Below are positions 1 through 64,000 of a stretch of DNA of 64,000 bases, in pieces. The stretch is from the NCBI GenBank assembly GCA_003171065.1, contig PMXQ01000080.1:7948-71947 (forward strand). The letters run 5' to 3'. How positions within the stretch are numbered: position 1 is the first letter of the stretch; each line of letters opens with the position of its first letter. Position numbers and translations under genes: made by a program. Origin of the DNA: Chloroflexota bacterium. GTDB taxonomy: Bacteria > Chloroflexota > Limnocylindria > Limnocylindrales > CSP1-4. The notes under the pieces are model-generated. The model made no database searches and was not told the origin of the DNA. It was given only the letters and a program-made list of their open reading frames with translations.

Positions 1-573
1 CTCCGGCACCAGCCGGCCGACGAACAGGATGCCCTGGCGCCCTCCTGGGGGGTCGTCCCCCGCCGCGAACATGTCGTAGTTGATCCCAGGAGACAGCACA
101 CGGAGTCGGGTCGGGTCCGGGTTGAACCGGCGGCGAATCTCACCTGCCAGGAATGGGCTGTTGGCGAGGATCAGGTCGGCCGCCCCGAAGACACGCCGCG
201 CCATGGCGGCAGACATCCGGCTCCGCCAGGGGATGACTATCACATCCGACCCATGCGCGAAGAGCACCAGCGGGCAGCCCAGGAAGCGGGCTATCGGCGC
301 GGCAATCACGCCCGTCGGAAAGGCTATGTGAGCCTCGACCACGTCGATCTTGCCGGTCCTGCGCACGCGCGCACCTACAGCCGCGGCTGATGCTCTAATG
401 ACCAGGCTGGCGTACTTCCGGCCGCGCTCCTTATGGGCCTTGGGACGCGTGATTGCCACGACCTGGACCTCAGCCCCCGCTCGCCTCAGGGCCTCCACGC
501 GTGCCGCGATGAACGTGCCGAAATCCGGGTGACGCTCGCTCGGGTACAGGTTCGAGATTACCAGGATGCGCAA
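1..573 (-). CDS. Glycosyltransferase family 4, N-terminal part (gene runs off the window start)
   Basis: Reverse-strand translation from TTG at 573 gives (M)RILVISNLYPSERHPDFGTFIAARVEALRRAGAEVQVVAI...LFAHGSDV...ILFVGRLVPE, a typical GT-B/GT4 N-domain. It is absent from the ORF track because it is open at the window edge. Confidence 0.75.
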   Translation of the reverse strand, partial: MRILVISNLYPSERHPDFGTFIAARVEALRRAGAEVQVVAITRPKAHKERGRKYASLVIRASAAAVGARVRRTGKIDVVEAHIAFPTGVIAAPIARFLGCPLVLFAHGSDVIVIPWRSRMSAAMARRVFGAADLILANSPFLAGEIRRRFNPDPTRLRVLSPGINYDMFAAGDDPPGGRQGILFVGRLVPE

Positions 574-839
574 TTCTTCAGCCTCTCACGAGTGCTCGTG
601 TGATCCGACCAACGCGCCCGTGACTCTTGCGGCCGGCAACCGGCCCGGCCTCTCGCCTCTCGGGCTGTTGGGTAGCGGCTCTGGGGCCGGGTGCCTTCGG
701 AGCCTGCGTGATGCGGACCCGGTGCCGATCCTCCGGAGTGGGTGGACACCACGCTGAAGCTATTCTTGCATCCTCATCCGGTATGGCGCTTGCGCCGCAC
801 GCTCGAACGGTTCGCGGCGCGCGCCGAGTGCACAGCAAC

Positions 840-2363
840 TCACTCACGGTCAGTCAGCACTTGCTGCGGCGCTTTCGGCTGACCCCCGAGGCCTCGGGCC
901 CCGGTTGCCCTCCACACCAGGAGCACTACGGCCGCCAGAAGGGCACCGCCGAGGAGAAGACGGACGACGAAACCCACCGGCCCGTGGACAGGGATGGCTT
1001 GGATCGCGCCGGCGATGGCCAATCCAATCGCCATCCCGCCCACGGTCCATAGGGCGAGTTCTCGGAGGGGGATGTCGAGGCGACGTGACGCGACAAGAGG
1101 GACCACCGCGAGGTCGGCAAGAGTCAGCATCAGCAGGCTCGAGATCGCCACTCCAATCGGCCCGATGACATGAGCCAGGATGATCGACAAGATGAGGTTG
1201 ATGGTGGCCTCGATAACCACGAGAGTTCCCACGATTCCGTGGCGGCCATGGGCGATCAGCATGAGGATCAGTACATTGGAGGGACACACGGCGATCAATG
1301 CGATCGCGTAGGTCCTCAGGACCGACACGCTCAACGGGTCTACCCGGCCGACCCAGAGATTCAGAATGGCGTCTGCCTCCAGAGCCAGGCTACCGAACGC
1401 CGCCGCCCCGAAGATGCAGCACAGCAGCAGAGCTCTCAGCAGAACGCTGCGAACCAGATGGGGTTCGCGTGCCTGGACCGACGAAAACGTCGGTAGCAGG
1501 ACACCAAATGTCGAGAATAAGAACTGAGACGCGTAGCGCGCCAATTGGAAACCGGCGGCATACAGACCGACCGTGGTCGACGTGGCAATGGTGCTCACCA
1601 CGATGATGTCGGTTCCTATGCCGAGCTGCGTAGACAACTGCATAGCCAGGATCGGCAGCGAGAATGCGCCCACCGCCAGCAGAGCCGCTCGAGTGCGACG
1701 TCGCGGCATGAGGCCGAACCACGGCATCAAGCGCCGCAGCAGCCGGGCAGCTAGAAGGCGGGAGACGATTCGTCCGATGATCTGGCCACAGCCAGCGCCC
1801 ACAAGGCCGAGACTCGGGAAAAGAGCGATCGTGGCCACAATGGACACGCCCACATGTGTCAGGTTCGTGATGAGCACAAGGTCGAATCGGCGCGCTCCGC
1901 GGAGGGCGCCCATCCAGGCTGACGTCCCGAGCACGATCGCGACGTCTATCGAGAGCGTGACGCCGACCAGCCAGGCAAGGAACGCCGCGCTCCCATCCAG
2001 GCGCAGGAGCAACGGCACCAACACGGACCCGATCGTGCCGAGGATGGCGGCGACCACACCCAAGGCGGCATACAACGAGTTGGATGTCCTCACCCGCTCG
2101 ATGGCGTCGGCGTTTCCGGCGATTGCTCGGGCCGCCTCGCGCGTCGTGGTGTTGGCAAGTCCAGAGTCGAGGAGCGTGAGCCAGCCGATCAGCGCCATCC
2201 CCGTCGCCCACGGCGCATAGCCGGCGGGCCCGAGGATGCGAAGAAAGAAGGCTATGAGCAGCAAGGAGTACACGCCCGGTGCGAACGTGGCGGCGATGTT
2301 CAGCAGACCGTGGCGAGGCAAGCCGGCGAGCGGGTCTCGAGATGACGTCACGTTCTCAGCCAT
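840..2363 (-). CDS. Polysaccharide flippase, MOP/Wzx-like multi-pass membrane protein
   Basis: 507-aa hydrophobic ORF with about 12 or more predicted TM segments (GLLNIAATFAPGVYSLLLIAFFLRILGPAGYAPWATGMALIGWL). It lies in the same-strand block as gmd/rmd and a GT4. Confidence 0.7.
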   Translation of the reverse strand: MAENVTSSRDPLAGLPRHGLLNIAATFAPGVYSLLLIAFFLRILGPAGYAPWATGMALIGWLTLLDSGLANTTTREAARAIAGNADAIERVRTSNSLYAALGVVAAILGTIGSVLVPLLLRLDGSAAFLAWLVGVTLSIDVAIVLGTSAWMGALRGARRFDLVLITNLTHVGVSIVATIALFPSLGLVGAGCGQIIGRIVSRLLAARLLRRLMPWFGLMPRRRTRAALLAVGAFSLPILAMQLSTQLGIGTDIIVVSTIATSTTVGLYAAGFQLARYASQFLFSTFGVLLPTFSSVQAREPHLVRSVLLRALLLCCIFGAAAFGSLALEADAILNLWVGRVDPLSVSVLRTYAIALIAVCPSNVLILMLIAHGRHGIVGTLVVIEATINLILSIILAHVIGPIGVAISSLLMLTLADLAVVPLVASRRLDIPLRELALWTVGGMAIGLAIAGAIQAIPVHGPVGFVVRLLLGGALLAAVVLLVWRATGARGLGGQPKAPQQVLTDRE

Positions 2364-2617
2364 GCCCTACGCCCAGAGAGCTCTTGCGTGGGTGCCATTG
2401 GTGGGAGGGGCAGGCAGACGACCAAGGCTGGTTGGCGAACGGCTCCCCGGTCAATGCCGGCTCCGACCACAAGGGCTCGTGGCCGCTGAAAAGCGTGTGT
2501 GATGCATCGGCGAATGATAGCGTGTGATCCTGGCCCGCCGGGTTTCCCCGCCAGCGTCGAGCGCCGGAGCTGACCCGAGTCGCTGAAGCGACACCCGCCC
2601 GGTGATGCCGCCGCAAG

Positions 2618-3529
2618 CTACAGAGTGGCCAGGAGATCCCGCAGCGTTTGTTCTAGCGGAATGCGGGGGTGCCAGCCTACCAGCTTGCGGATGAGACTGG
2701 CATCGCCTCTGATCTCGACGGGATCGCCCGTCCGGACGAGCGATTGGTCGATCTCGATTGCCGGCGTGACCCCGACCAGAGCGCACAGGCGCTCGATAAC
2801 GGAGCGGACGGTGACGACCTCACCGGAGGCGACGTTGACGATGGTGCAGCGATCGGAGAGCGCGCCGCGAGCCGCGGCCTCCAGCAGCATCCTGTAAGCC
2901 ACGACGACGTCGCGGACGTCGGTCAGGTCGCGGCGAACGTCGACGTTCCCCGCCGGGATCGAGGTTGCTTGCCCTCGCTTCACTGCCAAGACACGTTGCG
3001 CCATCGCAGGAACGACGAAGACCGGGCGCTGACCGGGCCCCGTGTGATTGAACGATCGAGTAACGACGACCGGGAACCCATATCTGGCAGAGGCCTCGGC
3101 CGACACGGCCTCCTGGGCCACCTTCGACAGGGCGTAAGGGTGGCTGGGAGCGAGCGGCGCATCCTCGCGGAGGGGCAGATCCTGGGGCCGAGGCGGGCCG
3201 TACGAGTCCGCGGAGCCGCTGACCAGGACGGGCGGCCGGATGCCGAGTTCGCGCAACGCTTCGAAGAGCGCCACGGTGCCACCGACATTGACACGAAAGG
3301 CCTCGCCCGGATCCTGTCCGGCGTCCGGCGCGAACGCCATCCCGGCCAGGTGGACGACCGCGTCGGGGGCTCCGCCCTGGTGATCCAGCCAGCGGACGAG
3401 AGCCGGCCGATCCGCGATGTCGAGCACCTCCGGCCCGGGTGTCTCCACGACCTCGTGGCGGTGGCTGGTCAGTTCCCTTGCCAGCCACCGGCCGACAAAG
3501 CCATTCGCACCGGTGATGAAGACGCGCAT
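2618..3529 (-). CDS. rmd: GDP-4-dehydro-6-deoxy-D-mannose reductase-like SDR (Rmd-like)
   Basis: Rossmann motif MRVFITGANGFVGRWL, YxxxK (HPYALSKVAQ) and FNHTGPGQ as in Rmd-type reductases. It sits immediately downstream of gmd with a 5-nt gap. Confidence 0.65.
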   Translation of the reverse strand: MRVFITGANGFVGRWLARELTSHRHEVVETPGPEVLDIADRPALVRWLDHQGGAPDAVVHLAGMAFAPDAGQDPGEAFRVNVGGTVALFEALRELGIRPPVLVSGSADSYGPPRPQDLPLREDAPLAPSHPYALSKVAQEAVSAEASARYGFPVVVTRSFNHTGPGQRPVFVVPAMAQRVLAVKRGQATSIPAGNVDVRRDLTDVRDVVVAYRMLLEAAARGALSDRCTIVNVASGEVVTVRSVIERLCALVGVTPAIEIDQSLVRTGDPVEIRGDASLIRKLVGWHPRIPLEQTLRDLLATL

Positions 3530-3534
3530 CGCAA

Positions 3535-4575
<1,041 letters not shown>

Positions 4576-4781
4576 TCAGGCGCCAGCGCGGGCCGCCGCG
4601 GCGGGAGGCCGGCCACGCGCCGGTCGGGCGAGACGGGCCGGTCGCAGGACGTCTGGCTCGCCCAGACCCGTGCGATCCCTCGGCGCCGCTGCTGGCGGAG
4701 CTGGACAGCCCGGCGCTACAGCCGGCCTCAACCCTACCTATAATCGCCGGGTCCACAGGGCTCAGGTAACGAGGAGGATCA

Positions 4782-6311
4782 ATGGCGGAAGCGGTCGCCC
4801 AGTCTGCTCACGGCGACGACACGAGCGACGGCTCCGCGCCCAAATGGATCGCCCAGCTCATGACCTGGGCTCTGATCCTGCTGCTTGTGTGGCTGCCGCT
4901 CCAGACCCCGATAGCCATCGCCGTGTTCCAGTACGGCCACTCGGAGAGTCTCGCGCGAGCGGTGTTGCTCCTGAAAGACGCCTCCGTCGCTCTGCTGGTG
5001 CTCTTCTCTCTGGCCGTAACGTGGCGCTCTCTCAAACTGCGTTGGTTCGACTACGTGGCGATCGCCTACGTGGTTGTGGTCGCCATCTACTCGACGGTCC
5101 CCTGGCTTCTGGGCTCACATCAGACGATAACGGTCGTGGCTTCCTCCGCACGCCAGTTCGCGATGCCGGTTGAGGCCTACGCTCTCGGCCGCCTGGCCTT
5201 CCTGGCCGGCGCCGACGTGAAGTTCATCTTCAAGGCCTTCGTGGCCGCTTCGGCCGTGGTCGCGTTGATGGGCGTCGCCGAGTACTTCTTTCTGCCGATC
5301 ACTTTCTGGTCGTCGACACTCGATCTAGTGACCTTCGAACGTGTGGTCCAGAGCATTCCCGGCGCCAAGAATCTGTGGAATATCGCCTTGCTCGGAGCAT
5401 ACGGAGCAGGTACAGGGGTGTATCCGCGTTCCATAGCTACCTTCACACACCCGGTAGGGGCCGGACTGTACTTCCTCCTCCCGATGGGCCTCACCGTGGC
5501 GGCGTGGTTTAGCGGAGAGGCGCGTGGCAGGCGGCTGATGACCGTCGGGTTGGTGGCTTTGGCGCTGTTGTTCGGCCTGGCGACGATCGTGACCATCTCT
5601 CGGGGGGCCTGGGTTGCGGCGGCGGCAATCGTGATCATATGTGGCTACGCCTTTCGCCGATTCCGCCTGGCCATCCTTTGCCTCGCCATCGCCGGCATCT
5701 TCATCGCGGGCGTGCCTCCGTTCAACACGTCGATCACGTCGGCTCTGGACCGGAACGATGCCTCGGTGCTCGGCCACATCGAGGCGATCGGCCGCGATGT
5801 GGAGACCGGGATCACCAATGTCTTCGGTCTTGGGCTCGGCAGTGCCGATCGGGTCGTCATGAAGAACGCTGCGCCCCCAAAGCCAAAGCATTCCACCGGA
5901 TCGGTCACCCAGACAACGACGGGCAGCAACGACGCCGAGTCGGTTGGGCTCGGCGAAGACCTCTATCTCTCGGTCTTCATATCCACGGGTCCTCTCGGGG
6001 CGCTGACATTCGTGGCCTGGTGCCTTGGTTTGATCGTGGCGCTTCTGCGGGGCGCGAGGCGATCACCTAACAGATGGCTCCTGATCGGTGCCTCGGCCGC
6101 TCTGATCGGGGCCCTCTTTTCGGCGCTGACGTGCTCCGCGCTGATGCGATTCACGACTGCGGCGTCGGTTTGGCTGCTGCTGGGTCTGGCCACGGGTCTG
6201 GTCCTGGCCGTCTCGCCAGAGGCCGGCGATCCCCTGCGGCTGACCTTCTGGCGTCGTCGACAGCGTGCCCTACCCGTGCCGTCTGATCAGTCGGAGAGCG
6301 ACCCCGCATAG
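4782..6311 (+). CDS. O-antigen ligase / Wzy-like polymerase family membrane protein
   Basis: 509 aa, multi-pass, with a Wzy_C-like segment TISRGAWVAAAAIVIICGYAF followed by a large loop. It is divergent from gmd. Confidence 0.65.
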   Translation: MAEAVAQSAHGDDTSDGSAPKWIAQLMTWALILLLVWLPLQTPIAIAVFQYGHSESLARAVLLLKDASVALLVLFSLAVTWRSLKLRWFDYVAIAYVVVVAIYSTVPWLLGSHQTITVVASSARQFAMPVEAYALGRLAFLAGADVKFIFKAFVAASAVVALMGVAEYFFLPITFWSSTLDLVTFERVVQSIPGAKNLWNIALLGAYGAGTGVYPRSIATFTHPVGAGLYFLLPMGLTVAAWFSGEARGRRLMTVGLVALALLFGLATIVTISRGAWVAAAAIVIICGYAFRRFRLAILCLAIAGIFIAGVPPFNTSITSALDRNDASVLGHIEAIGRDVETGITNVFGLGLGSADRVVMKNAAPPKPKHSTGSVTQTTTGSNDAESVGLGEDLYLSVFISTGPLGALTFVAWCLGLIVALLRGARRSPNRWLLIGASAALIGALFSALTCSALMRFTTAASVWLLLGLATGLVLAVSPEAGDPLRLTFWRRRQRALPVPSDQSESDPA

Positions 6312-6341
6312 CTACGACATTGCCGCAGGCGCGAGGCTGCG

Positions 6342-7529
6342 CTACTTTCCGTGCGGCCGGACACCCCGCTCAACATACAACCCCTCTATCTGGCCGCGGA
6401 GGCGGTCGATGTCGTAGTTGAGTGCCTGAGCGCGTAGCTGCGCGGATATGTGGTCGAGGTCGGCCTTGCTGGCCTGGAGAAGAGAGCGGATGGATCCGGC
6501 CGCCGCCTCCGGTTCGTCGAAGTCGACGAGTTGGGCTGCGAGTCCGCTACCCAGTAGCTGCCCGTGGGCCGGAATCCGACGAGCTATCAGCGGCACGCCG
6601 GCGGCCATGGCCTCCAGTAGCGCAATCCCAAAACCTTCGCCCTTGCTCGGGAACGCGGCCACTGCCGCGGAGCTGAGCAGACGTGGCAGCTCCTCTTCTG
6701 GGAAGCCGAAGATGTAAGTCACTCGGTCCCGCACCCTCAGGTCGTCGACCCGCGCCTCGACCCGGGCCAGCTCCTCGGGGTCCGGCGTGCCCGCAATGAC
6801 CAGCGACCATTCGACGTCGTGTATCCGACTCATCGCCCGAACGAGATCGGGCAGGGCCTTGTTGGGTACGATCCTGCCGATCGACACGACCCGGCCCGGC
6901 ACCGGGTCGCGGTCCAGGCTCAGCAGCGGCTTCAGCGGGATGGCGTTCAGGTAGAGGGAAGTCACCTTCGCCAGATACGGTGCGTCGCGCAGCAGCAGAG
7001 CCCGATCGGAGTCGCTGTCGGCCACCACCCGAAACCGGCCCAGGCGCAGCAGCGGGCCGAAGTAGAGGCGCATCGCCAGTCGCTTGAGTCTGACCGCGCC
7101 TCCTGAGTGGAATATCAAGCCGTGGGTGTGGAAGACGCGGGGCCGACGCGCCGCGACGCCACCGATCAGGCAACTGACCATCGCGAAACGGGCGTCATGA
7201 AGATGCACAACGTCGTGGCGAGCGATCTCCCGCCAGATCCGGTCCGGCCGATACGGGATCGCGACCTGCGGAGTGCCCCACCCCGGAACGCGAACCACAT
7301 CCAGGCCGTCCAGGGTCTCCCGACCGGGAAGGCCCCTTCTGGGCCCGGCGGTGTCTCGATCCAGCGTCAGGATCGTGACTCGGCAACCCGCCTCGACCTG
7401 CGAGACCGCGAGGTCGTGCACGTACTTCTGCGTGCCCCCAACGAATGGGTAATACCGCCGACATATGTGGAGAACCCGAAGCGGAGCCGCGGACCGAATC
7501 GACCCTTCTGCCGGCGTCGACGTCGTCAC
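6342..7529 (-). CDS. Glycosyltransferase family 4
   Basis: LRVLHICRRYYPFVGGTQKYVHDLA in the N-domain and an EX7E-type C-terminal motif (KGEGFGIALLEAMAAGVPLIA). The start is moved to the in-frame GTG at 7529 because the upstream 36 aa are Arg/Pro-rich and look non-coding. Confidence 0.75.
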   Translation of the reverse strand: MTTSTPAEGSIRSAAPLRVLHICRRYYPFVGGTQKYVHDLAVSQVEAGCRVTILTLDRDTAGPRRGLPGRETLDGLDVVRVPGWGTPQVAIPYRPDRIWREIARHDVVHLHDARFAMVSCLIGGVAARRPRVFHTHGLIFHSGGAVRLKRLAMRLYFGPLLRLGRFRVVADSDSDRALLLRDAPYLAKVTSLYLNAIPLKPLLSLDRDPVPGRVVSIGRIVPNKALPDLVRAMSRIHDVEWSLVIAGTPDPEELARVEARVDDLRVRDRVTYIFGFPEEELPRLLSSAAVAAFPSKGEGFGIALLEAMAAGVPLIARRIPAHGQLLGSGLAAQLVDFDEPEAAAGSIRSLLQASKADLDHISAQLRAQALNYDIDRLRGQIEGLYVERGVRPHGK

Positions 7530-7748
7530 GATTCTGCGCCGCCCTGACCCCGGGCTGGCAGCCGGCGGGTCACACCTGCGACCGTGAGGTCCATCGCGCG
7601 GACGATCTGAGGATCGGGAGCAGGGCGGCCGGGCCACCGGTGGAGGTCATGCACGCGTGGAGTATGACGAGCAACGAGCCTGAGAGCCTGCCGTTCGCGT
7701 CGATGGCGCCCGGAACTCCGCCGAAGGCATGTCACACAAGACCTCAGG

Positions 7749-8975
7749 TCAATCGATGAGGCGAGAGTACGCCTCGATGAGTCGGCGGCCGGACGATTCC
7801 CAGGAATAGTCCAGGTCGCGCAACCGGTTGCCGGCGGCGACGGTCAGTTCATCCAGAAGGGGTCGATTGCCGGCAACGCGAGCCATCGTCAGCGCCAGGC
7901 CCTCGGCGCTTGGCTCCTCCACGACGAGTCCGGCCGGGCCCAGGACTCTCTTGGTCTCGGCCAGGTCGAACATGAGTGCGGGCCGGCCCATGGCCAGGTA
8001 CTCGACCACCTTCGTCATGGTCGACACGTTGTTGAACGGCGTGGGTGGGTCGGGGCACACGCACACGTGCGACGCGGCCAGCAACGGCACGAAGCGCTCC
8101 GCCTGCTGGTAGCCGTGGAAGACCAGTCGATCGGCGATGCCCAGCTCGGCGGCGAGCCGCTCCAGTCGTGGACGGGCCTCGCCGTCGCCGACGAGGTCGA
8201 CGACAAACTGCAGGTCCGGTTCGATCTGGCGCAGGATGGCGGCGGCCTCGACGAGTATCTCGACTCCGTCCTGGGAACCCATCACGCCCAGATACCCAAA
8301 TCTGAAGGGCGAGTCGCTCTGGGGACCGTGGCCTTCAGCCAGTGTGCGGAAATGATCGGCCGGTGGGGCGTTGCGAACCACGACCAGCCGATCCTCCGGA
8401 ACCTTGCCGCGCTCCCTGGCGATTCGGGCGTATGTGTCGTTGGGCACGATGACCAGATCCGCGGTGCGATAAGAGGCTTCCTCGAGCTTCTCGGTGAGCC
8501 AGCGAAGCAGCCGGCCGACGCGCCGGTCTCCCCATTTGGCGGCGCTCAGTTCCGGATTGGCGTCGTGTTGGTCGTACACGTAACGGGCGCCAACGGCCCG
8601 CCCGCCCAGACCGAGCAAGAAGAACAGATCCGGCGGGTTGCAGCCGTGCAGCGCGTCGACGCGCCGATGACTGCGGAGCCACAGCAGCCAGGCTGCCGTG
8701 AACAGCATCGATGGGGCGTATTCGATGAGATAGCCACTCAATCCGGAGGCAGCGCGCTGCGGGTAGCGGAGAATCCTCACTCGATCGCGTGTCTCGCGCC
8801 TCGCGGCCATGCCGTCGCGGCCTTTGGGGGAGATCACGGTCACGTCGTAGCCCGCTTCGACCAGCGCCTGCGCCTCGAGCCAGACACGTCGATCGAGGGG
8901 AACCGGCAGGTTCTCGTCCAGGATCACGATGTGTCGCTGGCGCGACTTGCGGCGGGCCGGCATTCTAGCCTCCAA
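7749..8975 (-). CDS. Glycosyltransferase family 4 (WbuB/WcaI-like)
   Basis: HIVILDENLPVPLDRRVWLEAQALVEAGYDVTVISPKG N-domain plus a GT-B C-domain (VVEYLAMGRPALMF). Confidence 0.8.
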   Translation of the reverse strand: MEARMPARRKSRQRHIVILDENLPVPLDRRVWLEAQALVEAGYDVTVISPKGRDGMAARRETRDRVRILRYPQRAASGLSGYLIEYAPSMLFTAAWLLWLRSHRRVDALHGCNPPDLFFLLGLGGRAVGARYVYDQHDANPELSAAKWGDRRVGRLLRWLTEKLEEASYRTADLVIVPNDTYARIARERGKVPEDRLVVVRNAPPADHFRTLAEGHGPQSDSPFRFGYLGVMGSQDGVEILVEAAAILRQIEPDLQFVVDLVGDGEARPRLERLAAELGIADRLVFHGYQQAERFVPLLAASHVCVCPDPPTPFNNVSTMTKVVEYLAMGRPALMFDLAETKRVLGPAGLVVEEPSAEGLALTMARVAGNRPLLDELTVAAGNRLRDLDYSWESSGRRLIEAYSRLID

Positions 8976-9440
8976 GGGCCGGCGGCCGTTCGCGCTCGCA
9001 ACCGTCCAGCGAGCGACGACCGCGGGATGTGGTCGATGACCACCGGGGCACGGAAGAATACCGCATCACTTTGGGGACCCCTGACCTGCCACCGGCTCCG
9101 GAGCTGATGAACTGGTCACGACAGTATCGTCGGTGCCCGGGACCTATGCAAACTCGCCCTCGGCCCTTGCCGGCCCTGCGCCGGAATCGTCCGACAGCTG
9201 AGCTAAACTCGGCCGGCAGGATCCTGGAAGGCCATTGGCCAGCCGGACGGCCAGTGCATCCGAGGCATACGTCTGCCCGGCCCATCTTCGGTAGCTCTGC
9301 CGGCCCGGATGGCCGGCGGATCGGAATCCCTGGGAGTGGCCCGGGCGGCGTCGCAATCAGGAGATCTCTGCGGATCACGACGTCGCCCAGATCCGACGTC
9401 GGTACCCTTGCCCGCGACGAAAGCGAAGGGGAGACAACCA

Positions 9441-11054
9441 TTGAAGACCGTCACGGATGAGGAGTTCGGTCGCCCCATCGGCGGCTCAGGTGCCCGGCCA
9501 CAAGCCGTGTCGTCCAGGCTCGCACGGTCTGGACGCGTCCTCCTATCGCCCAGGGCAGGCTGGCTCGTCGTCGGCATTCTCATGTGCGTCGCCGCGTTTC
9601 TCACGACGCACCTGATCGGGGCCAAGAGCCTGTGGCTCGACGAGGCGATGAGCGCCAGGATCGCCCAGCTCGATCCGGTCGATGGTGTGCGCGCGACATA
9701 CGCGACACCCACGCCGGGTGCCATGGCTCTCTACTACCTCATACTTCATTTCTGGTCAGCCGTGAGCCGCGATGAAACGTGGCTCCGTATGCTCTCCGCG
9801 ATATGCGCTGTGGCTGCGATTCCTCTGGTCTACCTGTTGGGCAGCCGGCTCATCGGCCGAACGGCCGGCATAACGGCGGCCACCGTCGTTGCCCTGAGCC
9901 CATTCGTTGTGGCGCAAGGCCAGCAGGCGAGGCCATACGCTCTCGTCGTCCTGATCTCGACGGTCCTGACGCTCACGTTCTACTCGGCCATGAAAAGTGG
10001 GAGCCTCCGGATCTGGTTGCTGTACGCCGCCGTCGCGACCGCGGGCATGTATGTACACACAACAGTTGCCTACCTGATTGCTGCCCAGGGCGGCGTTGCC
10101 GGCGTCGACCTCATCCTGTTCCGCCGAGATTCGTCCCCCACGATCGCCAGGCGCGCTACGGCGGCCGCGATCATCGTCCTCGCAAGCCTCCCACTCGCAG
10201 GTCAGTTCCTGGTCCCGACGTCTGCGGGCCTCGCCTGGATCGGACCGTCAACGATCAGGAAAGTCCAAACGACCATGACGGCACTGACCGGAGGGACGAC
10301 GCTGCTTGCCGTCACCGGCGCCAGCATCCTCGCGATCCCCTTTGTGGGCTGGTCCTGGTCGAGACGCGGACGCGGACTCGAGTTCTCCATCCTCATTGCG
10401 GCAAGCGTCGCGCCGATAGTGCTCGAACTCCTTGTCTCTCTGGCGCGCCCGATGTTCATCCAGCGCTACCTGACGATGGCAGTCCCGGGACTCGCACTCG
10501 TGATCGCGTCGGCGGTCGAGCTACTGGCAACGTGGCGTCCGACGGTTGGCACCACAGCCACAACGCCGTCATCGAGGCGATCAGCGATGGTCCGCGTGGC
10601 CGCTTGGGCGGTCATCGTCGTGCTGTCGCTGGGCTCCGTCGGGGCCGTGTATGGTCCCTCGCCAGAACAATGGCGCACCGCGGTTGAGATGGTCGGCGCT
10701 GAAGCTCGACCTGGCGACGCCGTGATCGTCTATCCGGACTGGGCCCGCGTGCCGTTTGACTACTACGCCAGTCGACAGCCGATATTCCGGGAGATTACGC
10801 CCGTCTTTCCGAGCATCGGCTGGGGCCAGTACCTCCCAGACAAGGGACCGTCACTGGAGACTTCGCTGTCAAATGCCAAGCAGACGGGCCGAGTCTGGCT
10901 CATCTACCGGTCGGGAGATACGGTCCCCAAAGACGACGCCAAACTACTGGCGTCATTCGTGTCCTGCGGCACGATCCAGTCGGAGAACACCTTCCCGGAC
11001 GTGAGGGTGGTGCTCGTAGACTTCCCAGCGACGCCCTGCCACGTCGCTAAGTAG
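9441..11054 (+). CDS. GT-C fold membrane glycosyltransferase (PMT_2/ArnT, GT39-like)
   Basis: Multi-pass N-terminal half with a first-loop acidic motif (SLWLDEAMSARIAQ) and a soluble C-terminal domain. The start is placed at TTG 9441, preceded by AAGGGGAG 7 nt upstream. The ORF-track start at 9309 adds a non-hydrophobic, Arg-rich extension. Confidence 0.6.
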   Translation: MKTVTDEEFGRPIGGSGARPQAVSSRLARSGRVLLSPRAGWLVVGILMCVAAFLTTHLIGAKSLWLDEAMSARIAQLDPVDGVRATYATPTPGAMALYYLILHFWSAVSRDETWLRMLSAICAVAAIPLVYLLGSRLIGRTAGITAATVVALSPFVVAQGQQARPYALVVLISTVLTLTFYSAMKSGSLRIWLLYAAVATAGMYVHTTVAYLIAAQGGVAGVDLILFRRDSSPTIARRATAAAIIVLASLPLAGQFLVPTSAGLAWIGPSTIRKVQTTMTALTGGTTLLAVTGASILAIPFVGWSWSRRGRGLEFSILIAASVAPIVLELLVSLARPMFIQRYLTMAVPGLALVIASAVELLATWRPTVGTTATTPSSRRSAMVRVAAWAVIVVLSLGSVGAVYGPSPEQWRTAVEMVGAEARPGDAVIVYPDWARVPFDYYASRQPIFREITPVFPSIGWGQYLPDKGPSLETSLSNAKQTGRVWLIYRSGDTVPKDDAKLLASFVSCGTIQSENTFPDVRVVLVDFPATPCHVAK

Positions 11055-11249
11055 CCGTCGCGGGGCACCTGTGGCGCGCGGCGATCATGGGCTAGGGCTG
11101 AGGGCGAGACAGAGAGCCGTGTGACCGACCTGTGCCATGGGTGTCTCGACGGCTTGGGCGGTCGCCCAGATCGGGATCACGACGTGGAGATCGACCTCTC
11201 GCGTCGGGCAGACACCCGGGAGACCCGAGTTTGACCCTCAGTCGGGGGA

Positions 11250-13196
11250 TCAAGGCAGCATGCCGGGTGGCAGGAACGAAAACAGGGCCTTGACGACAAG
11301 CACCGCACCCTGTTGCGTGTAGTGAACGCCATCCGAACGAAGGGTGACTCCCGAGAGTACCGCGGGGCATACCTCGTCGTTCGGGCACAACGCCGGGTCG
11401 GGGTTGATGAGGGTAACCTGGCTCTGATGTCCGGCGGCCCAAAGCCGGTATTCGGTTCGCAGCACCCCGTCCTGGAAATACGGGTGCGTGCACCCACTTA
11501 CGCTCAGGTCCGAAGGCTTGGTGCAAGACGTTGGATTCACTCCGGTATTGTGAGGTGGGAGGACCAGGACGACGTGGGCTCCTCGTCTCGTGAGCCGCGC
11601 CAACACACTGTCCCAGTCGGCGAAGACAGCTTGTTGCCATTCCGGAGTGCCACCGGCCAGGACCTTGCCATCCTGAAGGATGTCGTAACGCTCGCGGCCG
11701 CTGCTCCAGAAGATCAGGCTGGGGTTGAACTGCTCGACCATTGCTGTTTGTTGCGTCACGGCGACATCGATGCATCGCGTGTCGTTGGCGAACGGGATGC
11801 CATTTTTGTCGACACGTACCGCCTCACCGAGCGAGCAGTCCGGGAAGGTCGCGGCGACCACCGAGAGCGACCGTGAAGCTCCCCAGTACACGAAACCGGG
11901 GTACAGGCTCGTGGCGACCGAATCGCCGACCAGGCCGATCGTACCTCGTGACGGAGACACGGTGTTGCTGAGCAGGTCCCGGTTCAGGTCCAAGTACAGA
12001 GGAAGCGGTTGGGCGCCTTGGGTCTGAGCAACGGTAAGCGACCCTACGACTAGCACACAGACCGCGGCGCCAGCGAACACCTGTGGGGCGCCGAGCCGGA
12101 TCCGACCGAGCGTGCCCCTCCGGATCGGCCGCTCGACGACGTAGAAGGAGGCTGTCGTCACGAGGAGCGTAGCCCCGACGCGCGCGATCGCGAGCGCCGG
12201 TCCATCGAGGCCCGTCGTTGCGGGCGTCAGCCAGACGATCATCGGCCAGTGCCAGAGATAGGCTCCATACGAGACAGCGCCGAGCCACACGACTGGCCGC
12301 AGCTCAAGCAGGCGAAGGACATAACCCCGCGACCCGGACCCAGCGACGACCGCGATGACGAGCGCGGCGGCCACGACCGAGAACGCGGTGGATCCACCAA
12401 AGTAGTAGATCGAGTCGATGTCAGAGACGAAGACCGCGGCGGCAACGATGGCGGTCAGCCCCACGGCTGAGACGATGGCGGCGTGGCGTCCCAGGAAGTT
12501 CGTCACCCGCGGGGCGCCGGCTACCAGCGTGGCCCCAAGGGCACCGATGAGCAGTTCGTGAGCGCGGGTGAATGTCGCGTAGTAGGCAAACGACGGATCC
12601 GATCTGTTGTACGTGAGGGCGAGCGAGATCACCGAAGCGACAATCCCGGCGACAAGCAGCGCCAGCACGGCCCGACGTCCCCAGACCCTGGTCAGGCGGG
12701 CAAACGCGAGCGCCGCGAACGCCAGCAGAGGCCAGACCACGTAGAACTGCTCCTCGATCGCCAGCGACCAGAGGTGCGTGACGGGGGAGGGCGACAGGAA
12801 CTGCAGGAAATAACTCTGGCCGACGGCGATGAAATGCCAGTTGGCGACGTAACCGAGCGCCGAGAGTATGTCCCAGCGGAGAACGCCGCGGTCAAACGGT
12901 GAAGTCGTACCTGCCCATACCGCCATCACGGCGAGCAGGACGAACAGGGCCGGCAGAAGACGGCGGGCGCGTCGGAGCCAGAAGCCGACGAGATCGATCC
13001 GCCCGTTCGAAGCGAATTCGCGCAGCAGCAGGGTCGTGATGAGGAATCCGGAGAGCACGAAGAAGAGATCGACGCCCAGGAACCCGCCGCCCATCATGCC
13101 CAGGTGATACGCGATCACCATGCTCACCGCGACCGCTCTCAGGCCGTCGAGGGCCGGAACATGAGCAAGGCTGCCCTGACCTGATCTGGCGCGCAA
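11250..13196 (-). CDS. Acyltransferase-3 (OafA/YrhL-like) fused to a SGNH/GDSL-like domain, a probable glycan O-acetyltransferase
   Basis: LDGLRAVAVSMVIAYHLGM opens about 10 TM helices. The C-terminal part has a GDS block (IGLVGDSVATSLYPG). The start is uncertain, and TTG 13196 is the closest start upstream of the AT3 motif. The 789-aa ORF-track version has an implausible basic extension. Confidence 0.75.
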   Translation of the reverse strand: MRARSGQGSLAHVPALDGLRAVAVSMVIAYHLGMMGGGFLGVDLFFVLSGFLITTLLLREFASNGRIDLVGFWLRRARRLLPALFVLLAVMAVWAGTTSPFDRGVLRWDILSALGYVANWHFIAVGQSYFLQFLSPSPVTHLWSLAIEEQFYVVWPLLAFAALAFARLTRVWGRRAVLALLVAGIVASVISLALTYNRSDPSFAYYATFTRAHELLIGALGATLVAGAPRVTNFLGRHAAIVSAVGLTAIVAAAVFVSDIDSIYYFGGSTAFSVVAAALVIAVVAGSGSRGYVLRLLELRPVVWLGAVSYGAYLWHWPMIVWLTPATTGLDGPALAIARVGATLLVTTASFYVVERPIRRGTLGRIRLGAPQVFAGAAVCVLVVGSLTVAQTQGAQPLPLYLDLNRDLLSNTVSPSRGTIGLVGDSVATSLYPGFVYWGASRSLSVVAATFPDCSLGEAVRVDKNGIPFANDTRCIDVAVTQQTAMVEQFNPSLIFWSSGRERYDILQDGKVLAGGTPEWQQAVFADWDSVLARLTRRGAHVVLVLPPHNTGVNPTSCTKPSDLSVSGCTHPYFQDGVLRTEYRLWAAGHQSQVTLINPDPALCPNDEVCPAVLSGVTLRSDGVHYTQQGAVLVVKALFSFLPPGMLP

Positions 13197-13648
13197 GATC
13201 TCAGCTGGGGCTTTGGGCAAGTGCGGACTATCGGTCGACTGATCGGCCGTGCAATCCGGGGGAGGGCCGGCGGCCGGCTTTAGCGCTGGGGCTTGTCCTT
13301 TGGCCGACCGGGGTGACTTCACAGAACCTCTCCCCTCCAGTTCCGGACACCGTCGCGACGCACACCATCGTCGTGTCGGTCGTTCCTTCTTGGCAGGTCT
13401 GCTCAAGACGGCGCTTCTCTCGTACCCGGTCCGTGAGTACGCCGAGGGCGGAGTGCAGGGCGATTGTACGGAACCTCGACTACGTTGACACGGCGGCTTC
13501 GCAACCACTCGAACCCCGCGGCGTGGACGCCTGGCCAGGCGTGGGCGGGCACGTCTCGGGTTGGGAGCCATCCCAGAGGCGGCATCGGACGCGCCCCACC
13601 GCGCCGCTACCGCAACCACCGGCCGCCTCCTCCTGTATCGTTGCAGGT

Positions 13649-14986
13649 ATGTCTGACACCTACCATCTCACCGTCGTCGGAGCCGGCTACGTCGGGCTGG
13701 CCACCGCAATCGGGCTCGCGTCGCGCGGGCACACCGTGGACCTCGTCGAAGTCCGCCAGGACCGCCTCGACGCTCTCGCCAGGGGCGAACTTCCGATACA
13801 CGAGCCGGGCATGGACGCGGCCTTTGCCGATCCGGTCGTCCGAGACCGTATTCGTGCCGTGGCGCGGATCCCCGAGGGGCCATCCGACCTGGTTCTGATC
13901 TGCGTCGGGACGCCGGTGGGCGAGAACGGGCGGAGCGATCTGCGCCAGCTCCAGAGCGCCCTGGAAGCGTCGCGTCCACTGGCGCAATCCGGCGTGCCTC
14001 TTGTCATTCGCAGCACGCTGCCGGTCGGTTCCAACGACCAGATCATTCGCTGGGCTGGCGGCGACCCCTCTCGGATCTTCACCAACCCTGAGTTCCTGGT
14101 CCAGGGCAGGGCCCTGGAGGACTTCCTCGCGCCGAGCCGGGTGGTCATCGGCAGGTTTCCCGACGCAGACGCGAAGGCCCTGGCCGTGGTCGAAACCGTC
14201 CTCAGCGTTGGCGCGTGCCCGGTGATGGTGGTAAGCGTGGCCGAAGCCGACCTCATCAAGAATGGGGCCAACGCGTTTCTGGCCCTGAAGCTCTCCTACG
14301 CCAACGAGCTGGCCGTTCTGTGCGAGGAGCTCGGCGCCGACGTGGTCACGGTCATCGACGGGATCGGGCTGGACCCACGCCTGGGCAAGAAGTACATGCA
14401 GCCCGGCTTCGGCTTCGGCGGCAGTTGCCTGCCCAAGGATCTCCGCTCGCTCACCAACGTGGGGCGCGACCTGGGGCTGGAGATGCACGTCACCTCGGCC
14501 GCTTCCGAAGCCAACGAGTCTCACCAGCGGCGGTTCGCCCGACGCATATTGGGGTCGCTCGAGCCGGGCGCCAGACGAGTTGCCATGCTGGGCCTGGCCT
14601 TCAAAGCGGGCACGGACGACGTCAGGTCGTCGCCCGCGCTGCGGGTCGCAGAGCTGCTCATGGCTCGCGGCGTCGAAGTCGTGGGCTACGACCCTCACGC
14701 CGCTCGGAACGCGGCCGCGGTCCTGCCCGGGCTGCATCTGGCAGCCACGGCGGAGGAGGCGCTCGAAGGAGCCGGTGCTGCCGTGATCGGCACCGAATGG
14801 CCGGAGTTCCGCGAGCTGGACTGGCGCTCAATCGCGTCGAGGATGGCTGCCCCGGTCGTGTTCGACGGCCGGCGGCTGTTGGATGGGCCGGCGCTGCGGG
14901 CGCTGGGATTCCGCTATGAGGCCGTGGGGGCGCCGGTATCGACCCAGCCCGCTCGAGTGCGGGGGGGGGCTAGAGCCGCAGGCTAG
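13649..14986 (+). CDS. ugd: UDP-glucose 6-dehydrogenase
   Basis: MSDTYHLTVVGAGYVGLATAIGLASRGHTV Rossmann N-terminus and catalytic-Cys motif GFGGSCLPKDLRSL. The start is set to ATG 13649; the ORF-track upstream extension overlaps the divergent gene. Confidence 0.85.
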   Translation: MSDTYHLTVVGAGYVGLATAIGLASRGHTVDLVEVRQDRLDALARGELPIHEPGMDAAFADPVVRDRIRAVARIPEGPSDLVLICVGTPVGENGRSDLRQLQSALEASRPLAQSGVPLVIRSTLPVGSNDQIIRWAGGDPSRIFTNPEFLVQGRALEDFLAPSRVVIGRFPDADAKALAVVETVLSVGACPVMVVSVAEADLIKNGANAFLALKLSYANELAVLCEELGADVVTVIDGIGLDPRLGKKYMQPGFGFGGSCLPKDLRSLTNVGRDLGLEMHVTSAASEANESHQRRFARRILGSLEPGARRVAMLGLAFKAGTDDVRSSPALRVAELLMARGVEVVGYDPHAARNAAAVLPGLHLAATAEEALEGAGAAVIGTEWPEFRELDWRSIASRMAAPVVFDGRRLLDGPALRALGFRYEAVGAPVSTQPARVRGGARAAG

Positions 14987-15045
14987 AGGGCGAAGGTCGG
15001 CCGGTCCGGATCGCGCTAGCCGAGGGGCCTGGCCGACAGGTCGCG

Positions 15046-16491
15046 TCAGCGCCCCGTCAGCATCGCCGGCATGGTGCGGGCGATGATCTTGACGTCAAGC
15101 CAGAGGGACCAGTTGTCGATGTACTCGAGGTCTTTCTCGACCCAGTGGTCGAACTCGGGGGATCGACGAGCGCCTATCTGCCACAGACCCGTCATGCCGG
15201 GCTTCATCGACAGCCGCCGGCGATGCCAGACGTCGTAGCGGGCGACCTCGCTCGCCAGCGGCGGCCGAGGTCCTACGAGGCTCATCTCGCCTCGAAAGAC
15301 GTTCCAGAGCTGGGGCAACTCGTCCAGAGATGTCCGGCGCAGGAACCGGCCCATGCGGGTCACCCTGGGGTCGCGCTCCAGCTTGAAGGCATGGCCCTGG
15401 ATTTCATTGCGCTCTCTCAACTCGGCGAGCCGTTGCTCGGCGTCCGAGCACATGCTGCGGAACTTGACCATGGTGAAGGTTCGGCCGTGGAGGCCGACTC
15501 GCTCCTGGCGGAACAGGACCGGTCCACTGGAGTCGAGTCGCACCAGCAGCGCGAGCAGGGCCATGATCGGCACCAGGACCACCATGAGGACTATCGACGC
15601 GAGGATATCCACGATGCGCTTGGCGAGCAGTCCGAGGGCCCGGTCAGGACCGTTCGCAAGGGAGTAAACGCCCACTCCGTCGATATTCTCCAGGCGACCG
15701 AGTGTCAACACCCGTTCTATCGGAGCCGCCGGCACCCTCACGACCTTGCCTTCCTGCTGGCACAGGTGGGCAGCCTGCTCGATGAGATCCTCCATGGCGA
15801 ACGGGAGGCAGATGGCAACCTCGTCCACTATCCGAGTGTGTAGCACCGTCTCGAGGTCTTCGACAGAGCCGAGCAGCGGTCGACCCAGGTAGACGCCGTT
15901 GTCCGACACCCCCGCCTTCAGGTGCCCGATGACCACCAGGCCCAGTTCGGGGTGGCCTTCGACCATGTTGGCGAACGCCTTTGCCCTCGCGTTGGCGCCC
16001 AGTACGAGCATGTGGCGGACGTTGCGGCCTTTGTTGCGAAGATAGAACAGCGCATACCGCATCCCCACTCGCAAGCCGAAGGCGGCCGCCACCAGCGACG
16101 GAAAGACGACCAACAGGAGAAGGCGGCTCACATCCGGGAGCTTGAAGAGGAACAGGGCGCTCAGCGTTATCGCCACCAGGGCGATCGCTGCCCCCAGAAC
16201 CTCGCTGAACTCACTCCGCAGCGTCCAGTGCCAGCGACCGCGGTAGAGGCCACGCATCCACAGCAGGCCTATCCATGTGAAGACGAACAGGCCCACGGCG
16301 AGTCTGGCGTCCGGGAGCGAGGCGTCGAGGGCCGTGTCCCACTCTGCGGCCGGCCCGAACCTGAGGCTGGTTGCGATGACGACGACCGCAACGGCAACCA
16401 GCGCATCAGCCATCATCAGGATGAGCTGGAACAGGGCAGCGTGGCGACGAATCATGCGCCCCGGCCTCTCCTCCGCTTCCGGCGCCAGCAC
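15046..16491 (-). CDS. Polyprenyl-phosphate hexose-1-phosphate transferase (WbaP/WcaJ-type PHPT, bacterial sugar transferase)
   Basis: N-terminal TM bundle plus C-terminal FRQERVGLHGRTFTMVKFRSM and SLVGPRPP motifs. ATG 16455 (MIRRH) is an alternative start. Confidence 0.85.
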   Translation of the reverse strand: MLAPEAEERPGRMIRRHAALFQLILMMADALVAVAVVVIATSLRFGPAAEWDTALDASLPDARLAVGLFVFTWIGLLWMRGLYRGRWHWTLRSEFSEVLGAAIALVAITLSALFLFKLPDVSRLLLLVVFPSLVAAAFGLRVGMRYALFYLRNKGRNVRHMLVLGANARAKAFANMVEGHPELGLVVIGHLKAGVSDNGVYLGRPLLGSVEDLETVLHTRIVDEVAICLPFAMEDLIEQAAHLCQQEGKVVRVPAAPIERVLTLGRLENIDGVGVYSLANGPDRALGLLAKRIVDILASIVLMVVLVPIMALLALLVRLDSSGPVLFRQERVGLHGRTFTMVKFRSMCSDAEQRLAELRERNEIQGHAFKLERDPRVTRMGRFLRRTSLDELPQLWNVFRGEMSLVGPRPPLASEVARYDVWHRRRLSMKPGMTGLWQIGARRSPEFDHWVEKDLEYIDNWSLWLDVKIIARTMPAMLTGR

Positions 16492-16804
16492 TCACGGGCG
16501 CTAGGGATCGACCCGCATTGTACTCGGTGACGCACAGCACGGATTAAGCATCTCCCAGGCGGAGCGCTTGCGGGCGCTCCCGCCGCCGCTGTGGCGTTGA
16601 GGATCTGACTTCGCAGCAGGTCATGGGCTGGGGCGGCTCCGCTTCGCATCTCCGCGACCGGGCATCCGGCCGGGCACTGTGAGCCTCAACGGGACCCCGC
16701 CCGGTGTGGGATACTCGACCCAACTCCGCGAGTCACCGCGGACCCCACGTCGCGGGTTTTCGCTCGGGCACACGGTCTGAGCGGCTCCGCACCGCCAGGA
16801 CGGC

Positions 16805-18136
16805 TTGTCGAGAAACATGTTGTTGGACTCTCAGAGCGCGCGAAAAGCCGTGAGCCCCGCTCCGTCCAAGCGTGTCTGCGTCATCGGGCTTGGTTTCGCC
16901 GGGCTTCCCACCGCAACCGCAATCGCCTCCGCCGGGCACCAGACCACAGGGCTCGACATCGATGCAGCCAAGGTCGCCAGCATCAACGGCGGCCATGCCA
17001 CGAGCGGCATCCCCGCCGACGCAATCGCCCCGCTCATCGAGGATGGGTCTCTCACGGCCACGACGGACGCGGCGGCCATCGCGCGAGCCGAGGTCGTGCT
17101 CATCACCGTGCCGACGCCGATCGACAGCGAGGGACGGCCCTACGAGGTCCCCGTCGAACGGGCCTGCGAAACGGTTCTCGAGCACGTCTCGGACGGGACT
17201 CTGATCGTGATGCAATGCACGGTCGTCCCCGGGACCACTCGTCGCCTGCTGGTCGACCCGCTCAACGCCGCGGGGCGCAAGGTGGGAGAGGACATCTTCG
17301 TTGCCTTCAGCCCCGAGCGAATCAACCCGGGCGACCCTGTCTTCAACGTCAGCAATACGGCCAAGCTCGTGGCCGGCGCCACCGATGCCTGCCTCGAGCG
17401 CGGTCGCGAGTTCGTGGCCTCGTTCGTGTCCACCGCCATGCCAGTAGCCTCACTCGAGACGGCCGAGCTGGCCAAGCTCGTCGAGAACACCTTCCGCTTC
17501 ATCAACATCAGCTTCGTCAATGAGCTGGCCGTTCTGTGCGACCGTTTCGGGGTCAATTCCTGGGACGTGATCCAGGCGGCCGCCACCAAGCCGTTCGCGT
17601 TCATGGCTCATTTCCCGGGGCCCGGCATTGGCGGCGACTGCATCCCCGTCTCCCCGCGCTACCTTCAGGCCGCGGCGGAGCGCAAGGGCCTCGTCTCGGA
17701 CGTGATCGCGGCCTCGTTCCGCGCCACCGGACGAATGCCCGGGCACGTCGCGGATCGCCTCGCGGCTCTGCTTGCCGAGCGCGGTCGGCTCATGACCGGG
17801 GCGCGGGTGATCGTCGTGGGGCTGGCGTATAAGCCGGACATCGCCGACACGCGCCATTCTCCGGCTGTCGGCGTGATCCACGAGCTCGAGTCCCGTGGGG
17901 CTGAGGTTCTGGTCCACGATCCGCTGGCCACCGGGATCATCGTCGACGGGGTCTTGCGCCCTTCCGTCCCACTCGATCGGGTCTGGCCGGCGGGTGCTGT
18001 CGGGGCCGACGCCGCTGTCGTGGTCACGCCCCACTCCAGCATCGACTATTCGGCTCTGGCCGGTCAGGTCGGAGTCGTGCTCGACACCAGGAATGCGCTC
18101 GCACGCATTGGCTCAGACCGGATAGTCTCTCTCTGA
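16805..18136 (+). CDS. Nucleotide-sugar dehydrogenase (UDP-N-acetyl-hexosamine dehydrogenase, WecC/WbpA/TviB-like)
   Basis: VCVIGLGFAGLPTATAIASAGH Rossmann motif and catalytic Cys in GIGGDCIPVSPRYL. It is a distinct paralog of ugd. Confidence 0.8.
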   Translation: MSRNMLLDSQSARKAVSPAPSKRVCVIGLGFAGLPTATAIASAGHQTTGLDIDAAKVASINGGHATSGIPADAIAPLIEDGSLTATTDAAAIARAEVVLITVPTPIDSEGRPYEVPVERACETVLEHVSDGTLIVMQCTVVPGTTRRLLVDPLNAAGRKVGEDIFVAFSPERINPGDPVFNVSNTAKLVAGATDACLERGREFVASFVSTAMPVASLETAELAKLVENTFRFINISFVNELAVLCDRFGVNSWDVIQAAATKPFAFMAHFPGPGIGGDCIPVSPRYLQAAAERKGLVSDVIAASFRATGRMPGHVADRLAALLAERGRLMTGARVIVVGLAYKPDIADTRHSPAVGVIHELESRGAEVLVHDPLATGIIVDGVLRPSVPLDRVWPAGAVGADAAVVVTPHSSIDYSALAGQVGVVLDTRNALARIGSDRIVSL

Positions 18137-18337
18137 GCGGCGGTCGAGGTAAATCGGAGGCGCCGTCCCGTCGGCGCGAAGAAGCGATCGTTCGAATAGT
18201 GCCCAGCCAGCACGGGCAGGCGACCTGTCGCATTCACTGGGGGGACATCGGCTCCGCGCGTCGCAGGCGTCAAAGCAGCGCATGGACGGCGTCGACAGCC
18301 TGTATCGTCACGTGCCAGCAGAGCGAGGTGTGAAGCT

Positions 18338-19459
18338 GTGATCTCGGGTCCGCTGGCTGTCGGCGTGGCCGCCTTCGTGGTGGCGGTGCTGATGGTGCCC
18401 GTAACGAACAGGCTGGCCTTTCGCTACGGGGCGGTCGTCCACCCCCGTGCCGATCGCTGGTCCCGCCAGGTCGTGCCGATCCTGGGCGGCCTGGCCGTGG
18501 CCATCGCGGTCGGGGCCGTCGCCTGGATGGCCGTCGACGAAGGAACGACGCTGACGGCATGGCTGGCCGGCCTCGTCGGCCTCACGGTTCTTGGGCTCAT
18601 GGACGACCTGTGGGACGTGCACCCGCGTTATCGCCTGATCGCCGAGGCGCTGCTGGGCGCCGGTTTCACGGTCGTCGTCTTCGACGATCTCGACACTCTG
18701 CCCAGGCTGGCGGTGGGCCTGGCCGGCGCCATCGCCATTCCCGTGATGACCAACGCCACGAACCTGGTCGACAATTCGGACGGTCTGGCAAGCTCCCTGT
18801 CGGCGGAGACTTCCCTGACCATCGCACTTACGGCGATCGTGGCCGGCATGAAGGGCAACGAGGTGGGGTTGGGGCTGACGGTCACCGGCGCCTGCCTTGG
18901 CTTCCTGGTTCATAACCGCCCGCCGGCCCGGGTCTTCATGGGCGACGCGGGGAGCTTGATGCTCGGTTTCGCGCTGGCCGGCGCCGGAGTGCTGCTGATC
19001 CACGATGCGGATATCCACCCGAGTCCGCACGCGACTGCTGCCGCCCTGGCCGTTCCGCTCGCCGCATTCGTTCAGTTCGGCGACGTGGCCATGGTCTCGG
19101 TGACGCGCATGCGGCGCGGCGTCTCACCGTTCCAGGGTGGCACGGATCACACCTCGCACCGGCTGGTCCGCGCCGGCCTTGACCCCTGGGAGATGCTCGG
19201 CGTCGTGGGGCTGGCCAGCGGCGTGTGCGGCGGCCTGGCGATGCTCCTGGCCTGGCTCGCGCCCGACCCTCTCATCGAAATCGTCGTGGTGATTGCAGCC
19301 GGCGTCCTGGTGCTCGGTTTCGAGACGGTCGTCGCCCTGAGGGTTCCATTCGAACCACCGGTCGCGTCCGGCGGCTCGACCACGGGCTCGACCGCGGGCT
19401 CGACCGCGCAGGTGGCGAGCGTGGTAGCCGCCTCGAAGAACGCCGGCGGCTCCCGGTGA
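18338..19459 (+). CDS. MraY/WecA-family polyprenyl-phosphate N-acetylhexosamine-1-phosphate transferase (PNPT)
   Basis: NATNLVDNSDGLAS and VFMGDAGSLMLGFAL motifs in a multi-pass membrane protein. Confidence 0.85.
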   Translation: MISGPLAVGVAAFVVAVLMVPVTNRLAFRYGAVVHPRADRWSRQVVPILGGLAVAIAVGAVAWMAVDEGTTLTAWLAGLVGLTVLGLMDDLWDVHPRYRLIAEALLGAGFTVVVFDDLDTLPRLAVGLAGAIAIPVMTNATNLVDNSDGLASSLSAETSLTIALTAIVAGMKGNEVGLGLTVTGACLGFLVHNRPPARVFMGDAGSLMLGFALAGAGVLLIHDADIHPSPHATAAALAVPLAAFVQFGDVAMVSVTRMRRGVSPFQGGTDHTSHRLVRAGLDPWEMLGVVGLASGVCGGLAMLLAWLAPDPLIEIVVVIAAGVLVLGFETVVALRVPFEPPVASGGSTTGSTAGSTAQVASVVAASKNAGGSR

Positions 19460-20421
19460 GGGTCCTGATCACCGGCGGGGCCGGCTTCATCGGCTCCCAT
19501 CTGGTCAATGCGCACGTGGCCGGGGGCGATGACGTGGTCGTCGTGGACGACCTCTCGACCGGCCGCCGCGAGAACATCGCGGCCCACGTTGCCGCCGGTC
19601 GGGTCCACTTCCTCGAGGGCAAGGCGGAGGACCCGGCCGTCATCGAACCCGCCTTCGATGGCGTCGAGCTGGTCTATCACCTGGCCGCCGCGGTCGGCGT
19701 GTTCCAGATCCTGGCGCACCCCCTGGCGTCCATCCGGACGAACCTGGATGCCTCGTCCGCGGTCTTCGAGCGGGCGACGGCGCGCGGCATTCGGACGATC
19801 TTCACCTCCAGTAGCGAGGTCTACGGCAAGAATGTCTCGGACGCCCTGAACGAGGACGACGACACGACTTACGGCGCCACCAAGGTCCAACGCTGGCTAT
19901 ACGCGGTGTCGAAGGCCACGGACGAGTTCCTGGCCCTGGCCCACCACCAGGAGCTCGGGCTGCCGGTCACGGTCGTGCGTCTCTTCAACACGACCGGCCC
20001 GCGCCAGACCGGCGCCTACGGCATGGTCGTGCCGCGCTTCGTCCGCCAGGCGATCGAAGGCCGGCCGCTCACCGTCTACGGCGACGGCAGCCAGCTGCGC
20101 TGCTTCACCAACGTCCACGACGTCGTGGTCGCGCTGATGGCCCTGGCTGCCACGCCGGCCGCGATCGGCGAGGTGGTCAACGTCGGCAACCCGCGCGAGA
20201 TCTCGATCCGCGACCTTGCCGCTCTCGTGTGCGAGATCGTCGGCTCGAACTCGTCCGTCGAGCTCGTCGACTACGAGTCCGCGTACGGCAAGGGCTTCGA
20301 GGACATGCGCCGCCGCGTCCCGGACGTGAGCCGGCTGCGGAGCCTGATCGGCTTCGTGCCAACGACCCCGCTCGAAGAGACGATCAGGGAAATCGCCCGC
20401 GACATAGCTCCGGGCCGGTAG
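19456..20421 (+). CDS. NAD-dependent epimerase/dehydratase (extended SDR, UDP-glucuronate decarboxylase/4-epimerase-like)
   Basis: The GTG start overlaps the upstream stop (GTGA). Motifs are [15 protein letters not shown] and YAVSKATDEF. The ORF-track start at 19225 lies inside the upstream gene. Confidence 0.8.
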   Translation: MRVLITGGAGFIGSHLVNAHVAGGDDVVVVDDLSTGRRENIAAHVAAGRVHFLEGKAEDPAVIEPAFDGVELVYHLAAAVGVFQILAHPLASIRTNLDASSAVFERATARGIRTIFTSSSEVYGKNVSDALNEDDDTTYGATKVQRWLYAVSKATDEFLALAHHQELGLPVTVVRLFNTTGPRQTGAYGMVVPRFVRQAIEGRPLTVYGDGSQLRCFTNVHDVVVALMALAATPAAIGEVVNVGNPREISIRDLAALVCEIVGSNSSVELVDYESAYGKGFEDMRRRVPDVSRLRSLIGFVPTTPLEETIREIARDIAPGR

Positions 20422-20532
20422 CCCCCTGGGCCCACCGCCCCAGCGCCCGTTGCCACGACCACCGGCAACGGCCGGGTATGATCGCCGCTGCGCACCGGAA
20501 GGATCTGCGACCAGCTGGCAGGAGGCGCGGGA

Positions 20533-22206
20533 GTGAGCGAACGCACCGGGGGTCCGATGGTCGATTCGGCCGGCGCGGCCAGAGGGAGTGGAATCCTCCA
20601 GCGGGCGGCAGGGTTCATGCGGGGTCCGGTGGGTCTGTCGGCGCTGGTCGCCGCGATCGCCGCGGTCGTCCTCTGGCTGGTGGTCCAGCCGCTCACTCGC
20701 GCCACCGCCGACACGGATGCCGCCGCCTCGGTCATGTACTTCGAGCGGATCGTCCAGGGCCACCGCCTGGAGGCGTTCTATCCGACCACGCCCAAGCCGC
20801 TGCTGACGCTCGTCTTCGGCGTGGCCTGGTCCCTGACACACGACTGGCGCTCCCTCGCGGTCATGACCATTGTCGTGGGCGCTCTGGCAGTCGGCATGGC
20901 GGCGCGACTGGCGGCTCGGATCAGTGGAATCCCGGCCGCGGCATTCGCCGCCGTCGTCCTGATCGCCTGGCCCAGCTTCCGGCTCGAAGTAGCCGATGCC
21001 AACTCGTTCATCTGGGGCCTGGCCCTGTGGCTGCTGGCGGCCCTGCTCATCACGGCGGACCGCCCGCGGCCCTGGCTGGCCGGCTTCGTGCTGGTGCTGG
21101 CCGGCCTTGCCCGAACCGAGACGATCTGGCTGGTCGTCGCCGCTGCCGGCTGCGCGGCAGTAGTTGTGATTCAGGCCAGGCGCACCGGCGAGCGAAGCCG
21201 GCTGCGCCTGACCGTGCCACCGATTCTTGGTGCCCTGGCCCTGCCGCTGGCCTGTCTCCATGACTTCCTGCTGACCGGGAAGCCCTTCTACTGGCTGAGC
21301 GTGCCCGGAGGCTACACGGTCCTGGCTTACCCGGACCTGACCCCAGCCTCGCCGCTGGCAACCCTCCACCGGGAGATGTACCACTACATCCCGCTTCTGG
21401 CGCTGGTGTTCCTCGCGGCGCTCGGCGTTGCCTGGTTGGTCCTGGCCCGCCGGCGGGCCGTTTCCTTTGCCCTGATGATGCTCACCGGTGGCGTCCTGGG
21501 GACGCTGGTCGTCCTGGCGTGGCGGGGGGTCTTCATCTCCGATCGCTACTACGAAGAGGCCGACGCGGCGATCCTGCTGGCGGCGGCCGTTGGGGGCGGC
21601 CTCCTCGTGAGCAGGGCCGCGGATTGGATGGGCAAGCGAATCGGCCGCGGCGCGCCGGCCGTTGCGACCGTGCGTCCCTGGCTGCGCCAGGCGGCCCTGG
21701 GCGGAGTTGCCGCGCTGCTGGCGCTGGGTTTGGCCTGGTTGTCGTTCCCGCAGGGAGGCGTCCAGCCTGCGCTCGCGCGGGCTGGCCAGGAGGCTGCCGA
21801 GATCAAGGAGGCGGAGCCGCAACTTGCCGCGATAGTCGCCGGCGCGGGCGGCGACACGGTGACAGTCAGCGGTGTCGCCTACCCGGTGGCCGATCCCAAA
21901 GGCTGCCGCGTGTTCGTGCCACGTTGGGGGCTGCCGCTCATCTCCGTGGATACCGGGGCCCCGACTACGGTGCTCGGCGATTCGGCGCTGGCATTTCGGG
22001 ACGGGGACTACTCGGTGCTGAGCCCGGGCCAGTGGATCCTGCACGTCGCCGCCGACGACGATGGATCCGGCGGTATCTACGCTCCTTTCGAGCACTCGAT
22101 GCCGACGACGCTGACCGTGAGGAGCGGGGTGGCGCTGACCCTAGTCTCGGTCTTCGTGGACGAGCAGTCGGGGGTCTGGCTGCTGCGAGTCGACGCAGCC
22201 AACTGA
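20533..22206 (+). CDS. Large multi-pass membrane protein, possibly a GT-C-like glycosyltransferase
   Basis: GGAGG lies upstream of the GTG start. About 12 hydrophobic segments are followed by a roughly 150-aa soluble C-terminal domain. There is no diagnostic motif, so the call rests on topology and locus context. Confidence 0.45.
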   Translation: MSERTGGPMVDSAGAARGSGILQRAAGFMRGPVGLSALVAAIAAVVLWLVVQPLTRATADTDAAASVMYFERIVQGHRLEAFYPTTPKPLLTLVFGVAWSLTHDWRSLAVMTIVVGALAVGMAARLAARISGIPAAAFAAVVLIAWPSFRLEVADANSFIWGLALWLLAALLITADRPRPWLAGFVLVLAGLARTETIWLVVAAAGCAAVVVIQARRTGERSRLRLTVPPILGALALPLACLHDFLLTGKPFYWLSVPGGYTVLAYPDLTPASPLATLHREMYHYIPLLALVFLAALGVAWLVLARRRAVSFALMMLTGGVLGTLVVLAWRGVFISDRYYEEADAAILLAAAVGGGLLVSRAADWMGKRIGRGAPAVATVRPWLRQAALGGVAALLALGLAWLSFPQGGVQPALARAGQEAAEIKEAEPQLAAIVAGAGGDTVTVSGVAYPVADPKGCRVFVPRWGLPLISVDTGAPTTVLGDSALAFRDGDYSVLSPGQWILHVAADDDGSGGIYAPFEHSMPTTLTVRSGVALTLVSVFVDEQSGVWLLRVDAAN

Positions 22207-22296
22207 CCCCACCGAGTCGGGGCGCTCCGGAGATTCGGCACTCGAGGCGGCCCGGACCGGCCATCCTGCGCATCGCTTCCACTACAATCGCCAGCC

Positions 22297-23436
22297 ATGC
22301 GCATCGACGAGCCCCTGGACCTGGCCTTCCTCGGCGATCCAAACAGCGTGCACGTCCGGCGATGGCTGGGCTACTTCTCGACCGCGGGCCACCACGTGAC
22401 ACTCATCGTGCCGGCCGACAAGGTGGTCGATCCGGGCCTTCCGCCGGCGATCTCGGTCGAGCTGCTCCCACCTTTCTCGCAGGGACGGGCGCGGCCGTTG
22501 GGCGCGCTCGAGACCCGTCGGTCGCTCGCCCGGCAGCTTCGCCGGCTCGACCCCGACGTCCTGCACGCTCATTACGTCACCGGGAATGCCTGGCGCGCCT
22601 GGCTCTCCGCCTTCCACCCTTACGTGGTCACGGTGTGGGGCTCCGACGTCCTTGGCATGAGCCGCCAGAGCTGGCGCCGTCGTTTGTACGCCCGGCTGGC
22701 GCTGCGGGCGGCCGACATCGTCACCGGCGGTTCAGCGGACCTGGTCCGGGCCGCGGTGGCAGCCGGAGCACGTCCCGAGCGGACGCGATACATCCATTTC
22801 GGCGTGGACACGGAACGCTTCTCGCCCGGTCCCGAGCCTGCCGCACTGCGGAAACGCCTCGGCCTCGGCGGTCGCCGCGTGCTGCTCTCCAACCGGCTCA
22901 TCGCGCCGGTGTATCGCCAGGGTGTCGTGGTGCAGGTTCTGGCGCGATTGCCCACGGACGTCGTCGCGGTGATGACCGCCTATCGCGCACAGCCGGACGA
23001 GGTGGCCAGGATCCGGGGGCTGGCGGACCGGCTCGGGGTCGCCGATCGCCTGCGAATCGTCGACGCGCTCGACGAGTCCGAACTGCCCGATCTCTACCGG
23101 CTGGCCGATGCTGTCGTTTCGATCCCGGCCAGCGACGGCGGGCCCATCACCGTCGCCGAAGCTCTGGCCGTGGGTCGACCGATCGTCGCGACCGACCTGC
23201 CGAGCCTTCGGGAGTGGCTCGCCGAGCTCGACCCGGCGGCGCTCGTTCCGGTGGACGACGTTGCGGCGACCGTGGCCGCAGTCACCACCATGCTTTCGAG
23301 AGGTCAGGAGGAACGGCAGGAGCGGGCGGCGCGAGGTCGGGCAGCGGTGACGGAGCGGGCCGACTGGCGGACGAACATGGAGCGCATGGAGACGCTCTAT
23401 CGGGAGCTTGCGGCGAGCCGGCGCGGTAAGGGCTGA
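22297..23436 (+). CDS. Glycosyltransferase family 4
   Basis: LDLAFLGDPNSVHVRRWLGYFSTAGHHVTLIV N-domain and a GT-B C-domain (ASDGGPITVAEALAVGRPIVATDLP). It is a paralog of 26405..27586. Confidence 0.8.
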   Translation: MRIDEPLDLAFLGDPNSVHVRRWLGYFSTAGHHVTLIVPADKVVDPGLPPAISVELLPPFSQGRARPLGALETRRSLARQLRRLDPDVLHAHYVTGNAWRAWLSAFHPYVVTVWGSDVLGMSRQSWRRRLYARLALRAADIVTGGSADLVRAAVAAGARPERTRYIHFGVDTERFSPGPEPAALRKRLGLGGRRVLLSNRLIAPVYRQGVVVQVLARLPTDVVAVMTAYRAQPDEVARIRGLADRLGVADRLRIVDALDESELPDLYRLADAVVSIPASDGGPITVAEALAVGRPIVATDLPSLREWLAELDPAALVPVDDVAATVAAVTTMLSRGQEERQERAARGRAAVTERADWRTNMERMETLYRELAASRRGKG

Positions 23437-23499
23437 CTGTCAGCGGGCCGAACGCGCCTCGGCCGCGCCGCCACGAGCGGCGGCCGGCGCCCGTCCAGG

Positions 23500-24414
23500 T
23501 CAGCGGCCGCCGGTCATCAGCTCAACGCTGGACCGGAGGTCGTGGACCGACTGCCAGCCGAGGACCCGCCGGGCCAGGGAGACATCGGCGACCTGCCAGG
23601 GGATGTCCGACGATCGGGGCGATCCCGCCGCGCTTTCCGCGATCTCGCCCACGAAGCCGACCGCCCTGGCCAGCGCCTCGACCAGCTCGCGGGCGGAATG
23701 GCCCGTCCCCGAGGCCACGTTTACGAGAGGAGCGTCGAGGCTCGGGACGCGACATGCCGCCACGGTGGCGGCGGCGATGTCCCGCACGTCGACGAAGTCC
23801 CGGACCGACCCGAGAGGGCCGAGCTCGATCCGTGGCCTGGAGGTCGCGACGGCCTCGGACAGGCGTCGCTGGGCCGCGCCGGGGAGGGAATTCTCCGGCA
23901 TCGAAGGGCCCAGGGCATTGAAGACCCGCAGCACGATCGCCTGGCGGCCCTGGTCCGCGGCCGCCAGGACGACCTGGGTGGCAGCCAGTTTGGCGATGCC
24001 GTACGGGCTGACCGGTCTCGCGCAGGCAGACTCGGTCACGGGCTCGCCGGCCGGCCCCGGTCCGTATTCGGCGGCAGAGCCGACATGGACCAGCCTCGTC
24101 CCAAGACCGGACCGGGCCAGGGCCTCCACGACTCGAGCCGTGACCAGGACATTGAGCCGGACCAGGTCCGAGGTCGAGCCAACGGTGGCCCCGGTGCAAT
24201 TGACGATGACGTCGGGCTTCACGGCCCGCAGCTCGGCCATCAGGCGAGTGTCGTCGCCGGCCAACAGATCGACGTCGAGCCATCGTCGTTCGAGGCCCGG
24301 CAGGGGGGTGCCCAGGCCCGCGCCCACGACTTCGATGTCCGGCTGGCCGCTCATCGCAGCCGTAACGTGGCTCCCTATGAAGCCATTGGCGCCCAGAACG
24401 AGGACGAGCTGCAC
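23500..24414 (-). CDS. NAD-dependent epimerase/dehydratase (SDR)
   Basis: MQLVLVLGANGFIGSHV Rossmann motif and YGIAKLAATQ (YxxxK). Confidence 0.75.
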   Translation of the reverse strand: MQLVLVLGANGFIGSHVTAAMSGQPDIEVVGAGLGTPLPGLERRWLDVDLLAGDDTRLMAELRAVKPDVIVNCTGATVGSTSDLVRLNVLVTARVVEALARSGLGTRLVHVGSAAEYGPGPAGEPVTESACARPVSPYGIAKLAATQVVLAAADQGRQAIVLRVFNALGPSMPENSLPGAAQRRLSEAVATSRPRIELGPLGSVRDFVDVRDIAAATVAACRVPSLDAPLVNVASGTGHSARELVEALARAVGFVGEIAESAAGSPRSSDIPWQVADVSLARRVLGWQSVHDLRSSVELMTGGR

Positions 24415-25137
24415 TCAGGACCCCGGCAGCAGGTGAGATCTGAGTCGAACGAACTCGGCGTTGGCGCGGTCGTAGTCCTCCGGACGTCCGATGTCGAGCC
24501 AGTAGCCCCCGAACGCATACGAGGCCGGGTTGCGCCCGGCGGCGAGGAGGTCGATCACCAGTCGATCGAAGCCCAACGGCTCGCCGGCCCGATAGCCGGA
24601 GAGGGCGGACCGGGAGACTGCGTACACGCCCATGCTGACCTCGTAGTTGAGCGTGGGCTTCTCGACGAACCCGACCACCTGGCCCGCCTCGACAGTCAGG
24701 ACGCCGAAGTCGATGTCGACCTGCCGGTGGTACGTGGCGATGGTCAGCGGAGCATCGCCGGCGGCATGGGCCTCCAGAAGTGAGGAGAAGCTGAGGTCCG
24801 TCAGGATGTCGCCGTTGAGCACCAGGAACTGCTCCGGGAGCTTGTCGAGAAGCGCGACCACGGGTCCCATGGTGCTGAGCGGCCTGTCCTCGGTGGCGTA
24901 GTCCACCTCGAGGCCCCACTGCTCGCCGCTGCCGACGTACGCCCTGATCAGCTCGCCCAGGTGGCCGATCGCGATGGTGACCCTCCGAAAGCCGTCTCGG
25001 GCGAGCTGGCGCAGGACGATCTCGATGATCGCGCACTCGTCTCCGATGGGCACGAGCGGCTTGGGAATGCTGGTCGTGTACGGACGCAGGCGGGTGCCTT
25101 TTCCGCCCGCGAGCAGGACGGCGTGTCGCGCGCTCAT
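24415..25137 (-). CDS. Sugar-1-phosphate nucleotidyltransferase
   Basis: [27 protein letters not shown] signature. It abuts the downstream SDR with no gap. Confidence 0.85.
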
Positions 25138-25144
25138 CGGGCGC

Positions 25145-26140
25145 TCATACCGTGTACGCGTTCCACTTGTAGCGGGCCAGGTTCTCCGGCTGCGAGAACC
25201 AGGCGGCTGTCCTGGCCAGTCCCTCGGCGAGACTCACGCTCGGCTTCCAGCCGGTCGCCTGGGTCAGCCGGGAGCTGTCGCACACCAGGCGCATCACCTC
25301 GGAGCCGCTCGGCCGAAGACGCGCGGCTTCTTCGGTGACCGTGACCTCGCGGCCGGCTGCCGCCGCGATTGTCTTCACGAGATCGCCGATGGAGATCTCG
25401 ACGCCGGTGCCGGCATTGAGGGTTCGGCCGACGACGGCCTCGGCCGGGGCGTCGGCGACCGCCATGAATGCCCGGGCCGTATCCTCGACGAAGGTGAAGT
25501 CCCGCGTCGGTCGCAGGTCGCCAAGTCGGATCTCGCGCTGCCCCGCGGCCAGCTGAGACAGGATCGTCGGAATGACCGCGCGGCTGGACTGGCGCGGACC
25601 GTACGTGTTGAACGGCCGCAGAGTGGCCACCGGGAGGCCGAACGAGAGGTGGTAGCTCTCCGCCATCTTGTCCGCGCCGATCTTCGAGGCCGAGTACGGC
25701 GACTGCCCCTGGAGCGGGTGATCCTCAGATATGGGAACGCTGCGCGCCGTACCGTAGACCTCGCTGGTGGAGGTGTGGACGACACGTGGGGTGGCCAGCT
25801 GCCGCGCAGCCTCCAGCACGTTGAGCGTGCCGAGAACGTTTGTGTCCACGTACGAGCGGGGCGAGCGGTACGAGTACGGGATCGCGATCAGGGCCGCCAG
25901 GTGGTAGATGACGTCGGCCCCTTCAGCCAGCTCCCGCACCGAAGCGATGTCGCGGACGTCGCCCAGGTGAACCTCCACCGACCCGAGGACGTCGGCCGGC
26001 AGGGACTCCAGCCATCCCCACGAGTTGAACGAGTTGTAGAGGACCATGGCCCGGACTCGAGTGCCTCGCCGGACGAGCGCCTCGACCAGGTGGGACCCGA
26101 TGAAGCCCTCGCTTCCGGTGACGGCCGCAACCGCTGACAG
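25145..26140 (-). CDS. NAD-dependent sugar dehydratase/epimerase (SDR), start codon problematic
   Basis: [11 protein letters not shown] (YxxxK). My translation upstream of ATG 26047 gives [28 protein letters not shown], so the Rossmann motif lies before the first canonical start. The only in-frame candidate is CTG 26140, 7 nt after AGGAAGGAG. Confidence 0.7.
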
Positions 26141-26404
26141 CGCCTGGCTCCTTCCTGTTCATCTGGAGACGCCCCGAATGGTACCCGATTGGCAACGCCG
26201 GCCTGCTCGAACGGGCAGACTGAGGACCGGATCATCGCACCGCCGTTGACACGGGCGAGGCCCGCCGGGGCCGTGGCCGGGGACGATCTTCGGTACAATC
26301 GCCCGCGATGCCCGCCCCCAGATCGAGGTCGCCGAGCGTGATGGCCGGAGCCCGAGTCGCCCGTGCCCCGCGGTGTGGACCGCCAGCTCCGTGAGCTCGA
26401 GCCG

Positions 26405-27586
26405 ATGAGCGCCGTCACTGCCTCGACTGCGACCACCGCCGAGCCGCTGAACCTTGCCTTCCTGGGCGATCCGAACAGCGTTCACCTGCGGCGCTGGGTG
26501 AGCTACTTCGCCGCCCGAGGCCACACGGTGACGATGCTCGTCCGGGAGGGGAAGGAGGTCGAGCCGGGCCTGCCGCCGGCCATCGCCGTCGAGCGCTTCA
26601 GCCACTTCGCCGCCCGAGGCCGCGTGACTCCCACCGGCTTGCTGAAGGGTCGCCGATCCCTGCGTCGCGCCGTGGCGCGGATTGGGCCCGACGTGCTCAA
26701 TGCCCACTTTCTGACGGTCCACGGCTGGAACGCCTGGATGTCCGGGTTCCATCCGTACGTCGTGACGCTGTGGGGATCCGACGTCTTCATCCACGCGAGG
26801 AAATCGCGCGCGGGCGCCGTGCTGGCTCGCCTGGCGCTCCGGTCGGCCGACATGGTGATGGTCAACTCCGAGACGTTGATGCACGGCGCGCTCGCGGTCG
26901 GGGCGCCGGCGGAGAGGACCGAGATGGTCCAATTCGGAGTGGACCTGACTCGATTCATGCCCGGCCCGGCTCCGGCCGCTCTCCGGGCCCACCTCGGCCT
27001 GGAGGGCCGGCGAATCATCTTCTCGCCGCGCGCCATCACGCCCCTGTACCGCCATCAGATCGTCGTGGAGGCTCTGACCCGGCTGCCCTCCGATGTGGTC
27101 GTGCTGATGTCGCGCTTTCGCGGCCAGGCCGACGAGGTGGACAAGCTCGAGCGCCTGACCGAGACGCTCGGTCTTGCCGATCGCGTCGTGCTGATGCCGG
27201 AGTTCGAGGAATCCGACATACCCGACCTGTACCGCATGGCCGACGTGGTCGTCTCCGTCCCCGCGTCCGACTCCACCGCGGCCACGATCCTCGAGGCGCT
27301 CGCCTGTGGGAAGCAGATCGTCGCCGGGGACCTGCCCAGCGTGCGCGAGTGGTTGTGGGACCTGGATGGCTCGGCCCTCGTCCCGATCGACGACGTTTCC
27401 GCGACCGCCGCGGCCCTGGTCCGCGCCCTGGACCGCGATCCGATGGAACGCGCGGAGCTCGGCCGCCGTGCCCGGGCAATCGTCGAGACCAGGGCCGACC
27501 AGGCCGCCACTCTCGCCAGGGTGGAATCGCTTTATCGCGAACTGGCGAAGCGCAGCCGCCGCGGTTCCGCCGGGAGCCGACCCTGA
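26405..27586 (+). CDS. Glycosyltransferase family 4
   Basis: LNLAFLGDPNSVHLRRWVSYFAARGHTVTMLV, colinear with 22297..23436 throughout. The start is set to ATG 26405 by analogy with the paralog. Confidence 0.8.
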   Translation: MSAVTASTATTAEPLNLAFLGDPNSVHLRRWVSYFAARGHTVTMLVREGKEVEPGLPPAIAVERFSHFAARGRVTPTGLLKGRRSLRRAVARIGPDVLNAHFLTVHGWNAWMSGFHPYVVTLWGSDVFIHARKSRAGAVLARLALRSADMVMVNSETLMHGALAVGAPAERTEMVQFGVDLTRFMPGPAPAALRAHLGLEGRRIIFSPRAITPLYRHQIVVEALTRLPSDVVVLMSRFRGQADEVDKLERLTETLGLADRVVLMPEFEESDIPDLYRMADVVVSVPASDSTAATILEALACGKQIVAGDLPSVREWLWDLDGSALVPIDDVSATAAALVRALDRDPMERAELGRRARAIVETRADQAATLARVESLYRELAKRSRRGSAGSRP

Positions 27587-27641
27587 GCGGCTTCGACGCG
27601 CTGGTATCGTCTGCTGGAACACCACCGCGGCCGGAGGTCAG

Positions 27642-29021
27642 TTGACTGCGTCATCCGCCAGGAGCGGCTCCTTCGCCAAGCGAGTCACCGCCGTCTTCTC
27701 GACGAAGGTCGTCGCCTTCGCGATTTCGCTGACGACGACGCTCATCATCTCGCGAATCCTGGGTCCGACGGGCAAGGGCGAGTACGTCGCGGTCCTCGCC
27801 GTGCCCGGGTTGCTCGGTGCCATCGGCGTCTTCGGGCTGCCGAGCGCGGTCAACTACTTCAGCGCCCGTGGAACGTCGGTTCGCGGGCTCCTCGAGGTCG
27901 GCCTGCTCCTCACCGGGATTCTGTCGGCGATCCTGATAGCGCTGGTCTGGGTGTCCATGCCCTGGCTCGAGCAGCTCCTCCACTGGGATCAGCCGACAGC
28001 GGACCTGGTGCGGGTCGTGTTGATCGTGATTCCGGCCGCTCTGCTGACCACCTTTGCGATGTCGGTCCTGTACGGGCGTCAGCAGGTCAGGACATACAGC
28101 GCCATCCTGGTCGGCCAGGGCACGGTCACGCTCGTCCTCTCCACGTTGCTGGTCGGAGTCTTCCGGTTCGGCGTCCCGGGCGCGGTCGCCTCGAGCATCG
28201 TCGTCACCTGGCTGGCGGCCGCCGCCGACGTTGTCGCCGTGGGCCTGCTGTCGCGCCGAATGCCAGCCGGCGAGCCTGTCTCCTTCCGCGGTCTGGGTAA
28301 GTACGGCGTCAAGGTCTACCCGGCCAGCATCACCAGCTACTTCAACTACCGGATCGATACCTACATCATCCAGGCAGTCATGCTGGCGCCCAAGGGCCCG
28401 CTGGGGCTCTACAGCATGGCCGTGACGATGGCCGAGCTGATCTTCTACGTGCCGGATTCGGTGACGATGATCTTCCTGCCTCGTATCGCGGGTTCGTCGC
28501 AGGAGGAAGCCGACGCCCTGCTCCCGCGAGTGTCGAGGCTCACGGTTCTGATGACCGTCCTGGTGGCGCTGGCGCTGATCCCGACGGCGTGGATCGGGAT
28601 CCATCTCATCCTGCCGAAATTCAACGATTGCCTGCCCGCGTTCTGGGTGCTGCTCCCGGCCGTGATCTCCCTGAGCGTGTCCAAGGTCATGTCGTCCTAT
28701 GTCGCCGGCCGCGGCCGGCCCGGGCCCATCTCGGTCGGGTCGGTCATCGCGGTTGTCCTGAACATCGCCGCCAACCTGGTTCTCATCCCCATCTACGGCA
28801 TAGTCGGCGCGGCCCTGGCGTCGCTGATCTCCTACACGGCGTCTGCCGTAATCCTGCTCGCCGTGGCGTGCCGTATTTCGCATCATTCCGTATGGCAGCT
28901 GATCGTGCCCCGCGGTGGTGAAGTCAGAATCCTGGTGGCCGGCGCCCGCCGCGGCCTGGCGGGCGCGCGGCAAATGGCCAGTGACCGGCGGGCCGGCACG
29001 AAGGCGGACGGCCCATCGTGA
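27642..29021 (+). CDS. Polysaccharide flippase, MOP/Wzx-like (second copy in the locus)
   Basis: FSTKVVAFAISLTTTLIISRILGPTGKGEYVAV followed by about 12 TM segments. TTG 27642 lies just after GGAGGT. The ORF-track start at 27306 overlaps the upstream GT4. Confidence 0.75.
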   Translation: MTASSARSGSFAKRVTAVFSTKVVAFAISLTTTLIISRILGPTGKGEYVAVLAVPGLLGAIGVFGLPSAVNYFSARGTSVRGLLEVGLLLTGILSAILIALVWVSMPWLEQLLHWDQPTADLVRVVLIVIPAALLTTFAMSVLYGRQQVRTYSAILVGQGTVTLVLSTLLVGVFRFGVPGAVASSIVVTWLAAAADVVAVGLLSRRMPAGEPVSFRGLGKYGVKVYPASITSYFNYRIDTYIIQAVMLAPKGPLGLYSMAVTMAELIFYVPDSVTMIFLPRIAGSSQEEADALLPRVSRLTVLMTVLVALALIPTAWIGIHLILPKFNDCLPAFWVLLPAVISLSVSKVMSSYVAGRGRPGPISVGSVIAVVLNIAANLVLIPIYGIVGAALASLISYTASAVILLAVACRISHHSVWQLIVPRGGEVRILVAGARRGLAGARQMASDRRAGTKADGPS

Positions 29022-30376
29022 GCGGCCGCCTCCTGGTGGTCACCTACTTCTTTCCGCCTGTCGGCGGCGTGGGCGTGCAGCGGACCCTGAAATACGTCAC
29101 GTACCTGCCGCGCTGGGGTTGGGAGCCGGTAGTGATCGCCCCAGGAGATCCCGCGTTCCCGGTCCGCGACCCCTCGCTCGTCCCCACTCTCGCGCCGGGT
29201 CTCGAGGTCCACCGAACCGCCAGCCTGGAGCCGGGCCGTCTGCCGACCGCGGCCGCCCGCCTGCTGAGCCGCCGATCCGGTTCGGCCGGAGCGGTGTCGG
29301 CGGACCTGACGGCAAGCTCGGCCCAGGGCAGCCTGCCTCTCAAGGTGCTGCGCAAGATCTCGGTCGTCTGGAATCGGATCTGGGCGGTGCTGCTCTTTCC
29401 GGAGGGTGCGATCGCCTGGGTTCCCTTCGCCGTGCGAGCCGGACGCAAGGCCCATCGGCGCCGCCCGGTCGACGTCATATATTCGAGCTCGTCGCCAATC
29501 TCCACGCACGTGGCGGCCGGCCTCATCAAGCGCTCCACTGGCCTCCCGTGGGTGGCCGACTTCCGCGACCCGTGGGTTGGCAATCCCTTCGCCGCCCCGC
29601 TTTCACGTCCCAAGCGATGGATGCAGCGCCGCATGGAGCGCTGGATTGTGGCGCGCGCGGATCGGGTCATCGTGGCCGTCGACGCGATGCGGGTCCAGTT
29701 CGCCGGGCGCTATCCGGACATGGCCGACAAGTTCGTGCACATTCCGAACGGCTACGACCGCGCGGATCTGGTCGGCATCGAGCCGGCGCCGCCTCCGACG
29801 CCCGGAGGCTTCCACCTTCTGTACGCGGGCAGCCTGTACCGGCCCAGGGAGCTCGAGGCGTTCCTGCTCGGGGTCGAGCGACTGCTCGCGCGGAGGCCTG
29901 ATCTCCGAGCGCGCCTGAAGGTCGATTTCATCGGCCGGGTCAACGACCCCAACGCGAAGGCGGCCGCCGAGTTCGACAAGCCGGGACGGCTGGCTGGGGT
30001 CGTCGGCTTCGAGGGGTTCATGCCGAGGCCCAGGGCCCTGGCCCGGATGGCCGGGGCCGACGCGCTGCTGCAGCTGATGCCGGACATGCCCGGCGCGGAG
30101 ATCTTCGTCGGCGGCAAGTTGAGCGAGTACCTGGCCTTCGACCGGCCGATCCTGGCGGTCATGCCGCGCGGCGAGGGGCGGGCGCTGGTCGAGGGACTGC
30201 CGACCGGGATCACCGCGGACGTGGAGCCGGGCAGCGTCGCGGATGCGTTGGAGCGGCTGCTGGACCACACGCCCGCTCCGGCCCCGGCCGATCCGGCGGG
30301 TCGCTTCGATCGCGTCAATCTGGCGGGTGAGCTGGCGCGCGAGCTCGATCGAGTGACCGCGGGCGCGGCGCTCTGA
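29018..30376 (+). CDS. Glycosyltransferase (GT-B, GT4-like)
   Basis: The GTG start overlaps the flippase stop (GTGA). The N-terminus is LLVVTYFFPPVGGVGVQRTLKYVTYLPRWGWEPVVIAP. Confidence 0.7.
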   Translation: MSGRLLVVTYFFPPVGGVGVQRTLKYVTYLPRWGWEPVVIAPGDPAFPVRDPSLVPTLAPGLEVHRTASLEPGRLPTAAARLLSRRSGSAGAVSADLTASSAQGSLPLKVLRKISVVWNRIWAVLLFPEGAIAWVPFAVRAGRKAHRRRPVDVIYSSSSPISTHVAAGLIKRSTGLPWVADFRDPWVGNPFAAPLSRPKRWMQRRMERWIVARADRVIVAVDAMRVQFAGRYPDMADKFVHIPNGYDRADLVGIEPAPPPTPGGFHLLYAGSLYRPRELEAFLLGVERLLARRPDLRARLKVDFIGRVNDPNAKAAAEFDKPGRLAGVVGFEGFMPRPRALARMAGADALLQLMPDMPGAEIFVGGKLSEYLAFDRPILAVMPRGEGRALVEGLPTGITADVEPGSVADALERLLDHTPAPAPADPAGRFDRVNLAGELARELDRVTAGAAL

Positions 30377-30418
30377 CCCGTTCGACCGCGTCCGAGCCTG
30401 TCGCCCGACTGCCGCGCC

Positions 30419-31702
30419 TCAAAACGCGACGAACGAGGTAACCAGCAGCACCGCCGAGAGCACCACGAGCAGGGCCGTACCGGCCCAGCCGATCGCCGAC
30501 AGGAAGCGCCCGCTCACGAGCGGCCCCATCAGCTGACGATCCGACGCCAGGCGCATGACGAAGACCAGGACGAACGGCAGCAGCAGGCAGTTGACCACCT
30601 GGGCCGTGAACATCACCTGAACGAGCATGCGCGCCGGTACGAGCAAGATGAAGACGGCGGCGAACGCGACGAAGAAGATCATCAGGCCGTAAAAGGCGGG
30701 TGCCTCGCGCAGGCGCCAGTCCACCCCTGTCTCCCAGCCGAACGCTTCGCAGGTGGCGTAGGCACTGGTTAGCGGTACGACGCCGAGGCCCAGGAACGAC
30801 GCAGCGAGCAGTCCCACGGCGAACAGCACCTCTGCGCCCGAGCCGGCCAGCGGCTTGAGCGCGCCCGCGATCTGTGAGACGGCATCCGGAGAAGTGGTGT
30901 CGATCTGGATTCCCGCGGAGTACACGGCCGCGGCGCAGGCAACGACGATGAAGGCCGCGATCAGGTTCGTGAGGAACGCGCCCAGTCCCACGTCCAGCCG
31001 CTCGCCGAGGAGATCCTCGGCACCGAGGCGCTTGTCGGCGACATAGGACTGGATGAAGGCCTGGCCCCAGGGCGTGATCGTAGTTCCGACCGTGGCCACG
31101 ACCGTGACCCAGTAAGCGGGCGAGGAAGCGAGGTCTGGAATGACCAGCGAGCGCGCGGCGTGGCCCCAATCGGGGTGCGCAAGGACCGCGGAGATGAAAT
31201 AGGCGAGGGAGACGCCGATCCCCACCACCACGAACAGATACTGGACGCGGCGGTACGAGCCCCGGGTCAGAAGCAGCACGACGACAGTTGCGGCGAGCAG
31301 CGCGCTCATCCAGGTCGGTACGCCGAAAAGCCCCAGGGCCGCGCCGCAGCCGGCGAACTCGGCCACGATGGAGCCGATGTTTGCCACCAGCATGGCGCTG
31401 ATCATGAAAGCGGCCCAGCGCACTCCGAAGCGCTCGCGGACGAGCCCTGCCAGGCCCTGACCGGTCGCAAGTCCGAGCCGCGCGCCGACTTCCTGCGTGA
31501 AGAAGAGCACGATCTGGCTCGCCAGCAGCACCCACAGCAGCTCGTAGCCGTACTTTGCGCCGGCCACCGAGTAGGTGGAAATGCCGCCCGCGTCGTTGTC
31601 GGCGAAGCCGCTAACGAGCCCCGGGCCCAGGACGCCGAGGATCGCGGCCAGGCGGACGCGATTGACCGCGCGAGGGGTGAGAGACAGGACGGGGCCCCTC
31701 AC
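30419..31702 (-). CDS. Nramp-related transporter with NRMT-type (Mg2+-type) binding-site substitutions
   Basis: Nramp architecture, but TM1 reads GFADNDAGGISTY where DPGN is canonical. TM6 reads VGTTITPWGQAF where MPH is canonical. That gives Asn->Gly and Met->Thr at the metal site. The start overlaps the upstream stop (GTGA). Confidence 0.8.
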   Translation of the reverse strand: MRGPVLSLTPRAVNRVRLAAILGVLGPGLVSGFADNDAGGISTYSVAGAKYGYELLWVLLASQIVLFFTQEVGARLGLATGQGLAGLVRERFGVRWAAFMISAMLVANIGSIVAEFAGCGAALGLFGVPTWMSALLAATVVVLLLTRGSYRRVQYLFVVVGIGVSLAYFISAVLAHPDWGHAARSLVIPDLASSPAYWVTVVATVGTTITPWGQAFIQSYVADKRLGAEDLLGERLDVGLGAFLTNLIAAFIVVACAAAVYSAGIQIDTTSPDAVSQIAGALKPLAGSGAEVLFAVGLLAASFLGLGVVPLTSAYATCEAFGWETGVDWRLREAPAFYGLMIFFVAFAAVFILLVPARMLVQVMFTAQVVNCLLLPFVLVFVMRLASDRQLMGPLVSGRFLSAIGWAGTALLVVLSAVLLVTSFVAF

Positions 31703-32976
31703 CGGTCCGGGGTTCCGGAGGTGCGACCGAAGATGCGCGGCATCCTGATCTTCGCCGGATGCGGTAGCAGCGTGTCGATGGCGTCGTCGACGGTGACGAT
31801 CCCCTCCAGGCGGCCGTCGGCGTCCACCACCGGCACCGCCAGCAGGTTGTAGCGGGCCACGACGTCGGTGACCTCCTCCTCGCTGGCATCGGTGTGGACC
31901 GCCACCGGCTCGTCGTACATGAAGGTGGAGATGCGGGCGTTCGGCTTCGCGACGATCAGGTCCCGCAGGGACAGGACGCCGACGAGCTTGGCGTCATCGT
32001 CCGTGACATACACGTAGTAGATCGTCTCGGCGTTGGGCTCGAGCTCGCGCAGGCGGTCGATCGTCTCGGCCGCGGTCAGGCTGGCCGGCACGGCCACGAA
32101 TTCAGTCGTCATGATGCCGCCGGCCGTGTCCTCGGCGTAGGTCATGAGTTCCTGGACTTCCGCCGCCTCCTCCTTCTCCATGAGGCCCAGGATCTCCTCG
32201 CGGCTCTCCTCCGAGAGGTCCGCCACCAGGTCCGCGGCTTCGTCCGGATCCATCTCCTCGAGGATGTCGGCCGCGCGGGCGGGCTCGAGATCTTCCAGGA
32301 TGTCGACCTGGGTCTCGGGTTCCATCTCGCCGATCGCGTCCGCCGCCGCCTCGTCGTCGAGAGAGGTGATGACGCCGACGCGGTCGCTGCGGCTGAGCTG
32401 GTCGATGATCGTCGCCAGGTCCGCCGGGTGGAGCTCGGCCAGGCCTTTGTGGGGGACGCGCAGCTTCACGCTGGCGATCGTCCGTTCCACCGGATCGACG
32501 TCCTCCCAGTCGATGTACCGCTCCGGAACCTCGCGGCGCAGACCGTGGGCGAGAGTCCGCCAGGGCCCCTCGATGCCGAGCCGGCGAAGCAAGCCGGAGG
32601 CGCCTACGTCCACGGCGACCAGATGCAGCGCGCCTTCGACCTCATCGAGTCGGAGGTCGTTGACGCGGACCACCTTGCGGCCGTCGATGTCGACGATCTG
32701 GCGGTCCATCAGGTCCCGCTTGAGGCGGATCTCGTTGGGCCGCTGGTGGAACTTGCTGATGTCGATCGCGGTCGTCCGCAGCGTAGCGCCGCCCGCGTCC
32801 AGGGACGCTACCGACTGCCAGTGAAGGAAGATCTCCCGGCCATTGGTCCTGACGACGATGCCGGTCACGGGTGGATACCGATCGCCGATGGCGACGATCA
32901 GGTCGGCAACGGTTCCGATCGGCTCGCCCAGCCCGTCGCGCACGGGCCGGCCGATCGCCTGGCTCAGATAGAGCAT
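31699..32976 (-). CDS. Soluble MgtE-like regulatory protein: PRC-barrel-like N-terminus, MgtE N-domain and CBS pair, with no membrane domain
   Basis: DDEAAADAIGEMEPETQVDILEDLEPARAADILEEMDPDEAADLVADL is the acidic MgtE_N helical repeat, followed by CBS-like TTEFVAVPASL...LLAVPVVDADGRLEGIVTVDDAID. The ORF ends without any TM segment. Confidence 0.8.
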   Translation of the reverse strand: MLYLSQAIGRPVRDGLGEPIGTVADLIVAIGDRYPPVTGIVVRTNGREIFLHWQSVASLDAGGATLRTTAIDISKFHQRPNEIRLKRDLMDRQIVDIDGRKVVRVNDLRLDEVEGALHLVAVDVGASGLLRRLGIEGPWRTLAHGLRREVPERYIDWEDVDPVERTIASVKLRVPHKGLAELHPADLATIIDQLSRSDRVGVITSLDDEAAADAIGEMEPETQVDILEDLEPARAADILEEMDPDEAADLVADLSEESREEILGLMEKEEAAEVQELMTYAEDTAGGIMTTEFVAVPASLTAAETIDRLRELEPNAETIYYVYVTDDDAKLVGVLSLRDLIVAKPNARISTFMYDEPVAVHTDASEEEVTDVVARYNLLAVPVVDADGRLEGIVTVDDAIDTLLPHPAKIRMPRIFGRTSGTPDR

Positions 32977-33054
32977 GTGCCACCTCGACGGCGGGTCCGG
33001 CCCGCCTGTGGGTGGCGCGCGCCGCGGTGGCGCGAACCGCTTAGGGGGCGAAAC

Positions 33055-33180
33055 GGACCAGAGAGCTGATGTCGGCGCCCCGGGCGCCGCAGGTACTGGG
33101 TCCGGTCTCCACTGAGGGAGAGATCCTCCGAAAGCGTGTTGGGGCTGGCCGGGAGGCGCAGTAGCGTGCCCCTCCGACCA
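33055..33180 (-). ncRNA. Candidate M-box (ykoK-type Mg2+) riboswitch aptamer in the leader of the MgtE-N/NRMT operon
   Basis: The minus-strand RNA starts GGUCGGAGGGGCACGCUACUGCGCC, compared with M-box GUUAGGUGAGGCU...ACGCUGCUGCCC. It has an internal CCAACA and ends GACAUCAGCUCUCUGGUCC, compared with ...AAAGCUCUAC. The two ends can form a P1 helix of about 10 bp. Downstream, CCACC boxes could pair with the GAGGUGG Shine-Dalgarno. The comparison is by hand against the B. subtilis sequence as I remember it. Confidence 0.45.
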
Positions 33181-33260
33181 CAGGGGAGTTTAGTCCCGGG
33201 CGTGGGCGAGGGTCAACGCTGCCGAAGAACGCGGCGCCCGGAGTGAGAACGTAAGTACGA

Positions 33261-34760
33261 TTGCCGCCACGCGGGAGGTACCCGCACCATGTGGGGGTGC
33301 GAAACGTCCGTTTGCGGCATCCTTTCAACGCGAGCACGTGGTTTCGCTCTCACGGCGATGGCAGTTCGCCCCGGCTCGGCGAGCGGTCGATCACGCTCAC
33401 CTGGACGCTGCTTTCGATCGCAATCGCGCTCCTTCTTGGACAGGTCGTGGTCGGATTCCTGGTGGGTCGAAACAGCATCGCCGATCTCGCCCTGGCAATC
33501 GCGACTGCGCTGCTCGTGGCCTCGGCCGTCTTGAATGCCCGGGCTTCGGGCATTCTTGTGGAGAGGCGCCACTCCGAGGCCGAGAGCTTCGGCCGGCTGC
33601 TCCAGGCTCTGTCGCGGTCCGTGTCGCCGAACGCGGTCATCGAGGCCATCGTCCACGAGCTCGGCTCCGCGACTCGGGCGGACCACGTGGCTGTGGTGCA
33701 GAAGCGACGCGGCGGCACCGTCCTGGACGTGAGCTTCGTCTCGATGCTGGCCGGATCGCCGGCCTCGAACACCGCCATGCCCATTCGGCAGATGGAGCCC
33801 GTCGAGACGCGACGGTTGCGCACCGCGCCGCGGCCGGCGAGCGGTTCGGCGCTCGTCGCCGACGGATCGCGGCGTGGGAACGAAGGGCCGGACGACGCGT
33901 CGGCGAGTGGGCGCTCTCCGCACTGGCAGTCCCAGGCCGAGCGGCGCGATCCGACCGACGACGGCCTCCGGCGACGCGGCTGGCGGCCGCCGGAGTTCAT
34001 CGCTGCAGTCCAGGAGGACGGAGGGAACGCCCGCGACGTGGCCAACCAGATCGCCCACCAGTTGCGAGACGCCTACGGTCTTCGAAACACTCTGGCCGCA
34101 CCTCTTCTGGACGGCGAATCGATCGTGGGGGCGATCGTCCTGTCGCGCCGCACCAGCGAGCCCTGGACGGACGCCTCGGTCCGGCTGCTGAATAGCGCGG
34201 CCGGCGAGACCACGGCGGCGCTGGCACGGGTCTACTCGCAGCAAGCTGCCGAGGCGGAAGCGCGCACCGACCAGCTGACGCAGCTGCCGAACCGGCGCTA
34301 CTTCGACGAGTACTGCACCCTCGTGGCCAGCCGCCTGCGGGCGTCCGACCGGGTCGGGATCCTGGCCGTCGACGTCGACCATTTCAAGCGCGTCAACGAC
34401 ATGTACGGGCACCAGATCGGCGACCAGGTCCTTCGGGCGATCGGAGACGCAATCCAGATGTCGGTCCGCGAGGAGGATCTGCCGGCCCGCTATGGCGGCG
34501 AGGAATTCATGGTCCTGCTGTGGAACCCGAGCCCCGGCGTGGCGCTGGAGATCGGCGAGCGGATACGCACCACGGTGCGGGAGCTGGACCTCGTGGACGC
34601 GGGCGTGACGGATCGCGTCACCGTGTCGCTCGGAGTGGCGTCCGGGCTCGCTGCCGATGAGCCCATCTCGGAGATCGTGGAGCGGGCGGATCGGGCGCTG
34701 TACGCGGCCAAGCGCACGGGCCGCGACCGGGTCGTGGAGGCCTGGCCTTCGGAGGGGTGA
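33261..34760 (+). CDS. Membrane-anchored GAF-GGDEF diguanylate cyclase
   Basis: Two N-terminal TM segments and a GAF-like middle region. The GGDEF domain has VDVDHFKRVNDMYGHQIGDQVL and an RYGGEEFMVLL active site. The exact start is uncertain. Confidence 0.85.
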   Translation: MPPRGRYPHHVGVRNVRLRHPFNASTWFRSHGDGSSPRLGERSITLTWTLLSIAIALLLGQVVVGFLVGRNSIADLALAIATALLVASAVLNARASGILVERRHSEAESFGRLLQALSRSVSPNAVIEAIVHELGSATRADHVAVVQKRRGGTVLDVSFVSMLAGSPASNTAMPIRQMEPVETRRLRTAPRPASGSALVADGSRRGNEGPDDASASGRSPHWQSQAERRDPTDDGLRRRGWRPPEFIAAVQEDGGNARDVANQIAHQLRDAYGLRNTLAAPLLDGESIVGAIVLSRRTSEPWTDASVRLLNSAAGETTAALARVYSQQAAEAEARTDQLTQLPNRRYFDEYCTLVASRLRASDRVGILAVDVDHFKRVNDMYGHQIGDQVLRAIGDAIQMSVREEDLPARYGGEEFMVLLWNPSPGVALEIGERIRTTVRELDLVDAGVTDRVTVSLGVASGLAADEPISEIVERADRALYAAKRTGRDRVVEAWPSEG

Positions 34761-34788
34761 TCCGGCCCGCCGGGGCTACCATTCGGGC

Positions 34789-36681
34789 GTGGATCCTTCG
34801 CCCTCAGTCGAGCCTTCGCCCTCAGTCGAGCCTTCGCCCTCAGTCGAGCCTTCGCGGGCAGCCCTATCGAACGCCGAGCTGGCACGTGTCTTCCACGAGA
34901 TCGGAGACATGCTCGAGGTCAAGGGCGAGCTCGTCTTCAAGACCGTGGCCTACCACAGGGCCGCCGACGCGATCGCCCACTCGCCCGTGGAGGTTTCGCG
35001 CGCCTACCTGGACGGCCGGCCGCCGCGGATCCCGGGCGTCGGCGAGGCGATCGCGAAGAAGATCGAAGAGCTGGCCCGAACCGGCCGGCTGGCCTTCTAC
35101 GAGAAGCTGCGCGAGGAGGTGCCGCCGAGCCTGGTGGCGCTGCTGGAGATCCCCGGCGTCGGGCCTCGGACCGTGAAGCAACTCCACGAAGAGCTGGGCG
35201 TCGAAACCCTGGAGGATCTCCGGCGGGCGGCGGAAGCGGGCGCTTTGCGGTCCCTGAAGGGGATGTCTCAGAGGACGGAGGAGCAGGTCCTGGCCGGCAT
35301 CGCGGCCCTGGAGACGCGCCAGGAGCGGATGCGTCTGGGCGGGGCCGAGGCGTTCCTGGAGACGCTGCTGGCCGAGCTCAGGGACGTGCCGGGTGTGCGA
35401 TCGCTGCAGCCGGCCGGCTCGTTCAGGCGCCGCCGCGAGACGATCGGGGACCTCGACCTGCTGGCGGAGACGGACCGCCCGCTCGACCTGGTCGAACGCT
35501 TCACCTCGCTCGGATCGATCGAGTCGGTGTTGGCGAAGGGGCCTCACAAGGCAGCTGTGCGTCTGCTGCGCGGGCCCCAGGTGGACTTGATGATCATGCC
35601 GCCCGGGGAGGCGGGCACGTACCTCATCCACTTCACGGGGTCCAAGGAGCACAACGTCCGGCTGCGCGGGATGGCTCGCGACCGCGGCTGGAGCCTTTCG
35701 GAGAAGGGCTACCTGAGGCTCGACGAAGAGGGTGAGCCGGCGGTGGGGCCGGCCGGCGAGGCGGCCGAGCTTCGAACCTTTGCGACGGAAGTCGAGGCGT
35801 ACGGTTTCCTCGGCCTGCCGTTCATCGAGCCCGAGCTGCGCGAGGACCGGGGCGAAATCGAGGCCGCTCTGGCGGGGACGCTGCCCGTGCTGGTTGCGCA
35901 GGCCGATCTGCGCGGCGATTGCCACAGCCACTCCGACTGGTCCGACGGGGTGCACGCGATCGAACAGATGGCGCTGGAGGCGCGGCGCCGCGGGTACTCC
36001 TACCTGGCCCTGACCGACCACACGGTCAGCCTGGCGATCGCCCGCGGCCTGAACCTCGAGCGGGTGGAGCGGCAGCGGCGGATTGTGGCCGCTCTCAACG
36101 AGCGGTTCGCCCGCGAGGAATCCGAAGGAACGGCTCCCCCCGAAACCTCGGCCGAGGGCTTCCGGCTGCTGCACGGCTGCGAGCTCGAGGTCCGCGCCGA
36201 CGCCACGCTCGACTATCCGGACGAGCTGCTGGCTCGTTACGACCTGGTCGTCGCCTCGGTCCACGTCGCCCGGCGCCAGACGCGCGAACAGCTGACCGCC
36301 CGAACCCTGGCCGCGATCCGGAACCCCAACGTCGACATCATCGCCCACCCGGCCGGGCGCTACATCGGCAGTCGCGACGACCTCGATCTCGACTGGGATG
36401 CCGTCTTCGCAGAGGCGGCCCGGACCGGCACAGCCCTGGAGCTGAACGGCTCGGACGAACGGCTCGACCTCTCGGACGTGCGGGCCCGCCGAGCCTCCGA
36501 GTTCGGCTGCGTCTTCACGATCGACTCGGACGCCCACCGGACCGAGGAGCTCGACAACGTCCGCTGGGGCACCGCCATGGCCCGCCGCGCCTGGCTCGGC
36601 CCCGACCCGGTGATGAACACCCGCTCCCGAGCAGCGCTCATGGAATGGGTGGCAGCGAAGCCGGGGCGGCTGCAGCCATGA
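34789..36681 (+). CDS. polX: Family X DNA polymerase with C-terminal PHP domain (PolX)
   Basis: LSNAELARVFHEIGDMLEVKGELVFKTVAYHRAADAI (HhH/8-kDa domain), a pol-beta-like core, and the PHP motif DLRGDCHSHSDWSDG. The start is tentatively GTG 34789, after the upstream stop at 34760. A start downstream of the repeat is also possible. Confidence 0.85.
   Translation: MDPSPSVEPSPSVEPSPSVEPSRAALSNAELARVFHEIGDMLEVKGELVFKTVAYHRAADAIAHSPVEVSRAYLDGRPPRIPGVGEAIAKKIEELARTGRLAFYEKLREEVPPSLVALLEIPGVGPRTVKQLHEELGVETLEDLRRAAEAGALRSLKGMSQRTEEQVLAGIAALETRQERMRLGGAEAFLETLLAELRDVPGVRSLQPAGSFRRRRETIGDLDLLAETDRPLDLVERFTSLGSIESVLAKGPHKAAVRLLRGPQVDLMIMPPGEAGTYLIHFTGSKEHNVRLRGMARDRGWSLSEKGYLRLDEEGEPAVGPAGEAAELRTFATEVEAYGFLGLPFIEPELREDRGEIEAALAGTLPVLVAQADLRGDCHSHSDWSDGVHAIEQMALEARRRGYSYLALTDHTVSLAIARGLNLERVERQRRIVAALNERFAREESEGTAPPETSAEGFRLLHGCELEVRADATLDYPDELLARYDLVVASVHVARRQTREQLTARTLAAIRNPNVDIIAHPAGRYIGSRDDLDLDWDAVFAEAARTGTALELNGSDERLDLSDVRARRASEFGCVFTIDSDAHRTEELDNVRWGTAMARRAWLGPDPVMNTRSRAALMEWVAAKPGRLQP
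34796..34856 (+). repeat. 18-bp perfect tandem repeat, 3 copies plus a partial one (CCTTCGCCCTCAGTCGAG)
   Basis: Read directly from the sequence. It is in frame with the PolX ORF and encodes (PSPSVE)x3. Confidence 0.95.
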
Positions 36682-37568
36682 CCGCGCGAACGCTCCGGCT
36701 TGGGCTCGGCCCGGAGACCCGTTCCGTGCCGCCGATCCAGTCGGTCACGTACCATGCCCAGATGCAGCAACGCAATGGAGCCCGCGAGCTCGGGCTGATC
36801 ATCGCCACGCTGACGGTTGTCAGCCGGTTCGTCACGGATGCGCCTCTGTGGGTTGCGACGGGGCTGGCGGCGATCGCGGCAGCCGCCGGCACTGCGAGCC
36901 TCCTGGGCGAGGTTCGGCCGTGGCGCTGGCCGCTGGATCGTGTCTCTCTCCCCGCCATGGCAGCGTTCGTGTCGGTGGGTGTGGCCCGCCTCGGCGACCC
37001 GGTACCGTGGCTGGCCGTCGCCTTCGCCGGCTCGTGGGCGGTAACCTCGTGGGTTGTTTCGATCGAGACGGCGACGGGCACGGTGGGCGGAAAGCCCGGG
37101 TCGGTCGCGCCCGACGGCACTCACGCTCGACCAACCGCCGCGCGTCTCGGAGCCTTCGGGCTGGCGTTTCTGGGTTTCGCCGCGATTGGCGGCATCGTGC
37201 CCGGTGGCGTAGCCGGCGACGGGCGGCCGCTATCCGTGGCGGCGTTCGTGGCCACCATCGTGCTGGACGTGGCCATCGGCGGGCTGGCGGGCTACCGCAT
37301 CGCGGCTGTGCGGCCCCACACCCCGCGTCAGGCGGCCGTGGCCTTCTACCAGTACTCGATGGTCGTGGCTCCGGTCGGTGTCCTGGTCCGGGTGTTGGCC
37401 CTGCCGCGGCTGTTTGGACCGGCGGTCCTGGTGCTGGCCACATATCTCGTAACGTCGCTGCGCGAGTCCGACGAGCCAGTGCGCTTCAACCTCCGGCTGC
37501 TCGAGGAGACGGCAGTGCTCATTCTCGCCGGGGTGGCCGTGGTGGTTCTCGGTCTGGTCGTGAAGTAG
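36678..37568 (+). CDS. Hypothetical multi-pass membrane protein
   Basis: ATG overlaps the polX stop (ATGA). The protein has 6-7 hydrophobic segments (LIIATLTVVSRF..., WLAVAFAGSWAVTSWVV..., AVLILAGVAVVVLGLVV). No recognisable family. Confidence 0.55.
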   Translation: MTARTLRLGLGPETRSVPPIQSVTYHAQMQQRNGARELGLIIATLTVVSRFVTDAPLWVATGLAAIAAAAGTASLLGEVRPWRWPLDRVSLPAMAAFVSVGVARLGDPVPWLAVAFAGSWAVTSWVVSIETATGTVGGKPGSVAPDGTHARPTAARLGAFGLAFLGFAAIGGIVPGGVAGDGRPLSVAAFVATIVLDVAIGGLAGYRIAAVRPHTPRQAAVAFYQYSMVVAPVGVLVRVLALPRLFGPAVLVLATYLVTSLRESDEPVRFNLRLLEETAVLILAGVAVVVLGLVVK

Positions 37569-37583
37569 GGGAGCCGGCCACCC

Positions 37584-37648
37584 GGCGCCACGCCCCGGCG
37601 CCACGCCCCGGCGCCACGCCCCGGCGCCACGCCCCCGGCGCCACGCCC
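37584..37648. repeat. 13-bp tandem repeat GGCGCCACGCCCC x5 (one unit is 14 bp), intergenic
   Basis: Read directly from the sequence. It begins 16 nt after the stop of 36678..37568. Confidence 0.95.
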
Positions 37649-38166
37649 GTGCGCGGCGGGCCTGCGGCGCCGATGCTGCTGTCACGTGATCAGACATGTG
37701 ACCGCCACCCGCGACGTGACCCCGGCGCCCGAGGGGGGCTCGCTGCCGGCGATCGTCGAGGCCGACGACGTGGTCGAGGCGCCGGGTCGACCTGAACATC
37801 GACGTGGAGGGTTGCGCGCCTCGATTCGGCCGGTTCTTGCCGATTTCCCATGACGACGACATCTGGCAAACGAATCCGCCGACCAACGGGTCAGGGTTTG
37901 GCTTGAGCCCGGCGCGGCCTGTCCGAAGCCACCGGCTCGGAGCCGCGCCACGCTCGATTCGGGCCACGCAGGCCGGCGCACAGACCCGTTGGGCGGAGAC
38001 ATCGGCCACGGGCTTTGCCGAATGTCGCCCCGATGTGAATCAGGAAATCCTGGACCACGGACGCCGCCGCCACGGACCCAGAGGCCGCCCTCGACCGACT
38101 CGCGTTGACAGGGTCGGCGATGGATGCTAGAAAGCATGGTCCGGGCGGGGCAATTCCCGTCGGAAT

Positions 38167-39123
38167 ATGTGTGCCTCCCGCGAGGCGGCGTCCCCGCCGT
38201 CTCGCAGCCCATCGCAGCACGGCTCATCGCCGCGCGTCGGTCTGGCGCAGTTGACGAAAGGAACCTCATCCTTGGTTTTCCCCGAGGTCGAAAAGGGCAC
38301 CGGCGGTAACGCCGTTCGGATCAAGCGCCAGCTGTGTGAGCTGGCGATAGCCCATGCATCGGACGGGCACTGGGCGGAGGCCGCGGATACCAACCGCAAG
38401 ATCATCGAGATGGGCGCCGACGCCGAGGCCGAGAATCGCCTGGCCAAAGCCCTGTGGGAACTCGGAGAGCTCGGTGAGGCGCGCGAGCACTACCAGATCG
38501 CCCTCGCCCTGGATCCGACCAACCGAATCGCCGAGCGCAACATCGAGCGCCTGAGGGTGCTGATGAGCGAGGCCGGCGACAAGACCGTGGCCGCGGAGAA
38601 GGCAGGCAAGGCGCCCGTCGCCATCTTCGTCGAGGAGACCGGCAAGACCGGCTTCGCGATGCTCACGGACCTGGCCGCGCCGCGCACCCTCGCCCACGTG
38701 AACCCGGGCGACGCCGTGGATCTCCTCCCGGACGGCAATCGGCTCTACGCCGTGGCCAACGGAACTCGCATCGGGATCGTCGAGCCGCGCGTCGCCGCCC
38801 GCCTGCTCAAACTGCTCGCCGACGGCAACAAGTACTCGGCCGGGATCACCTCGCTGGGCGACCGCGACGTCCGCATCGTGATCCGCGAGATCTTCCAGGA
38901 CCCGCGCAACTACGGCAAGGTCAGCTTCCCCACCGCGGCCCGCTCGACGGATCTGCGGCCCTACACCAAGGGCACGCTCCTGCGCGAGGAAGAGCTGATG
39001 GAGGAGGAGCTCGAGGACGACGAGGAGGACGAGGAGATCGAAGATCTCGATCGAGTCCTGCCCGCCCAGGTCACCGGCGACGAGGCCTTCGAAGAGGAGC
39101 CCGACGAGCTCGAAGAGCCGTAG
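38167..39123 (+). CDS. TPR-repeat protein with a strongly acidic C-terminal tail
   Basis: TPR-like AEAENRLAKALWELGELGEAREHYQIALALDPTNRIAERNIERL. The C-terminus is EELMEEELEDDEEDEEIEDLD...EEEPDELEEP. The start is uncertain, with TTG 38251 and 38272 as alternatives. Confidence 0.6.
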   Translation: MCASREAASPPSRSPSQHGSSPRVGLAQLTKGTSSLVFPEVEKGTGGNAVRIKRQLCELAIAHASDGHWAEAADTNRKIIEMGADAEAENRLAKALWELGELGEAREHYQIALALDPTNRIAERNIERLRVLMSEAGDKTVAAEKAGKAPVAIFVEETGKTGFAMLTDLAAPRTLAHVNPGDAVDLLPDGNRLYAVANGTRIGIVEPRVAARLLKLLADGNKYSAGITSLGDRDVRIVIREIFQDPRNYGKVSFPTAARSTDLRPYTKGTLLREEELMEEELEDDEEDEEIEDLDRVLPAQVTGDEAFEEEPDELEEP

Positions 39124-39261
39124 GCCGAACTTCGCGCAACGGACGGCGTAGGCCCGCTGCAGGACCGACCGGCCGAAGGCTCGCCGTGGGCCTGGCGTGG
39201 GACTGACCGCCGAGGGCCGAGCGGCCGTCCACGACCGACGGAGCCCGACCGTCTGACCTCC

Positions 39262-39310
39262 CGACCCCGACGACCGCCGACCCCCGACGACCGCCGACCC
39301 CCGACAACCA
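39262..39310. repeat. 17-bp tandem repeat CGACCGCCGACCCCCGA x2 with degenerate flanking copies
   Basis: Read directly from the sequence, in the intergenic region upstream of the 966-aa ORF. Confidence 0.9.
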
Positions 39311-39410
39311 CAGACCGTTTGACCGGCCGAGGCGCCCGCTTGATGGTTGCCGGCGGCAGGGCTACGCGCGCGGGCGATCCGGGCCGGCACGCGTCTGTCA
39401 CAATTGGCGC

Positions 39411-42311
39411 ATGGTCGGGCGCGCCGTCACCACCCGCGCCGAACGGCGCAGCGAAGGCAGCTCATTGCTGCCGATCTTCGACCGACTCGCTCCGCCGGCC
39501 TCGATCGCCGACATCACCGCCCAGATCGAGGCGTGGACCAAGCCGGGCGAGGTCGTCCTCGATCTCAACGGCCGTGGCGGCTGGGTCGCGCGAGCTGCGA
39601 TCGCCGGGCAGCGTCGCGCCGCAGACCTCGAATCCCTGTCGCTGACGCGCCTTCTGGCCGATGTCGTGGTGCGCCCGCCGGACGTCCGTCACCTCGACGC
39701 GGCGGCCCAGGCGATCTCGATCCGGCCCCTCCTCGATGCTACCGTCAAGAAGACCATCGAGCAGCTCTTCGCCAGCACGTGTCCGGTCTGCGGACGGCCT
39801 GTTGTCCTCGAGTCACTGGTCTGGGAGCCGGGCGATGGGCGTGGCAGGACGGGAGCCAGGCGCGGTGCGGCAAGGCCGGGTCGGGCGGCGAAGCCGGGCG
39901 GGGCGGGAACTGCAGCCCCCGGAGCGGCCGCGGGACGTGCCATCCGCCGCGAGTTCCGGTGCACTTCGTGCCAGCAGCAGCCGGGCGATCCGGAGTTGCG
40001 CCGCGCCGAACCCACTCCGGGCGACCTGACTCTCGCCGCATTCACGGACCTCCCGGAGGCCGTGAGAGACAGCCTCCGCAAACGGTTCCCGACGCCGGCC
40101 GCGACGCCGGACCATGGGCTCCCGGGCCAGCTCGTCGACCTGCACACGGCGCGGCAGCTGCTCGGACTCAACGCGATCCTCGAGGGCATCGAGCTCGAGA
40201 CTCGCTCGGCGCCGCTGACTGCCGCCCTGAGGCTGGCGTTCCTCTACGCCGTCGCATCCGCAGGCAAGCTCAACTCATACCGCGGCCGGCCGCCAGTGCT
40301 GCGCATCTCGAGGGGCACGGTCCGGCTGCCGGCGGCTCACGCCTGGCGCGAGCGGAACCCCTGGGTCGCGTTCGAGGAAGGGCTGCGTATGGTGCGGAGC
40401 TTCGTGGGGCGCCTGGAATCGGACGAGAAGCGGTCGGTGGCGGCACGCCTCGCATCGGACCTGTTGGAGCTCCAGGAGGGGACCTCCAACGTGGTGATCG
40501 GCGAGGCGACGCCTGGATCGCTGAGGCGGATCGGCCTCGCGGGCGACCGCATCGCCCACTCCGGCACTCCCTCGCGGGTCCGGCTCGTCGTCGGCCAGGC
40601 CCCGTTGCGACTGACCCGCGACCGGCTCGCGGAGGCATACCACGAGACTGCGTGGGCCCTGGGGGCCGGCGCGGCCTCGATGCTGCCTTTTGAGGAGCTG
40701 TTCCGGCCGGCGCCGCGCGCCCCCCGCCGGAGCGCGGCCGAGGATCTGGCTCGCTCGGTGGGGCGGTCGCTGGCAATCGCCACTCCGGCGCTCGCCCAGA
40801 ACGGCCGCGCCGTCGTGCTGCTGGACGATGCCGAGCCGCGAACCCTTGTCGCAGCGGCGATCGGCGGAGCGGCGGCGGGATGCCGCCTCGTCGAGGCGCG
40901 TCTGCACCGCGGCGACGAAGACAGCCCGGCGGTGGCCGTATTCGTGCCGCCAACCGGGATCGTCGCACCGGGGCCTCGCACGCGCGCCAATCGGCCACTC
41001 CCGCCGCTCGAAGGCGGCGCCGGCGACCCGGGCACCGTCACGGGGCAGGGGGTCTTCGCAGCTCCGGAGAAGCTCGACGAGGGGCCGTTCCGCCCTCCGG
41101 CCGCCGCGCAGGCCGTCAACGACACGGCCATCGAGCTGCTCAAGGCCAGGGGCGAGCCGGCCTGCTTCGAACACATGCTGGGCGATCTGCTGGTGGGGCT
41201 CGATCGCTCGGGGCAGCTGGCCCGCTTCGCCCGCCAGTTCCGGCCACCTCGTGCCGACCAGGGCTGGGACGCCTGGGTCGACCCCGAGGGCGGTCCGGCG
41301 GCCGCCCCGAGCGCGCCCGCCGCGCAGCCGCCGGCCGGCGTCGCACCGCCCGCCCCCGGCAGGCCCGCCGCGTCGAAGGAAACCTCCGGCGACGACGCCG
41401 CACAGGATGAGGAGCCGCCCGAGCCCACCGGCCCGGTGGACGAGCTCCTGGCGCTCATCCGCAACGAACTTGACCGCGGCACAAACCGTCGCGTCCGCCA
41501 GATCGAGCCCGGTGAGTACTGGCTCGGCTCGGAGGAGGACCGCTCCGGCGCCGCCCAGCCGCTCGCGGATCGGACGGAGTGGGCCGTCTTCAGCCTCCTC
41601 TCGTCATCGCGCCAGATGACTGAGGCAGCCGTCTTCGAGCGGACGACCGGCCTCTTCCAGGACCGCGACGCCCCCGATGGCGAGCTGATGCGGGCCTGCC
41701 TGGCGAGCTACAGCGCGCCGGGCAGCACGCCCGAAGCGGTGGCGACCGGCGATCAGCTGGAGCGACGCTCGGCCGAGCACGACGCCATCATCGCGGTCAT
41801 AGCGGCCCTGGGTCACCGCCTCGGGACGCGCGTCTGGATCGGGCGCCGCCAGCAGGTCCGCCGCGTCGATGGCCGCCCCCTCGCGGACCGGCTCGACGTG
41901 GAGGAGCGTGACATCGTGCCGACCGTGATCGCCTGGGGCCCGGAGGCCGAGCTCGAGCGCGTCGACTGCGCATGGTACGTCCGCCACAAAGCGACCTTCC
42001 TCTTCGAGGTCGAGTGGACGGCAATGCTCGGCGATCCGGTCCTGGTGCGCCACAGCCGCTTCCCCAGCGACGACAAGGTCGTTCGCTTCCTGGTCGTCCC
42101 GGCCGAGCGCGCCGAGCTGGTGCGCTACAAGCTCGCCCGTTCGCCGTTGCTGCGCCGCGCGTTCGCCGAGCGCAACTGGCACGTCCTCAAGTGGGACCAG
42201 CTGGCCGCCTTCGCGGCGCGCACGGAGGTGTCGCTGGGCGACCTGGAGCCGTACCTGGGACTCGACGCCGACGCGGCCGCCGGTGAGCAGCTGCCGCTGT
42301 TCGAGGGTTGA
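39411..42311 (+). CDS. Large (966 aa) uncharacterised protein: MTase-like Rossmann motif, CxxC...CxxC Zn-ribbon, and a possible endonuclease-like C-terminal domain
   Basis: Long ORF with normal codon bias. It contains VVLDLNGRGGWVARAAI (resembling SAM-MTase motif I) and CPVCGRPV...FRCTSCQQQ. There is a low-complexity Pro/Ala linker. The C-terminus reads ...RVDCAWYVRHKATFLFEVEWT.... I saw no (D/N/S)PP(Y/F/W) motif. Confidence 0.7.
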   Translation: MVGRAVTTRAERRSEGSSLLPIFDRLAPPASIADITAQIEAWTKPGEVVLDLNGRGGWVARAAIAGQRRAADLESLSLTRLLADVVVRPPDVRHLDAAAQAISIRPLLDATVKKTIEQLFASTCPVCGRPVVLESLVWEPGDGRGRTGARRGAARPGRAAKPGGAGTAAPGAAAGRAIRREFRCTSCQQQPGDPELRRAEPTPGDLTLAAFTDLPEAVRDSLRKRFPTPAATPDHGLPGQLVDLHTARQLLGLNAILEGIELETRSAPLTAALRLAFLYAVASAGKLNSYRGRPPVLRISRGTVRLPAAHAWRERNPWVAFEEGLRMVRSFVGRLESDEKRSVAARLASDLLELQEGTSNVVIGEATPGSLRRIGLAGDRIAHSGTPSRVRLVVGQAPLRLTRDRLAEAYHETAWALGAGAASMLPFEELFRPAPRAPRRSAAEDLARSVGRSLAIATPALAQNGRAVVLLDDAEPRTLVAAAIGGAAAGCRLVEARLHRGDEDSPAVAVFVPPTGIVAPGPRTRANRPLPPLEGGAGDPGTVTGQGVFAAPEKLDEGPFRPPAAAQAVNDTAIELLKARGEPACFEHMLGDLLVGLDRSGQLARFARQFRPPRADQGWDAWVDPEGGPAAAPSAPAAQPPAGVAPPAPGRPAASKETSGDDAAQDEEPPEPTGPVDELLALIRNELDRGTNRRVRQIEPGEYWLGSEEDRSGAAQPLADRTEWAVFSLLSSSRQMTEAAVFERTTGLFQDRDAPDGELMRACLASYSAPGSTPEAVATGDQLERRSAEHDAIIAVIAALGHRLGTRVWIGRRQQVRRVDGRPLADRLDVEERDIVPTVIAWGPEAELERVDCAWYVRHKATFLFEVEWTAMLGDPVLVRHSRFPSDDKVVRFLVVPAERAELVRYKLARSPLLRRAFAERNWHVLKWDQLAAFAARTEVSLGDLEPYLGLDADAAAGEQLPLFEG

Positions 42312-42438
42312 GCGGTGCCGGACCGTCGATCGCCGCCGGCATCTCGCGGCAGCCTGGCTTGGGGGTACGCTAGCGCCAGAAGTCCAGCCGGGCTCCGCGT
42401 CTCTGCCCCGGTAGGAGTCAGATCGCCAGGAGGTTCCG

Positions 42439-44163
42439 GTGAGCGAGGTCCGCAACGCAGCCGACGCCGTCAACGAGCTGGCCGAACGGTTCTGGAACGG
42501 CCTGCTCGAGTTGTCGCCGATCACGGCGACAGTGCTGGGCTACGATCAGAACGACGATCGCCTCGACGACCCAGGCCCGGAGGGGCGAGATAGGGCGCGG
42601 AGGCTCTTCCGCGAGACGCTCCACGCGACCGACGCGATCGAAGAGCAAGTTGCCGCCGGCGCGGTTCGCGGATCGGACGGCGGCGCGGGCCTCCCGGTTG
42701 AGGAGGCGGTCACGCTCGACATCCTGACGGTCGTCTGCCGGTCCGAGCTGGAGCAGCAGAATCAGCGCATCGATCGGCTCAAGGCGGTCGACCAGATGGA
42801 GGGGCCGCAGACGGTGATGCCGCTGCTGGCGACCTTCCAGCGGACCGACACGCCCGAGCGTTTCGACCGCTTCCTGGCGCGCATCGACGACTACCCGCGC
42901 TACATGGCGGCTGTCGCGGAACTCACTCGGGAAGGTCTGGCGAGCGGGCTGACCGCGGCTCGGATCGTGACCGAGCGGGTCATAGGCCAGCTGGAGCGGC
43001 TGCTCGCCGTTCCGGACGAAGAGTCGCCGATCGCAACCGCCGTAACGCCGCCTGCGCCCTCGGATCGGGACAGGCTGGTCGCTGCCATCCGCCGGTCCAT
43101 AAGACCGGCCGACGAGGCGTTCCTGGAGGCTCTCCGGGGCGCGTACCGCGAGGCCTCGCGCGAGGAGCCGGGACTCTGGTCGGCGCCCGACGGCGAGCAG
43201 CTGTACCGGACCCAGATTCGGGCCTGGACATCGCTTGACCTGGACCCCGCGGAGTTGCATAGAATCGGCCTCGAGGAGCTCGAGTCGATCGAGGCGGAAC
43301 GGCGCGAGATATGCCGCTCGCTCGGTCTGGGCGACGACACGAACGCCGCTCGCGCCAGCATGGAGAAGAGCCCCGGAGCGGTTCCGACGACGGCCGACGA
43401 GCTGCTGGACCACGCCCGCGGCCAGATCGAGCGGGCCCTGGCCCGATCGCCGGAGTACTTTGGCCGCCTGCCCAGGTCTCCTGTCACGGTTCGAGCGGTT
43501 GAGTCATTCAAGGAAGCCGACGCTCCAGGCGCCTTCTATTACGCGCCCGCGGTCGACGGCAGCCGCCCCGGGATCTACTACGTCAACACGTACGACCTGC
43601 CGAGCCGGAGCTACTTGAGCCTGGCCAGCACCAGCTTCCACGAGGCCGTGCCCGGGCATCATTTTCAGATCGCGCTGCAGACCGAGATGTCGAACCTGAG
43701 CGCCTTCCGCCGCATGGGCGCCCGGATGGCCGGCATGGCCTACGTCGAGGGCTGGGGCTTGTACGCAGAACGCCTGGCGGACGAGATGGGGCTCTATCTC
43801 AATCCGACCGAACGATTTGGCATGCTCGACGGGCAGGCCCATCGGGCCGCGCGCCTGGTCGTCGACACCGGGATCCACGCCTTCCGCTGGCCGCGCGAAC
43901 GCTCGATTGCGCGGCTCCTCGACGCGGGCTCGTCGGAGACCGACGCCGTGATCGAGACCGACCGCTACATCTGCTGGCCGGGTCAGGCCTTGAGCTACAA
44001 AGTCGGTCAGCGCGAGATCGAGCGGCTCAGGAGGGAGGCGGCGGCGCGCCTGGGCTCGAGCTTCGACCTGCGGGCATTCCATGACGCGGTACTGGGCCAC
44101 GGCACACTGCCGCTGACCACTCTCGCCCGGGAGCTGCCCGGGTGGCTGGCGACGCCAGAATAG
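42439..44163 (+). CDS. DUF885 family protein (metallopeptidase-like)
   Basis: AGGAGG lies upstream of the GTG start. The characteristic FHEAVPGHHFQ motif and overall length fit DUF885. Confidence 0.8.
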   Translation: MSEVRNAADAVNELAERFWNGLLELSPITATVLGYDQNDDRLDDPGPEGRDRARRLFRETLHATDAIEEQVAAGAVRGSDGGAGLPVEEAVTLDILTVVCRSELEQQNQRIDRLKAVDQMEGPQTVMPLLATFQRTDTPERFDRFLARIDDYPRYMAAVAELTREGLASGLTAARIVTERVIGQLERLLAVPDEESPIATAVTPPAPSDRDRLVAAIRRSIRPADEAFLEALRGAYREASREEPGLWSAPDGEQLYRTQIRAWTSLDLDPAELHRIGLEELESIEAERREICRSLGLGDDTNAARASMEKSPGAVPTTADELLDHARGQIERALARSPEYFGRLPRSPVTVRAVESFKEADAPGAFYYAPAVDGSRPGIYYVNTYDLPSRSYLSLASTSFHEAVPGHHFQIALQTEMSNLSAFRRMGARMAGMAYVEGWGLYAERLADEMGLYLNPTERFGMLDGQAHRAARLVVDTGIHAFRWPRERSIARLLDAGSSETDAVIETDRYICWPGQALSYKVGQREIERLRREAAARLGSSFDLRAFHDAVLGHGTLPLTTLARELPGWLATPE

Positions 44164-44568
44164 GCCCGTGCGAGGGCACCGAGGCGACATGCCCGGGCGC
44201 GACTCGAGGTGGCAGCCTCCGTCACTTCTTCGGGCGTTGATGAGGCTCGGAAGCCACCCGGGCCGAAGGAGTTGCATGGGCGACCGACGGCGTTCTGGTT
44301 CGACTGAAGTCGTCTATTGCGACGCCTGCGAGGGCTGACCGATCCTTCAGGGGTCACCGGTTGACGGAGTGGGCTCCCTAGGACGGCCGGCCGTGGACCC
44401 TCGGAGGGTCAAGACCGAGTACGATCGGGCTGCCGGCCATCGAAGGGCGCGAGGGCGGCTTGAAATCAACTGGTCTTGTCGGGCGTCGTGCCACCAGGTC
44501 CGACTGCGATTCTGGCCCATCCTCAACGTCTCACGTGCGATTCGCCCTCAGCCAACGTGTATAGGGTT

Positions 44569-45045
44569 ATGGAAGCGGCCGTGCTGACCAATACCGACGC
44601 TCTCTACGAGCGGGCATTCGACGACCATTGGAGTGACATATTCCAATTCCTGCTCGCATGGACTAATGACTGGGCGGCGGCCGAGGATCTGACCCAGGAG
44701 ACTTTTCTTCGACTTTGGAGGAACCGGGTCCGGGTCGATTGGGGGACCCCCATCCTGCCGTGGCTGATAGTCACGGGACGGCGACTGGCCAACGACAGAT
44801 TTCGCCAGATCGCGCGGCGCCTGGTGGGCGCGCCTTCTCCTTCGAACTTCGACGAAGACCAATACGTTCGGTGGCTGGACGTTCGAGCGGCGCTCAAGAA
44901 CCTGTCGCCACTCGAGCGGAGCGCAGTTGTCTTGGTGACATTCCAAGGGACACCGACCGCCGAAGTGGCCCGTGTCCTGAACACCACGCCTGGCGCTGTG
45001 AGAGCAGCCCTCAGCCGCGGTCGCGAGAAGCTCGGAGACGCCTGA
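44569..45045 (+). CDS. ECF-type sigma-70 family RNA polymerase sigma factor
   Basis: Region 2 AEDLTQETFLRLWRNR and region 4 HTH LSPLERSAVVLVTFQGTPTAEVARVLNTTPGAVRAALSRGREKL. The start is set at ATG 44569. Confidence 0.85.
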   Translation: MEAAVLTNTDALYERAFDDHWSDIFQFLLAWTNDWAAAEDLTQETFLRLWRNRVRVDWGTPILPWLIVTGRRLANDRFRQIARRLVGAPSPSNFDEDQYVRWLDVRAALKNLSPLERSAVVLVTFQGTPTAEVARVLNTTPGAVRAALSRGREKLGDA

Positions 45046-45800
45046 TGAGTGAGTCTCGATACGACAAGACCTGGAGGGAGTGGAAAGCGGTGGCAAACAG
45101 TGCACACAAGCCGAAGGTCGCACCGCGCGACCGGACGCATCGTGGCGGCATACCCATCGGCTTCGGCCTCGCAGCGGTCGCAATCGTGCTGGCCGTGGTG
45201 GCGGCCCGCAATTGGGTGCCTCAGACGGGCGGCGTCGCCGGTGCGCCTAGCCAGAGCCAATCAGCACCCACAGAGATCGCCGCGCAGAGTCCCTCGCCCT
45301 CGGCCACTGCTGGACCCTCTGAGTCAGTTTCGCCCTCGGCCAGTGTGGAACCATCTGAGTCGATTTCGCCCGCGCCGAGTCCCAGCGCGATCTTGACGCC
45401 GACTCCTTCCTCGATCCTGGTTGGCACTCCCCAGCCCGGCGACCAGGCGAAAGCCGTGTCGATCGCCACGCAATACCAGACCCTCATTAGGCAAGGGAAC
45501 TACGCCGGCGCATGGGCCATGCTCGGGCCGGAGCAGAGGTCCGATTCGTACACGACGTACCAGAAGGACTGGACCGAGATCGCCAAGTCGTGGGGATCTC
45601 TGGACTTCACGCTGGGGACCGTAACCCACGACTGGCAGAGTTGGGATCCGACCCTGCCGAAGACGTACGCGGGGGACTACAGCAGGGCTTTCATCATCGT
45701 GGTCGACTACCCGTTCACAAGTCAGACGAACTTCTGGGGCGAACTGCTCGTCATGCCGACAGTCGATGAGACGAAATGGGAAGTAGTCTTCCTCCGGTGA
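45045..45800 (+). CDS. Single-pass membrane protein, putative anti-sigma factor
   Basis: The start overlaps the sigma stop (TGATG). It has a short cytoplasmic N-terminus, one TM segment (IPIGFGLAAVAIVLAVVAA), a Ser/Pro-rich linker and a C-terminal globular domain of about 130 aa. Confidence 0.55.
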   Translation: MSESRYDKTWREWKAVANSAHKPKVAPRDRTHRGGIPIGFGLAAVAIVLAVVAARNWVPQTGGVAGAPSQSQSAPTEIAAQSPSPSATAGPSESVSPSASVEPSESISPAPSPSAILTPTPSSILVGTPQPGDQAKAVSIATQYQTLIRQGNYAGAWAMLGPEQRSDSYTTYQKDWTEIAKSWGSLDFTLGTVTHDWQSWDPTLPKTYAGDYSRAFIIVVDYPFTSQTNFWGELLVMPTVDETKWEVVFLR

Positions 45801-45943
45801 CCGCCGGTAGCTAGGTAAAGTGGCGCCAATCGCGAAAGTCTGGGTGCGTATTGCGCCCAAGTTGCGCCACAAGTGACTATGCCTCTGCTCGGGGTCGGGG
45901 GAGGCCATGTCTTGCCGCCCGCAGCGCATAAGGAGGAACCACT

Positions 45944-47107
45944 GTGAGAGGCTTGCTTAGGCGTGCCCGGATTCTGCCGGCGGTAGCGATCCTGCTAGTT
46001 TCGGGGTTGACTTCAGCACCGCCTGCGTCGGCGGCATCACCGGCTGTGGAGACCTACACGCCGATGTCAACGGGAGGAGTCACAGTCACTCCCGACCTGA
46101 CCCCCGACGATGCCACGCGCCTTGCGCTCAAGCGAAGCGGTCTCCTTCGCCTGAACCCCACCACGCGGATGGTCGAGGTCGCACAACCTGGCTCGGCGCT
46201 CGCCCGCTCGTTCGCCGCCTCCGCGCAGACGTATACGTCATACACGCTTCGCTACCAGTTCAGCAGCCAGATCATCGAGCCAGTGGGCTACGTCTCGCCC
46301 AACGACCGAGATGACACGAGTCCGACTCGCCAGCCCTACGCCGACAAAAACTTCTGGAACCTGTGCGGTCCTGGCGCGGGCACCGTGGCGGCCTACTACG
46401 CGGGTGCTGGCAACTCGGATAATGACTACCCGCTCAAGATGACAGGTACATTCCAGGAAAGATGGGGCCCTCACCAGGAGCCGACCTATTGGAACGCCAG
46501 TGACCTTGACTACCGGTATGGGTACCAGACTTACGGCCGAGCCTTCATCCTCTACATGGCTGATGCCGTCCGGCCCCTGAATCCCACGAGCGCCAACTTC
46601 ACCCGGACGTTCTACACGCTCGTCAATGGCGTGAGGACGAAGGTAACGCAGAACATGGGCGGGATAATGGACTACACCGCCTATCCGGCGACAACTATGA
46701 CCATCGGTGCCCTCAAAGACGCTATGAATTGGGAGATGTCGGATCACAACGGGGGCGGCCCGTGGCCGGGGTACTTCTGGGACCACGTCACCTCGTTCAA
46801 CCAGACGCTTCTACACAACGATGTTGTCAACGACATCGTGAATAACGGTGTTCCCGTCATCGTCACCCTGGACGCTCAGGCGCTCATCTACAACAGTTCC
46901 ACGGGCCAGGGCAACTGGGCTGCCCCTGGCCAGGTCATAGGACACGCTATCACGATTATCGGGTACGACGACGTGGCCGGGATCTACCAATACGTAGACA
47001 CCTGCGGGGCACAATGCAGTGGCCGAGTCAACGGCGGCGTTCACACGCTCAGCCAGACGGCGATGTACAACGCCGTGCACTCTTATGGGGGTGGCTACCT
47101 CGTCTAG
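45944..47107 (+). CDS. Secreted papain-like (C39-like) cysteine peptidase family protein
   Basis: AAGGAGG precedes the GTG start. Signal peptide RRARILPAVAILLVSGLTSAPPASAAS. Candidate catalytic Cys in FWNLCGPGAGTVAAYY and His in GHAITIIGYDD. Confidence 0.55.
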   Translation: MRGLLRRARILPAVAILLVSGLTSAPPASAASPAVETYTPMSTGGVTVTPDLTPDDATRLALKRSGLLRLNPTTRMVEVAQPGSALARSFAASAQTYTSYTLRYQFSSQIIEPVGYVSPNDRDDTSPTRQPYADKNFWNLCGPGAGTVAAYYAGAGNSDNDYPLKMTGTFQERWGPHQEPTYWNASDLDYRYGYQTYGRAFILYMADAVRPLNPTSANFTRTFYTLVNGVRTKVTQNMGGIMDYTAYPATTMTIGALKDAMNWEMSDHNGGGPWPGYFWDHVTSFNQTLLHNDVVNDIVNNGVPVIVTLDAQALIYNSSTGQGNWAAPGQVIGHAITIIGYDDVAGIYQYVDTCGAQCSGRVNGGVHTLSQTAMYNAVHSYGGGYLV

Positions 47108-47338
47108 CCAATCGAACTCGTCAGGAACGGCCGAACCCGAGAAGATCGAATGCGCGTGGCCCCCTCCGGCTCCTCATGCCGGTCAGACCGGATCTCCCGC
47201 CGAGCCCACAGAGACCGCTAGCGTGACGCTGGCGGTCTCTTCATCCGTCGGGCTTTCCATGTTGCCGGCTGGATGGGCGATCCCCTCGTTAACCTGACCG
47301 TGCCTCGCGAGAGCACCGTCGTAGAGACTAGGAGCCCT

Positions 47339-48149
47339 TCAGCCACCATTCGCCATTTCGTCGAGGACGTCCTGCGCCAGGGCAGCGACGCTCGGGTCGG
47401 CATGTCGCGCGAGATACCGCACAAGCCCGATGAGGGCCTGGCGCATCGTCGGATCGACCGTCTGGCACCTCCGGATGAGGCGCAAGCCGAGGAGCTGCTC
47501 GTCGGGCTCGTAGCTGCGGCACAGGATCTCCGCAGCATCGTCAAGCTCGCGCCACGCGCCCCGAGCGGCGATCACAGCTGCCGCCTCCAATGCCTGTCGC
47601 TCGTTGCGATCCCGCGCGGTGATCAGGACGGCGAGTTCTACGCTGGCCATGTCTTCGAGCCCGAACGGACGGCCGGTCGTGGTCGGCGGGGAGGCCCCCT
47701 TGAGGGATGCCGCACCGGAACGATCCACGCCTGCCGGCTGCTGCTCGACGGCATCCGGCTGGGGCACCTGCTCGACAGTTGAGTACGACCGGGGCTGCCA
47801 GCTCGACCGATTCAGCCGTCGGTCGCTCGACGCCGTTCCAGAGCCCGCTGATGTCCTCGAGCCCGCCATTGGCGAGAAGGCGAACCCATGCGGGCGAACC
47901 GACAGGGTAGCTGGTGCAGCGTGCCTTCGAGTCCGAGGCGATTGCTCGAAACGGACGAGGCGGCAGAGGGGCGCCGACGGCCAGAACCTGTGCCGAGGCG
48001 CCGAGGTCGACGACCTCGCCGATCGGTACGCCCCAGCAGCGGCCCGCCAGCGCCGCCAGCTTCATCGGTCCCGCGATCTGGCGGAGGCGCGACAGTCGTT
48101 CGGGACTGTTGGTGACCCAGAGCAAGTGCCAGCCAGTCGGGTGCGCCAC
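47339..48149 (-). pseudogene. Hypothetical gene with an apparent internal frameshift (or two overlapping small genes)
   Basis: The frame from GTG 48149 looks coding up to ...VELAAPVVLN, near 47790, and then becomes Arg-rich. High GC3 and protein-like sequence continue in the other frame (STVEQVPQPD...MASVELAVLITARDRNERQALEAAAV...DVLDEMANGG) to the stop at 47339. Confidence 0.4.
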
Positions 48150-48177
48150 GAAGAGCTCGGCATAGGCCTTCAGGCGC

Positions 48178-48594
48178 TCACGGACCGATCAGACCGAGGA
48201 GACCGATCAGGCGGCCGCGAAGTGGTTGTGGCAGGTCCTCCCAGCCCCAGATACCCGCGAGAGCTTGGCGGAATCGCGGGTCGCGGCGTGTGTGCCCTAT
48301 GAGCCGGTCGGCGAACGCTACGCCATGGCGCCGAACCAGGTCCTCAAGCGGTCCCGCGGCAACGAAGGCGAGAGCCTCGTCATCGGGCGCTCGTTCAACG
48401 AGCGCGAGGATGAGGGGCCACGCCTCCTCCGCGCCGGGCAGCCCCCTCCAGAGCGTCAGATCCAGATTGAATCCGGCCTGGCTTCCCAAGGGAGCCTGCT
48501 CGCCCGCGACTCGCTCCTCCCTGGAGCCCGCACGCAGGATCTGCTCTTCGCGGAAGTAGCGGCGTACGAAGTCGTCAAGTTCCGCGGGCGTCAT
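48178..48594 (-). CDS. Hypothetical small protein (138 aa)
   Basis: MTPAELDDFVRRYFREEQ...WPLILALVERAPDDEALAFVAAGPLEDLVRRHG...DPRFRQALAGIWGWEDLP. It has protein-like composition and lies 29 nt upstream of the next same-strand ORF. The family is not recognised with confidence. Confidence 0.5.
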   Translation of the reverse strand: MTPAELDDFVRRYFREEQILRAGSREERVAGEQAPLGSQAGFNLDLTLWRGLPGAEEAWPLILALVERAPDDEALAFVAAGPLEDLVRRHGVAFADRLIGHTRRDPRFRQALAGIWGWEDLPQPLRGRLIGLLGLIGP

Positions 48595-48718
48595 CGTGCT
48601 GCCATTCTGTGAGGTGCCGGCAAGTCGGGCTGAGTGGCTACGCTCATCTTGCCGAGGTTCGTCGTCAGGGCCCATCTGAACAACCCTCGAGGCTTGAGCG
48701 CTCGTTCGCCGCCGGGCG

Positions 48719-49381
48719 TCAGTCCTGCGAAGCCTGGCGGAGCATGTCGGCCAGGGCGGCGTACCCGCCTTCGTCGGCCAGGTCGGGCGGCGTGCGCCCA
48801 TCGTCGGCGGGTCGAGTCGGATCGGCGCCGCGAAGGAGCAGCAGGTCGACGATCGCTTCGTCGCCGTTGTGCGCGGCTGTGTGCAACGGCGTCCAGCCGC
48901 CCTTCTGGACCGCGTTGGCCGAGGCTCCGAGGGCGAGCAGCAGACCGGCCAGGTCGCGATGCCGCGCTGAGACGGCGCTGTGGAGCGGCGTCACGCGCGA
49001 GTCGTTGGCGGCCACGGCGTTGCGATCCGCGCCACGCTCCAGGAGCAGCCTGGCCACCTCGAGCTGTCCGAAGTGGGCGGCCAGATGTAGCGGCGCGAAG
49101 CCGTCGCCGCCTCTGTCTTCGATCTCCCATCCCTCGGTCAGCTTGCGGCGAACGACTGCCACATCGCCGAGTGCGGCGGCCTCGAACAGGCTGAGCGCCT
49201 CTGGCCCGACCTTCTCGGCCAGCCTCTCGGCCAGTCGTGGATGACCGCCGTAGGCGGCGGCGAGCACGGGCGAGAGCCCGGCCTCGTTGCGGGCCTTGAG
49301 CAGGCCGGCGTCGACCGCCAGCGCCTCGTCGACCGCCTTCTGGTCGCCCTTCTGGATCGTCTCGAAGAAGTCAGCCGTCAT
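48719..49381 (-). CDS. Ankyrin-repeat protein
   Basis: Repeats GFAPLHLAAHFGQLEVARLLLERGADRNA and GWTPLHTAAHNGDEAIVDLLLLRGADP. The ATG overlaps the upstream stop (ATGA). Confidence 0.85.
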   Translation of the reverse strand: MTADFFETIQKGDQKAVDEALAVDAGLLKARNEAGLSPVLAAAYGGHPRLAERLAEKVGPEALSLFEAAALGDVAVVRRKLTEGWEIEDRGGDGFAPLHLAAHFGQLEVARLLLERGADRNAVAANDSRVTPLHSAVSARHRDLAGLLLALGASANAVQKGGWTPLHTAAHNGDEAIVDLLLLRGADPTRPADDGRTPPDLADEGGYAALADMLRQASQD

Positions 49382-50808
49382 GCATCGCCCTTTCCGGCGC
49401 CCTTCCGGAGCGCGATTTCGTGCAGTGCCTCGACCAGCCGGTCGATCTCCGCAGCGGTGTTGTAGTGGACGAAGCCTACACGGACCATGCCACCCGATTC
49501 GGCCAGTCCGAGCGCGCGGATCAGCTCGTACGCGTAGTAGTCGCCGTCCCACACGGCAATGCCGCGCCGGCCGAGCTCCGTGGCGATCTGGCGTGGGGAG
49601 TGGCCTGCCAGCGTGAAGGCGAAGGTGGGAACGCGCTCGGCCAGGCGGTTCGGGTCGACGATGCCGCGCAACCTCATGCCCGGCACATCGCCCAACGCCG
49701 TCAGCGCGCGCCGGGCCAGACCTCGCTCCGTGGCGCCGATGACCGCCATGGCGGCGCGGAGTCGGGCGCGCCGAGTCGTGGCCGCGCCACTCCCACTCGC
49801 GCCGCCACTCCCACTCGCGCCGCCACTCCCACTCGCGCCGCCACTCGCGCCCGCGCCGCCACTCGCGCCGTGCGTCTCGCCCAGCCACTCCAGGTACCCG
49901 AACGTGGCGAGCAGCCCGGCCAGCGACTCGCCCGGGAGAGTGCCCGTCTCCCATTTGCCCGGCGGCTCGTTCGTGGCCGGGCGGACTTTGTACGCAGCCA
50001 GGCTCTCGAGGAGATCCCGCCGCCCGTAGAGAAGCCCCAGATGCGGCCCGAAGAACTTGTAGGGGGAGCAGACCAGGAAGTCGGTGCCCAGCGCCGCCAC
50101 GTCCAGCAACACGTGCGGTGCCGCATGGACCGCGTCCACGTACGTGAGAGCGCCTGCGGCGTGGGCCATCTCCACGATCCGCGGAACCGGGTTGAGCGTG
50201 CCCACGGCGTTCGAGGCGAGCCCGACGGCGACCAGGCGCGTCCGCGGCCCCAGCGCTCGCTCCAGGACGTCCAGATCGAGCGTGCAGTCTTCCTCGTGGA
50301 TGCCGACCCATCGGACCCGCACGCCCCGGTCCTCCTCTAGGGCGAGCCACGGAGCCACGTTGGCGTCGTGGTCGAGGCGCGTGACTACGACTTCATCGCC
50401 TGCCTTGAGGGTCCGCCCGATCGCGCGGCTCAGCGCGAAGGTGAGCGTAGTCATGTTCTGCCCGAAGACAACCTCGCTGGCGTCGGCCGCCCCGAGGTAG
50501 TCCGCCGCAGCCGCGTGAACCTCGGCCAGCATGGCGTCGCTCTCTTCGCTCGTCGGAAAAGCGCCCTCGTGGTTGGCATTGAAACGCCCGAGGTATTCCG
50601 CCATGGCGTCGATCGTCCGGCGAGGCACCTGTGTGCCGCCGGGACCATCCAGATAGACGTATGGCCGGCCGTCGTGCTCGCGCGAGAGCGCCGGGAACTG
50701 CGCTCGAACTGCGCCGACCCCGGCCTCGGTCAGAGGTTCGGCAGCGGCACTTTCGAGCGGCACGGACGGCGTGGCAGAGGGGTGGGAGGCTGGTCGATCG
50801 GCCGGCAT
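49378..50808 (-). CDS. Class V aminotransferase / cysteine desulfurase-like PLP enzyme
   Basis: The fold-type I pattern includes the PLP-lysine motif FLVCSPYKFFGPHLGLLYG. The start is placed at ATG 50808 (MPADRP). It contains an internal Gly/Ser/Ala repeat insert. Confidence 0.85.
   Translation of the reverse strand: MPADRPASHPSATPSVPLESAAAEPLTEAGVGAVRAQFPALSREHDGRPYVYLDGPGGTQVPRRTIDAMAEYLGRFNANHEGAFPTSEESDAMLAEVHAAAADYLGAADASEVVFGQNMTTLTFALSRAIGRTLKAGDEVVVTRLDHDANVAPWLALEEDRGVRVRWVGIHEEDCTLDLDVLERALGPRTRLVAVGLASNAVGTLNPVPRIVEMAHAAGALTYVDAVHAAPHVLLDVAALGTDFLVCSPYKFFGPHLGLLYGRRDLLESLAAYKVRPATNEPPGKWETGTLPGESLAGLLATFGYLEWLGETHGASGGAGASGGASGSGGASGSGGASGSGAATTRRARLRAAMAVIGATERGLARRALTALGDVPGMRLRGIVDPNRLAERVPTFAFTLAGHSPRQIATELGRRGIAVWDGDYYAYELIRALGLAESGGMVRVGFVHYNTAAEIDRLVEALHEIALRKGAGKGDA
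49781..49868. repeat. Imperfect 18-bp tandem repeat (GCCGCCACTCCCACTCGC-like, about 4-5 units) inside the aminotransferase CDS
   Basis: Read directly from the sequence. On the minus strand it encodes GASGGAGASGGASGSGGASGSGGASGSG. Confidence 0.9.
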
Positions 50809-51087
50809 GGTGCTCCGCGATTGGGGAGAGCGTGACCTGTCGATGGTACGACGCGGCGGCCGACCAAGGCGTAGCCCGAATCCGCCGACCTCCACCTGAC
50901 TGGGAGACTGGCTGTGCCGGCGGGGCGTCAAACGAACCTCATGCAACCGCACCGGACAGGCCAAAGCTGCAACGAAACCGCAGGGTCCTGGGCAACGTTG
51001 AGACGCCGGATTGACGGCTTCCGGCGTTCCATCCTACAAGTAAGGGTAGTTACAGGAGGACCGTTTGGCAGGTGCCATACCGGCCAC

Positions 51088-51117
51088 TTGACTAATCCCG
51101 AGTAACTATGTATACAT
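51088..51117 (+). promoter_or_regulatory. Candidate sigma-70 promoter (TTGACT-17 nt-TATACA) overlapping a perfect 10-bp palindrome ATGTATACAT
   Basis: TTGACT at 51088-51093, a 17-nt spacer and TATACA at 51111-51116. The palindrome is at 51108-51117. It sits in an AT-richer divergent intergenic region upstream of the IclR gene, a plausible autoregulatory operator. Confidence 0.4.
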
Positions 51118-51253
51118 TAGGGCGTTCCGCTGCGCGAGACGAAAACCAGTAACCGAGTCGATCGACAGGGCTGGATTGGTCGGTAACGGATCACCTGACA
51201 CACGCAGATAGCCTCACTCCGGCTCGGGCGCGGAGCGAAGAAGGGGGTCAACT

Positions 51254-52075
51254 ATGCAGGCAAGCAGAACCATGGACCCATCAGGCGGCAGCCCGCAAGG
51301 AGTAGAAGTGGTGCTCGACGGGAACGCGGTTCGGTCGGTTGACCGGGCCGCCTCACTCCTGATCGCTCTGGGGGAGTCGCAAGGGGAGGCAGGCGTAACG
51401 GAACTCGCCCGGCGCCTCGGACTCCACAAGTCCACCGCATCGCGTCTGCTCGCCACGCTCCAGAAGCGCGGCCTGGTGGAGCAGGACGACGACTCGGGCA
51501 AGTACCGGCTCGGACTCGCGGTCGTGCGGCTCGGCGGTCACGCCGAGCGGACTCTCGATCTGCGGTCGATCGCCATGCCGGAGCTAGAAGGGCTCGCCCG
51601 CGGCATCAAGGAAACCACCAGCCTGGAGATCCTCGAGGGCGACACCGCCCTGACGATCGCCTACTCGGATGCCTCGGGAATGGGCCGCGACCGATCCGGT
51701 CGAAGCGCCCCACTCCACGCCACGGCTCCGGGCAAGGTTCTGCTGGCCAATCAGCCCGAGCGCGAGGTCATCCGCCTCTCGAGGGTCGGCTTCACGCCAT
51801 ACACGTCCCACACCATCGTTCGCGTCGATCTCCTGCTCGAAGAGCTGGCTCGCGTTCGCAGGCGCGGCTTCGCCACTGCCTTCGGCGAGTTCGAGCCGTC
51901 GGTCAATGCCATCTCCGTGCCCGTCTACGACCAGCGGACTTCGGTCGTGGCGGCGCTCGAGGTCAGAGCCTCGGGCAATCGAATCCTGCCCAGCCGCGTG
52001 CCCGAGCTGGTGGAGCGCGCACGCGACGCCGCAGCAGTGATCACGGAGCGCATCGGCGGGGTCGCCGCGGTCTAG
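51254..52075 (+). CDS. IclR family transcriptional regulator
   Basis: N-terminal wHTH LIALGESQGEAGVTELARRLGLHKSTASRLLATLQKRGLVEQD plus an IclR-type effector domain (GFATAFGEFEPSVNAISVPV). Confidence 0.85.
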   Translation: MQASRTMDPSGGSPQGVEVVLDGNAVRSVDRAASLLIALGESQGEAGVTELARRLGLHKSTASRLLATLQKRGLVEQDDDSGKYRLGLAVVRLGGHAERTLDLRSIAMPELEGLARGIKETTSLEILEGDTALTIAYSDASGMGRDRSGRSAPLHATAPGKVLLANQPEREVIRLSRVGFTPYTSHTIVRVDLLLEELARVRRRGFATAFGEFEPSVNAISVPVYDQRTSVVAALEVRASGNRILPSRVPELVERARDAAAVITERIGGVAAV

Positions 52076-52214
52076 GGCTGCGGCCCTCTTCGGCGGGTGC
52101 CCGCGCTGGGGCGGGGCGCAGACCACATAAGTTCACCTTTCGCGGCCCCTCGGTCCCCCTCCCGAGGGGCCGCGCCATATCTGCCAGCGGCGGGGCCCGA
52201 GCGGGCGCTAGGCT

Positions 52215-53150
52215 ATGCGAATGGCAGCCTTCGACATCAATGTCACTCCGCCCTGGGGTGGCGACCAGTTGGACCTGGGTCCGTACGTCGGCCTCGTTGC
52301 GGCGATCCTGGGCATTCTGGTCGCGGCCGCGATCATCATCAGACTGACCCATCTCTTCGTCCGAGGCATCGTACGGGCGCTCCTCAACCGCGAGAACGTG
52401 GAGGGGACCGCGCACGAGTTGACTGCCGCCGAGATCAAGAAGCGCCAGGACACGATCGAGACTCTGGTCGTCAACGTCGTCCGCTTCTTCGTCGTCGTGA
52501 TCGCGGCCCTGATGGTCCTCGAGACGGCTTTCAGCCTCGATGTCGGCCCTGCGATCGCCGGCCTCGGGATCATCGGCATCGCCGTCGGGCTGGGCACGCA
52601 GAGCCTGGTCCGAGACTACCTGAACGGCGCCCTGGTCTTGATCGAGAACCAGTACTCGATCGGCGATGTGGTCAAGATCGCCGACGTCTCGGGCAAGGTC
52701 GAGGATTTCACCCTGCGCCGGACGACGCTACGCGACCAGGACGGTGCCCTCCATACCGTGCCCAACGGACTGATCATGGTCGCGACGAACCTCACGCGGG
52801 AGTGGGCACGGGTCAACGAAGACGTGCGCGTGGTCTACGGCACGGACATCGAGAACGCAACCGCCGTGGTGGACCGCGTGGGGCGCCAGCTGGCGTCGGA
52901 ATCGGATTGGGGCCCTCGGATCCTGGAGGCGCCGCGCGTAGAGCGAGTCTCGCAGCTGGGCGAATTCGGAGTAACGCTCAAGGTTCTGGGGACCGTCAGG
53001 GCGTCGGAACAGTGGGCCGTCAGCGGTGAGCTGCGCAAACGGATCCTGGCCGCGTTCGCGGAGAATGGCATTGAGATGCCGCAGCCGCAGCGCATCGTCC
53101 TGGCCGGGCCGAAAGCACGCGGCAGCAGGCCCCGGCCGAAGGCGGAATAG
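52215..53150 (+). CDS. Mechanosensitive ion channel (MscS family)
   Basis: Three TM segments followed by ENQYSIGDVVKIADVSGKVEDFTLRRTTLRDQDGALHTVPNG, the MscS beta-domain signature. Confidence 0.85.
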   Translation: MRMAAFDINVTPPWGGDQLDLGPYVGLVAAILGILVAAAIIIRLTHLFVRGIVRALLNRENVEGTAHELTAAEIKKRQDTIETLVVNVVRFFVVVIAALMVLETAFSLDVGPAIAGLGIIGIAVGLGTQSLVRDYLNGALVLIENQYSIGDVVKIADVSGKVEDFTLRRTTLRDQDGALHTVPNGLIMVATNLTREWARVNEDVRVVYGTDIENATAVVDRVGRQLASESDWGPRILEAPRVERVSQLGEFGVTLKVLGTVRASEQWAVSGELRKRILAAFAENGIEMPQPQRIVLAGPKARGSRPRPKAE

Positions 53151-53218
53151 GTCGAAGCGGGCTCGAGCGAGGGGATGGGAAGCCGGCGGGACGGCCCTGC
53201 GTCGACCGGGGCGATGAC

Positions 53219-54475
53219 CTACGAGGCGCGAACCGACGGGTTGGTGTTCCGCCCGCCGCCGAAGATGCCCATGAAGCCGCTGCCGACCTTGGCCAGGCCT
53301 GGCTCGGCCGTGGCGATCATGCGGTCGGCGAGCGCCTCGATGTCCTCGATGACCTTCTCTTTGGGGAAGCGTTCTACGGCGGAGCGGCCCTCGTTGGCAG
53401 CCCGAACGAAGAGCATGCCGGCAGACCGAATCTCCGCCAGCGCGGGCATGCCGACGGTTCGTTCCATGTCGGCAACCGAAACGCCGCTGTTGGCACGGTT
53501 CACGACCATGGCCAGGCGCTCGCGGATCTCGAGCTCGACCGCCACCTCGCGGAGCTGGACCGCGGCCCGGATGGCAGGCACGTCGGGCGTGACCGGCACG
53601 AGGATCTTGTCGGCCCGCTCGAAGATGACCTGGTTGAGGGGCCCGTAGTCCGGGTGCATGTCAACCACGACCCAGTCGAAGGCCTGACGAGCGGCAGTGA
53701 TCGCCTCGGCCACGCGCTTCGGCTCGAGGATCTCCGTGTGCAGCGGCGACTCCGCCATCACCAGCACCGCGACGCCGTTGTGATGGACTGAGGCGATTTC
53801 GGCAAACGACTCGACGGCGCCGGTGGTGAGGTCTTCCGTCCACGCATCGGCGACGGTGCGGACGTTCTCCATGCCCAGCGACGAGGCCACATGCCCGGTC
53901 ACGGTATCGCAGTCCACGAGCAGCACGCGCTGCTCCTTGCGGAGCTGCAGCATCGCGGCGACGTTGACCGCTATCGTCGTCTTGCCGACGCCACCCTTGG
54001 GGTTGAACACGATGACGATCTGGCCGCGGCGGGAGTCTCCGTTGTCCGCCGAAGGTCCGCCATCGGTATGGATGACGCCGCCGGTGGACTCCTCCGTGGG
54101 GACCTCAGCGCGGATGAGCATCGCCTCGACCCGCCAGCGCAGAGACTCGGCGGAGTAGGGGCGAGTGAAGTACTCGTCGCTGACACGGGCTCGTCCCGCC
54201 AGTCCCATCCGGTCCAGGGCTCGGGCCGCCACGACCATCAGAGCCGGGATGTTGCGGTCGTCGTCGTGGAGGAGACTGTACATCTCGATCGTGCGATCGA
54301 AGTCGTTCTCCCCGTCCAGGATGGCCACGCCGATGTCCCGGCGCTGGTCGAGAAGAACCTGGAGCTCCTCGGCAGTGTTGACGGCAAGCGCGTCGTAGCC
54401 GGCCTCAGCCAGCTGCGCGCTGACGGCGGCCAGCTCCGCAGGCGGTAGGGCGATTGCGACTGCTGACCGGGGCAC
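53219..54475 (-). CDS. ParA/MinD-family ATPase with N-terminal pseudo-receiver domain (CpaE/TadZ-like architecture)
   Basis: Deviant Walker A IVIVFNPKGGVGKTTIAVNVAAML. The N-terminal 120 aa have a CheY-like pattern (DIGVAILDGE ... YFTRPY) but lack the N-terminal acidic pair. Confidence 0.8.
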   Translation of the reverse strand: MPRSAVAIALPPAELAAVSAQLAEAGYDALAVNTAEELQVLLDQRRDIGVAILDGENDFDRTIEMYSLLHDDDRNIPALMVVAARALDRMGLAGRARVSDEYFTRPYSAESLRWRVEAMLIRAEVPTEESTGGVIHTDGGPSADNGDSRRGQIVIVFNPKGGVGKTTIAVNVAAMLQLRKEQRVLLVDCDTVTGHVASSLGMENVRTVADAWTEDLTTGAVESFAEIASVHHNGVAVLVMAESPLHTEILEPKRVAEAITAARQAFDWVVVDMHPDYGPLNQVIFERADKILVPVTPDVPAIRAAVQLREVAVELEIRERLAMVVNRANSGVSVADMERTVGMPALAEIRSAGMLFVRAANEGRSAVERFPKEKVIEDIEALADRMIATAEPGLAKVGSGFMGIFGGGRNTNPSVRAS

Positions 54476-54519
54476 TGTGACGGGGTCTCCCTTTGGTGCG
54501 CGGGCGCGACGCCGTAAGT

Positions 54520-55455
54520 CTAGCCTTCAGCCTCCGGGTCGTGCGCGGAGACGTTGAGCACTCCATCGCGCTCAGAGACGACCCTGGCCTGGAAGTTGGG
54601 TAGTGTCGAGATGAGCGAACCCAGCGAGATATCCGGGCCGTGGCCCACGGTGAAGATGAACTCGCCGTCTGGGCCGGACGAAACGCCGACGTTCTTGACG
54701 CCGGGCAGACGCCCCAGCTGGCGCTTGAACGTGGCGATGCTGGCCACGCTGACGAGCCCGACGACGACGACCTGAGTCGATTCGACCACCTCCGGCTTGG
54801 GCGCGGCAGCGGCACGAGCCTCCCTGGCGGCCTCCTCTTCGGCAGCTGCGGCAGCTGCGACATCTTCAGCGGAGGGCTCTTGGGGAGGACTCACTACCGC
54901 TTCCGGTTCGCCGCCGAGCAGGTCTTCGGAGCGCATGATCTTCTCGCGCCGCGCCTTGATTTCGGTCGCGAGAGTGCCCCGCTCGGATTCCGCAAAAGTG
55001 GGCGGGTCCGGCATCTGTGCTGCCATGCTGGCGAAGACCGTCGGATCGGCTTCCTGGAGGAGCTGCTCGAAGAACTGAGCGACTTCCTCCGTGAACCCCG
55101 AGACGCGCTTCTGGACGCGCTCGATCTCGAGCTCGATGGCGGAGTTGTACTCCTGCAGCTCCTGCTCGAGCAGCTCGCGACGCCGGGCGATCCGCTGCTC
55201 TGTCTCGACCCGGATGCGCTCTACTTCTGCCTTGGACCAATCCCGGATGGCGCTGACGTCGGCCTCGGCGCCCTTGCGCAGGGATGCCGCCTCGTCGTCC
55301 GTGCGCGCGTGGAGCTTCTCGACGTACGCTTTCGCATCTGCCTGGCACTGATCGATCGTCGCCTGCCGCGCCGTCTCGGCGGTCGAACGCATGGCCTGCG
55401 TGAGGTCCGCCAGGAATCGGTTCGGATGACGCGCGGCCGTCTCGTTCACGCTCAT
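54520..55455 (-). CDS. Coiled-coil protein, paralog A, with an extra C-terminal globular domain
   Basis: MSVNETAARHPNRFLADLTQAMRSTAETARQA...RRRELLEQELQEYNSAIELEIERVQKRV...DPTVFASMAAQMPD aligns without gaps to 55809..56519. It carries an additional C-terminal VVVVGLVSVASIATFKRQLGRLPGVKNVGVSSGPDGEFIFTV. Confidence 0.65.
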   Translation of the reverse strand: MSVNETAARHPNRFLADLTQAMRSTAETARQATIDQCQADAKAYVEKLHARTDDEAASLRKGAEADVSAIRDWSKAEVERIRVETEQRIARRRELLEQELQEYNSAIELEIERVQKRVSGFTEEVAQFFEQLLQEADPTVFASMAAQMPDPPTFAESERGTLATEIKARREKIMRSEDLLGGEPEAVVSPPQEPSAEDVAAAAAAEEEAAREARAAAAPKPEVVESTQVVVVGLVSVASIATFKRQLGRLPGVKNVGVSSGPDGEFIFTVGHGPDISLGSLISTLPNFQARVVSERDGVLNVSAHDPEAEG

Positions 55456-55620
55456 CTCCCCGTTTGTCTCTCCGGGCCCCGGCCGGGCGCCGGAGTCTAC
55501 CCGATCACGTTTGCTACCCAGTGCTTGGTCACAGGAACGTTACCGCAACGGGCCCGTGGCTCCAAGCGCCATTATCGCGGGTCCAAGGTTAGCATCCGGA
55601 GGCTTTCGCTCTGTTGGATG

Positions 55621-55691
55621 ATGGGCCGGGTGTTGCCGGCGGGCACTCCGCTGGAGGTACCAGGACTAACCGCCCTTCCGTACCGCCTCAC
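55621..55691 (-). ncRNA. Conserved ~70-nt noncoding element, copy A (two predicted hairpins), about 165-235 nt upstream of paralog A
   Basis: About 62 of 71 positions are identical to 56670..56739 by hand alignment, while the flanks do not align. Hairpin 1 is GCCGG/CCGGC around a GTGTTG loop. Hairpin 2 is GGTAC...GTACC. Whether it acts as RNA or as a DNA operator is unresolved. Confidence 0.4.
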
Positions 55692-55808
55692 AGCCGCTGT
55701 CCTTCCACATATGTCCACCCAGACCATTGCGTGCCGAGCCAGTCACCGCAGCGCGTACGGGCGGTTCGGCGCCTGGCGAGCCTCCGCGCGTGAGGCCCCG
55801 AGTCGCCT

Positions 55809-56519
55809 CTACCGGGGCTCTTCCGCGTGGGTTTGCGCCGCGGCGCCAGCGGCGGAGTGCCTCCACCAGCGATCCCGAGGCTCCGTCGCCTTCTCGCCGT
55901 TGGAGCCGGCCGTAGCCGGAGCGTCTGAAGCCGGAGCGTCTGAAGCCGCGGCCGCCTCGGCCGTGTCGGCGGGCTCGCCGCGTTCGGCGCGTTGGGCCCG
56001 TTCGTGCTTCGCTCGGAGCTCACTGGCGAACGCCTCTCGGTCCAAATCGGCGAAGACGGGCGCGTCGGGCATCTTGGATGCCATGGTGGCGAAGACGGTG
56101 GGATCAGCGCCCTGGAGGAGCTGCTCGAAGAAGTGAGAGACCTCGGTCTGGAAGGTCTCGACCCGTTCCTGAACGCTTTCGATCTCAAGCTCGACTGCGT
56201 CGTGGAACTCCGCCAGCTCCTGCTCGAGCAGCTCGCGGCGTCGGGACATGCGCTGCTCCGTTTCCTGGCGAACCCGTCCCACCCTGGCCTTCGATCGCTC
56301 GCGGATCGTGGCCACGTCGGCCTCGGCTGCCTGCCGCAGTTCCTCGGAATCGTCCAGCGTTCGGGCCTGGAGCTGTTCCACGTACGTCTTGGCGTCGGCC
56401 TGGTACAGCTCGATGTCCGCCAGCCGCGCCGCCTCGGCGGCCGAGCGCATAACCTGCGTCAGCTCCGCCATCAAAAGGTTCTGGTGGTGCGCCGCCGACT
56501 CGTTCACGCTGATCTCCAT
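55809..56519 (-). CDS. Coiled-coil protein, paralog B
   Basis: MEISVNESAAHHQNLLMAELTQVMRSAAEAARLA...RRRELLEQELAEFHDAVELEIESVQERV...DPTVFATMASKMPD. It has a low-complexity acidic/Ala tail containing an (SDAPA)x2 repeat. Confidence 0.65.
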   Translation of the reverse strand: MEISVNESAAHHQNLLMAELTQVMRSAAEAARLADIELYQADAKTYVEQLQARTLDDSEELRQAAEADVATIRERSKARVGRVRQETEQRMSRRRELLEQELAEFHDAVELEIESVQERVETFQTEVSHFFEQLLQGADPTVFATMASKMPDAPVFADLDREAFASELRAKHERAQRAERGEPADTAEAAAASDAPASDAPATAGSNGEKATEPRDRWWRHSAAGAAAQTHAEEPR

Positions 56520-56669
56520 GGTCCCGGCCCCCGCGTCCTCGCAGAACGGAGGCTAGAGGCCCACGATACTACCCCGCGTCCGGCCCGGGCCCAACCATGA
56601 CACACCAGCCTCGGGACGCCAGCCCATTGTTGCGAGTCCCAGGCCGGGCGGCTAGGGACTTTTCCGAAG

Positions 56670-56739
56670 CATGGCCGGGGTGTTGCCCGCCAGCACCCCG
56701 CTGGAGGTACCAGGACTACCGCCCTTACGTACCGCCGCA
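56670..56739 (-). ncRNA. Conserved ~70-nt noncoding element, copy B, about 150-220 nt upstream of paralog B
   Basis: See copy A. Hairpin 1 here is CGGG/CCCG, with one compensatory pair change relative to copy A. The 1-nt indel and one substitution fall in the hairpin-2 loop. Confidence 0.4.
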
Positions 56740-56784
56740 CGCGAGGGATGCCAAGGGGAACCGGCGATGGTCGCCGAGGCCAGC

Positions 56785-57573
56785 TCAAGTCTCGGGCGGC
56801 CCCGGACGATCCGCTCGGGTCCTCACCGCCTTGTCGGCCCAGGCCGCGAGGACTCGGTCCTTGTGCGGGCGGATGGGACAATGCTCGTCCCGGTTGGCGG
56901 CCTCGTCGCAGTAGCCCAGGGGCACGCACTTGGGGGCGAGGAAGCTGCCGAGGAACGGGCTGACGGCGAAAACCTCGTGGCGAACGAGCTGGAAGAGCCT
57001 CCGGATCTCCCACTGGGCCATCGTGCACAGCCGCAGGCCTGACATGTATATGAGGGCGCGCAGATTCGCCGTCATGACCAGGTTCGTGCGCGTGGCGTTG
57101 GGGAAAACGAAGCGGGCGTCCTCGCCGGGAATGCCGGCCTCGACGAGCTCCGAGTACAGCTCCAGCGCCCCTTCGACCTGTTCCTCGTACTGGTGCCTCA
57201 GCTCCGGATCGGCCTCGGCAATGGTCGCCGGCAGCATCGTGGACACGCCCTTCTTGTACGAGACGTACCGCTGGCTCTGCTGGTCGAAGGCGACGCCGGC
57301 TCTGTGTCGGACGAGCTGGTGGCTGAGGGTCCGACTGACGCCGGTGATCGCGAAGGTGAAGACGACATGCTCGATGGTCGAGCCGTGCCCGGACTCGATC
57401 ACCCGGGCGATCAGCTCACGTTGCTTCTCTAGGGCGATTCGACCGTCGACCGCGCGCTCGAAGATGTCGTCCGGAGCCAGCTCCGAGTAGCAGGTCCGGC
57501 ACGCCGTGTAGATGAGCGGCACGTAGTAGCGCTCGACGATCTCGCGGTTGGGGAAGATGAGCGTGGCCCTCAT
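56785..57573 (-). CDS. thyX: FAD-dependent thymidylate synthase
   Basis: ThyX signature LVRHRAGVAFDQQSQRYV (RHRxxSxxxxSQRY). The start is set at ATG 57573 (MRATLIFPN); the upstream ORF-track extension is not protein-like. Confidence 0.9.
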   Translation of the reverse strand: MRATLIFPNREIVERYYVPLIYTACRTCYSELAPDDIFERAVDGRIALEKQRELIARVIESGHGSTIEHVVFTFAITGVSRTLSHQLVRHRAGVAFDQQSQRYVSYKKGVSTMLPATIAEADPELRHQYEEQVEGALELYSELVEAGIPGEDARFVFPNATRTNLVMTANLRALIYMSGLRLCTMAQWEIRRLFQLVRHEVFAVSPFLGSFLAPKCVPLGYCDEAANRDEHCPIRPHKDRVLAAWADKAVRTRADRPGPPET

Positions 57574-57830
57574 GCCCAGGTCGTGGCGACCCGGGTTGCG
57601 CGGGATCGCGGACCCGGCTGTGCTGGAGGGAGCGCCGGGGGAACCTGCGGCGCCGGGATCGACGGTCACCGCCTCAGGATAGCGACTCCGATCGGCTCGT
57701 GACGGCCGCTGCCCAGGGTTGCCCGCATGCTGCGACGGACCCTCTGGCGTGTCTCGTATGTAGTCGCTTCCGGCTATCAGGAGCAGACATAGCCGTTGAC
57801 GACTATCAACGGCCCCGTTAGCCTGATCGC

Positions 57831-58493
57831 GTGGACGAGATGCAGGGACTGGTTCTGTTCGGCGACGTTGTCGGGTCGCGGCGCGACTCATCCGCGGCCG
57901 CCGAGTGGCTGCGCCACCTCGTCGAGGAGCTGGACCAGGCTTATGGCGAGCAGCGGCTGGCCCCGTTCGGGTTCACCCAGGGCGATGAGCTGCAGGGGCT
58001 TCTGGTCGCCGACGCCGATCCGTTGGTGGCGGTGCTGCACGCGGACTTGAGCCCCGCGGCGCGGCCGATTCGCTGGGTGTGCGTGAAGGGCGGAGTGGAT
58101 ACAGGAGAAGGGCCGGCCACGCAGCGTACGGGCCAGGCCTTCCTGGCCGCGCGGGACGCGATCGAGGCGGCCCGAGCGGGGCACGATCGCCTGGTCATCC
58201 GGACCGGCCAGCCGGAGGCAGACGAGCTTCTGGCCGGCATGACGCCGGCCCTGGCCGACATGCTCGAGGGTTTAACGCCGCGCCAGCGCGCCGTCGGTCG
58301 CATGGCGTTGATCGAAGGCCTGCGCCAGTCGGAAGTCGCCGACAGGCTGGGCGTGCGGCGGGCAACGATCTCGGTTTCGTTCGGGCGGGCGAAGGTCCAG
58401 ACTTTGCAGCGGCTCGTGGCCGCGATCCGCAAGGTCTATTCAAGCGCTGGCACGCCATCCGACTCTGGCGAAGGTCCTGGCCATCTCCCATGA
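57831..58493 (+). CDS. SatD-like protein (nucleotidyl-cyclase-like N-domain plus sigma-region-4-like HTH)
   Basis: LVLFGDVVGSRRDS...GFTQGDELQGLL in the N-domain and LTPRQRAVGRMALIEGLRQSEVADRLGVRRATISVSFGRAK as the C-terminal HTH. The family is assigned from memory of the architecture. Confidence 0.5.
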   Translation: MDEMQGLVLFGDVVGSRRDSSAAAEWLRHLVEELDQAYGEQRLAPFGFTQGDELQGLLVADADPLVAVLHADLSPAARPIRWVCVKGGVDTGEGPATQRTGQAFLAARDAIEAARAGHDRLVIRTGQPEADELLAGMTPALADMLEGLTPRQRAVGRMALIEGLRQSEVADRLGVRRATISVSFGRAKVQTLQRLVAAIRKVYSSAGTPSDSGEGPGHLP

Positions 58494-59004
58494 CGGACCA
58501 CGGGCTTGTCTGGGCGCCTGTTGCCTCGTAGTAGCGGGCCACCGACCTTGCCGTGCGGCATCTGCTCTATCCGTGGCTGTACAGGCGCTCGAGTTCAAGT
58601 GCCTTGCTGAAGCGGACGCCGCGTCCGTTGCTCCTTCCGGTGTCGGCGGCGATTGCGGGCATGGGCGTGGCGGCATTGTTCGTCCCGCCTGCGTGGTCCA
58701 TCGTGTATGGAGCAGCAATCGGTCTCTGTCATGTTGCCGCGGGAGCGGTTGCGTTCGCTGTGAGACCCAGGGCCAGCCCTGTGGCCGTCAATCAGGCCGA
58801 ATAGTCGCCCTGATTTGGGGTCGCTGCCGCGACAGATCCGGTCTTGAGTGCCGCCGGCGTTCTGATGCTGGCCCGATTCATATCTGGCCCAGGTCGGGCG
58901 CTGGCGATTTGGCATCCTGGATAGCCGGTCCACGGCGTGGGCAGTTCGACGGCGATGCGTGTAGGCTGACCGGCTGCAACATGGTTACGCCAGGAGGAAT
59001 CGAG

Positions 59005-59376
59005 ATGGCCGACGACGCCGGCAGGCCGGTCACGGTCCAATACTTCTACAAGGTTCGATGGGGCTTCCAGGACGAGTTCGTCGAGCTGTTCGAGCGGAAC
59101 CACTGGCCGTTGCTCCGCGCCCAGCTGGAGTCGGGCCGGCTGCTCGACGTGCGCGCCTACGAGCCCCGCTTCCACGGCGACGGTCGCCAGGACTGGACCT
59201 TCGAAGTCACGATCACCTACCGCGACTGGGCCTCGATGGAAGAGCACACCGACCCGGCGATCGTCGCCCGTCTCTACCCCGACGCCGAGAAGCTTGCGCG
59301 CGAAGAGCAGCGCCGCTTCGAGTTGATCGAGGCCCACTGGGACACGCCCCTCGAAGAGCACGCGCTGCCGCGGTAG
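59005..59376 (+). CDS. Hypothetical small protein (123 aa), possibly an alpha+beta barrel fold
   Basis: AGGAGG lies 8 nt upstream of ATG 59005. Protein-like sequence VQYFYKVRWGFQDEFVELFERNHWPLLRAQLESGRLLDVRAYEP. The ORF-track start at 58573 adds implausible sequence. Confidence 0.55.
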   Translation: MADDAGRPVTVQYFYKVRWGFQDEFVELFERNHWPLLRAQLESGRLLDVRAYEPRFHGDGRQDWTFEVTITYRDWASMEEHTDPAIVARLYPDAEKLAREEQRRFELIEAHWDTPLEEHALPR

Positions 59377-59662
59377 ACGCAGTCGCTGGCTGGAGCGCCG
59401 CGTTCGGGTCTGGCGCGAGTGCCGAGGCCGCATCTGGTCCAACTTGCACCGGGTGGAAGTTGGGCGAGACAGGGCTCGAGAATCGGCGGCGAAGCCGCCC
59501 TCTGACCGTCGGATGGCACATGGCCGAGCGTGGATTTCGTGGCCTGGCGTTCTCGGGCCGTGTCGTCGACCAGGTCGAGTCACCCAATTCCCATGGGGCG
59601 CAAGTTGGACAGGATGCCGCGGCACCGCGGCTCCGCGGCGCTGTCATGGCCGGGATTCCGAC

Positions 59663-60649
59663 TCAGGCCGGTTCGGCGGCGGTGGCCTCCAGCGACTCGA
59701 TCGTCTGGCGCAGCACCTCGGCCGACTTGCGGACGCCGCGGGCTTCGCGCGGGCTCAGGTCCAGGCGCAGCACCCGCTCGATGCCGCGCCGGCTGATGAC
59801 CGTGGGCAGGCTCAGGCAGACGTTGTCGATGCCGTAGTAGTCCGTGACCAGGCTTGAGATCGACAGCACCGTGTTCTGGTCGCGCAGGATCGCCTCGGTG
59901 ATGCGCATCAGCCCGGCGGCCACGGCGTAGTAGCTGGCGCCCTTGCGGCTGATGATCTCGTACGCGGCGTCGCGGGTCTGGCGGAAGATCCGCTCCATCG
60001 TGTCGGGGCTGAGCGGGATGCCATTCTCCGCGCAGAAGCTCGGCAGGCGCATGCCGGCCACGTTGGCGAGCGACCAGACGGGCACCTCGCTGTCGCCATG
60101 CTCGCCGATGATGTAGGCGTGGACGCTGCGTGGGTCGACGCCCAGATGCTCGCTCAGCATGTAGCGGAATCGGGCCGTGTCCAGGATCGTGCCCGACCCG
60201 AAGACGCGGTGCGCCGGGAGCCCGGCCAGGTTGAGCGTCACGTAGGTCAGGACGTCGACCGGGTTGGTGGCGACGACGACGATCCCCTCCGGGTTGGCCT
60301 CGGCCACCTGCGGCACGATCTGGCCGAAGATCGCGGCGTTGCGCTTGACCAGTTCGAGACGAGTCTCGCCCGGGCGCTGGCCCACGCCCGCGGCGATGAC
60401 GGTGATCGCCGCGCCCTCGCAGTCGGCGTATTCGCCGGCACAGATCTTTGTCGGATGCGCGAAGGGGACGGCGTGGTTAAGGTCCATCGCCTCACCCTCC
60501 GCCCGTTCGTGGTTGACGTCGATGAGGACGATCTCCGAGGCGATGCCTGACAGAAGCAGCGTGTAGGCGAAAGTCGAGCCGACCATGCCCACGCCGACGA
60601 TGGCGATCTTGGTGGGGCGGCCGGTCTGGTAGTCCGGCTCGCGGGCCAT
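59663..60649 (-). CDS. ldh: L-lactate dehydrogenase
   Basis: KIAIVGVGMVGSTFAYTLL, the substrate loop AGVGQRPGETRLEL (Gln rather than Arg, so LDH not MDH) and IIGEHGDSEVPVWS. The start is at ATG 60649, with 60748 as an alternative. Confidence 0.9.
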   Translation of the reverse strand: MAREPDYQTGRPTKIAIVGVGMVGSTFAYTLLLSGIASEIVLIDVNHERAEGEAMDLNHAVPFAHPTKICAGEYADCEGAAITVIAAGVGQRPGETRLELVKRNAAIFGQIVPQVAEANPEGIVVVATNPVDVLTYVTLNLAGLPAHRVFGSGTILDTARFRYMLSEHLGVDPRSVHAYIIGEHGDSEVPVWSLANVAGMRLPSFCAENGIPLSPDTMERIFRQTRDAAYEIISRKGASYYAVAAGLMRITEAILRDQNTVLSISSLVTDYYGIDNVCLSLPTVISRRGIERVLRLDLSPREARGVRKSAEVLRQTIESLEATAAEPA

Positions 60650-61025
60650 CGAGGGCTCGCCCGTGGGTCGGTGCCGGCGCGAGGGTCGGTCGGCGGGAGC
60701 CGGGGCCTCAGCCGGCTTGGTGGTGGCTTGATCGACAGGCTCGGTCATGACGTCATCGTGACACGGCCGGGCGGACACGGCGCACCGAGATTCGAGCGCG
60801 GTCGCGGCGCGCGACTGCACAGCCGATTCGACTGTGGTGGTCGGCGCTACTCCTCTCGCCCCGACCGCAGGTTCGGCGCGGGGCGGCTCCCAGACGCGCA
60901 CCACCGCAACTTGCGTATTGACAGCGCATCCACACCGTATCGACCGCGCAACGGACGGCGGCTATCCTGCCGGCGGGTAGCGAGAAGGGGCCCGATGGGG
61001 TCGGCGCTACCAGCAAGGAGGCACC

Positions 61026-62036
61026 ATGCGGTCGCTTATGCGTGTGTTCGCGCGCTCCGAGGGGAGCGGAAGTCGAGGAGGAAGGAAGGGGGGAAGGTTG
61101 CTCAGGTCGCTGGGTGCCGCAGCGGCGGCTACAGTTCTCGCCGCCCTGGTCGCGTCTCCGGCGTTGGCCGCAGACGGGACGGCGGCCAACGAGTCTGCGT
61201 TCACGACCGGGGTCGTGACCGTATCCGGGGGCGGGGCCATCCCGGCAAACGTTCCCGTCGCCTACATTCAGCTCAAGCAGAGCCAGCTGGCGGCCCTCGC
61301 GAGCGGTACCCTGACGCCCCAGTCGATCATCCGCTCGGCGAAGCTCGGCTCGGGCTCGACGCTTCAGTTCTCGGCCAACGCGGTTTCGCCGATGTCCAAC
61401 CTGAGCTCGATCACGATCAACTTCCCGGGCTTCCACCAGATGACCACGTGGTACTGCGTGGTCGCCTTCGTCCAGTCAGTCCTCTTCTGGGACGTCAGCC
61501 CCTCGTACCGGTACTACGGCGGGGCGTCCACCCTCACCCAAGGGCAGAACAACCTGTACAACGGGCCACTCAAGGGCACGAAAAAGGACGGAGTAAAGGA
61601 CCCCGTCGCCCTTTCGTGGATCGATGGCCAGTTCTCCAGCAACGGCTACGCGTTCTTCTATCTGGGAGCATGGCCGAGCAACGCGGCGGGGTTCATGAAC
61701 ATGATCCGTCTGGACACGAACGACTATTACGAGGCCAACTACGTGCGGATCGATCTCACAACGTACGACTACGCGTGGGGTCAGGGCAAGAACCCCGACG
61801 GAAGCCACCCGCTTCACGCCACGGGGGGAGTCGGCTACGACGACTCGGCGGGAACCGTGACAAGCTACGACCCGTTCTCCTACAGCCCAGCCGAGAAAGG
61901 ATTGCCCGGCACCGCCTGCACGTCCAACTGGTTCACGAGCAGCTACGAGTGGGGCTGCAACTGGACGCTCAGCCAGGACAGATACTACCTGGCGATGGAC
62001 AAGCAGACCAGCGGCGACGACCCGATGTGGTACTGA
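61026..62036 (+). CDS. Secreted papain-like (C39-like) cysteine peptidase family protein, second copy
   Basis: Signal peptide RLLRSLGAAAAATVLAALVASPALAADG. Candidate Cys in TTWYCVVAFVQSVL and His in LHATGGVGYDDSAGTVTSYDP. Confidence 0.5.
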   Translation: MRSLMRVFARSEGSGSRGGRKGGRLLRSLGAAAAATVLAALVASPALAADGTAANESAFTTGVVTVSGGGAIPANVPVAYIQLKQSQLAALASGTLTPQSIIRSAKLGSGSTLQFSANAVSPMSNLSSITINFPGFHQMTTWYCVVAFVQSVLFWDVSPSYRYYGGASTLTQGQNNLYNGPLKGTKKDGVKDPVALSWIDGQFSSNGYAFFYLGAWPSNAAGFMNMIRLDTNDYYEANYVRIDLTTYDYAWGQGKNPDGSHPLHATGGVGYDDSAGTVTSYDPFSYSPAEKGLPGTACTSNWFTSSYEWGCNWTLSQDRYYLAMDKQTSGDDPMWY

Positions 62037-63358
62037 TGGCCGTCAGACCTGCCCCGATGTCGGTGGCGCGCAGCCTTGCCGCCACTGCGTTGGTCGTGTT
62101 GGTTTGGGCCTGCTCCCCCGGGGTCACCCCGACCCCGGGGGGGAGCGGGCTCCCGCGCGCATCGGCGAGCTCGGTGACCGCGGGCACGTCCGCTGCGAGT
62201 TCCCCGTCGCCGACCGGCCTACGCTGCGGCGACTCGCGCGGCAGCCTCGCGGCGCCGACTTACGCGTTCCTCCGAGTCTCCATCCCCGCTGGCTCGGACT
62301 CGTGCCAGGATATTGGGCCCCTGGCCAGCCCGCAGTTCCTGTCGATCACGAACGACGGGCCTAACGTGGCGTTCAACGCCCGGGATGCCGGGGACAGCGG
62401 CAACCTCTGGTACGGCGATCTCCGGACCGGGTCGGTCAAAGTCGTCTACAAGGCGACCGAGGCGAAGGGGGCGGTGACCGACATATGGACGCCGCAGCTC
62501 GCTGCCGGAAAGCTGCTCTGGATCGAGGACGTGCACGATGGGGACAGCACGAGCGATCCCGTGAAGGCCTGGTCTCTCAAGACCATGGACATCGCATCCG
62601 GCACCGTTACCGAACTCGCGCACGACGACATGCCGAAGTACGGCGGCCGGATGTACGCCGACAGCATCAAGTTCGACGGCAAACGGATCGCTGTTCTAGA
62701 GGCCCTGGCCGACGGCACGTGGCGCATCGAGGTCAGAGACCTCTCGGGCACGGTGCAGGGTTACGCCGCGGTCCCCGGGGACCCGTACGACTTCGCCCTG
62801 ACCTCCGACGGGCTGCTCTTCACGTCGGGCACGCAGGATCCGGTCAGCGGCGCGGTCGGCCACATGCACCTCTGGCGCTGGACGGTCGGCTCGGGAACCA
62901 AGGCCATCGGCACCGACTCCTACCAGGTCAACTCGGACGGTGGACTCGCAGCCTGGGTGCTCGACCCGGACGCGAGCAAGAACGTGAACGGCTGGTTCCG
63001 CGACCAGCGGCTGTACGCCGCTGCGAGCCCCTTCACTGCGCCGAAGGCCATCAGCCCCGTCCTATCCGCAACTGGAACGATGGGCTTGGACGGCATGGCC
63101 GTCGGCTCGGGAACCGTGGCCTGGTGGGAACGCGAGAGCTACGTCGACCAGGCCTGGCTCGACGTGCTCACGCTCTGGCAGCCCGGTTGGTCCAGCCCCA
63201 TCCAGGTGGACACCGGGGGCAGTTCGAGCTACTTCGTCTCGGCAAACGCCGGCTGGCTGGTCTGGACCGAGGAGGACGGGCGCGGCTCGGCCGACCAAAA
63301 GGAGCGGGTGAGGGGCATCCCGCTGTCCGTTCTGGCCTCCGAGCGAGGGCAGACCTGA
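62036..63358 (+). CDS. Putative lipoprotein with beta-propeller-like repeats
   Basis: The start overlaps the upstream stop (TGATG). Signal with a lipobox-like LVVLVWAC. The motif xDGxxxAW/F recurs about every 45 aa (NDGPNVAFN, AAGKLLWIE, FDGKRIAVL, TSDGLLFTS, NSDGGLAAW, GSGTVAWWE, NAGWLVWTE). Confidence 0.6.
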   Translation: MAVRPAPMSVARSLAATALVVLVWACSPGVTPTPGGSGLPRASASSVTAGTSAASSPSPTGLRCGDSRGSLAAPTYAFLRVSIPAGSDSCQDIGPLASPQFLSITNDGPNVAFNARDAGDSGNLWYGDLRTGSVKVVYKATEAKGAVTDIWTPQLAAGKLLWIEDVHDGDSTSDPVKAWSLKTMDIASGTVTELAHDDMPKYGGRMYADSIKFDGKRIAVLEALADGTWRIEVRDLSGTVQGYAAVPGDPYDFALTSDGLLFTSGTQDPVSGAVGHMHLWRWTVGSGTKAIGTDSYQVNSDGGLAAWVLDPDASKNVNGWFRDQRLYAAASPFTAPKAISPVLSATGTMGLDGMAVGSGTVAWWERESYVDQAWLDVLTLWQPGWSSPIQVDTGGSSSYFVSANAGWLVWTEEDGRGSADQKERVRGIPLSVLASERGQT

Positions 63359-63683
63359 GGTAGGTCCGCCTGCCGGAAGCCTCGGAGCCCGCCCGCGCTC
63401 GGCGAATGACCGGATCCGCTGGCTCTGCTCATCGGTTACCGGAACCGGCCGATCGCGACCCTCGCCCATGAGACTCCAGGTGTCCCGGGAGACTGCTCGT
63501 CGGTCAGAGCGCCATCGTTCGCGGCCCTGGCGAGTCGCTTGCTTCTCGCTCAAGTCCTCTAGCCCCGACCCACAAGGACCTCGTTCCGGCGCGGTCTATG
63601 ACTCGGCGAGACTGAGTATGGAATACGTGGTCCGCCGGAGGCACCCTTTTGGTCCGCCCCAGGCTCGGCCTTCTAAGCTGAAT

Positions 63684-63713
63684 GTCGCGGTTCGAGACCC
63701 GTCTCCCGCTCCA
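63684..63713 (+). other. tRNA-Gly 3'-end fragment (T-arm, acceptor strand, discriminator U and CCA), a possible att-site remnant
   Basis: GTCGCGGTTCGAGACCCGTCTCCCGCTCCA, compared with the E. coli tRNA-Gly(GCC) 3' end GUCGCGAGUUCGAGUCUCGUUUCCCGCUCCA as I recall it. The 5' T-stem strand is one nt short, and no D or anticodon arm or 5' acceptor strand lies upstream. Confidence 0.5.
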
Positions 63714-63739
63714 AGTCTTGCCGTCCACGAGGGGAGCGA

Positions 63740-64000
63740 CTATGGCCACGGATCCGGCCGTCGACCCTTGCGGGAGATCCGTCCCGAGACGCGAGCTTTC
63801 GTAGGCCGAAGCGGGAAATGCTTGATCCTGCCGTCTAGTTCGGTGGCCGAAACGTATAGTGCCTCGCCCATAGCTTCCGTCAACTTCCCAGCGGCCACGA
63901 CTGCCCAGAGGCGGTCCGCGGTTATCTCGCGGCACATGACGAGCGATAGCGTCATCAATTGCATCAGGTGCGCCGTTACGCTCGCCGGTTCCACGAAGCC
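63740..64000 (-). CDS. Partial ORF open at the window end, possibly the C-terminus of a degenerate tyrosine recombinase (very tentative)
   Basis: ...VTAHLMQLMTLSLVMCREITADRLWAVVAAGKLTEAMGEAL loosely resembles the ...GHxxxxxTxxxYxHV... C-terminal box, but with no Tyr at the expected place. Local G+C is visibly lower. Confidence 0.25.
   Translation of the reverse strand, partial: GFVEPASVTAHLMQLMTLSLVMCREITADRLWAVVAAGKLTEAMGEALYVSATELDGRIKHFPLRPTKARVSGRISRKGRRPDPWP

What the first reader, a model, noticed from the sequence alone, without database searches (positions are those of the whole stretch)
30419..32976. Split Mg2+ transport module: soluble MgtE cytoplasmic domain translationally coupled to an NRMT-type Nramp
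The upstream gene encodes only the cytoplasmic part of MgtE (acidic N-domain helices plus a CBS pair, preceded by a PRC-barrel-like segment) and has no membrane domain. Its stop overlaps (GTGA) the start of an Nramp-fold transporter. In that transporter the metal-site residues are changed from DPGN to DAGG and from MPH to TPW. As I recall, Asn->Gly and Met->Thr are the substitutions that define the Nramp-related magnesium transporters (C. acetobutylicum NrmT, E. lenta NRMT). In MgtE the N/CBS domains are the Mg2+ gate sensor. Here that sensor appears to be supplied in trans to a different transporter fold, which would be a modular swap of a regulatory domain between transporter superfamilies.
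Basis: partly seen in the sequence, partly recalled or inferred. Interest (0 to 1): 0.65.

Follow-up and report, generated by a model that had tools for sequence, protein, structure and literature searches.

The report
MgtE-sensor plus NRMT magnesium transporter operon
This is a two-gene operon for an Nramp-related magnesium transporter and a soluble copy of the MgtE channel's cytoplasmic magnesium sensor; the pairing was published in 2014, but here it sits behind a conserved structured leader with a small upstream ORF that matches no Rfam family.

Summary
ORF A (31699-32976, minus strand, 425 aa) has a PRC barrel, an MgtE_N domain and a CBS pair, and no membrane segment. Its TGA overlaps the only usable GTG start of ORF B (30419-31702), an SLC11 protein of the NRMT clade. 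ORF B scores 314 bits against EleNRMT and about 105 against DraNramp, and carries DxxG, TxxT and the helix-10 Gln.

Shin et al. 2014 (PMC4072509) reported that most nrmT genes follow a gene for the MgtE cytoplasmic domain and proposed feedback regulation. The one pair they tested showed no effect of the fragment.

What I add:
- 67 of 74 species-level loci keep the pair.
- The MgtE Mg4, Mg6 and Mg7 site residues are kept. The acidic plug helix is replaced by a basic tail.
- Relatives with a canonical MgtE pore mostly stand alone; forms without one sit next to NRMT.
- An M-box precedes 7 of 35 such operons in other phyla.
- In Limnocylindrales the operon instead has a roughly 210-nt leader with covarying helices, a helix that can sequester the Shine-Dalgarno sequence, and a conserved 22-33-codon uORF. 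It matches no Rfam family.

Substrate and regulation remain inferred.

The parts
33187..33216 (-). Promoter-like site: TTGACC, 18 nt, TAAACT
   Evidence: Consensus scan found 1 site against 0.2 expected. Both hexamers are conserved in related Limnocylindrales loci.
32977..33186 (-). Conserved structured 5' leader of about 210 nt, with no Rfam match
   Evidence: Covariance model R1 hits only upstream of ORF A homologues. 89% of cells are paired against 35-49% in slid controls. 34 of 53 pairs show compensatory changes against 11-17 in slid controls. No Rfam family at E<=1.
33041..33112 (-). Upstream small ORF (GTG start, 23 codons, VETGPSTCGARGADISSLVRFAP) inside the leader; GGAGG lies 12 nt upstream
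   Evidence: Present in 47 of 47 full-length leaders, at 22-33 codons. The stop codon alternates TAA/TAG/TGA at a conserved place. In codons 2, 4, 5 and 6 variation is mainly at the third position.
32979..33016 (-). Helix GCCACC (33016-33011) with GGTGGC (32984-32979). It can sequester the Shine-Dalgarno sequence of ORF A and encloses a small hairpin.
   Evidence: 97% of cells are paired in 41 metagenome sequences, with one compensatory case.
31699..32976 (-). ORF A: soluble PRC / PRC-like / MgtE_N / CBS-pair protein with a basic C-terminal tail. PRC 32782-32973; second PRC-like barrel about 32482-32742; MgtE_N 32128-32433; CBS pair 31768-32115; tail 31702-31767.
   Evidence: Pfam and NCBIfam scans. 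Matches the TtMgtE cytosolic domain at E 2.9e-49. AF2 model pLDDT 88.7; its C-terminal 230 residues superpose on 2YVY with TM 0.86 and rmsd 1.9 A. dN/dS 0.09-0.12.
31699..31702 (-). GTGA: the stop of ORF A overlaps the start of ORF B
30419..31702 (-). ORF B: NRMT-clade SLC11 transporter. NDAGG at 31583-31597, GTTITPW at 31067-31087, Gln368 at 30599-30601.
   Evidence: dN/dS 0.15-0.18.

Best explanation
This is a two-gene operon of a peat Candidatus Limnocylindrales (Chloroflexota) bacterium.

ORF B is an Nramp-related magnesium transporter (NRMT clade of SLC11). By analogy with EleNRMT it probably imports Mg2+, and probably also Mn2+, without proton coupling.

ORF A is the cytoplasmic sensor part of an MgtE channel (N domain plus CBS pair) behind two PRC-type barrels. 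It has no pore.

The most likely mechanism has three steps.
1. ORF A binds cytoplasmic Mg2+ at the acidic sites between its N and CBS domains, as MgtE does, and closes.
2. It passes that state on to the NRMT made from the same mRNA.
3. Uptake falls when cytoplasmic Mg2+ is sufficient.

Shown here: the domain identities, the NRMT signature, conservation of the pairing and of the Mg4, Mg6 and Mg7 residues, and purifying selection.

Inferred: the substrate, any physical contact, and the direction of regulation.

Expression is probably controlled by the structured leader, which holds a small translated ORF and a helix that can sequester the ORF A ribosome-binding site. In other phyla an M-box magnesium riboswitch occupies that position.
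For: Transporter identity: ORF B scores 314 bits against EleNRMT and about 105 against DraNramp. D37/G40, T207/T210 and Q368 match the published DxxG-TxxA/T signature and EleNRMT Q379.

Sensor identity: ORF A residues 173-404 align with TtMgtE 19-253 at E 2.9e-49. The model superposes on the Mg2+-bound cytosolic domain.

Mg2+ site residues, mapped from PMC5882242 onto 43 diverse family members:
- Mg4 D91/D247 corresponds to D245/D398 (42/43 and 43/43).
- Mg6 D95 corresponds to D249 (43/43).
- Mg7 E59 corresponds to D213 (D or E in 41/43).

Pairing: 67 of 74 loci from Chloroflexota, Acidobacteriota, Eggerthellaceae, Nitrospirota, Firmicutes and others have an NRMT gene directly downstream on the same strand. 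All aligned downstream transporters (those of normal length) carry G at the N-to-G position and T at the T224 position.

Complementary distribution: 6 of 7 full-length PRC-MgtE proteins with a canonical MgtE pore are not next to NRMT. All forms checked that lack a canonical pore but keep a membrane segment are next to NRMT: 3 of 3 with a divergent 5-TM domain and 5 of 5 with one TM helix.

Link to magnesium: an M-box riboswitch lies directly upstream of the sensor gene in 7 of 35 scanned loci. One of these, L034, has a transporter with the same NDAGG/GTTITPW residues.

Both genes are under purifying selection.

Shin et al. 2014 showed Mg2+ uptake by two C. acetobutylicum NrmT proteins and reported the same gene pairing.
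Against: - No transport or binding data exist for this pair.
- In the only pair tested experimentally (A. capsulatum, also without an M-box), the transporter rescued Mn2+ uptake well and Mg2+ uptake poorly. Co-expressing the MgtE fragment changed nothing (PMC4072509).
- EleNRMT works in vitro without any partner (PMC8806188).
- The MgtE plug-helix sites Mg2 and Mg3, which couple sensing to the MgtE pore, are absent. The Mg5 residue D226 is Asn here. Two ATP-contact residues differ: F227 is Leu and N203 is Tyr.
- I found no natural sensor-Nramp fusion among the best 150 cluster representatives.
- Seven loci have the sensor gene with no NRMT within 4 kb.
- No complex was modelled.
Confidence: 0.6

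Rival explanations
1. The pair is mainly a manganese (or broader transition-metal) importer. ORF A senses Mn2+ or another signal rather than Mg2+, as Shin et al. suggested for the A. capsulatum pair.
For: The A. capsulatum NrmT also has an MgtE-fragment neighbour and no M-box. It rescued a Mn2+ transport mutant fully and a Mg2+ mutant only at millimolar Mg2+. EleNRMT transports Mn2+ as well as Mg2+. The window has no M-box.
Against: The binding site is the NRMT type, with the Thr that EleNRMT needs for Mg2+. An M-box-controlled relative (L034) has identical site residues. The conserved acidic residues in ORF A are those of the MgtE Mg2+ sites. I could not obtain the A. capsulatum sequence, so I do not know which motif variant it carries.
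Confidence: 0.2
2. ORF A does not gate the transporter. It is co-expressed as a cytoplasmic Mg2+ or nucleotide sensor, buffer or chaperone that acts on other targets, or on the operon's own leader.
For: Co-expression had no effect in the one tested pair. Seven loci have the sensor with no NRMT nearby. ORF A is more strongly conserved than ORF B: dN/dS 0.09-0.12 against 0.15-0.18. The tandem PRC barrels have no known role in MgtE.
Against: The pairing is very tight and often translationally coupled. Pore-less forms sit next to NRMT and canonical-pore forms mostly do not. Eggerthellaceae and Coriobacteriales versions carry membrane anchors, which places them at the membrane.
Confidence: 0.15
3. 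ORF A is a decaying remnant of an mgtE gene, or an assembly or frameshift artefact.
For: It looks like a truncated MgtE and scores below the TIGR00400 cut-off.
Against: - Thousands of homologues at 86-94% identity have the same length.
- More than 100 soluble cluster representatives at 50% identity exist.
- dN/dS is about 0.1.
- The structure prediction is confident.
- The same architecture occurs in independent assemblies.
Confidence: 0.01

Closest known systems
mgtE-fragment/nrmT operons of Shin et al. 2014 (C. acetobutylicum Ca_c0685 and Ca_c3329; A. capsulatum Acp2976/Acp2977), PMC4072509
   Same: A gene for the MgtE cytoplasmic domain sits immediately upstream of an Nramp-related transporter in one operon. 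The proposed role is feedback regulation.
   Different: The clostridial operons are M-box controlled, and in Ca_c0685 the fragment is split into two genes. Here there is no M-box but a different leader with a uORF. The paper calls the fragment a small protein and does not mention PRC barrels. I could not compare sequences directly.
EleNRMT (Eggerthella lenta), PDB 7QIA/7QIC/7QJI/7QJJ, PMC8806188
   Same: 42% identity over the whole protein. Same NDAGG motif, same Thr at T224 and same Gln at Q379. His of the MPH motif is replaced by Trp. Eggerthellaceae relatives up to 88% identical to EleNRMT also have a PRC-MgtE_N-CBS gene upstream.
   Different: The second alpha-6 position is Thr here and Ala in EleNRMT. 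The Eggerthellaceae partner ends in an acidic segment and one TM helix, not a basic tail. EleNRMT was studied without a partner.
Thermus thermophilus MgtE cytosolic domain, PDB 2YVY/2YVX
   Same: N domain plus CBS pair, 43% identity, TM 0.86, rmsd 1.9 A. Mg4, Mg6 and Mg7 acidic residues are kept.
   Different: No plug helix with the Mg2 and Mg3 sites and no 5-TM pore. About 175 extra N-terminal residues form tandem PRC-type barrels. ATP contacts F227 and N203 are changed.
M-box riboswitch (RF00380); also the Salmonella mgtA leader with the mgtL leader peptide (the latter from my own knowledge)
   Same: A cis-acting leader in front of a magnesium-transport operon. The M-box occupies the same position in 7 of 35 related operons. 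mgtL is a precedent for a short translated ORF in a magnesium-transporter leader.
   Different: No sequence or structure match to any Rfam family. The ligand or signal is unknown. The uORF peptide (M-E/D-x-G-P-S ... V-R-P-A) is unrelated to mgtL.

Membership tests
NRMT clade of SLC11/NRAMP | Nramp (PF01566) fold, closer to characterised NRMT than to classical NRAMP | tested here: met
   PF01566 E 2e-86. EleNRMT 314 bits against DraNramp about 105 and ScaDMT about 68. 42% against 29% identity.
NRMT clade of SLC11/NRAMP | DxxG on helix 1 in place of DxxN | tested here: met
   N36-D37-A38-G39-G40 aligns with EleNRMT N-D55-A-G-G58.
NRMT clade of SLC11/NRAMP | TxxA/T on helix 6 in place of AxxM | tested here: met
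   G-T207-T-I-T210-P-W aligns with EleNRMT G-T224-T-I-A227-P-W (signature from PMC8806188).
NRMT clade of SLC11/NRAMP | Conserved Gln on helix 10 (EleNRMT Q379) | tested here: met
   TAQ368VVN aligns with TAQ379FVN.
NRMT clade of SLC11/NRAMP | Mg2+ transport, not coupled to protons | not testable with these tools
   Needs a liposome or complementation assay. The only sequence hint is that His of MPH is Trp.
NRMT clade of SLC11/NRAMP | M-box riboswitch upstream (an identifying aid in Shin et al., not a strict criterion) | tested here: not met
   No Rfam hit at E<=1 in 29500-35000 and none at gathering score in the whole window.
Classical Mn/Fe NRAMP (MntH) | DPGN and A-x-x-M-P-H metal-site motifs | tested here: not met
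   DAGG and T-x-x-T-P-W. The NCBIfam MntH model scores 133 bits against a cut-off of 430.
MgtE Mg2+ channel (TIGR00400) | N domain plus CBS pair | tested here: met
MgtE Mg2+ channel (TIGR00400) | Five-helix transmembrane pore (PF01769) and plug helix | tested here: not met
   No PF01769 hit and no hydrophobic segment. 199 bits against a cut-off of 232.75, matching profile positions 25-251 only. The tail is basic, not acidic.
NrmT-associated MgtE-like fragment (Shin et al. 2014) | Homologous to the MgtE cytoplasmic domain only, and encoded immediately upstream of nrmT in the same operon | tested here: met
M-box riboswitch (RF00380), for the leader | Match to the covariance model | tested here: not met
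   No hit in the window or in 10 further leader-bearing loci at E<=1. The same scan method finds M-boxes at 117-151 bits in other phyla.

The most novel reading that the evidence does not exclude
Two linked readings go beyond the 2014 description.

(1) The soluble PRC-MgtE_N-CBS protein is a true regulatory subunit of NRMT. It arose from a PRC-type MgtE channel encoded next to nrmT by stepwise loss of its pore: canonical 5-TM, then divergent 5-TM, then a single TM anchor, then a basic tail. On this reading one magnesium-sensing module serves two unrelated transporter folds.

(2) In Limnocylindrales the operon is controlled by a previously undescribed leader. It combines a conserved translated uORF with covarying RNA helices and a helix that can sequester the Shine-Dalgarno sequence. 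It functionally replaces the M-box as a magnesium-responsive (or related) switch.
Probability: 0.35. Interest if true: 0.65.

Novelty: new member of a known kind. Interest (0 to 1): 0.4.

Why it matters
The role of the MgtE-like fragment next to nrmT has been open since 2014. The only experiment on it was negative.

The comparative data here give concrete handles on that question:
- the Mg4, Mg6 and Mg7 site residues to mutate;
- a conserved basic tail to delete;
- natural membrane-anchored versions in the EleNRMT lineage, where a structure of the transporter already exists.

If the sensor does gate NRMT, one regulatory domain would control two unrelated transporter folds.

The leader with its uORF is a separate lead. 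It is a candidate new cis-regulatory element for a magnesium transport operon in an abundant, uncultured soil and peat lineage.

Tried and rejected
- RNA-seq support for co-transcription: only DNA runs from peat, soil and sediment metagenomes hold the sequence, so nothing could be laid.
- Complex prediction: no multimer tool is available, and the single-chain tool returns no inter-domain error. I therefore did not submit an artificial A-linker-B fusion.
- C-terminal tail against pairing: the basic tail is present in paired and orphan sensors alike, so it does not discriminate.
- Natural sensor-Nramp fusions: none among the best 150 representatives. The long forms are MgtE-type or carry an unrecognised 5-TM domain.
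- The 5-TM domain of the Coriobacteriales forms has no detectable sequence similarity to solved MgtE pores. Its nature is unresolved.
- RNAalifold on the plain MAFFT alignment of all 17 leaders found only two helices, because the variable hairpins were misaligned. A model built from the close clade was needed.
- Leader helix CGGACC/GGUCCG never covaries. It is broken by a synonymous GGA-to-GGT change in one clade. Its conservation is better explained by the uORF codons (Gly-Pro and Val-Arg) than by pairing.
- The NJ tree of sensor domains is crude and has no support values. A few canonical-pore forms nest among soluble ones, so the direction and number of pore losses are not settled.
- I could not retrieve the A. 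capsulatum or C. acetobutylicum sequences for direct comparison.
Full report
**1. The observation**

Two ORFs lie head to tail on the minus strand.

ORF A is 31699..32976 (425 aa).
- Pfam finds a PRC barrel (residues 2-65, E 8.9e-9), MgtE_N (182-283, E 9e-28) and two CBS domains.
- A second segment, residues 79-178, matches PRC weakly (E 0.002, below the cut-off).
- NCBIfam's mgtE equivalog matches only profile positions 25-251 of 450, at 199 bits against a cut-off of 232.75.
- The protein has no hydrophobic stretch and is strongly acidic: 83 D+E against 44 K+R.

ORF B is 30419..31702 (427 aa). It is a full-length Nramp-fold protein (PF01566, E 2e-86).

The stop of A (TGA, 31701-31699) overlaps the GTG of B (31702-31700).
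- That GTG is the only in-frame start in the first 45 codons of B.
- The overlap is kept as GTGA or ATGA in close relatives.

The flanking genes are divergent (a GAF-GGDEF protein) and convergent (a glycosyltransferase). The unit is therefore a two-gene operon.

**2. The transporter**

Against all PDB sequences, ORF B matches EleNRMT (7QIA) at E 1.3e-92 and 314 bits. It matches DraNramp at about 105 bits and ScaDMT at about 68.

The published NRMT signature is DxxG on helix 1 and TxxA/T on helix 6, in place of DxxN and AxxM (PMC8806188).
- ORF B has N-D37-A-G-G40 and G-T207-T-I-T210-P-W. EleNRMT has N-D55-A-G-G58 and G-T224-T-I-A227-P-W.
- The helix-10 Gln (Q379 in EleNRMT) is Q368 here.
However, the Mg2+-ligating Thr is the Ala-to-Thr change.

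**3. The soluble protein**

- Residues 173-404 align with the T. thermophilus MgtE cytosolic domain at E 2.9e-49.
- An AlphaFold2 model built on 43 diverse homologues has mean pLDDT 88.7.
- Its C-terminal 230 residues superpose on the Mg2+-bound MgtE cytosolic domain 2YVY with TM 0.86 and rmsd 1.9 A.

I mapped the MgtE Mg2+ site residues (PMC5882242) onto the alignment of 43 family members.

| MgtE site | MgtE residue(s) | ORF A residue(s) | Conservation in family |
|---|---|---|---|
| Mg4 | D91 / D247 | D245 / D398 | 42/43 and 43/43 |
| Mg6 | D95 | D249 | 43/43 |
| Mg7 | E59 | D213 | D or E in 41/43 |
| Mg5 | D226 / D250 | N377 / D401 | half kept |
| Mg2, Mg3 | E258, D259 (plug helix) | no counterpart | absent |

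- After the CBS pair the family has a short basic tail, with consensus LPxxWKKRLPRxF.
- ATP contacts (PMC5529423) are partly kept. Y170, R187 and D188 are kept. N203 is Tyr and F227 is Leu.
- dN/dS against close relatives is 0.09-0.12 for A and 0.15-0.18 for B. A is a working gene, not a remnant.

**4. Is the pairing conserved, and is it known?**

It is known. Shin et al. 2014 (PMC4072509) made these points:
- Most nrmT genes have a neighbouring gene for the MgtE N-terminal cytoplasmic domain.
- They speculated that it gives cytoplasmic feedback regulation or acts as a metal chaperone.
- For A. capsulatum, which has no M-box, the transporter rescued Mn2+ uptake well and Mg2+ uptake only at millimolar Mg2+.
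- Co-expression of the fragment changed nothing.

No later paper in the searchable library treats the fragment. None holds both 'MgtE' and 'PRC-barrel'.

My survey:
- A search of 1.84 billion cluster representatives gave 14001 hits at E-value up to 0.001.
- The best 150 almost all align over the whole of ORF A, including the PRC region. About 115 are soluble proteins of 400-470 aa. About 25 are 585-750 aa with a C-terminal multi-helix membrane domain.
- In one-genome-per-species contigs, 80 loci were fetched. They come from Chloroflexota, Acidobacteriota, Eggerthellaceae, Nitrospirota, Deltaproteobacteria, Firmicutes, Eremiobacterota, Saccharimonadales and one Methanobacteriaceae bin.
- 67 of 74 evaluable loci have an NRMT-type gene directly downstream on the same strand. 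About 17 have a start available with a 4-nt overlap.
- All aligned downstream transporters (those of normal length) have G at the Asn-to-Gly position and T at the T224 position. The second helix-6 position is A, T or S.
- Transporters up to 88% identical to EleNRMT have such a neighbour.
- Seven loci have the sensor gene beside unrelated genes.

**5. Evidence on whether the sensor works with NRMT**

Full-length PRC-MgtE proteins with a canonical Pfam MgtE pore mostly stand alone.
- P0139, P0158, P0165, P0179, P0214 and P0215 have no NRMT neighbour.
- P0144 does have one.

Forms without a canonical pore sit next to NRMT.
- Coriobacteriales proteins with an unrecognised 5-TM domain: 3 of 3.
- Eggerthellaceae proteins with an acidic plug-like segment and one TM helix: 5 of 5.
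- The soluble forms, as counted above.

This complementary distribution is what one expects if the cytoplasmic module always needs a membrane partner, either its own pore or NRMT. It is comparative evidence, not proof.

A crude NJ tree places the multi-TM forms as a basal grade. That fits an origin by pore loss. The tree has no support values, and a few canonical forms nest among the soluble ones.

An M-box riboswitch lies directly upstream of the sensor gene in 7 of 35 scanned loci of other phyla. One of these, L034 (Thermoleophilia), has a transporter with the same NDAGG/GTTITPW residues as the window. It is among the window's closest relatives outside its own order. This ties the module, and this motif variant, to magnesium.

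**6. The leader (outside the given coordinates)**

The window has no M-box and no other Rfam family. It does have a promoter-like site, TTGACC-18-TAAACT at 33216-33187. Both the site and the roughly 210-nt leader behind it are conserved in Limnocylindrales loci.
- A 29-nt block is invariant in the close clade, although dS of the adjacent genes is 0.5-0.9.
- A covariance model built from eight leaders hit only upstream of ORF A homologues. It found the window and 14 genome loci, plus three marginal fragments (E 0.24-0.87, one of them in the window) elsewhere in 757 kb.
- A pattern scan of metagenome contigs that contained no coding sequence gave 80 loci. 41 of them matched the model, and all 41 matches are followed by an ORF A homologue.
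- On those 41 independent sequences, 89% of cells pair against 35-49% with slid partners. 34 of 53 pairs show compensatory changes against 11-17 with slid partners. The caveat is that the alignment is fitted to the model.
- The last helix pairs GCCACC (33016-33011) with the Shine-Dalgarno GGTGGC (32984-32979).

The leader also holds a small ORF at 33112..33041 (VETGPSTCGARGADISSLVRFAP).
- 47 of 47 full-length leaders have it, with a GTG start.
- GGAGG or GAGG lies 11-14 nt (mostly 12-13) upstream.
- Length is 22-33 codons.
- The stop alternates TAA, TAG and TGA at one conserved place.
- The N-terminus is M-E/D-x-G-P-S, and variation in codons 2, 4, 5 and 6 is mainly at the third position.
- One 'helix' that never covaries is better explained by these codons.

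I read this as a leader-peptide plus RNA-structure control element. Its signal is unknown. Magnesium is the obvious candidate because of the genes it controls and the M-box found at this position elsewhere. That is inference only.

**7. Verdict**

The locus is a new member of a known kind.

Identity of both proteins is firm. Substrate (Mg2+, with Mn2+ likely too) and in-trans gating are inferred, and the one published test of gating was negative.

What is new here:
- the conservation of the MgtE sensor sites, with loss of the plug helix;
- the complementary distribution of pore-bearing and pore-less forms;
- the membrane-anchored forms in the EleNRMT lineage;
- the uORF-containing leader.

Noticed in passing
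window 32977-33216 (minus strand); also L001, L005-L014, L017-L019, L021 and 41 metagenome loci (L097-L171): A conserved promoter plus a roughly 210-nt structured leader with a conserved 22-33-codon uORF (window 33112..33041) and a helix that can sequester the Shine-Dalgarno sequence. It is found only upstream of the sensor gene in Limnocylindrales-type contigs. It matches no Rfam family. Other phyla have an M-box at this position.
   Followed up: yes
L047:4001-5353, L055:4001-5350, L056:2221-3582, L060:2337-3698, L061:4001-5362: In Eggerthellaceae, the lineage of the structurally solved EleNRMT, the PRC-MgtE_N-CBS partner ends in an acidic plug-like segment and a single hydrophobic helix. It is probably membrane-anchored next to the transporter.
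   Followed up: partly
L059:56-1921, L070:3938-5848, L087:792-2657 (P0185); also P0192, P0206, P0208, P0237, P0248, P0261: Sensor proteins of 605-750 aa carry a C-terminal domain of about five TM helices that Pfam MgtE does not recognise. For L059, phmmer found no similarity to solved MgtE pores. All three with known context sit directly upstream of an NRMT gene.
   Followed up: partly
L086:611-3389 (P0144): A full-length PRC-MgtE with a canonical MgtE pore domain is followed 17 nt later by an NRMT gene that is 47% identical to the window's. It may be an intermediate arrangement.
   Followed up: partly
L022, L040, L049, L050, L054, L074, L083: Seven 'orphan' sensor genes have no NRMT within 4 kb. 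Their neighbours are unrelated (prolyl-tRNA synthetase, ABC permease, YceD, SMC, UbiE). They keep the basic tail.
   Followed up: partly
window 31699-32976 versus 30419-31702: The accessory protein is more conserved than the transporter. Against L005 it is 91% identical and the transporter 81%. dN/dS is 0.09-0.12 against 0.15-0.18.
   Followed up: partly
L043:5265-7414, L080:5262-7803, L038:1300-5263: Some loci have two NRMT paralogues in tandem after one sensor gene (L043, L080, both M-box controlled). L038 has two sensor genes flanking one NRMT.
   Followed up: no
L020 (Methanobacteriaceae bin), L023 (Saccharimonadales bin): The sensor-NRMT pair also occurs in an archaeal bin and in a candidate-phyla-radiation bin. 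This suggests horizontal spread, unless the contigs are mis-binned.
   Followed up: no
window 34795-34855: A perfect 18-bp tandem repeat (3.4 copies) encodes PSVEPS repeats near the start of a PolX/PHP-type gene (34657..36681).
   Followed up: no
window 33261-34760 (plus strand): A GAF-GGDEF diguanylate cyclase gene is divergently transcribed from the operon's promoter region. The synteny is kept in close relatives (L001-L004).
   Followed up: no

Follow-up and report, generated by a model that had tools for sequence, protein, structure and literature searches.

Several described systems come close to the locus analysed here. ParF/ParG, a type Ib plasmid partition system, combines a small Walker ATPase with an adaptor and carries a repeat element just upstream of its operon, where the centromere or operator sites of small par loci likewise lie. 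In adaptors of the ParG type a small C-terminal domain is joined to a flexible stimulating peptide at the N-terminus. In actinobacteria the ssd gene is found beside tad-like genes. In PomXYZ of Myxococcus and McdAB of carboxysomes an orphan ParA-like ATPase lies beside lineage-specific coiled-coil or disordered partners, which stimulate the ATPase and define the cargo (PMC11407121). MinD of E. coli contains the membrane-targeting sequence KGFLKRLFGG (PMC5471200). TadZ has a degenerate Walker A motif with the consensus K/RGGxGxS/T (bioRxiv 10.64898/2026.07.08.737194), and in the TadZ of E. rectale both Walker A lysines are lost (PMC10482377); TadZ genes are usually found within tad loci (PMC11407121). 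Ssd (Rv3660c; TIGR03815, CpaE_hom_Actino) contains an extra N-terminal region that is absent from MinD (PMC10482377).

Organization of the locus

The 64-kb stretch of DNA that was analysed (the window) contains four genes in the order thyX, CC-B (236 aa), CC-A (311 aa) and ParA/MinD-family ATPase (418 aa), all on the minus strand, as the original prediction had described. The ATPase gene occupies positions 53219-54475, CC-A 54520-55455, with 44 nt separating its stop from the start of the ATPase gene, CC-B 55809-56519 and thyX 56785-57573. In the ORF list the thyX reading frame extends to 57891, and its start is taken at 57573 because the Thy1 domain and homologues fit there. The ATPase, CC-A and CC-B have GC3 values of 0.81-0.87 (0.83 for CC-B) and GC2 values of 0.45-0.47, like real genes elsewhere in the window. 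A domain search that covered all but a few small ORFs of the window detected no tad/pilus, parB or min domain, in agreement with the absence of such genes noted originally. No association of the pair with a defence system, or with tad, parB or min, was found.

The ParA/MinD-family ATPase

The ATPase, which gives Pfam matches to AAA_31, CbiA, ParA and MipZ, consists of a receiver-like domain, a linker of ~25 aa, the ATPase domain and a C-terminal tail. The deviant Walker A motif KGGVGKT, already recognised in the original prediction, is located at residues 160-166 (53978-53998, minus strand). Of 66 homologues, 65 retain K160 and all retain K165; D188, D190 and D272 are likewise invariant among them. 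Judged from these alignments, the ATPase retains all catalytic motifs: the signature and P-loop lysines, both switch aspartates and the Walker B aspartate. Homologues within the window's clade are 80-92% identical, with a dN/dS of 0.10-0.16.

The N-terminal 125 residues (54101-54475, minus strand) form an atypical (pseudo-)receiver domain, which aligns with the receiver of B. subtilis PhoP (pdb 1MVO, E 3e-4) and with the NCBIfam PhoB/OmpR model (E 3e-6). The predicted secondary structure is (βα)5; the structure model of the ATPase is poor (pLDDT 61), so both the receiver-like fold and a helix in the tail are putative. A CheY-like domain without its acidic pocket had been proposed, and the receiver alignments bear this out, with L10-P11 in place of the acidic pair. 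R105 replaces the conserved lysine in 65/66 homologues, and the Thr/Ser position is Ser in 42/66 and Ala in the window's ATPase. The phospho-acceptor aspartate, D54, is kept and is invariant (66/66), a feature that was absent from the earlier account.

The C-terminal tail (residues 391-418; 53222-53305, minus strand) contains GSGFMGIFGGGR, a candidate membrane-targeting or peptide-mimic motif. A short, hydrophobic-basic tail of this kind, with a net charge of ~+3, is found class-wide and varies between clades (GF[LM]GIFGGGRNTNPSVRAS, GFRLFxRxK, GFRLPxR, SLLKNLFGRK, GFLGNLLSR). Tails such as SLLKNLFGRK and GFMGIFGG look like the membrane-targeting sequence of MinD. The hydrophobic moment is no higher than that of shuffled tails (median 0.60 versus 0.54), so the argument for membrane binding comes solely from motif resemblance. 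Outside the window's clade the tail carries a GFRLF/GFRLP motif, which had not been noticed before; it resembles a MinD anchor and also appears related to the N-terminal peptide of CC-A described below.

The coiled-coil protein CC-A and its paralogue CC-B

CC-A has more than 1800 close homologues in the Limnocylindrales, every one annotated as hypothetical, and the family comprises 1069 clusters at 50% identity. Profile, PDB and Foldseek searches with the coiled-coil proteins found no well-characterised family, and the PDB sequence search gave nothing significant, in line with the original view that these partners were unfamiliar. On the strength of these searches the CC-A family is large, undescribed and outside any characterised family.

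Residues 11-134 (55054-55425, minus strand) are predicted by AlphaFold to be a single helix (pLDDT 89-98) of about 124 aa and ~18 nm. The long helix originally called a coiled coil is more exactly a hendecad (11-residue) repeat: the hydrophobic period is 3.69, the helix is self-similar at lags of 11 and 33, and positions 1, 4 and 8 of each 11 are hydrophobic (a-d-h core). Directly after the helix, residues 137-154 (54994-55047, minus strand) contain the conserved motif DPTVFASMAAQMPDPPTF (DP…PEPPxF), in which all 72 family members share D137, P138, A142, A145, P149 and P152; its DP…PxF form is common to CC-A and CC-B.

The extra C-terminal globular domain that had been ascribed to one paralogue is real in CC-A (residues 225-305; 54541-54783, minus strand). 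It is confidently modelled (pLDDT ~90) as a ferredoxin-like, HMA-like domain with a βαββαββ fold. Foldseek matches it best with HMA domains and S6 permutants, at E-values no better than 9e-3; this is a generic fold, and the domain has no CxxC metal site. Across the 72 members it is the most conserved portion of the family, with G233, L234, S236, V237, F243, K244, R245, S259-G261, G264-F266 and H272 invariant.

In most lineages outside the window's clade CC-A begins with an invariant peptide, MATTDxKxGFRLPW (M-A-T-T-D-x-K/R-x-G-F-R-L-P-W), newly noted here from the alignments; 55 loci match it exactly, and the L022 group carries an SFRLPW variant. Among 2.46 million six-frame residues, peptides of this type occur only at CC-A N-termini and in the ATPase tails of three loci. 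The window's CC-A has neither the N-terminal peptide nor the linker motifs.

CC-B is a truncated, lineage-specific paralogue of CC-A, with the coiled coil and the DP…PxF motif and without the C-terminal domain. The two proteins align without a gap over 177 aa, at 60% identity (E 8e-71), which extends the gap-free alignment of about 150 aa reported originally. Only loci L003-L012 and L014 have a complete CC-B; in L002 a fragment of it lies at the contig end. Its dN/dS is 0.19-0.66, against 0.11-0.22 for CC-A, and by this measure CC-B is a sub-clade duplicate under relaxed selection that evolves faster than CC-A.

Conservation of the gene pair and of an upstream element

Gene neighbourhoods were compared at 80 related genome loci, all apparently from Limnocylindria, a soil and freshwater class that is essentially uncultured. 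The ATPase lies directly downstream of a CC-A homologue in 79 of the 80, down to identities as low as 35% for CC-A and 44% for the ATPase. Intact copies of the two genes are spaced -4 to +76 nt apart, and stop and start overlap in L038, L044 and L063. The flanks are rearranged: thyX and MscS in the window's clade; in other lineages divergent moaA and convergent DUF6812 or HAD, followed by acetyl-CoA synthetase. In the one locus without the ATPase (L037), CC-A is without its N-terminal peptide and has in-frame stops in the linker. Both genes are under purifying selection as measured by dN/dS. The conserved unit is CC-A plus the ATPase, a tight, often overlapping operon that is maintained class-wide despite changing neighbours; because all loci come from one class, part of this adjacency may reflect common ancestry. 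Of the ATPase and two coiled-coil partners grouped together originally, the pairing with CC-A stands, whereas CC-B is confined to a sub-clade. thyX is unlinked from the pair in more distant genomes and is a mere neighbour of the module.

A conserved non-coding element precedes CC-A (55616-55690, minus strand), with the boxes GGTACG-N17-TGGTACC at 55656-55684. A second copy before CC-B (56666-56737, minus strand; boxes at 56706-56733) is 90% identical over 60 nt. The pattern GGTACN{16,19}GGTACC has 2 matches in the window against 0.03 expected, and the element was recovered by nhmmer with an E of 8e-22. This newly noted paired GGTAC–N16-19–GGTACC element is present at 72/82 loci and is sited only upstream of CC-A and CC-B. 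An Rfam search gave no match, and RNA structure was looked for in the element and was unsupported.

A putative positioning module and its alternatives

We tentatively favour, with slightly less than even confidence, a reading in which the genes of CC-A and the ATPase would together encode a self-contained positioning module of ParA/MinD type, peculiar to the class Limnocylindria. A positioning role is suggested by the logic of the family. The likeness to PomXYZ and McdAB drawn in the original prediction holds for the conserved pairing of an orphan ATPase with a lineage-specific partner; however, CC-A has no sequence relation to PomX, PomY or McdB, carboxysome genes are absent here, and the ATPases of those systems use the nucleoid and have neither a receiver domain nor a membrane-type tail. 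With MinD the ATPase shares a deviant Walker A containing both lysines and a hydrophobic-basic tail after the fold, and as in MinD/MinE a partner with a conserved N-terminal peptide is encoded in the same operon. MinD differs in having no receiver domain, the NCBIfam MinD models score just 55-56 bits against cut-offs above 200, minC and minE are not present here, and CC-A is unrelated to MinE or DivIVA.

A nucleoid-based system, either a chromosomal type Ib partition system like ParF/ParG or one like McdAB, is an unlikely though credible alternative. The ATPase dimer would then bind non-specific DNA, CC-A would be the adaptor whose N-terminal peptide stimulates the ATPase, its dimeric C-terminal head would bind DNA or a protein cargo, and the GGTACC boxes would be an operator or centromere-like site. 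CC-A is laid out like ParG, ParB and McdB (PMC11407121), with a conserved basic peptide at the N-terminus, then a long spacer and a small domain at the C-terminus. However, no HTH or RHH DNA-binding domain is recognisable by domain searches in CC-A or CC-B, and the C-terminal domain resembles HMA/ferredoxin folds weakly. The palindromic repeat just upstream of the operon, found nowhere else in these loci, is consistent with such a site, but it has two boxes and no array, and the module is chromosomal and class-wide with the partner gene ahead of the ATPase gene, opposite to the order in par operons. Against the NCBIfam ParA_partition model the ATPase scores 76 bits (cut-off 180), almost level with the top match. 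The positive charge of the tails would also suit DNA, although they are closer to MinD anchors than to folded DNA-binding surfaces.

It is very improbable that the ATPase is a TadZ/CpaE (or Ssd) orthologue placing a Tad/Flp pilus encoded elsewhere, with CC-A as a polar landmark like PodJ or RomR. The CpaE/TadZ architecture recognised originally, a receiver-like domain plus a ParA/MinD domain, is present, and the JGI and NCBI pipelines label homologues 'pilus assembly protein CpaE' or 'CpaE family protein'. The top NCBIfam match is Ssd/CpaE_hom_Actino, aligned over residues 144-365, and Ssd shares the extra N-terminal region; its score of 77.5 bits is half of the 154-bit cut-off, and we know of no CC-A-like partner of Ssd. 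The top PDB sequence matches are 3EA0, ParA 8RAY and MinD 4V03, the first with a TadZ-like P-loop (KGGDGGS). In the ATPase, by contrast, KGGVGKT appears invariant in both lysines, a newly noted difference from TadZ, and with the low score it argues against a typical TadZ/CpaE protein. The tail is MinD-like, the constant neighbouring gene codes for a coiled-coil protein, and no tad or pilus gene was found in the window or within ~8-10 kb of the pair in loci examined from several lineages.

We give very little credence to a role for CC-A in coating inclusions of lipid or polymer, such as lipid bodies or PHA granules, through apolipoprotein- or phasin-like 11-mers, with the ATPase sharing them between daughters. 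The sole Pfam match of the CC-A family is a weak but consistent one to Apolipoprotein (59/72 members, best E 1.6e-6, cut-off 90 bits), and Phasin and PHA_granule are weakly matched by the coiled-coil proteins (E 0.007-0.08); all lie far under the family cut-offs. The 11-residue repeats would fit, but their narrow a-d-h stripe suits a coiled-coil core, whereas lipid-binding helices have a broad apolar face, and no PHA synthase or related gene was found nearby. Least credible of all is that a structural coiled coil and an orphan ATPase with another partner are independent neighbours by descent: the coupling evidence is all genomic and from one class of related organisms, but the genes stay adjacent at identities as low as 35-44% and despite several rearrangements of the flanks, some lineages have overlapping start and stop codons, the FRLP motif is common to the CC-A N-terminus and the ATPase tail, and the sole locus without the ATPase has the defective CC-A.

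If CC-A and the ATPase form a positioning module, the general ParA/MinD cycle (PMC11407121) serves as a template for its steps. ATP would dimerize the ATPase and allow it to bind a surface, for which the membrane is favoured, by motif resemblance, through the MinD-like tail. CC-A would form dimeric rods whose N-terminal FRLPW peptide, missing from the window's CC-A, would touch the ATPase dimer and cause hydrolysis and release. The receiver-like domain may tether the ATPase to a landmark or regulator, and the C-terminal head of CC-A may bind or build the cargo. The resulting ATP-driven pattern would place a cell-envelope process, which we would guess to be a division site or pole complex. In the window's clade the system is rewired: CC-A has lost the N-terminal peptide and linker motifs, and the ATPase tail is now GF[LM]GIFGGGRNTNPSVRAS. 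A sub-clade has gained the truncated CC-B, with its own copy of the upstream element, and CC-B probably pairs with CC-A via the coiled coil. If this reading is true, the pair would represent a further variant of the machines that position things inside bacterial cells.

Arrangement of the locus

Four genes lie in series on the minus strand of the window between 53219 and 57573. These are thyX (56785-57573; Thy1 match, E 3e-57), the gene for a 236-residue coiled-coil protein, CC-B (55809-56519), that for its 311-residue paralogue, CC-A (54520-55455), and that for a 418-residue ATPase (53219-54475). The codon-position GC content supports all four as real genes. The same-strand series described in the original prediction is borne out. 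CC-A and CC-B align over 177 residues with 60% identity and zero gaps (E 8e-71), which agrees with the gap-free paralogy that had been proposed. Beyond the part that aligns with CC-B, CC-A has a linker followed by another domain. Downstream of the ATPase gene are a convergent gene for an MscS channel and an IclR regulator. Divergent from thyX is a gene (57831-58493, plus strand) encoding a SatD-like N-terminus and a sigma-70 region-4 HTH C-terminus, the position of which is kept in the window's clade, the loci closest to the window (L001 and L003-L018 of the numbered homologous loci).

No tad/pilus, parB or min genes were found among the scanned ORFs of the window, as had been stated previously. 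Consensus scans gave neither sigma-70 promoters nor intrinsic terminators. Among the PADLOC defence models CC-A and CC-B have no match and the ATPase has a match to the P-loop only (E 9e-4, 16 bits), and an anti-phage defence system was rejected on these grounds.

The remainder of the window consists mostly of a polysaccharide-synthesis cluster and housekeeping genes. The cluster is a large group of sugar-nucleotide and glycosyltransferase genes at about 840-30400 (GDP-mannose dehydratase, epimerases, UDP-glucose dehydrogenases, GT4 enzymes, Bac_transf, an AT3-SGNH acyltransferase and a PMT_2 enzyme), the product of which is probably a cell-envelope polysaccharide; it includes large ORFs without a Pfam match at 4782-6311, 20533-22206 and 27306-29021. 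Further large ORFs with gene-like codon bias and no Pfam match are found on the plus strand at 39411-42311, 44715-47107 and 60671-63358; among them are one ORF of 966 aa and, at 61-63 kb, a C-terminal region that resembles a beta-propeller. Genes near these code for a PolX-type polymerase (34657-36681), an MgtE_N/CBS protein that has a PRC barrel (31699-32976), and an Nramp transporter. A class-V aminotransferase-like ORF (49378-50964, minus strand) contains a Gly/Ala/Ser repeat insertion, GASGGAGASGGASGSGGASGSGGASGSG, around 49800-49900, which in other frames gives rise to long spurious ORFs with REWRREWEW-type repeats.

Conservation of CC-A and the ATPase

By the names of its closest homologues, the window comes from a Limnocylindrales bacterium (Chloroflexota). 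The gene neighbourhood was compared using one genome per species; 235 relatives were confirmed and 80 loci were kept. Nearly all of these carry a Chloroflexota or Limnocylindria label. Odd labels are seen on a few SMAG bins, the gene order of which fits: L023, L035, L038, L047 and L067 are titled Sulfotelmatobacter, Sulfomarinibacteraceae, Dormiibacterota, Saccharimonadales and Verrucomicrobiia. These labels look unreliable, since all five show the Limnocylindria gene order and L023 is nearly identical to Limnocylindria loci.

An ATPase homologue (44-94% identity) is found directly 3' of a CC-A homologue (35-94%) in 79 of the 80 loci, a count that takes in a few loci with one gene broken by an assembly frameshift or a contig end. 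The co-occurrence that had been predicted is therefore conserved. Where both genes are intact the gap between them is -4 to +76 nt, and in L038, L044 and L063 the CC-A stop codon and the ATPase start codon overlap. The surroundings of the pair change. In the window's clade the gene order is thyX-(CC-B)-CC-A-ATPase-MscS; the distant lineages have, upstream, a divergent moaA and, downstream, acetyl-CoA synthetase (ACS) together with a gene for DUF6812 or HAD in convergent orientation, with thyX 3-5 kb away. As the adjacency of CC-A and the ATPase is kept while the flanks change, the conserved unit is a stand-alone two-gene operon. The DUF6812 protein (about 215-237 aa) is encoded convergently to the ATPase in several distant lineages (L078, 10438-11151; L020, 10365-11009; and, at the equivalent place, L037, 9057-9770; all minus strand). 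In L038 a HAD hydrolase gene is present instead, and the DUF6812 gene is absent at that position in the window's clade.

The sole locus without the ATPase is L037 (complete chromosome OY970306.1, 7503-9770), which otherwise keeps the order moaA–CC-A–DUF6812–ACS–MscS. Its CC-A lacks the N-terminal peptide found in most of the family, and the linker is interrupted by two in-frame stops; this locus could reflect either co-decay of the pair or a (long-read) assembly error.

A complete CC-B is found only in one sub-clade, which comprises L003-L012 and L014, with a fragment at a contig end in L002. CC-B evolves faster (dN/dS 0.19-0.66) than CC-A (0.11-0.22) and the ATPase (0.10-0.16), and is a recent truncated add-on, not a core part. 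Of the four-gene run with two coiled-coil proteins that was originally described, the association of CC-A with the ATPase stands, but CC-B is lineage-specific and thyX is unrelated.

The CC-A partner family

CC-A has more than 1800 close homologues, every one of which is annotated as hypothetical, and an exhaustive phmmer search groups the family into 1069 clusters at 50% identity; the best 150 representatives were examined for relatives beyond the class. A typical member has 400-600 residues and six parts. The conserved N-terminal peptide is followed by an acidic disordered stretch, a helical domain, a DP…PEPPxF motif, a long acidic linker that contains two short motifs (DPRLAALGLTPDF and LAARLAGLVP), and a C-terminal domain. 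CC-A of the window's clade is reduced, having neither the N-terminal peptide nor the extension nor the linker motifs.

The AlphaFold model of CC-A, built from a 72-member family alignment, consists of a single long helix (residues 11-134, pLDDT 89-98) and a confidently predicted beta-alpha-beta-beta-alpha-beta-beta domain (residues 225-305), which is the extra C-terminal domain noticed earlier. The helix is built of 11-residue repeats with a hydrophobic period of 3.69, self-similarity at lags of 11 and 33, and a narrow hydrophobic core formed by residues 1, 4 and 8 of every repeat. This periodicity and the narrow core indicate a hendecad coiled coil of about 18 nm. The hendecad repeats also account for the weak Apolipoprotein match seen in 59 of the 72 members, for which the best E is 1.6e-6 and the cut-off 90 bits; it is the only match in the 72-member Pfam scan.

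The profile searches returned no known coiled-coil family for CC-A or CC-B. No Pfam or NCBIfam model (DivIVA, FliH, ATP-synthase b/E, PspA and others) comes near its cut-off, the matches below cut-off including FliH (E 0.089), V-type subunit E (E 0.035) and Phasin (E 0.007), and a search of PDB sequences with the family profile gives E 0.05 at best, which is not significant. A known coiled-coil family was consequently rejected, and on this sequence evidence CC-A represents a partner family without described relatives. For the C-terminal domain Foldseek gives weak matches (E 9e-3 at best) to HMA and to further folds of the ferredoxin-like type, with a TM-score of 0.65 to HMA, normalized to target length. 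The GMxCxxC metal-binding loop is not found in CC-A, the corresponding loop being GLVSVAS with zero cysteines; given this and the weak fold match, a metal-binding HMA domain was rejected.

The ATPase

The ATPase matches the Pfam families AAA_31, CbiA, ParA and MipZ, all above cut-off, and by these matches is a member of the ParA/MinD (A/D) superfamily. The deviant Walker A motif KGGVGKT spans residues 160-166 and contains both the signature and the P-loop lysine. Among 66 full-length homologues, which reach down to 44% identity to the window protein, K160 is present in 65 and K165 in all; D188, D190 and D272, which include the switch I/II aspartates, are each present in 66 of 66. Judged by these residues, the ATPase has all of its catalytic machinery, which is fixed throughout the 66 homologues. 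The full-length structure model is poor (pLDDT 61), since the usable alignment held only sequences at least 82% identical to the query. The top Foldseek matches of this model (3EA0, MinD and ParF) confirm the ParA/MinD fold and say nothing finer; TadZ is absent among the 50 matches listed, which is uninformative at a pLDDT of 61.

Residues 1-125 align to response-regulator receivers (PhoP, 1MVO; E 3e-4) with a predicted (beta-alpha)5 secondary structure. The phospho-acceptor Asp54 is invariant, Leu-Pro stands in place of the Mg-binding acidic pair and Arg replaces the conserved Lys, so that the N-terminus appears to be an atypical receiver domain. At the receiver Thr/Ser position most of the class has Ser, and the window ATPase has Ala. 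The pseudo-receiver that had been proposed is thus atypical as described, with the acidic pair replaced, but it still has its phospho-acceptor.

Past the fold the ATPase continues with a tail of about 28 residues (53222-53305 of the window) that carries a short hydrophobic-basic motif. This motif is GSGFMGIFGGGR in the window protein, conforming to GF[LM]GIFGGGRNTNPSVRAS in its clade, and GFRLFxRxK, GFRLPxR, SLLKNLFGRK or GFLGNLLSR in others; nearly all tails finish with [AV]-R-[AV] or RAS. The tails resemble by motif the membrane-targeting sequence of E. coli MinD, KGFLKRLFGG (PMC5471200), with a hydrophobic moment not above that of shuffled tails. C-terminal regions of ParA/MinD ATPases serve in surface binding (PMC11407121).

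A motif shared by partner and ATPase

Outside the window's clade CC-A starts with M-A-[TS]-T-[DE]-x-[KR]-x-G-F-[RK]-L-P-W, the peptide being MATTDAKAGFRLPWSSD. The pattern is matched exactly in 55 loci, and the L022 group reads SFRLPW. In a six-frame translation of 2.46 million residues, GF[RK]LP[WF] occurs only at the CC-A N-terminus and in the ATPase tail of three loci, and many other ATPase tails read GFRLF or GFRLP. An FRLP core is common to the partner peptide GF[RK]LPW and the GFRLF or GFRLP tails of the ATPase (L019-L082). The clade without the partner peptide, which includes the window, has a distinct ATPase tail as well.

The upstream DNA element

Upstream of the operon there are two GGTAC(C) boxes separated by 16-19 nt. 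In the window the pairs lie upstream of CC-A (55656-55684) and of CC-B (56706-56733), both on the minus strand, giving two matches against 0.03 expected; the element has been duplicated along with CC-B. Paired boxes are present in 72 of 82 loci, only in front of CC-A or CC-B, and in distant lineages are positioned about 95-145 nt before the start codon. The sequence of the element is invariant. It has zero Rfam matches at E up to 1, and RNAalifold on the long intergenic spacers gives -6.2 kcal/mol with no covariation. A structured RNA leader was rejected on these results, with which a DNA site fits better, and the paired boxes are probably an operator, promoter or centromere-like site.

Comparison with known systems

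None of the NCBIfam subfamily models gives the ATPase a score that reaches its curated cut-off. For a ParA partition ATPase (NF041546) the score is 76.2 bits, split over two stretches, against a cut-off of 180, and Pfam scans, including that of the 72 family members, find no ParB, HTH or RHH domain in CC-A or CC-B. A nucleoid-based, partition-like system is nevertheless a serious alternative, if an unlikely one, which gains from the repeat element in front of the operon and from a partner organized like ParG and ParB.

The original prediction had recognized a CpaE/TadZ architecture. The combination of receiver and ParA/MinD domains holds, and the atypical receiver is indeed shared with TadZ, but the protein is not a typical TadZ. 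The Walker A-like consensus of TadZ is K/RGGxGxS/T, without the P-loop lysine (bioRxiv 10.64898/2026.07.08.737194), and in E. rectale TadZ both lysines are lost (PMC10482377), whereas the canonical KGGVGKT is invariant here. The Ssd/CpaE_hom_Actino model (TIGR03815), the best-scoring NCBIfam model listed, gives 77.5 bits against an equivalog cut-off of 154.45. Furthermore, unlike TadZ, the ATPase has no tad/flp locus around it, with tadA/cpaF, tadB and tadC found neither in the scanned ORFs nor around the homologues in L001, L002, L078, L037, L038 and L020. It is thus very unlikely that the ATPase is a true TadZ. A likeness to MinD is seen in the tail motif, while the MinD models (TIGR01968 and TIGR01969) score 56.3 and 55.4 bits, below cut-offs of 212.9 and 201.75. 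The ATPase joins a TadZ feature, the receiver domain, to features of MinD, namely a catalytic site with all its residues and a tail that resembles an anchor by motif.

A coat formed by CC-A on lipid or polymer granules seems hardly probable, and we give least credence to CC-A and the ATPase being unrelated neighbours.

Functional interpretation

The reading with the most support, in which we have modest confidence, is that CC-A and the ATPase form a positioning module of the ParA/MinD type whose partner belongs to a new family; the module would bind the membrane and serve the division site or the pole. The confidence is modest because the proposal is based on genomic coupling and motif logic. 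The membrane is favoured as the surface bound by the ATPase owing to the MinD-like tail. The positioning system of the original prediction is partly supported: a conserved pair is retained, with the composition of the unit, the place of CC-B and thyX, and the TadZ assignment corrected.

A more far-reaching possibility, which we regard as doubtful, is that the pair is the principal cell-organizing system of Limnocylindria and sets the division site or polarity. The system would then be a hybrid in which a receiver domain of TadZ type is joined to a MinD-type engine that is catalytically complete and anchored in the membrane, and a new rod-like partner would drive it. The FRLPW peptide of the partner would compete with the FRLP-like tail of the ATPase itself for a single docking site, forming a built-in switch, and expression would be set via a dedicated paired GGTACC operator.

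ParA/MinD ATPases are general-purpose positioning engines of bacteria, and each newly characterized partner has brought to light a further cargo or a further mode of cell patterning. The pair described here is kept across the whole class Limnocylindria, being found in 235 species-representative genomes, and the class is abundant in soils and lakes; we found nothing relevant in the literature on its cell biology. The shared FRLP motif and the upstream element provide concrete, cheap experimental handles, and recombinant proteins make such work feasible for organisms that are uncultured. If the cargo is the divisome or the pole, the module would show how cells are organized in a major Chloroflexota lineage.

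Follow-up and report, generated by a model that had tools for sequence, protein, structure and literature searches.

The window analysed here is a stretch of 64,000 nucleotides of DNA, placed by its protein matches in Candidatus Limnocylindrales, Chloroflexota. The genes of interest all lie on the minus strand, in the order thyX, paralog B, paralog A and a MinD/ParA-type ATPase, and two copies of a short noncoding element occupy the spacers:

56785 to ~57570, minus strand: thyX, upstream neighbour of paralog B
56670-56739: element copy B, in the spacer between thyX and paralog B
55809-56519, minus strand: paralog B, 236 aa, coiled coil only
55621-55691: element copy A, in the spacer between paralogs B and A
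54520-55455, minus strand: paralog A, 311 aa, coiled coil plus C-terminal ferredoxin-like domain
53219-54475, minus strand: MinD/ParA-type ATPase with a receiver-like N-terminus (Ssd/CpaE-like), downstream of paralog A in the same operon

Since the paralogs are encoded on the minus strand, the two element copies lie upstream of both. The longest thyX open reading frame spans 56785-57891 on the minus strand (368 aa), with the ThyX domain at residues 126-312, and the true start is probably located about 110 codons 3' of the first in-frame ATG. For the paralogs, the sequence context points to GTG as the probable start codon, at 55447-55449 in paralog A, where it is conserved, and at 56505-56507 in paralog B. 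The start context common to both (55447-55455 and 56505-56519, minus strand) reads GGGGAG-AUGAGC-GUG-AAC-GAG; the ATG upstream of the GTG is absent from four related loci (L027, L030, L038 and L040), and in paralog B its place is taken by ATC. The predicted structure of paralog A consists of a single helix of 124 residues followed by the ferredoxin-like domain, and structure prediction combined with a fold search gave no clue to DNA or RNA binding for this protein, its HMA/ACT-like matches being weak. The ATPase is closest to the actinobacterial Ssd/CpaE family. The pair formed by a coiled-coil gene and an Ssd/MinD/ParA-type ATPase (53219-55455 in the window, 2743-5266 in L047) is kept in all clades examined, which suggests a cell-division or positioning module of Limnocylindria-type Chloroflexota; the coiled-coil/Ssd-like operon is probably division-related.

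The first-pass annotation of this DNA had described one and the same element of about 70 nt before both paralogs, and its coordinates and similarity hold. A global alignment of the two copies contains 61 identical columns out of 72 and one 1-nt indel. Both copies contain the exact 21-mer TAGTCCTGGTACCTCCAGCGG, for which 100 shuffles gave no match, and an nhmmer profile built from 57 copies matches only copies A and B within the 64 kb. Outside the element, identity between the A and B regions is 73% over the first 480 nt of coding sequence, 56% over the remaining leader and 54% over the 117 nt upstream, and the element is thus less diverged than the genes that follow it, as had been stated. The surrounding leader, on the other hand, had been said not to align; it is in fact alignable in blocks, between the paralogs as well as across relatives, including TTGGACCCGCGATAATGG / TGGGACTCGCAACAATGG, GGGTAG.. 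and a GC hairpin before the SD. This GC-rich hairpin, CTCCGGCGCCCGGCCGGGGCCCGGAG (55470-55495, minus strand), is located 10-15 nt before the SD of paralog A. The window clade keeps it, one of its pairs varying somewhat among U-G, U-A and C-G, and, lying 3' of the predicted transcription start, it may represent a genuine structure of the 5' UTR. Another leader block, CTTGGACCCGCGATAATGG at 55569-55587 (minus strand), reads TGGGACTCGCAACAATGG in the leader of paralog B (~56600-56620). A hairpin may enclose this block in its loop, with a stem that differs from one relative to another. The block could be the -10 of a second promoter in some lineages.

Further copies of the element within the window were sought with the profile and none was found. 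A GTAC-N19-GGTACC arrangement at 33254-33282, intergenic and upstream of a plus-strand open reading frame starting near 33338, was discarded for its different geometry. GTAC pairs at element-like spacing occur five times in the window (about 1.3 expected), two of the five being the element itself, and the pair at 33254-33282 is probably due to chance. A small open reading frame or leader peptide was likewise looked for, and the frame is not preserved among the copies, nor is an ATG conserved on either strand. The plus-strand ATG that was noted at the opening of both copies is present, as the reverse complement of the CAT in a -10-like hexamer described below. The indel had been taken to speak against a peptide; 1-nt indels are frequent within the element, and they rule out this reading.

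About 100 Limnocylindrales-type contigs carry the element in front of homologous genes. A protein-seeded genome scan recovered 47 loci, and in nearly all of these nhmmer placed the element 150-240 nt ahead of the homologue of paralog A, with a second copy about 1 kb further upstream wherever paralog B occurs. A metagenome scan seeded with a distant homologue yielded 80 more loci, down to 38% protein identity, and in most of those that include the upstream region a diverged version of the element precedes the gene by about 100 nt. In the distant clades, the gene upstream is moaA, transcribed divergently, which shows that the element does not represent the 3' end of a preceding gene; a terminator of the upstream gene was also rejected, given that the element has no terminator-like site and no U tract and also occurs beside a divergent gene. 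The distance to the start codon varies from about 150 nt in the window clade to about 50 nt in distant clades, and this freedom agrees with a module whose position is set by the transcription start and not by the ribosome-binding site. The element always accompanies the coiled-coil gene family and its Ssd/MinD-like neighbour, and no linked regulator gene common to both clades was found in the neighbourhoods compared.

Conservation among these relatives follows a linear layout, in which GGTAC is followed after 22-23 nt by GGTACC, then by a T about 15 nt further on and, after another 23-24 nt, by a hexamer of the form NANNNT. This pattern and its fixed spacings are observed directly: measured from start to start, the two boxes are 22-23 nt apart in 95 of 96 distinct copies and 21 nt apart once, and box 2 is 36-38 nt from the hexamer in the 96 copies, while the sequence between the fixed parts is wholly replaced between clades. 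If the hexamer is numbered -12 to -7, the centres of box 2 and box 1 come to lie near -48 and -71. The parts of the two window copies are:

55680..55684, minus strand: copy A box 1, GGTAC, at about -71 from the predicted start; GTAC core in 57/57 window-clade copies
55648..55661, minus strand: copy A box 2, GGTACC at 55656-55661 (about -48) with the adjoining TCCAGCGG, exact in both copies
55641..55646, minus strand: copy A -35-like hexamer GTGCCC, 17-nt spacer
55630..55636, minus strand: copy A GCAACAC block in the spacer (-25 to -19)
55618..55623, minus strand: copy A -10-like hexamer CATCAT
55610..55611, minus strand: copy A predicted transcription start, 7-8 nt after the hexamer, with a purine in 92% of copies
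56729..56733, minus strand: copy B box 1, GGTAC
56698..56711, minus strand: copy B box 2, GGTACC at 56706-56711 with TCCAGCGG
56691..56696, minus strand: copy B -35-like hexamer GTGCTG, geometry as in copy A
56668..56673, minus strand: copy B -10-like hexamer CATGCT
56660..56661, minus strand: copy B predicted transcription start

The A at position 2 and the T at position 6 of the hexamer are invariant in all 96 distinct copies, against a background for NANNNT of 7%, the chance frequency at one of three offsets. This invariance extends over 13 different hexamers (CATGAT, CATCAT, CATGCT, CAGGAT, TAGCAT, TAGGAT, CACGAT, CAGCAT, CACTAT, CACCAT, CACAGT, AACGAT and TACTGT). A T within the -35-like hexamer is kept 23-24 nt upstream of the hexamer A in 94 of the 96 copies. 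When the distant clades are aligned, T61, A85 and T89 are nearly the sole invariant bases from box 2 to the SD, and several distant lineages read TCCACC-N17-TA(C/G)(G/C)AT. In sigma70 promoters, A-11 and T-7 are the critical bases of the -10 element, the spacer measures 17±1 bp, and an extended -10 TG makes up for weak elements. Here, TG at -15/-14 is found before 14 hexamers that have no T at position 1 and before none of the ten that do (0/10). The invariant A2 and T6, the spacing of the upstream T and the TG pattern fit the sigma70 signature. The -35-like hexamers GTGCCC, TCCACC, TGCACC and TCGAAA, the last three from distant clades and also followed by a 17-nt spacer, match the consensus TTGACA at only 3-4 of six positions. 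The window clade carries C instead of T at -12 without a TG, and a strict promoter scan found no site; these points and the poor -35 count against a promoter.

Further upstream, the GGTACC of box 2 is kept in all clades and the CTCYAGCGG that follows it in most, with CACTAGC or CACAAGT in its place in some distant relatives. The invariant GGTAC/GTACC arms with the indel between them are as first described. The CAACAC loop, also called invariant, is kept in the window clade but absent as a conserved block from the distant clades, and the GCAACAC block that contains it may be a second protein site. In distant loci such as L088 (1396-1440), a direct repeat CCGCTGG stands just before box 2 and again just before the -10-like hexamer, with the complement CTAGCGG between the two repeats; this arrangement is not kept in the window clade and could represent a further operator or an alternative RNA pairing. 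Several other assignments of promoter elements were considered. The combination of GCAACA as -35 with AAAAGT as -10, prompted by an RNA contig end at 56651, was dropped because its spacing fails in copy A. Inspection of the spacing by eye spoke against a sigma54 or ECF-type promoter as the meaning of GGTAC(C), and a GATAAT block about 40 nt downstream was rejected as -10 since copy B (CAACAAT) and L038 do not keep it.

We consider it fairly probable that the element is a duplicated promoter/operator module, composed of a sigma70-type promoter with a weak -35 and two upstream GGTAC(C) boxes. Each copy would be the DNA control region of its own gene. Its 3' third would form the core promoter, in which a 17-nt spacer separates a weak -35 (GTGCCC; distant relatives have TCCACC) from a -10 that reads cAnnaT/TAnnAT. 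RNA polymerase would use these hexamers, and transcription would begin 7-8 nt past the -10, so that the 5' UTRs would measure about 155-160 nt. In the remaining, 5' two-thirds lie the two boxes, 22-23 bp or about two helical turns apart and placed near -48 and -71, positions suited to a regulator that activates or represses a promoter whose -35 is poor; a protein presumably binds them. The gene duplication behind the paralogs would have carried the whole module along. Of the two roles initially suggested for the element, one was that of a protein operator with the GGTACC palindrome, and the comparative data support it.

The other role was a structured cis-regulatory RNA. In its present form, this reading holds that the element, in a 5' UTR or intercistronic region, is transcribed and acts as RNA, for instance as a leader that a protein recognises mainly through its sequence and that controls how the paralog mRNAs are translated or how stable they are. 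When the 57 distinct copies are aligned by sequence, the two-hairpin structure is paired at 82.9% (82.4% in shuffles) and the covariation score of the same alignment is 0.058 (0.057 in shuffles), so that structural covariation is observed to be absent; the outer stem never varies and therefore carries no information either way. Single-sequence folding of both strands gave z values from -1.2 to +1.3, not better than shuffles. The RNAalifold consensus is weak and differs from the two-hairpin structure. The structure conservation index amounts to 0.22 for the window clade and 0.19 for the distant one. With the GGTAC/GTACC arms fixed, the interiors pair no better than shuffled sequence in much of the window clade; their mean z is -0.63, many values are above 0, and natural variants often weaken the inner stem. 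Each of these results argues against a structured RNA. The compensatory change reported for hairpin 1 is true of the A/B pair of this window but reflects no trend across the 57 copies, in which this helix is 64.6% paired and the disputed pair is CG in 23, UG in 6, GC in 2, UA in 2 and unpaired in 24. An Rfam scan of the window had no match at gathering thresholds and only chance-level lncRNA and snoRNA matches at E<=10.

Part of the structural evidence does favour an RNA. The GGUAC and GUACC arms can pair, and some distant lineages keep the potential for a hairpin of 8-11 bp between the boxes, with G.U pairs on the sense strand and, in L096, a perfect 11-bp stem. In an alignment fitted with a covariance model, double changes are also more frequent than in shuffles. 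This alignment is unreliable, with inconsistently gapped distant rows, spurious hits and helices 2 and 3 paired at 66-68%, and the double changes are discounted on that account; the model itself finds distant copies weakly (12-24 bits). By the checks proposed at the outset the structured RNA fails, since many homologous copies exist in relatives but do not covary on the sequence-based alignment. Two pairings with the translation start region were also tried and rejected. A long-range pairing of CCCAUSAUUC with the SD/AUG region fails because the CAU stays where the AUG is lost (L027, L030, L038 and L040), and an anti-SD role of CCUCC fails because several lineages read GGTACCACTAG, with CCUC changed to CCAC; both results count against the RNA reading. 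Lone invariant bases at the exact -35, -11 and -7 spacing are likewise not expected from a fold.

The RNA data at these loci consist of assembled metatranscriptome contigs. For window copy B, the sole RNA contig (run X24, depth 15) covers 56501-56651 and thus begins at +10, with the reservation that such contigs carry neither strand nor true 5' ends and that their ends may reflect assembly breaks. More contigs are available for L004, a related locus with 89% identity to the window in the paralog A protein. Transcription starts were predicted there at ~1792 (copy B) and ~2847 (copy A), and further runs were examined after this prediction. In these later runs, four of 16 left ends fall at 1798, 1809, 2849 and 2859. 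Over all runs, six of 41 left ends lie within +0 to +20 of the predicted starts (0.7 expected; Poisson P ~1e-4), four of the six coming from runs examined after the prediction. The contigs in question start at +2, +12 and +18 for copy A and at +6, +17 and +18 for copy B, a clustering of RNA boundaries that is observed just downstream of the element and that, together with the missing covariation among many homologous copies, speaks against the structured RNA first suggested. Across copy B of this locus, the number of contigs increases from three upstream to 11 downstream and coverage rises about 3-fold. Across copy A the number is nearly flat, from four to five, which suggests read-through from B in addition to A's own promoter.

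RNA contigs also run through both copies, a point in favour of the cis-acting RNA. The element is spanned in several runs, and much of this signal looks like read-through in data that do not give the strand; in L004, runs X26, X27, X30 and X34 have contigs that cross the elements or reach into them, with a depth close to that of the coding sequence. In the distant-clade locus L118, where the upstream gene is divergent, contigs of three runs (1317-1523, 1409-1586 and 1414-1562) cover the predicted -10 at 1443-1448. Three of the four locus-specific contigs of L118 cover element and leader with no co-directional gene upstream, from which it follows that at least some transcripts have their start further upstream. 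L118 has a GGTACTGTACC palindrome and a promoter-like pair GTGACG-N16-TACTGT (1267-1278 and 1247-1274) about 130 nt before box 1. These two features are not conserved in other loci and might explain the RNA contigs that begin upstream of the element. Given this balance, we regard it as rather unlikely that the leader acts as an RNA without a covarying fold, on read-through or upstream-initiated transcripts and bound by a protein, maybe by the coiled-coil paralogs themselves. If it did, it would control the MinD/ParA-linked division module, and the promoter-like spacing would be coincidental or a second, overlapping function.

The same contigs bear on a processing site in a polycistronic thyX-B-A-ssd transcript, where an endonuclease would cut just after CAUSAU and the GGUAC...GUACC hairpin would protect the new 3' end. 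In favour of such cleavage, coverage continues without a break from the upstream genes into the elements, and 5' boundaries are clustered directly after the hexamer in both copies. However, the element of the distant clades is flanked by divergently oriented genes, so that no upstream cistron exists there to be cut off; a cleavage site would give no meaning to the -35/-10 geometry or the TG correlation, and the interior of the hairpin is not maintained. This makes processing very improbable as the function of the element. The constant association with the coiled-coil family and its Ssd/MinD-like neighbour invites a comparison of another kind, with a centromere-like or autoregulatory DNA site, distinct from a promoter, that would be bound by coiled-coil proteins partnering the MinD/ParA-type ATPase as in plasmid par operons. 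Palindromic boxes that recur in phase with the helix agree with such a site, but paralog A offers no DNA-binding fold by structure prediction or fold search and there are only two boxes. The -10/-35 pattern would also be left unexplained by this site alone, which could coexist with a promoter. We give it little credence.

In par operons, repeats upstream of the ParA-type ATPase gene act as operator and centromere. The locus described here resembles them in that its operon, immediately preceded by a conserved site with repeats, encodes a small adaptor-like protein first and a MinD/ParA-family ATPase last. It differs in having two boxes only, in its chromosomal location and in its upstream proteins, which are long coiled coils without a recognisable DNA-binding domain. 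With structured 5' UTR RNAs the element has in common that it is a noncoding sequence of about 70 nt upstream of a gene, conserved within the lineage and present in RNA, in which two hairpins can be drawn. Unlike them, it belongs to no Rfam family, does not covary and has a low structure conservation index; its spacing is rigid while the interiors turn over, and what is conserved in its stems is the sequence, with variation disrupting the pairs. The promoter/operator reading finds its closest counterparts in sigma70 promoters controlled by activators or repressors (class I/II CRP-type or response-regulator-dependent). These likewise combine A-11/T-7 with a poor -35 and a 17-nt spacer, an extended -10 TG in copies that miss T-12, and two short palindromic boxes in fixed helical phasing upstream of the -35; the duplication of the module along with its gene is a further likeness. 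The element departs from them in the C at -12 of the window clade and in the lack of a linked regulator gene. To our knowledge, no regulator motif matches GGTAC(C) boxes with a centre-to-centre spacing of 22-23 bp.

A promoter/operator region is in itself an already familiar feature; what is new is the GGTAC-N17/18-GGTACC motif and the form of the promoter in this lineage. The case also advises caution, since a repeat that is conserved in GC-rich DNA and looks like two hairpins may turn out to be a promoter. We know of no promoters mapped in Limnocylindrales, and the element, if read correctly, would provide a concrete promoter architecture for these uncultured bacteria, which are abundant in soil and peat: a -35 of TCCACC/GTGCC, a 17-nt spacer, a -10 of cAnnaT and an optional TG. 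The candidate operator GGTAC-N17/18-GGTACC marks a conserved operon of coiled-coil and Ssd/MinD-like ATPase genes and could help to find the regulator and its regulon.
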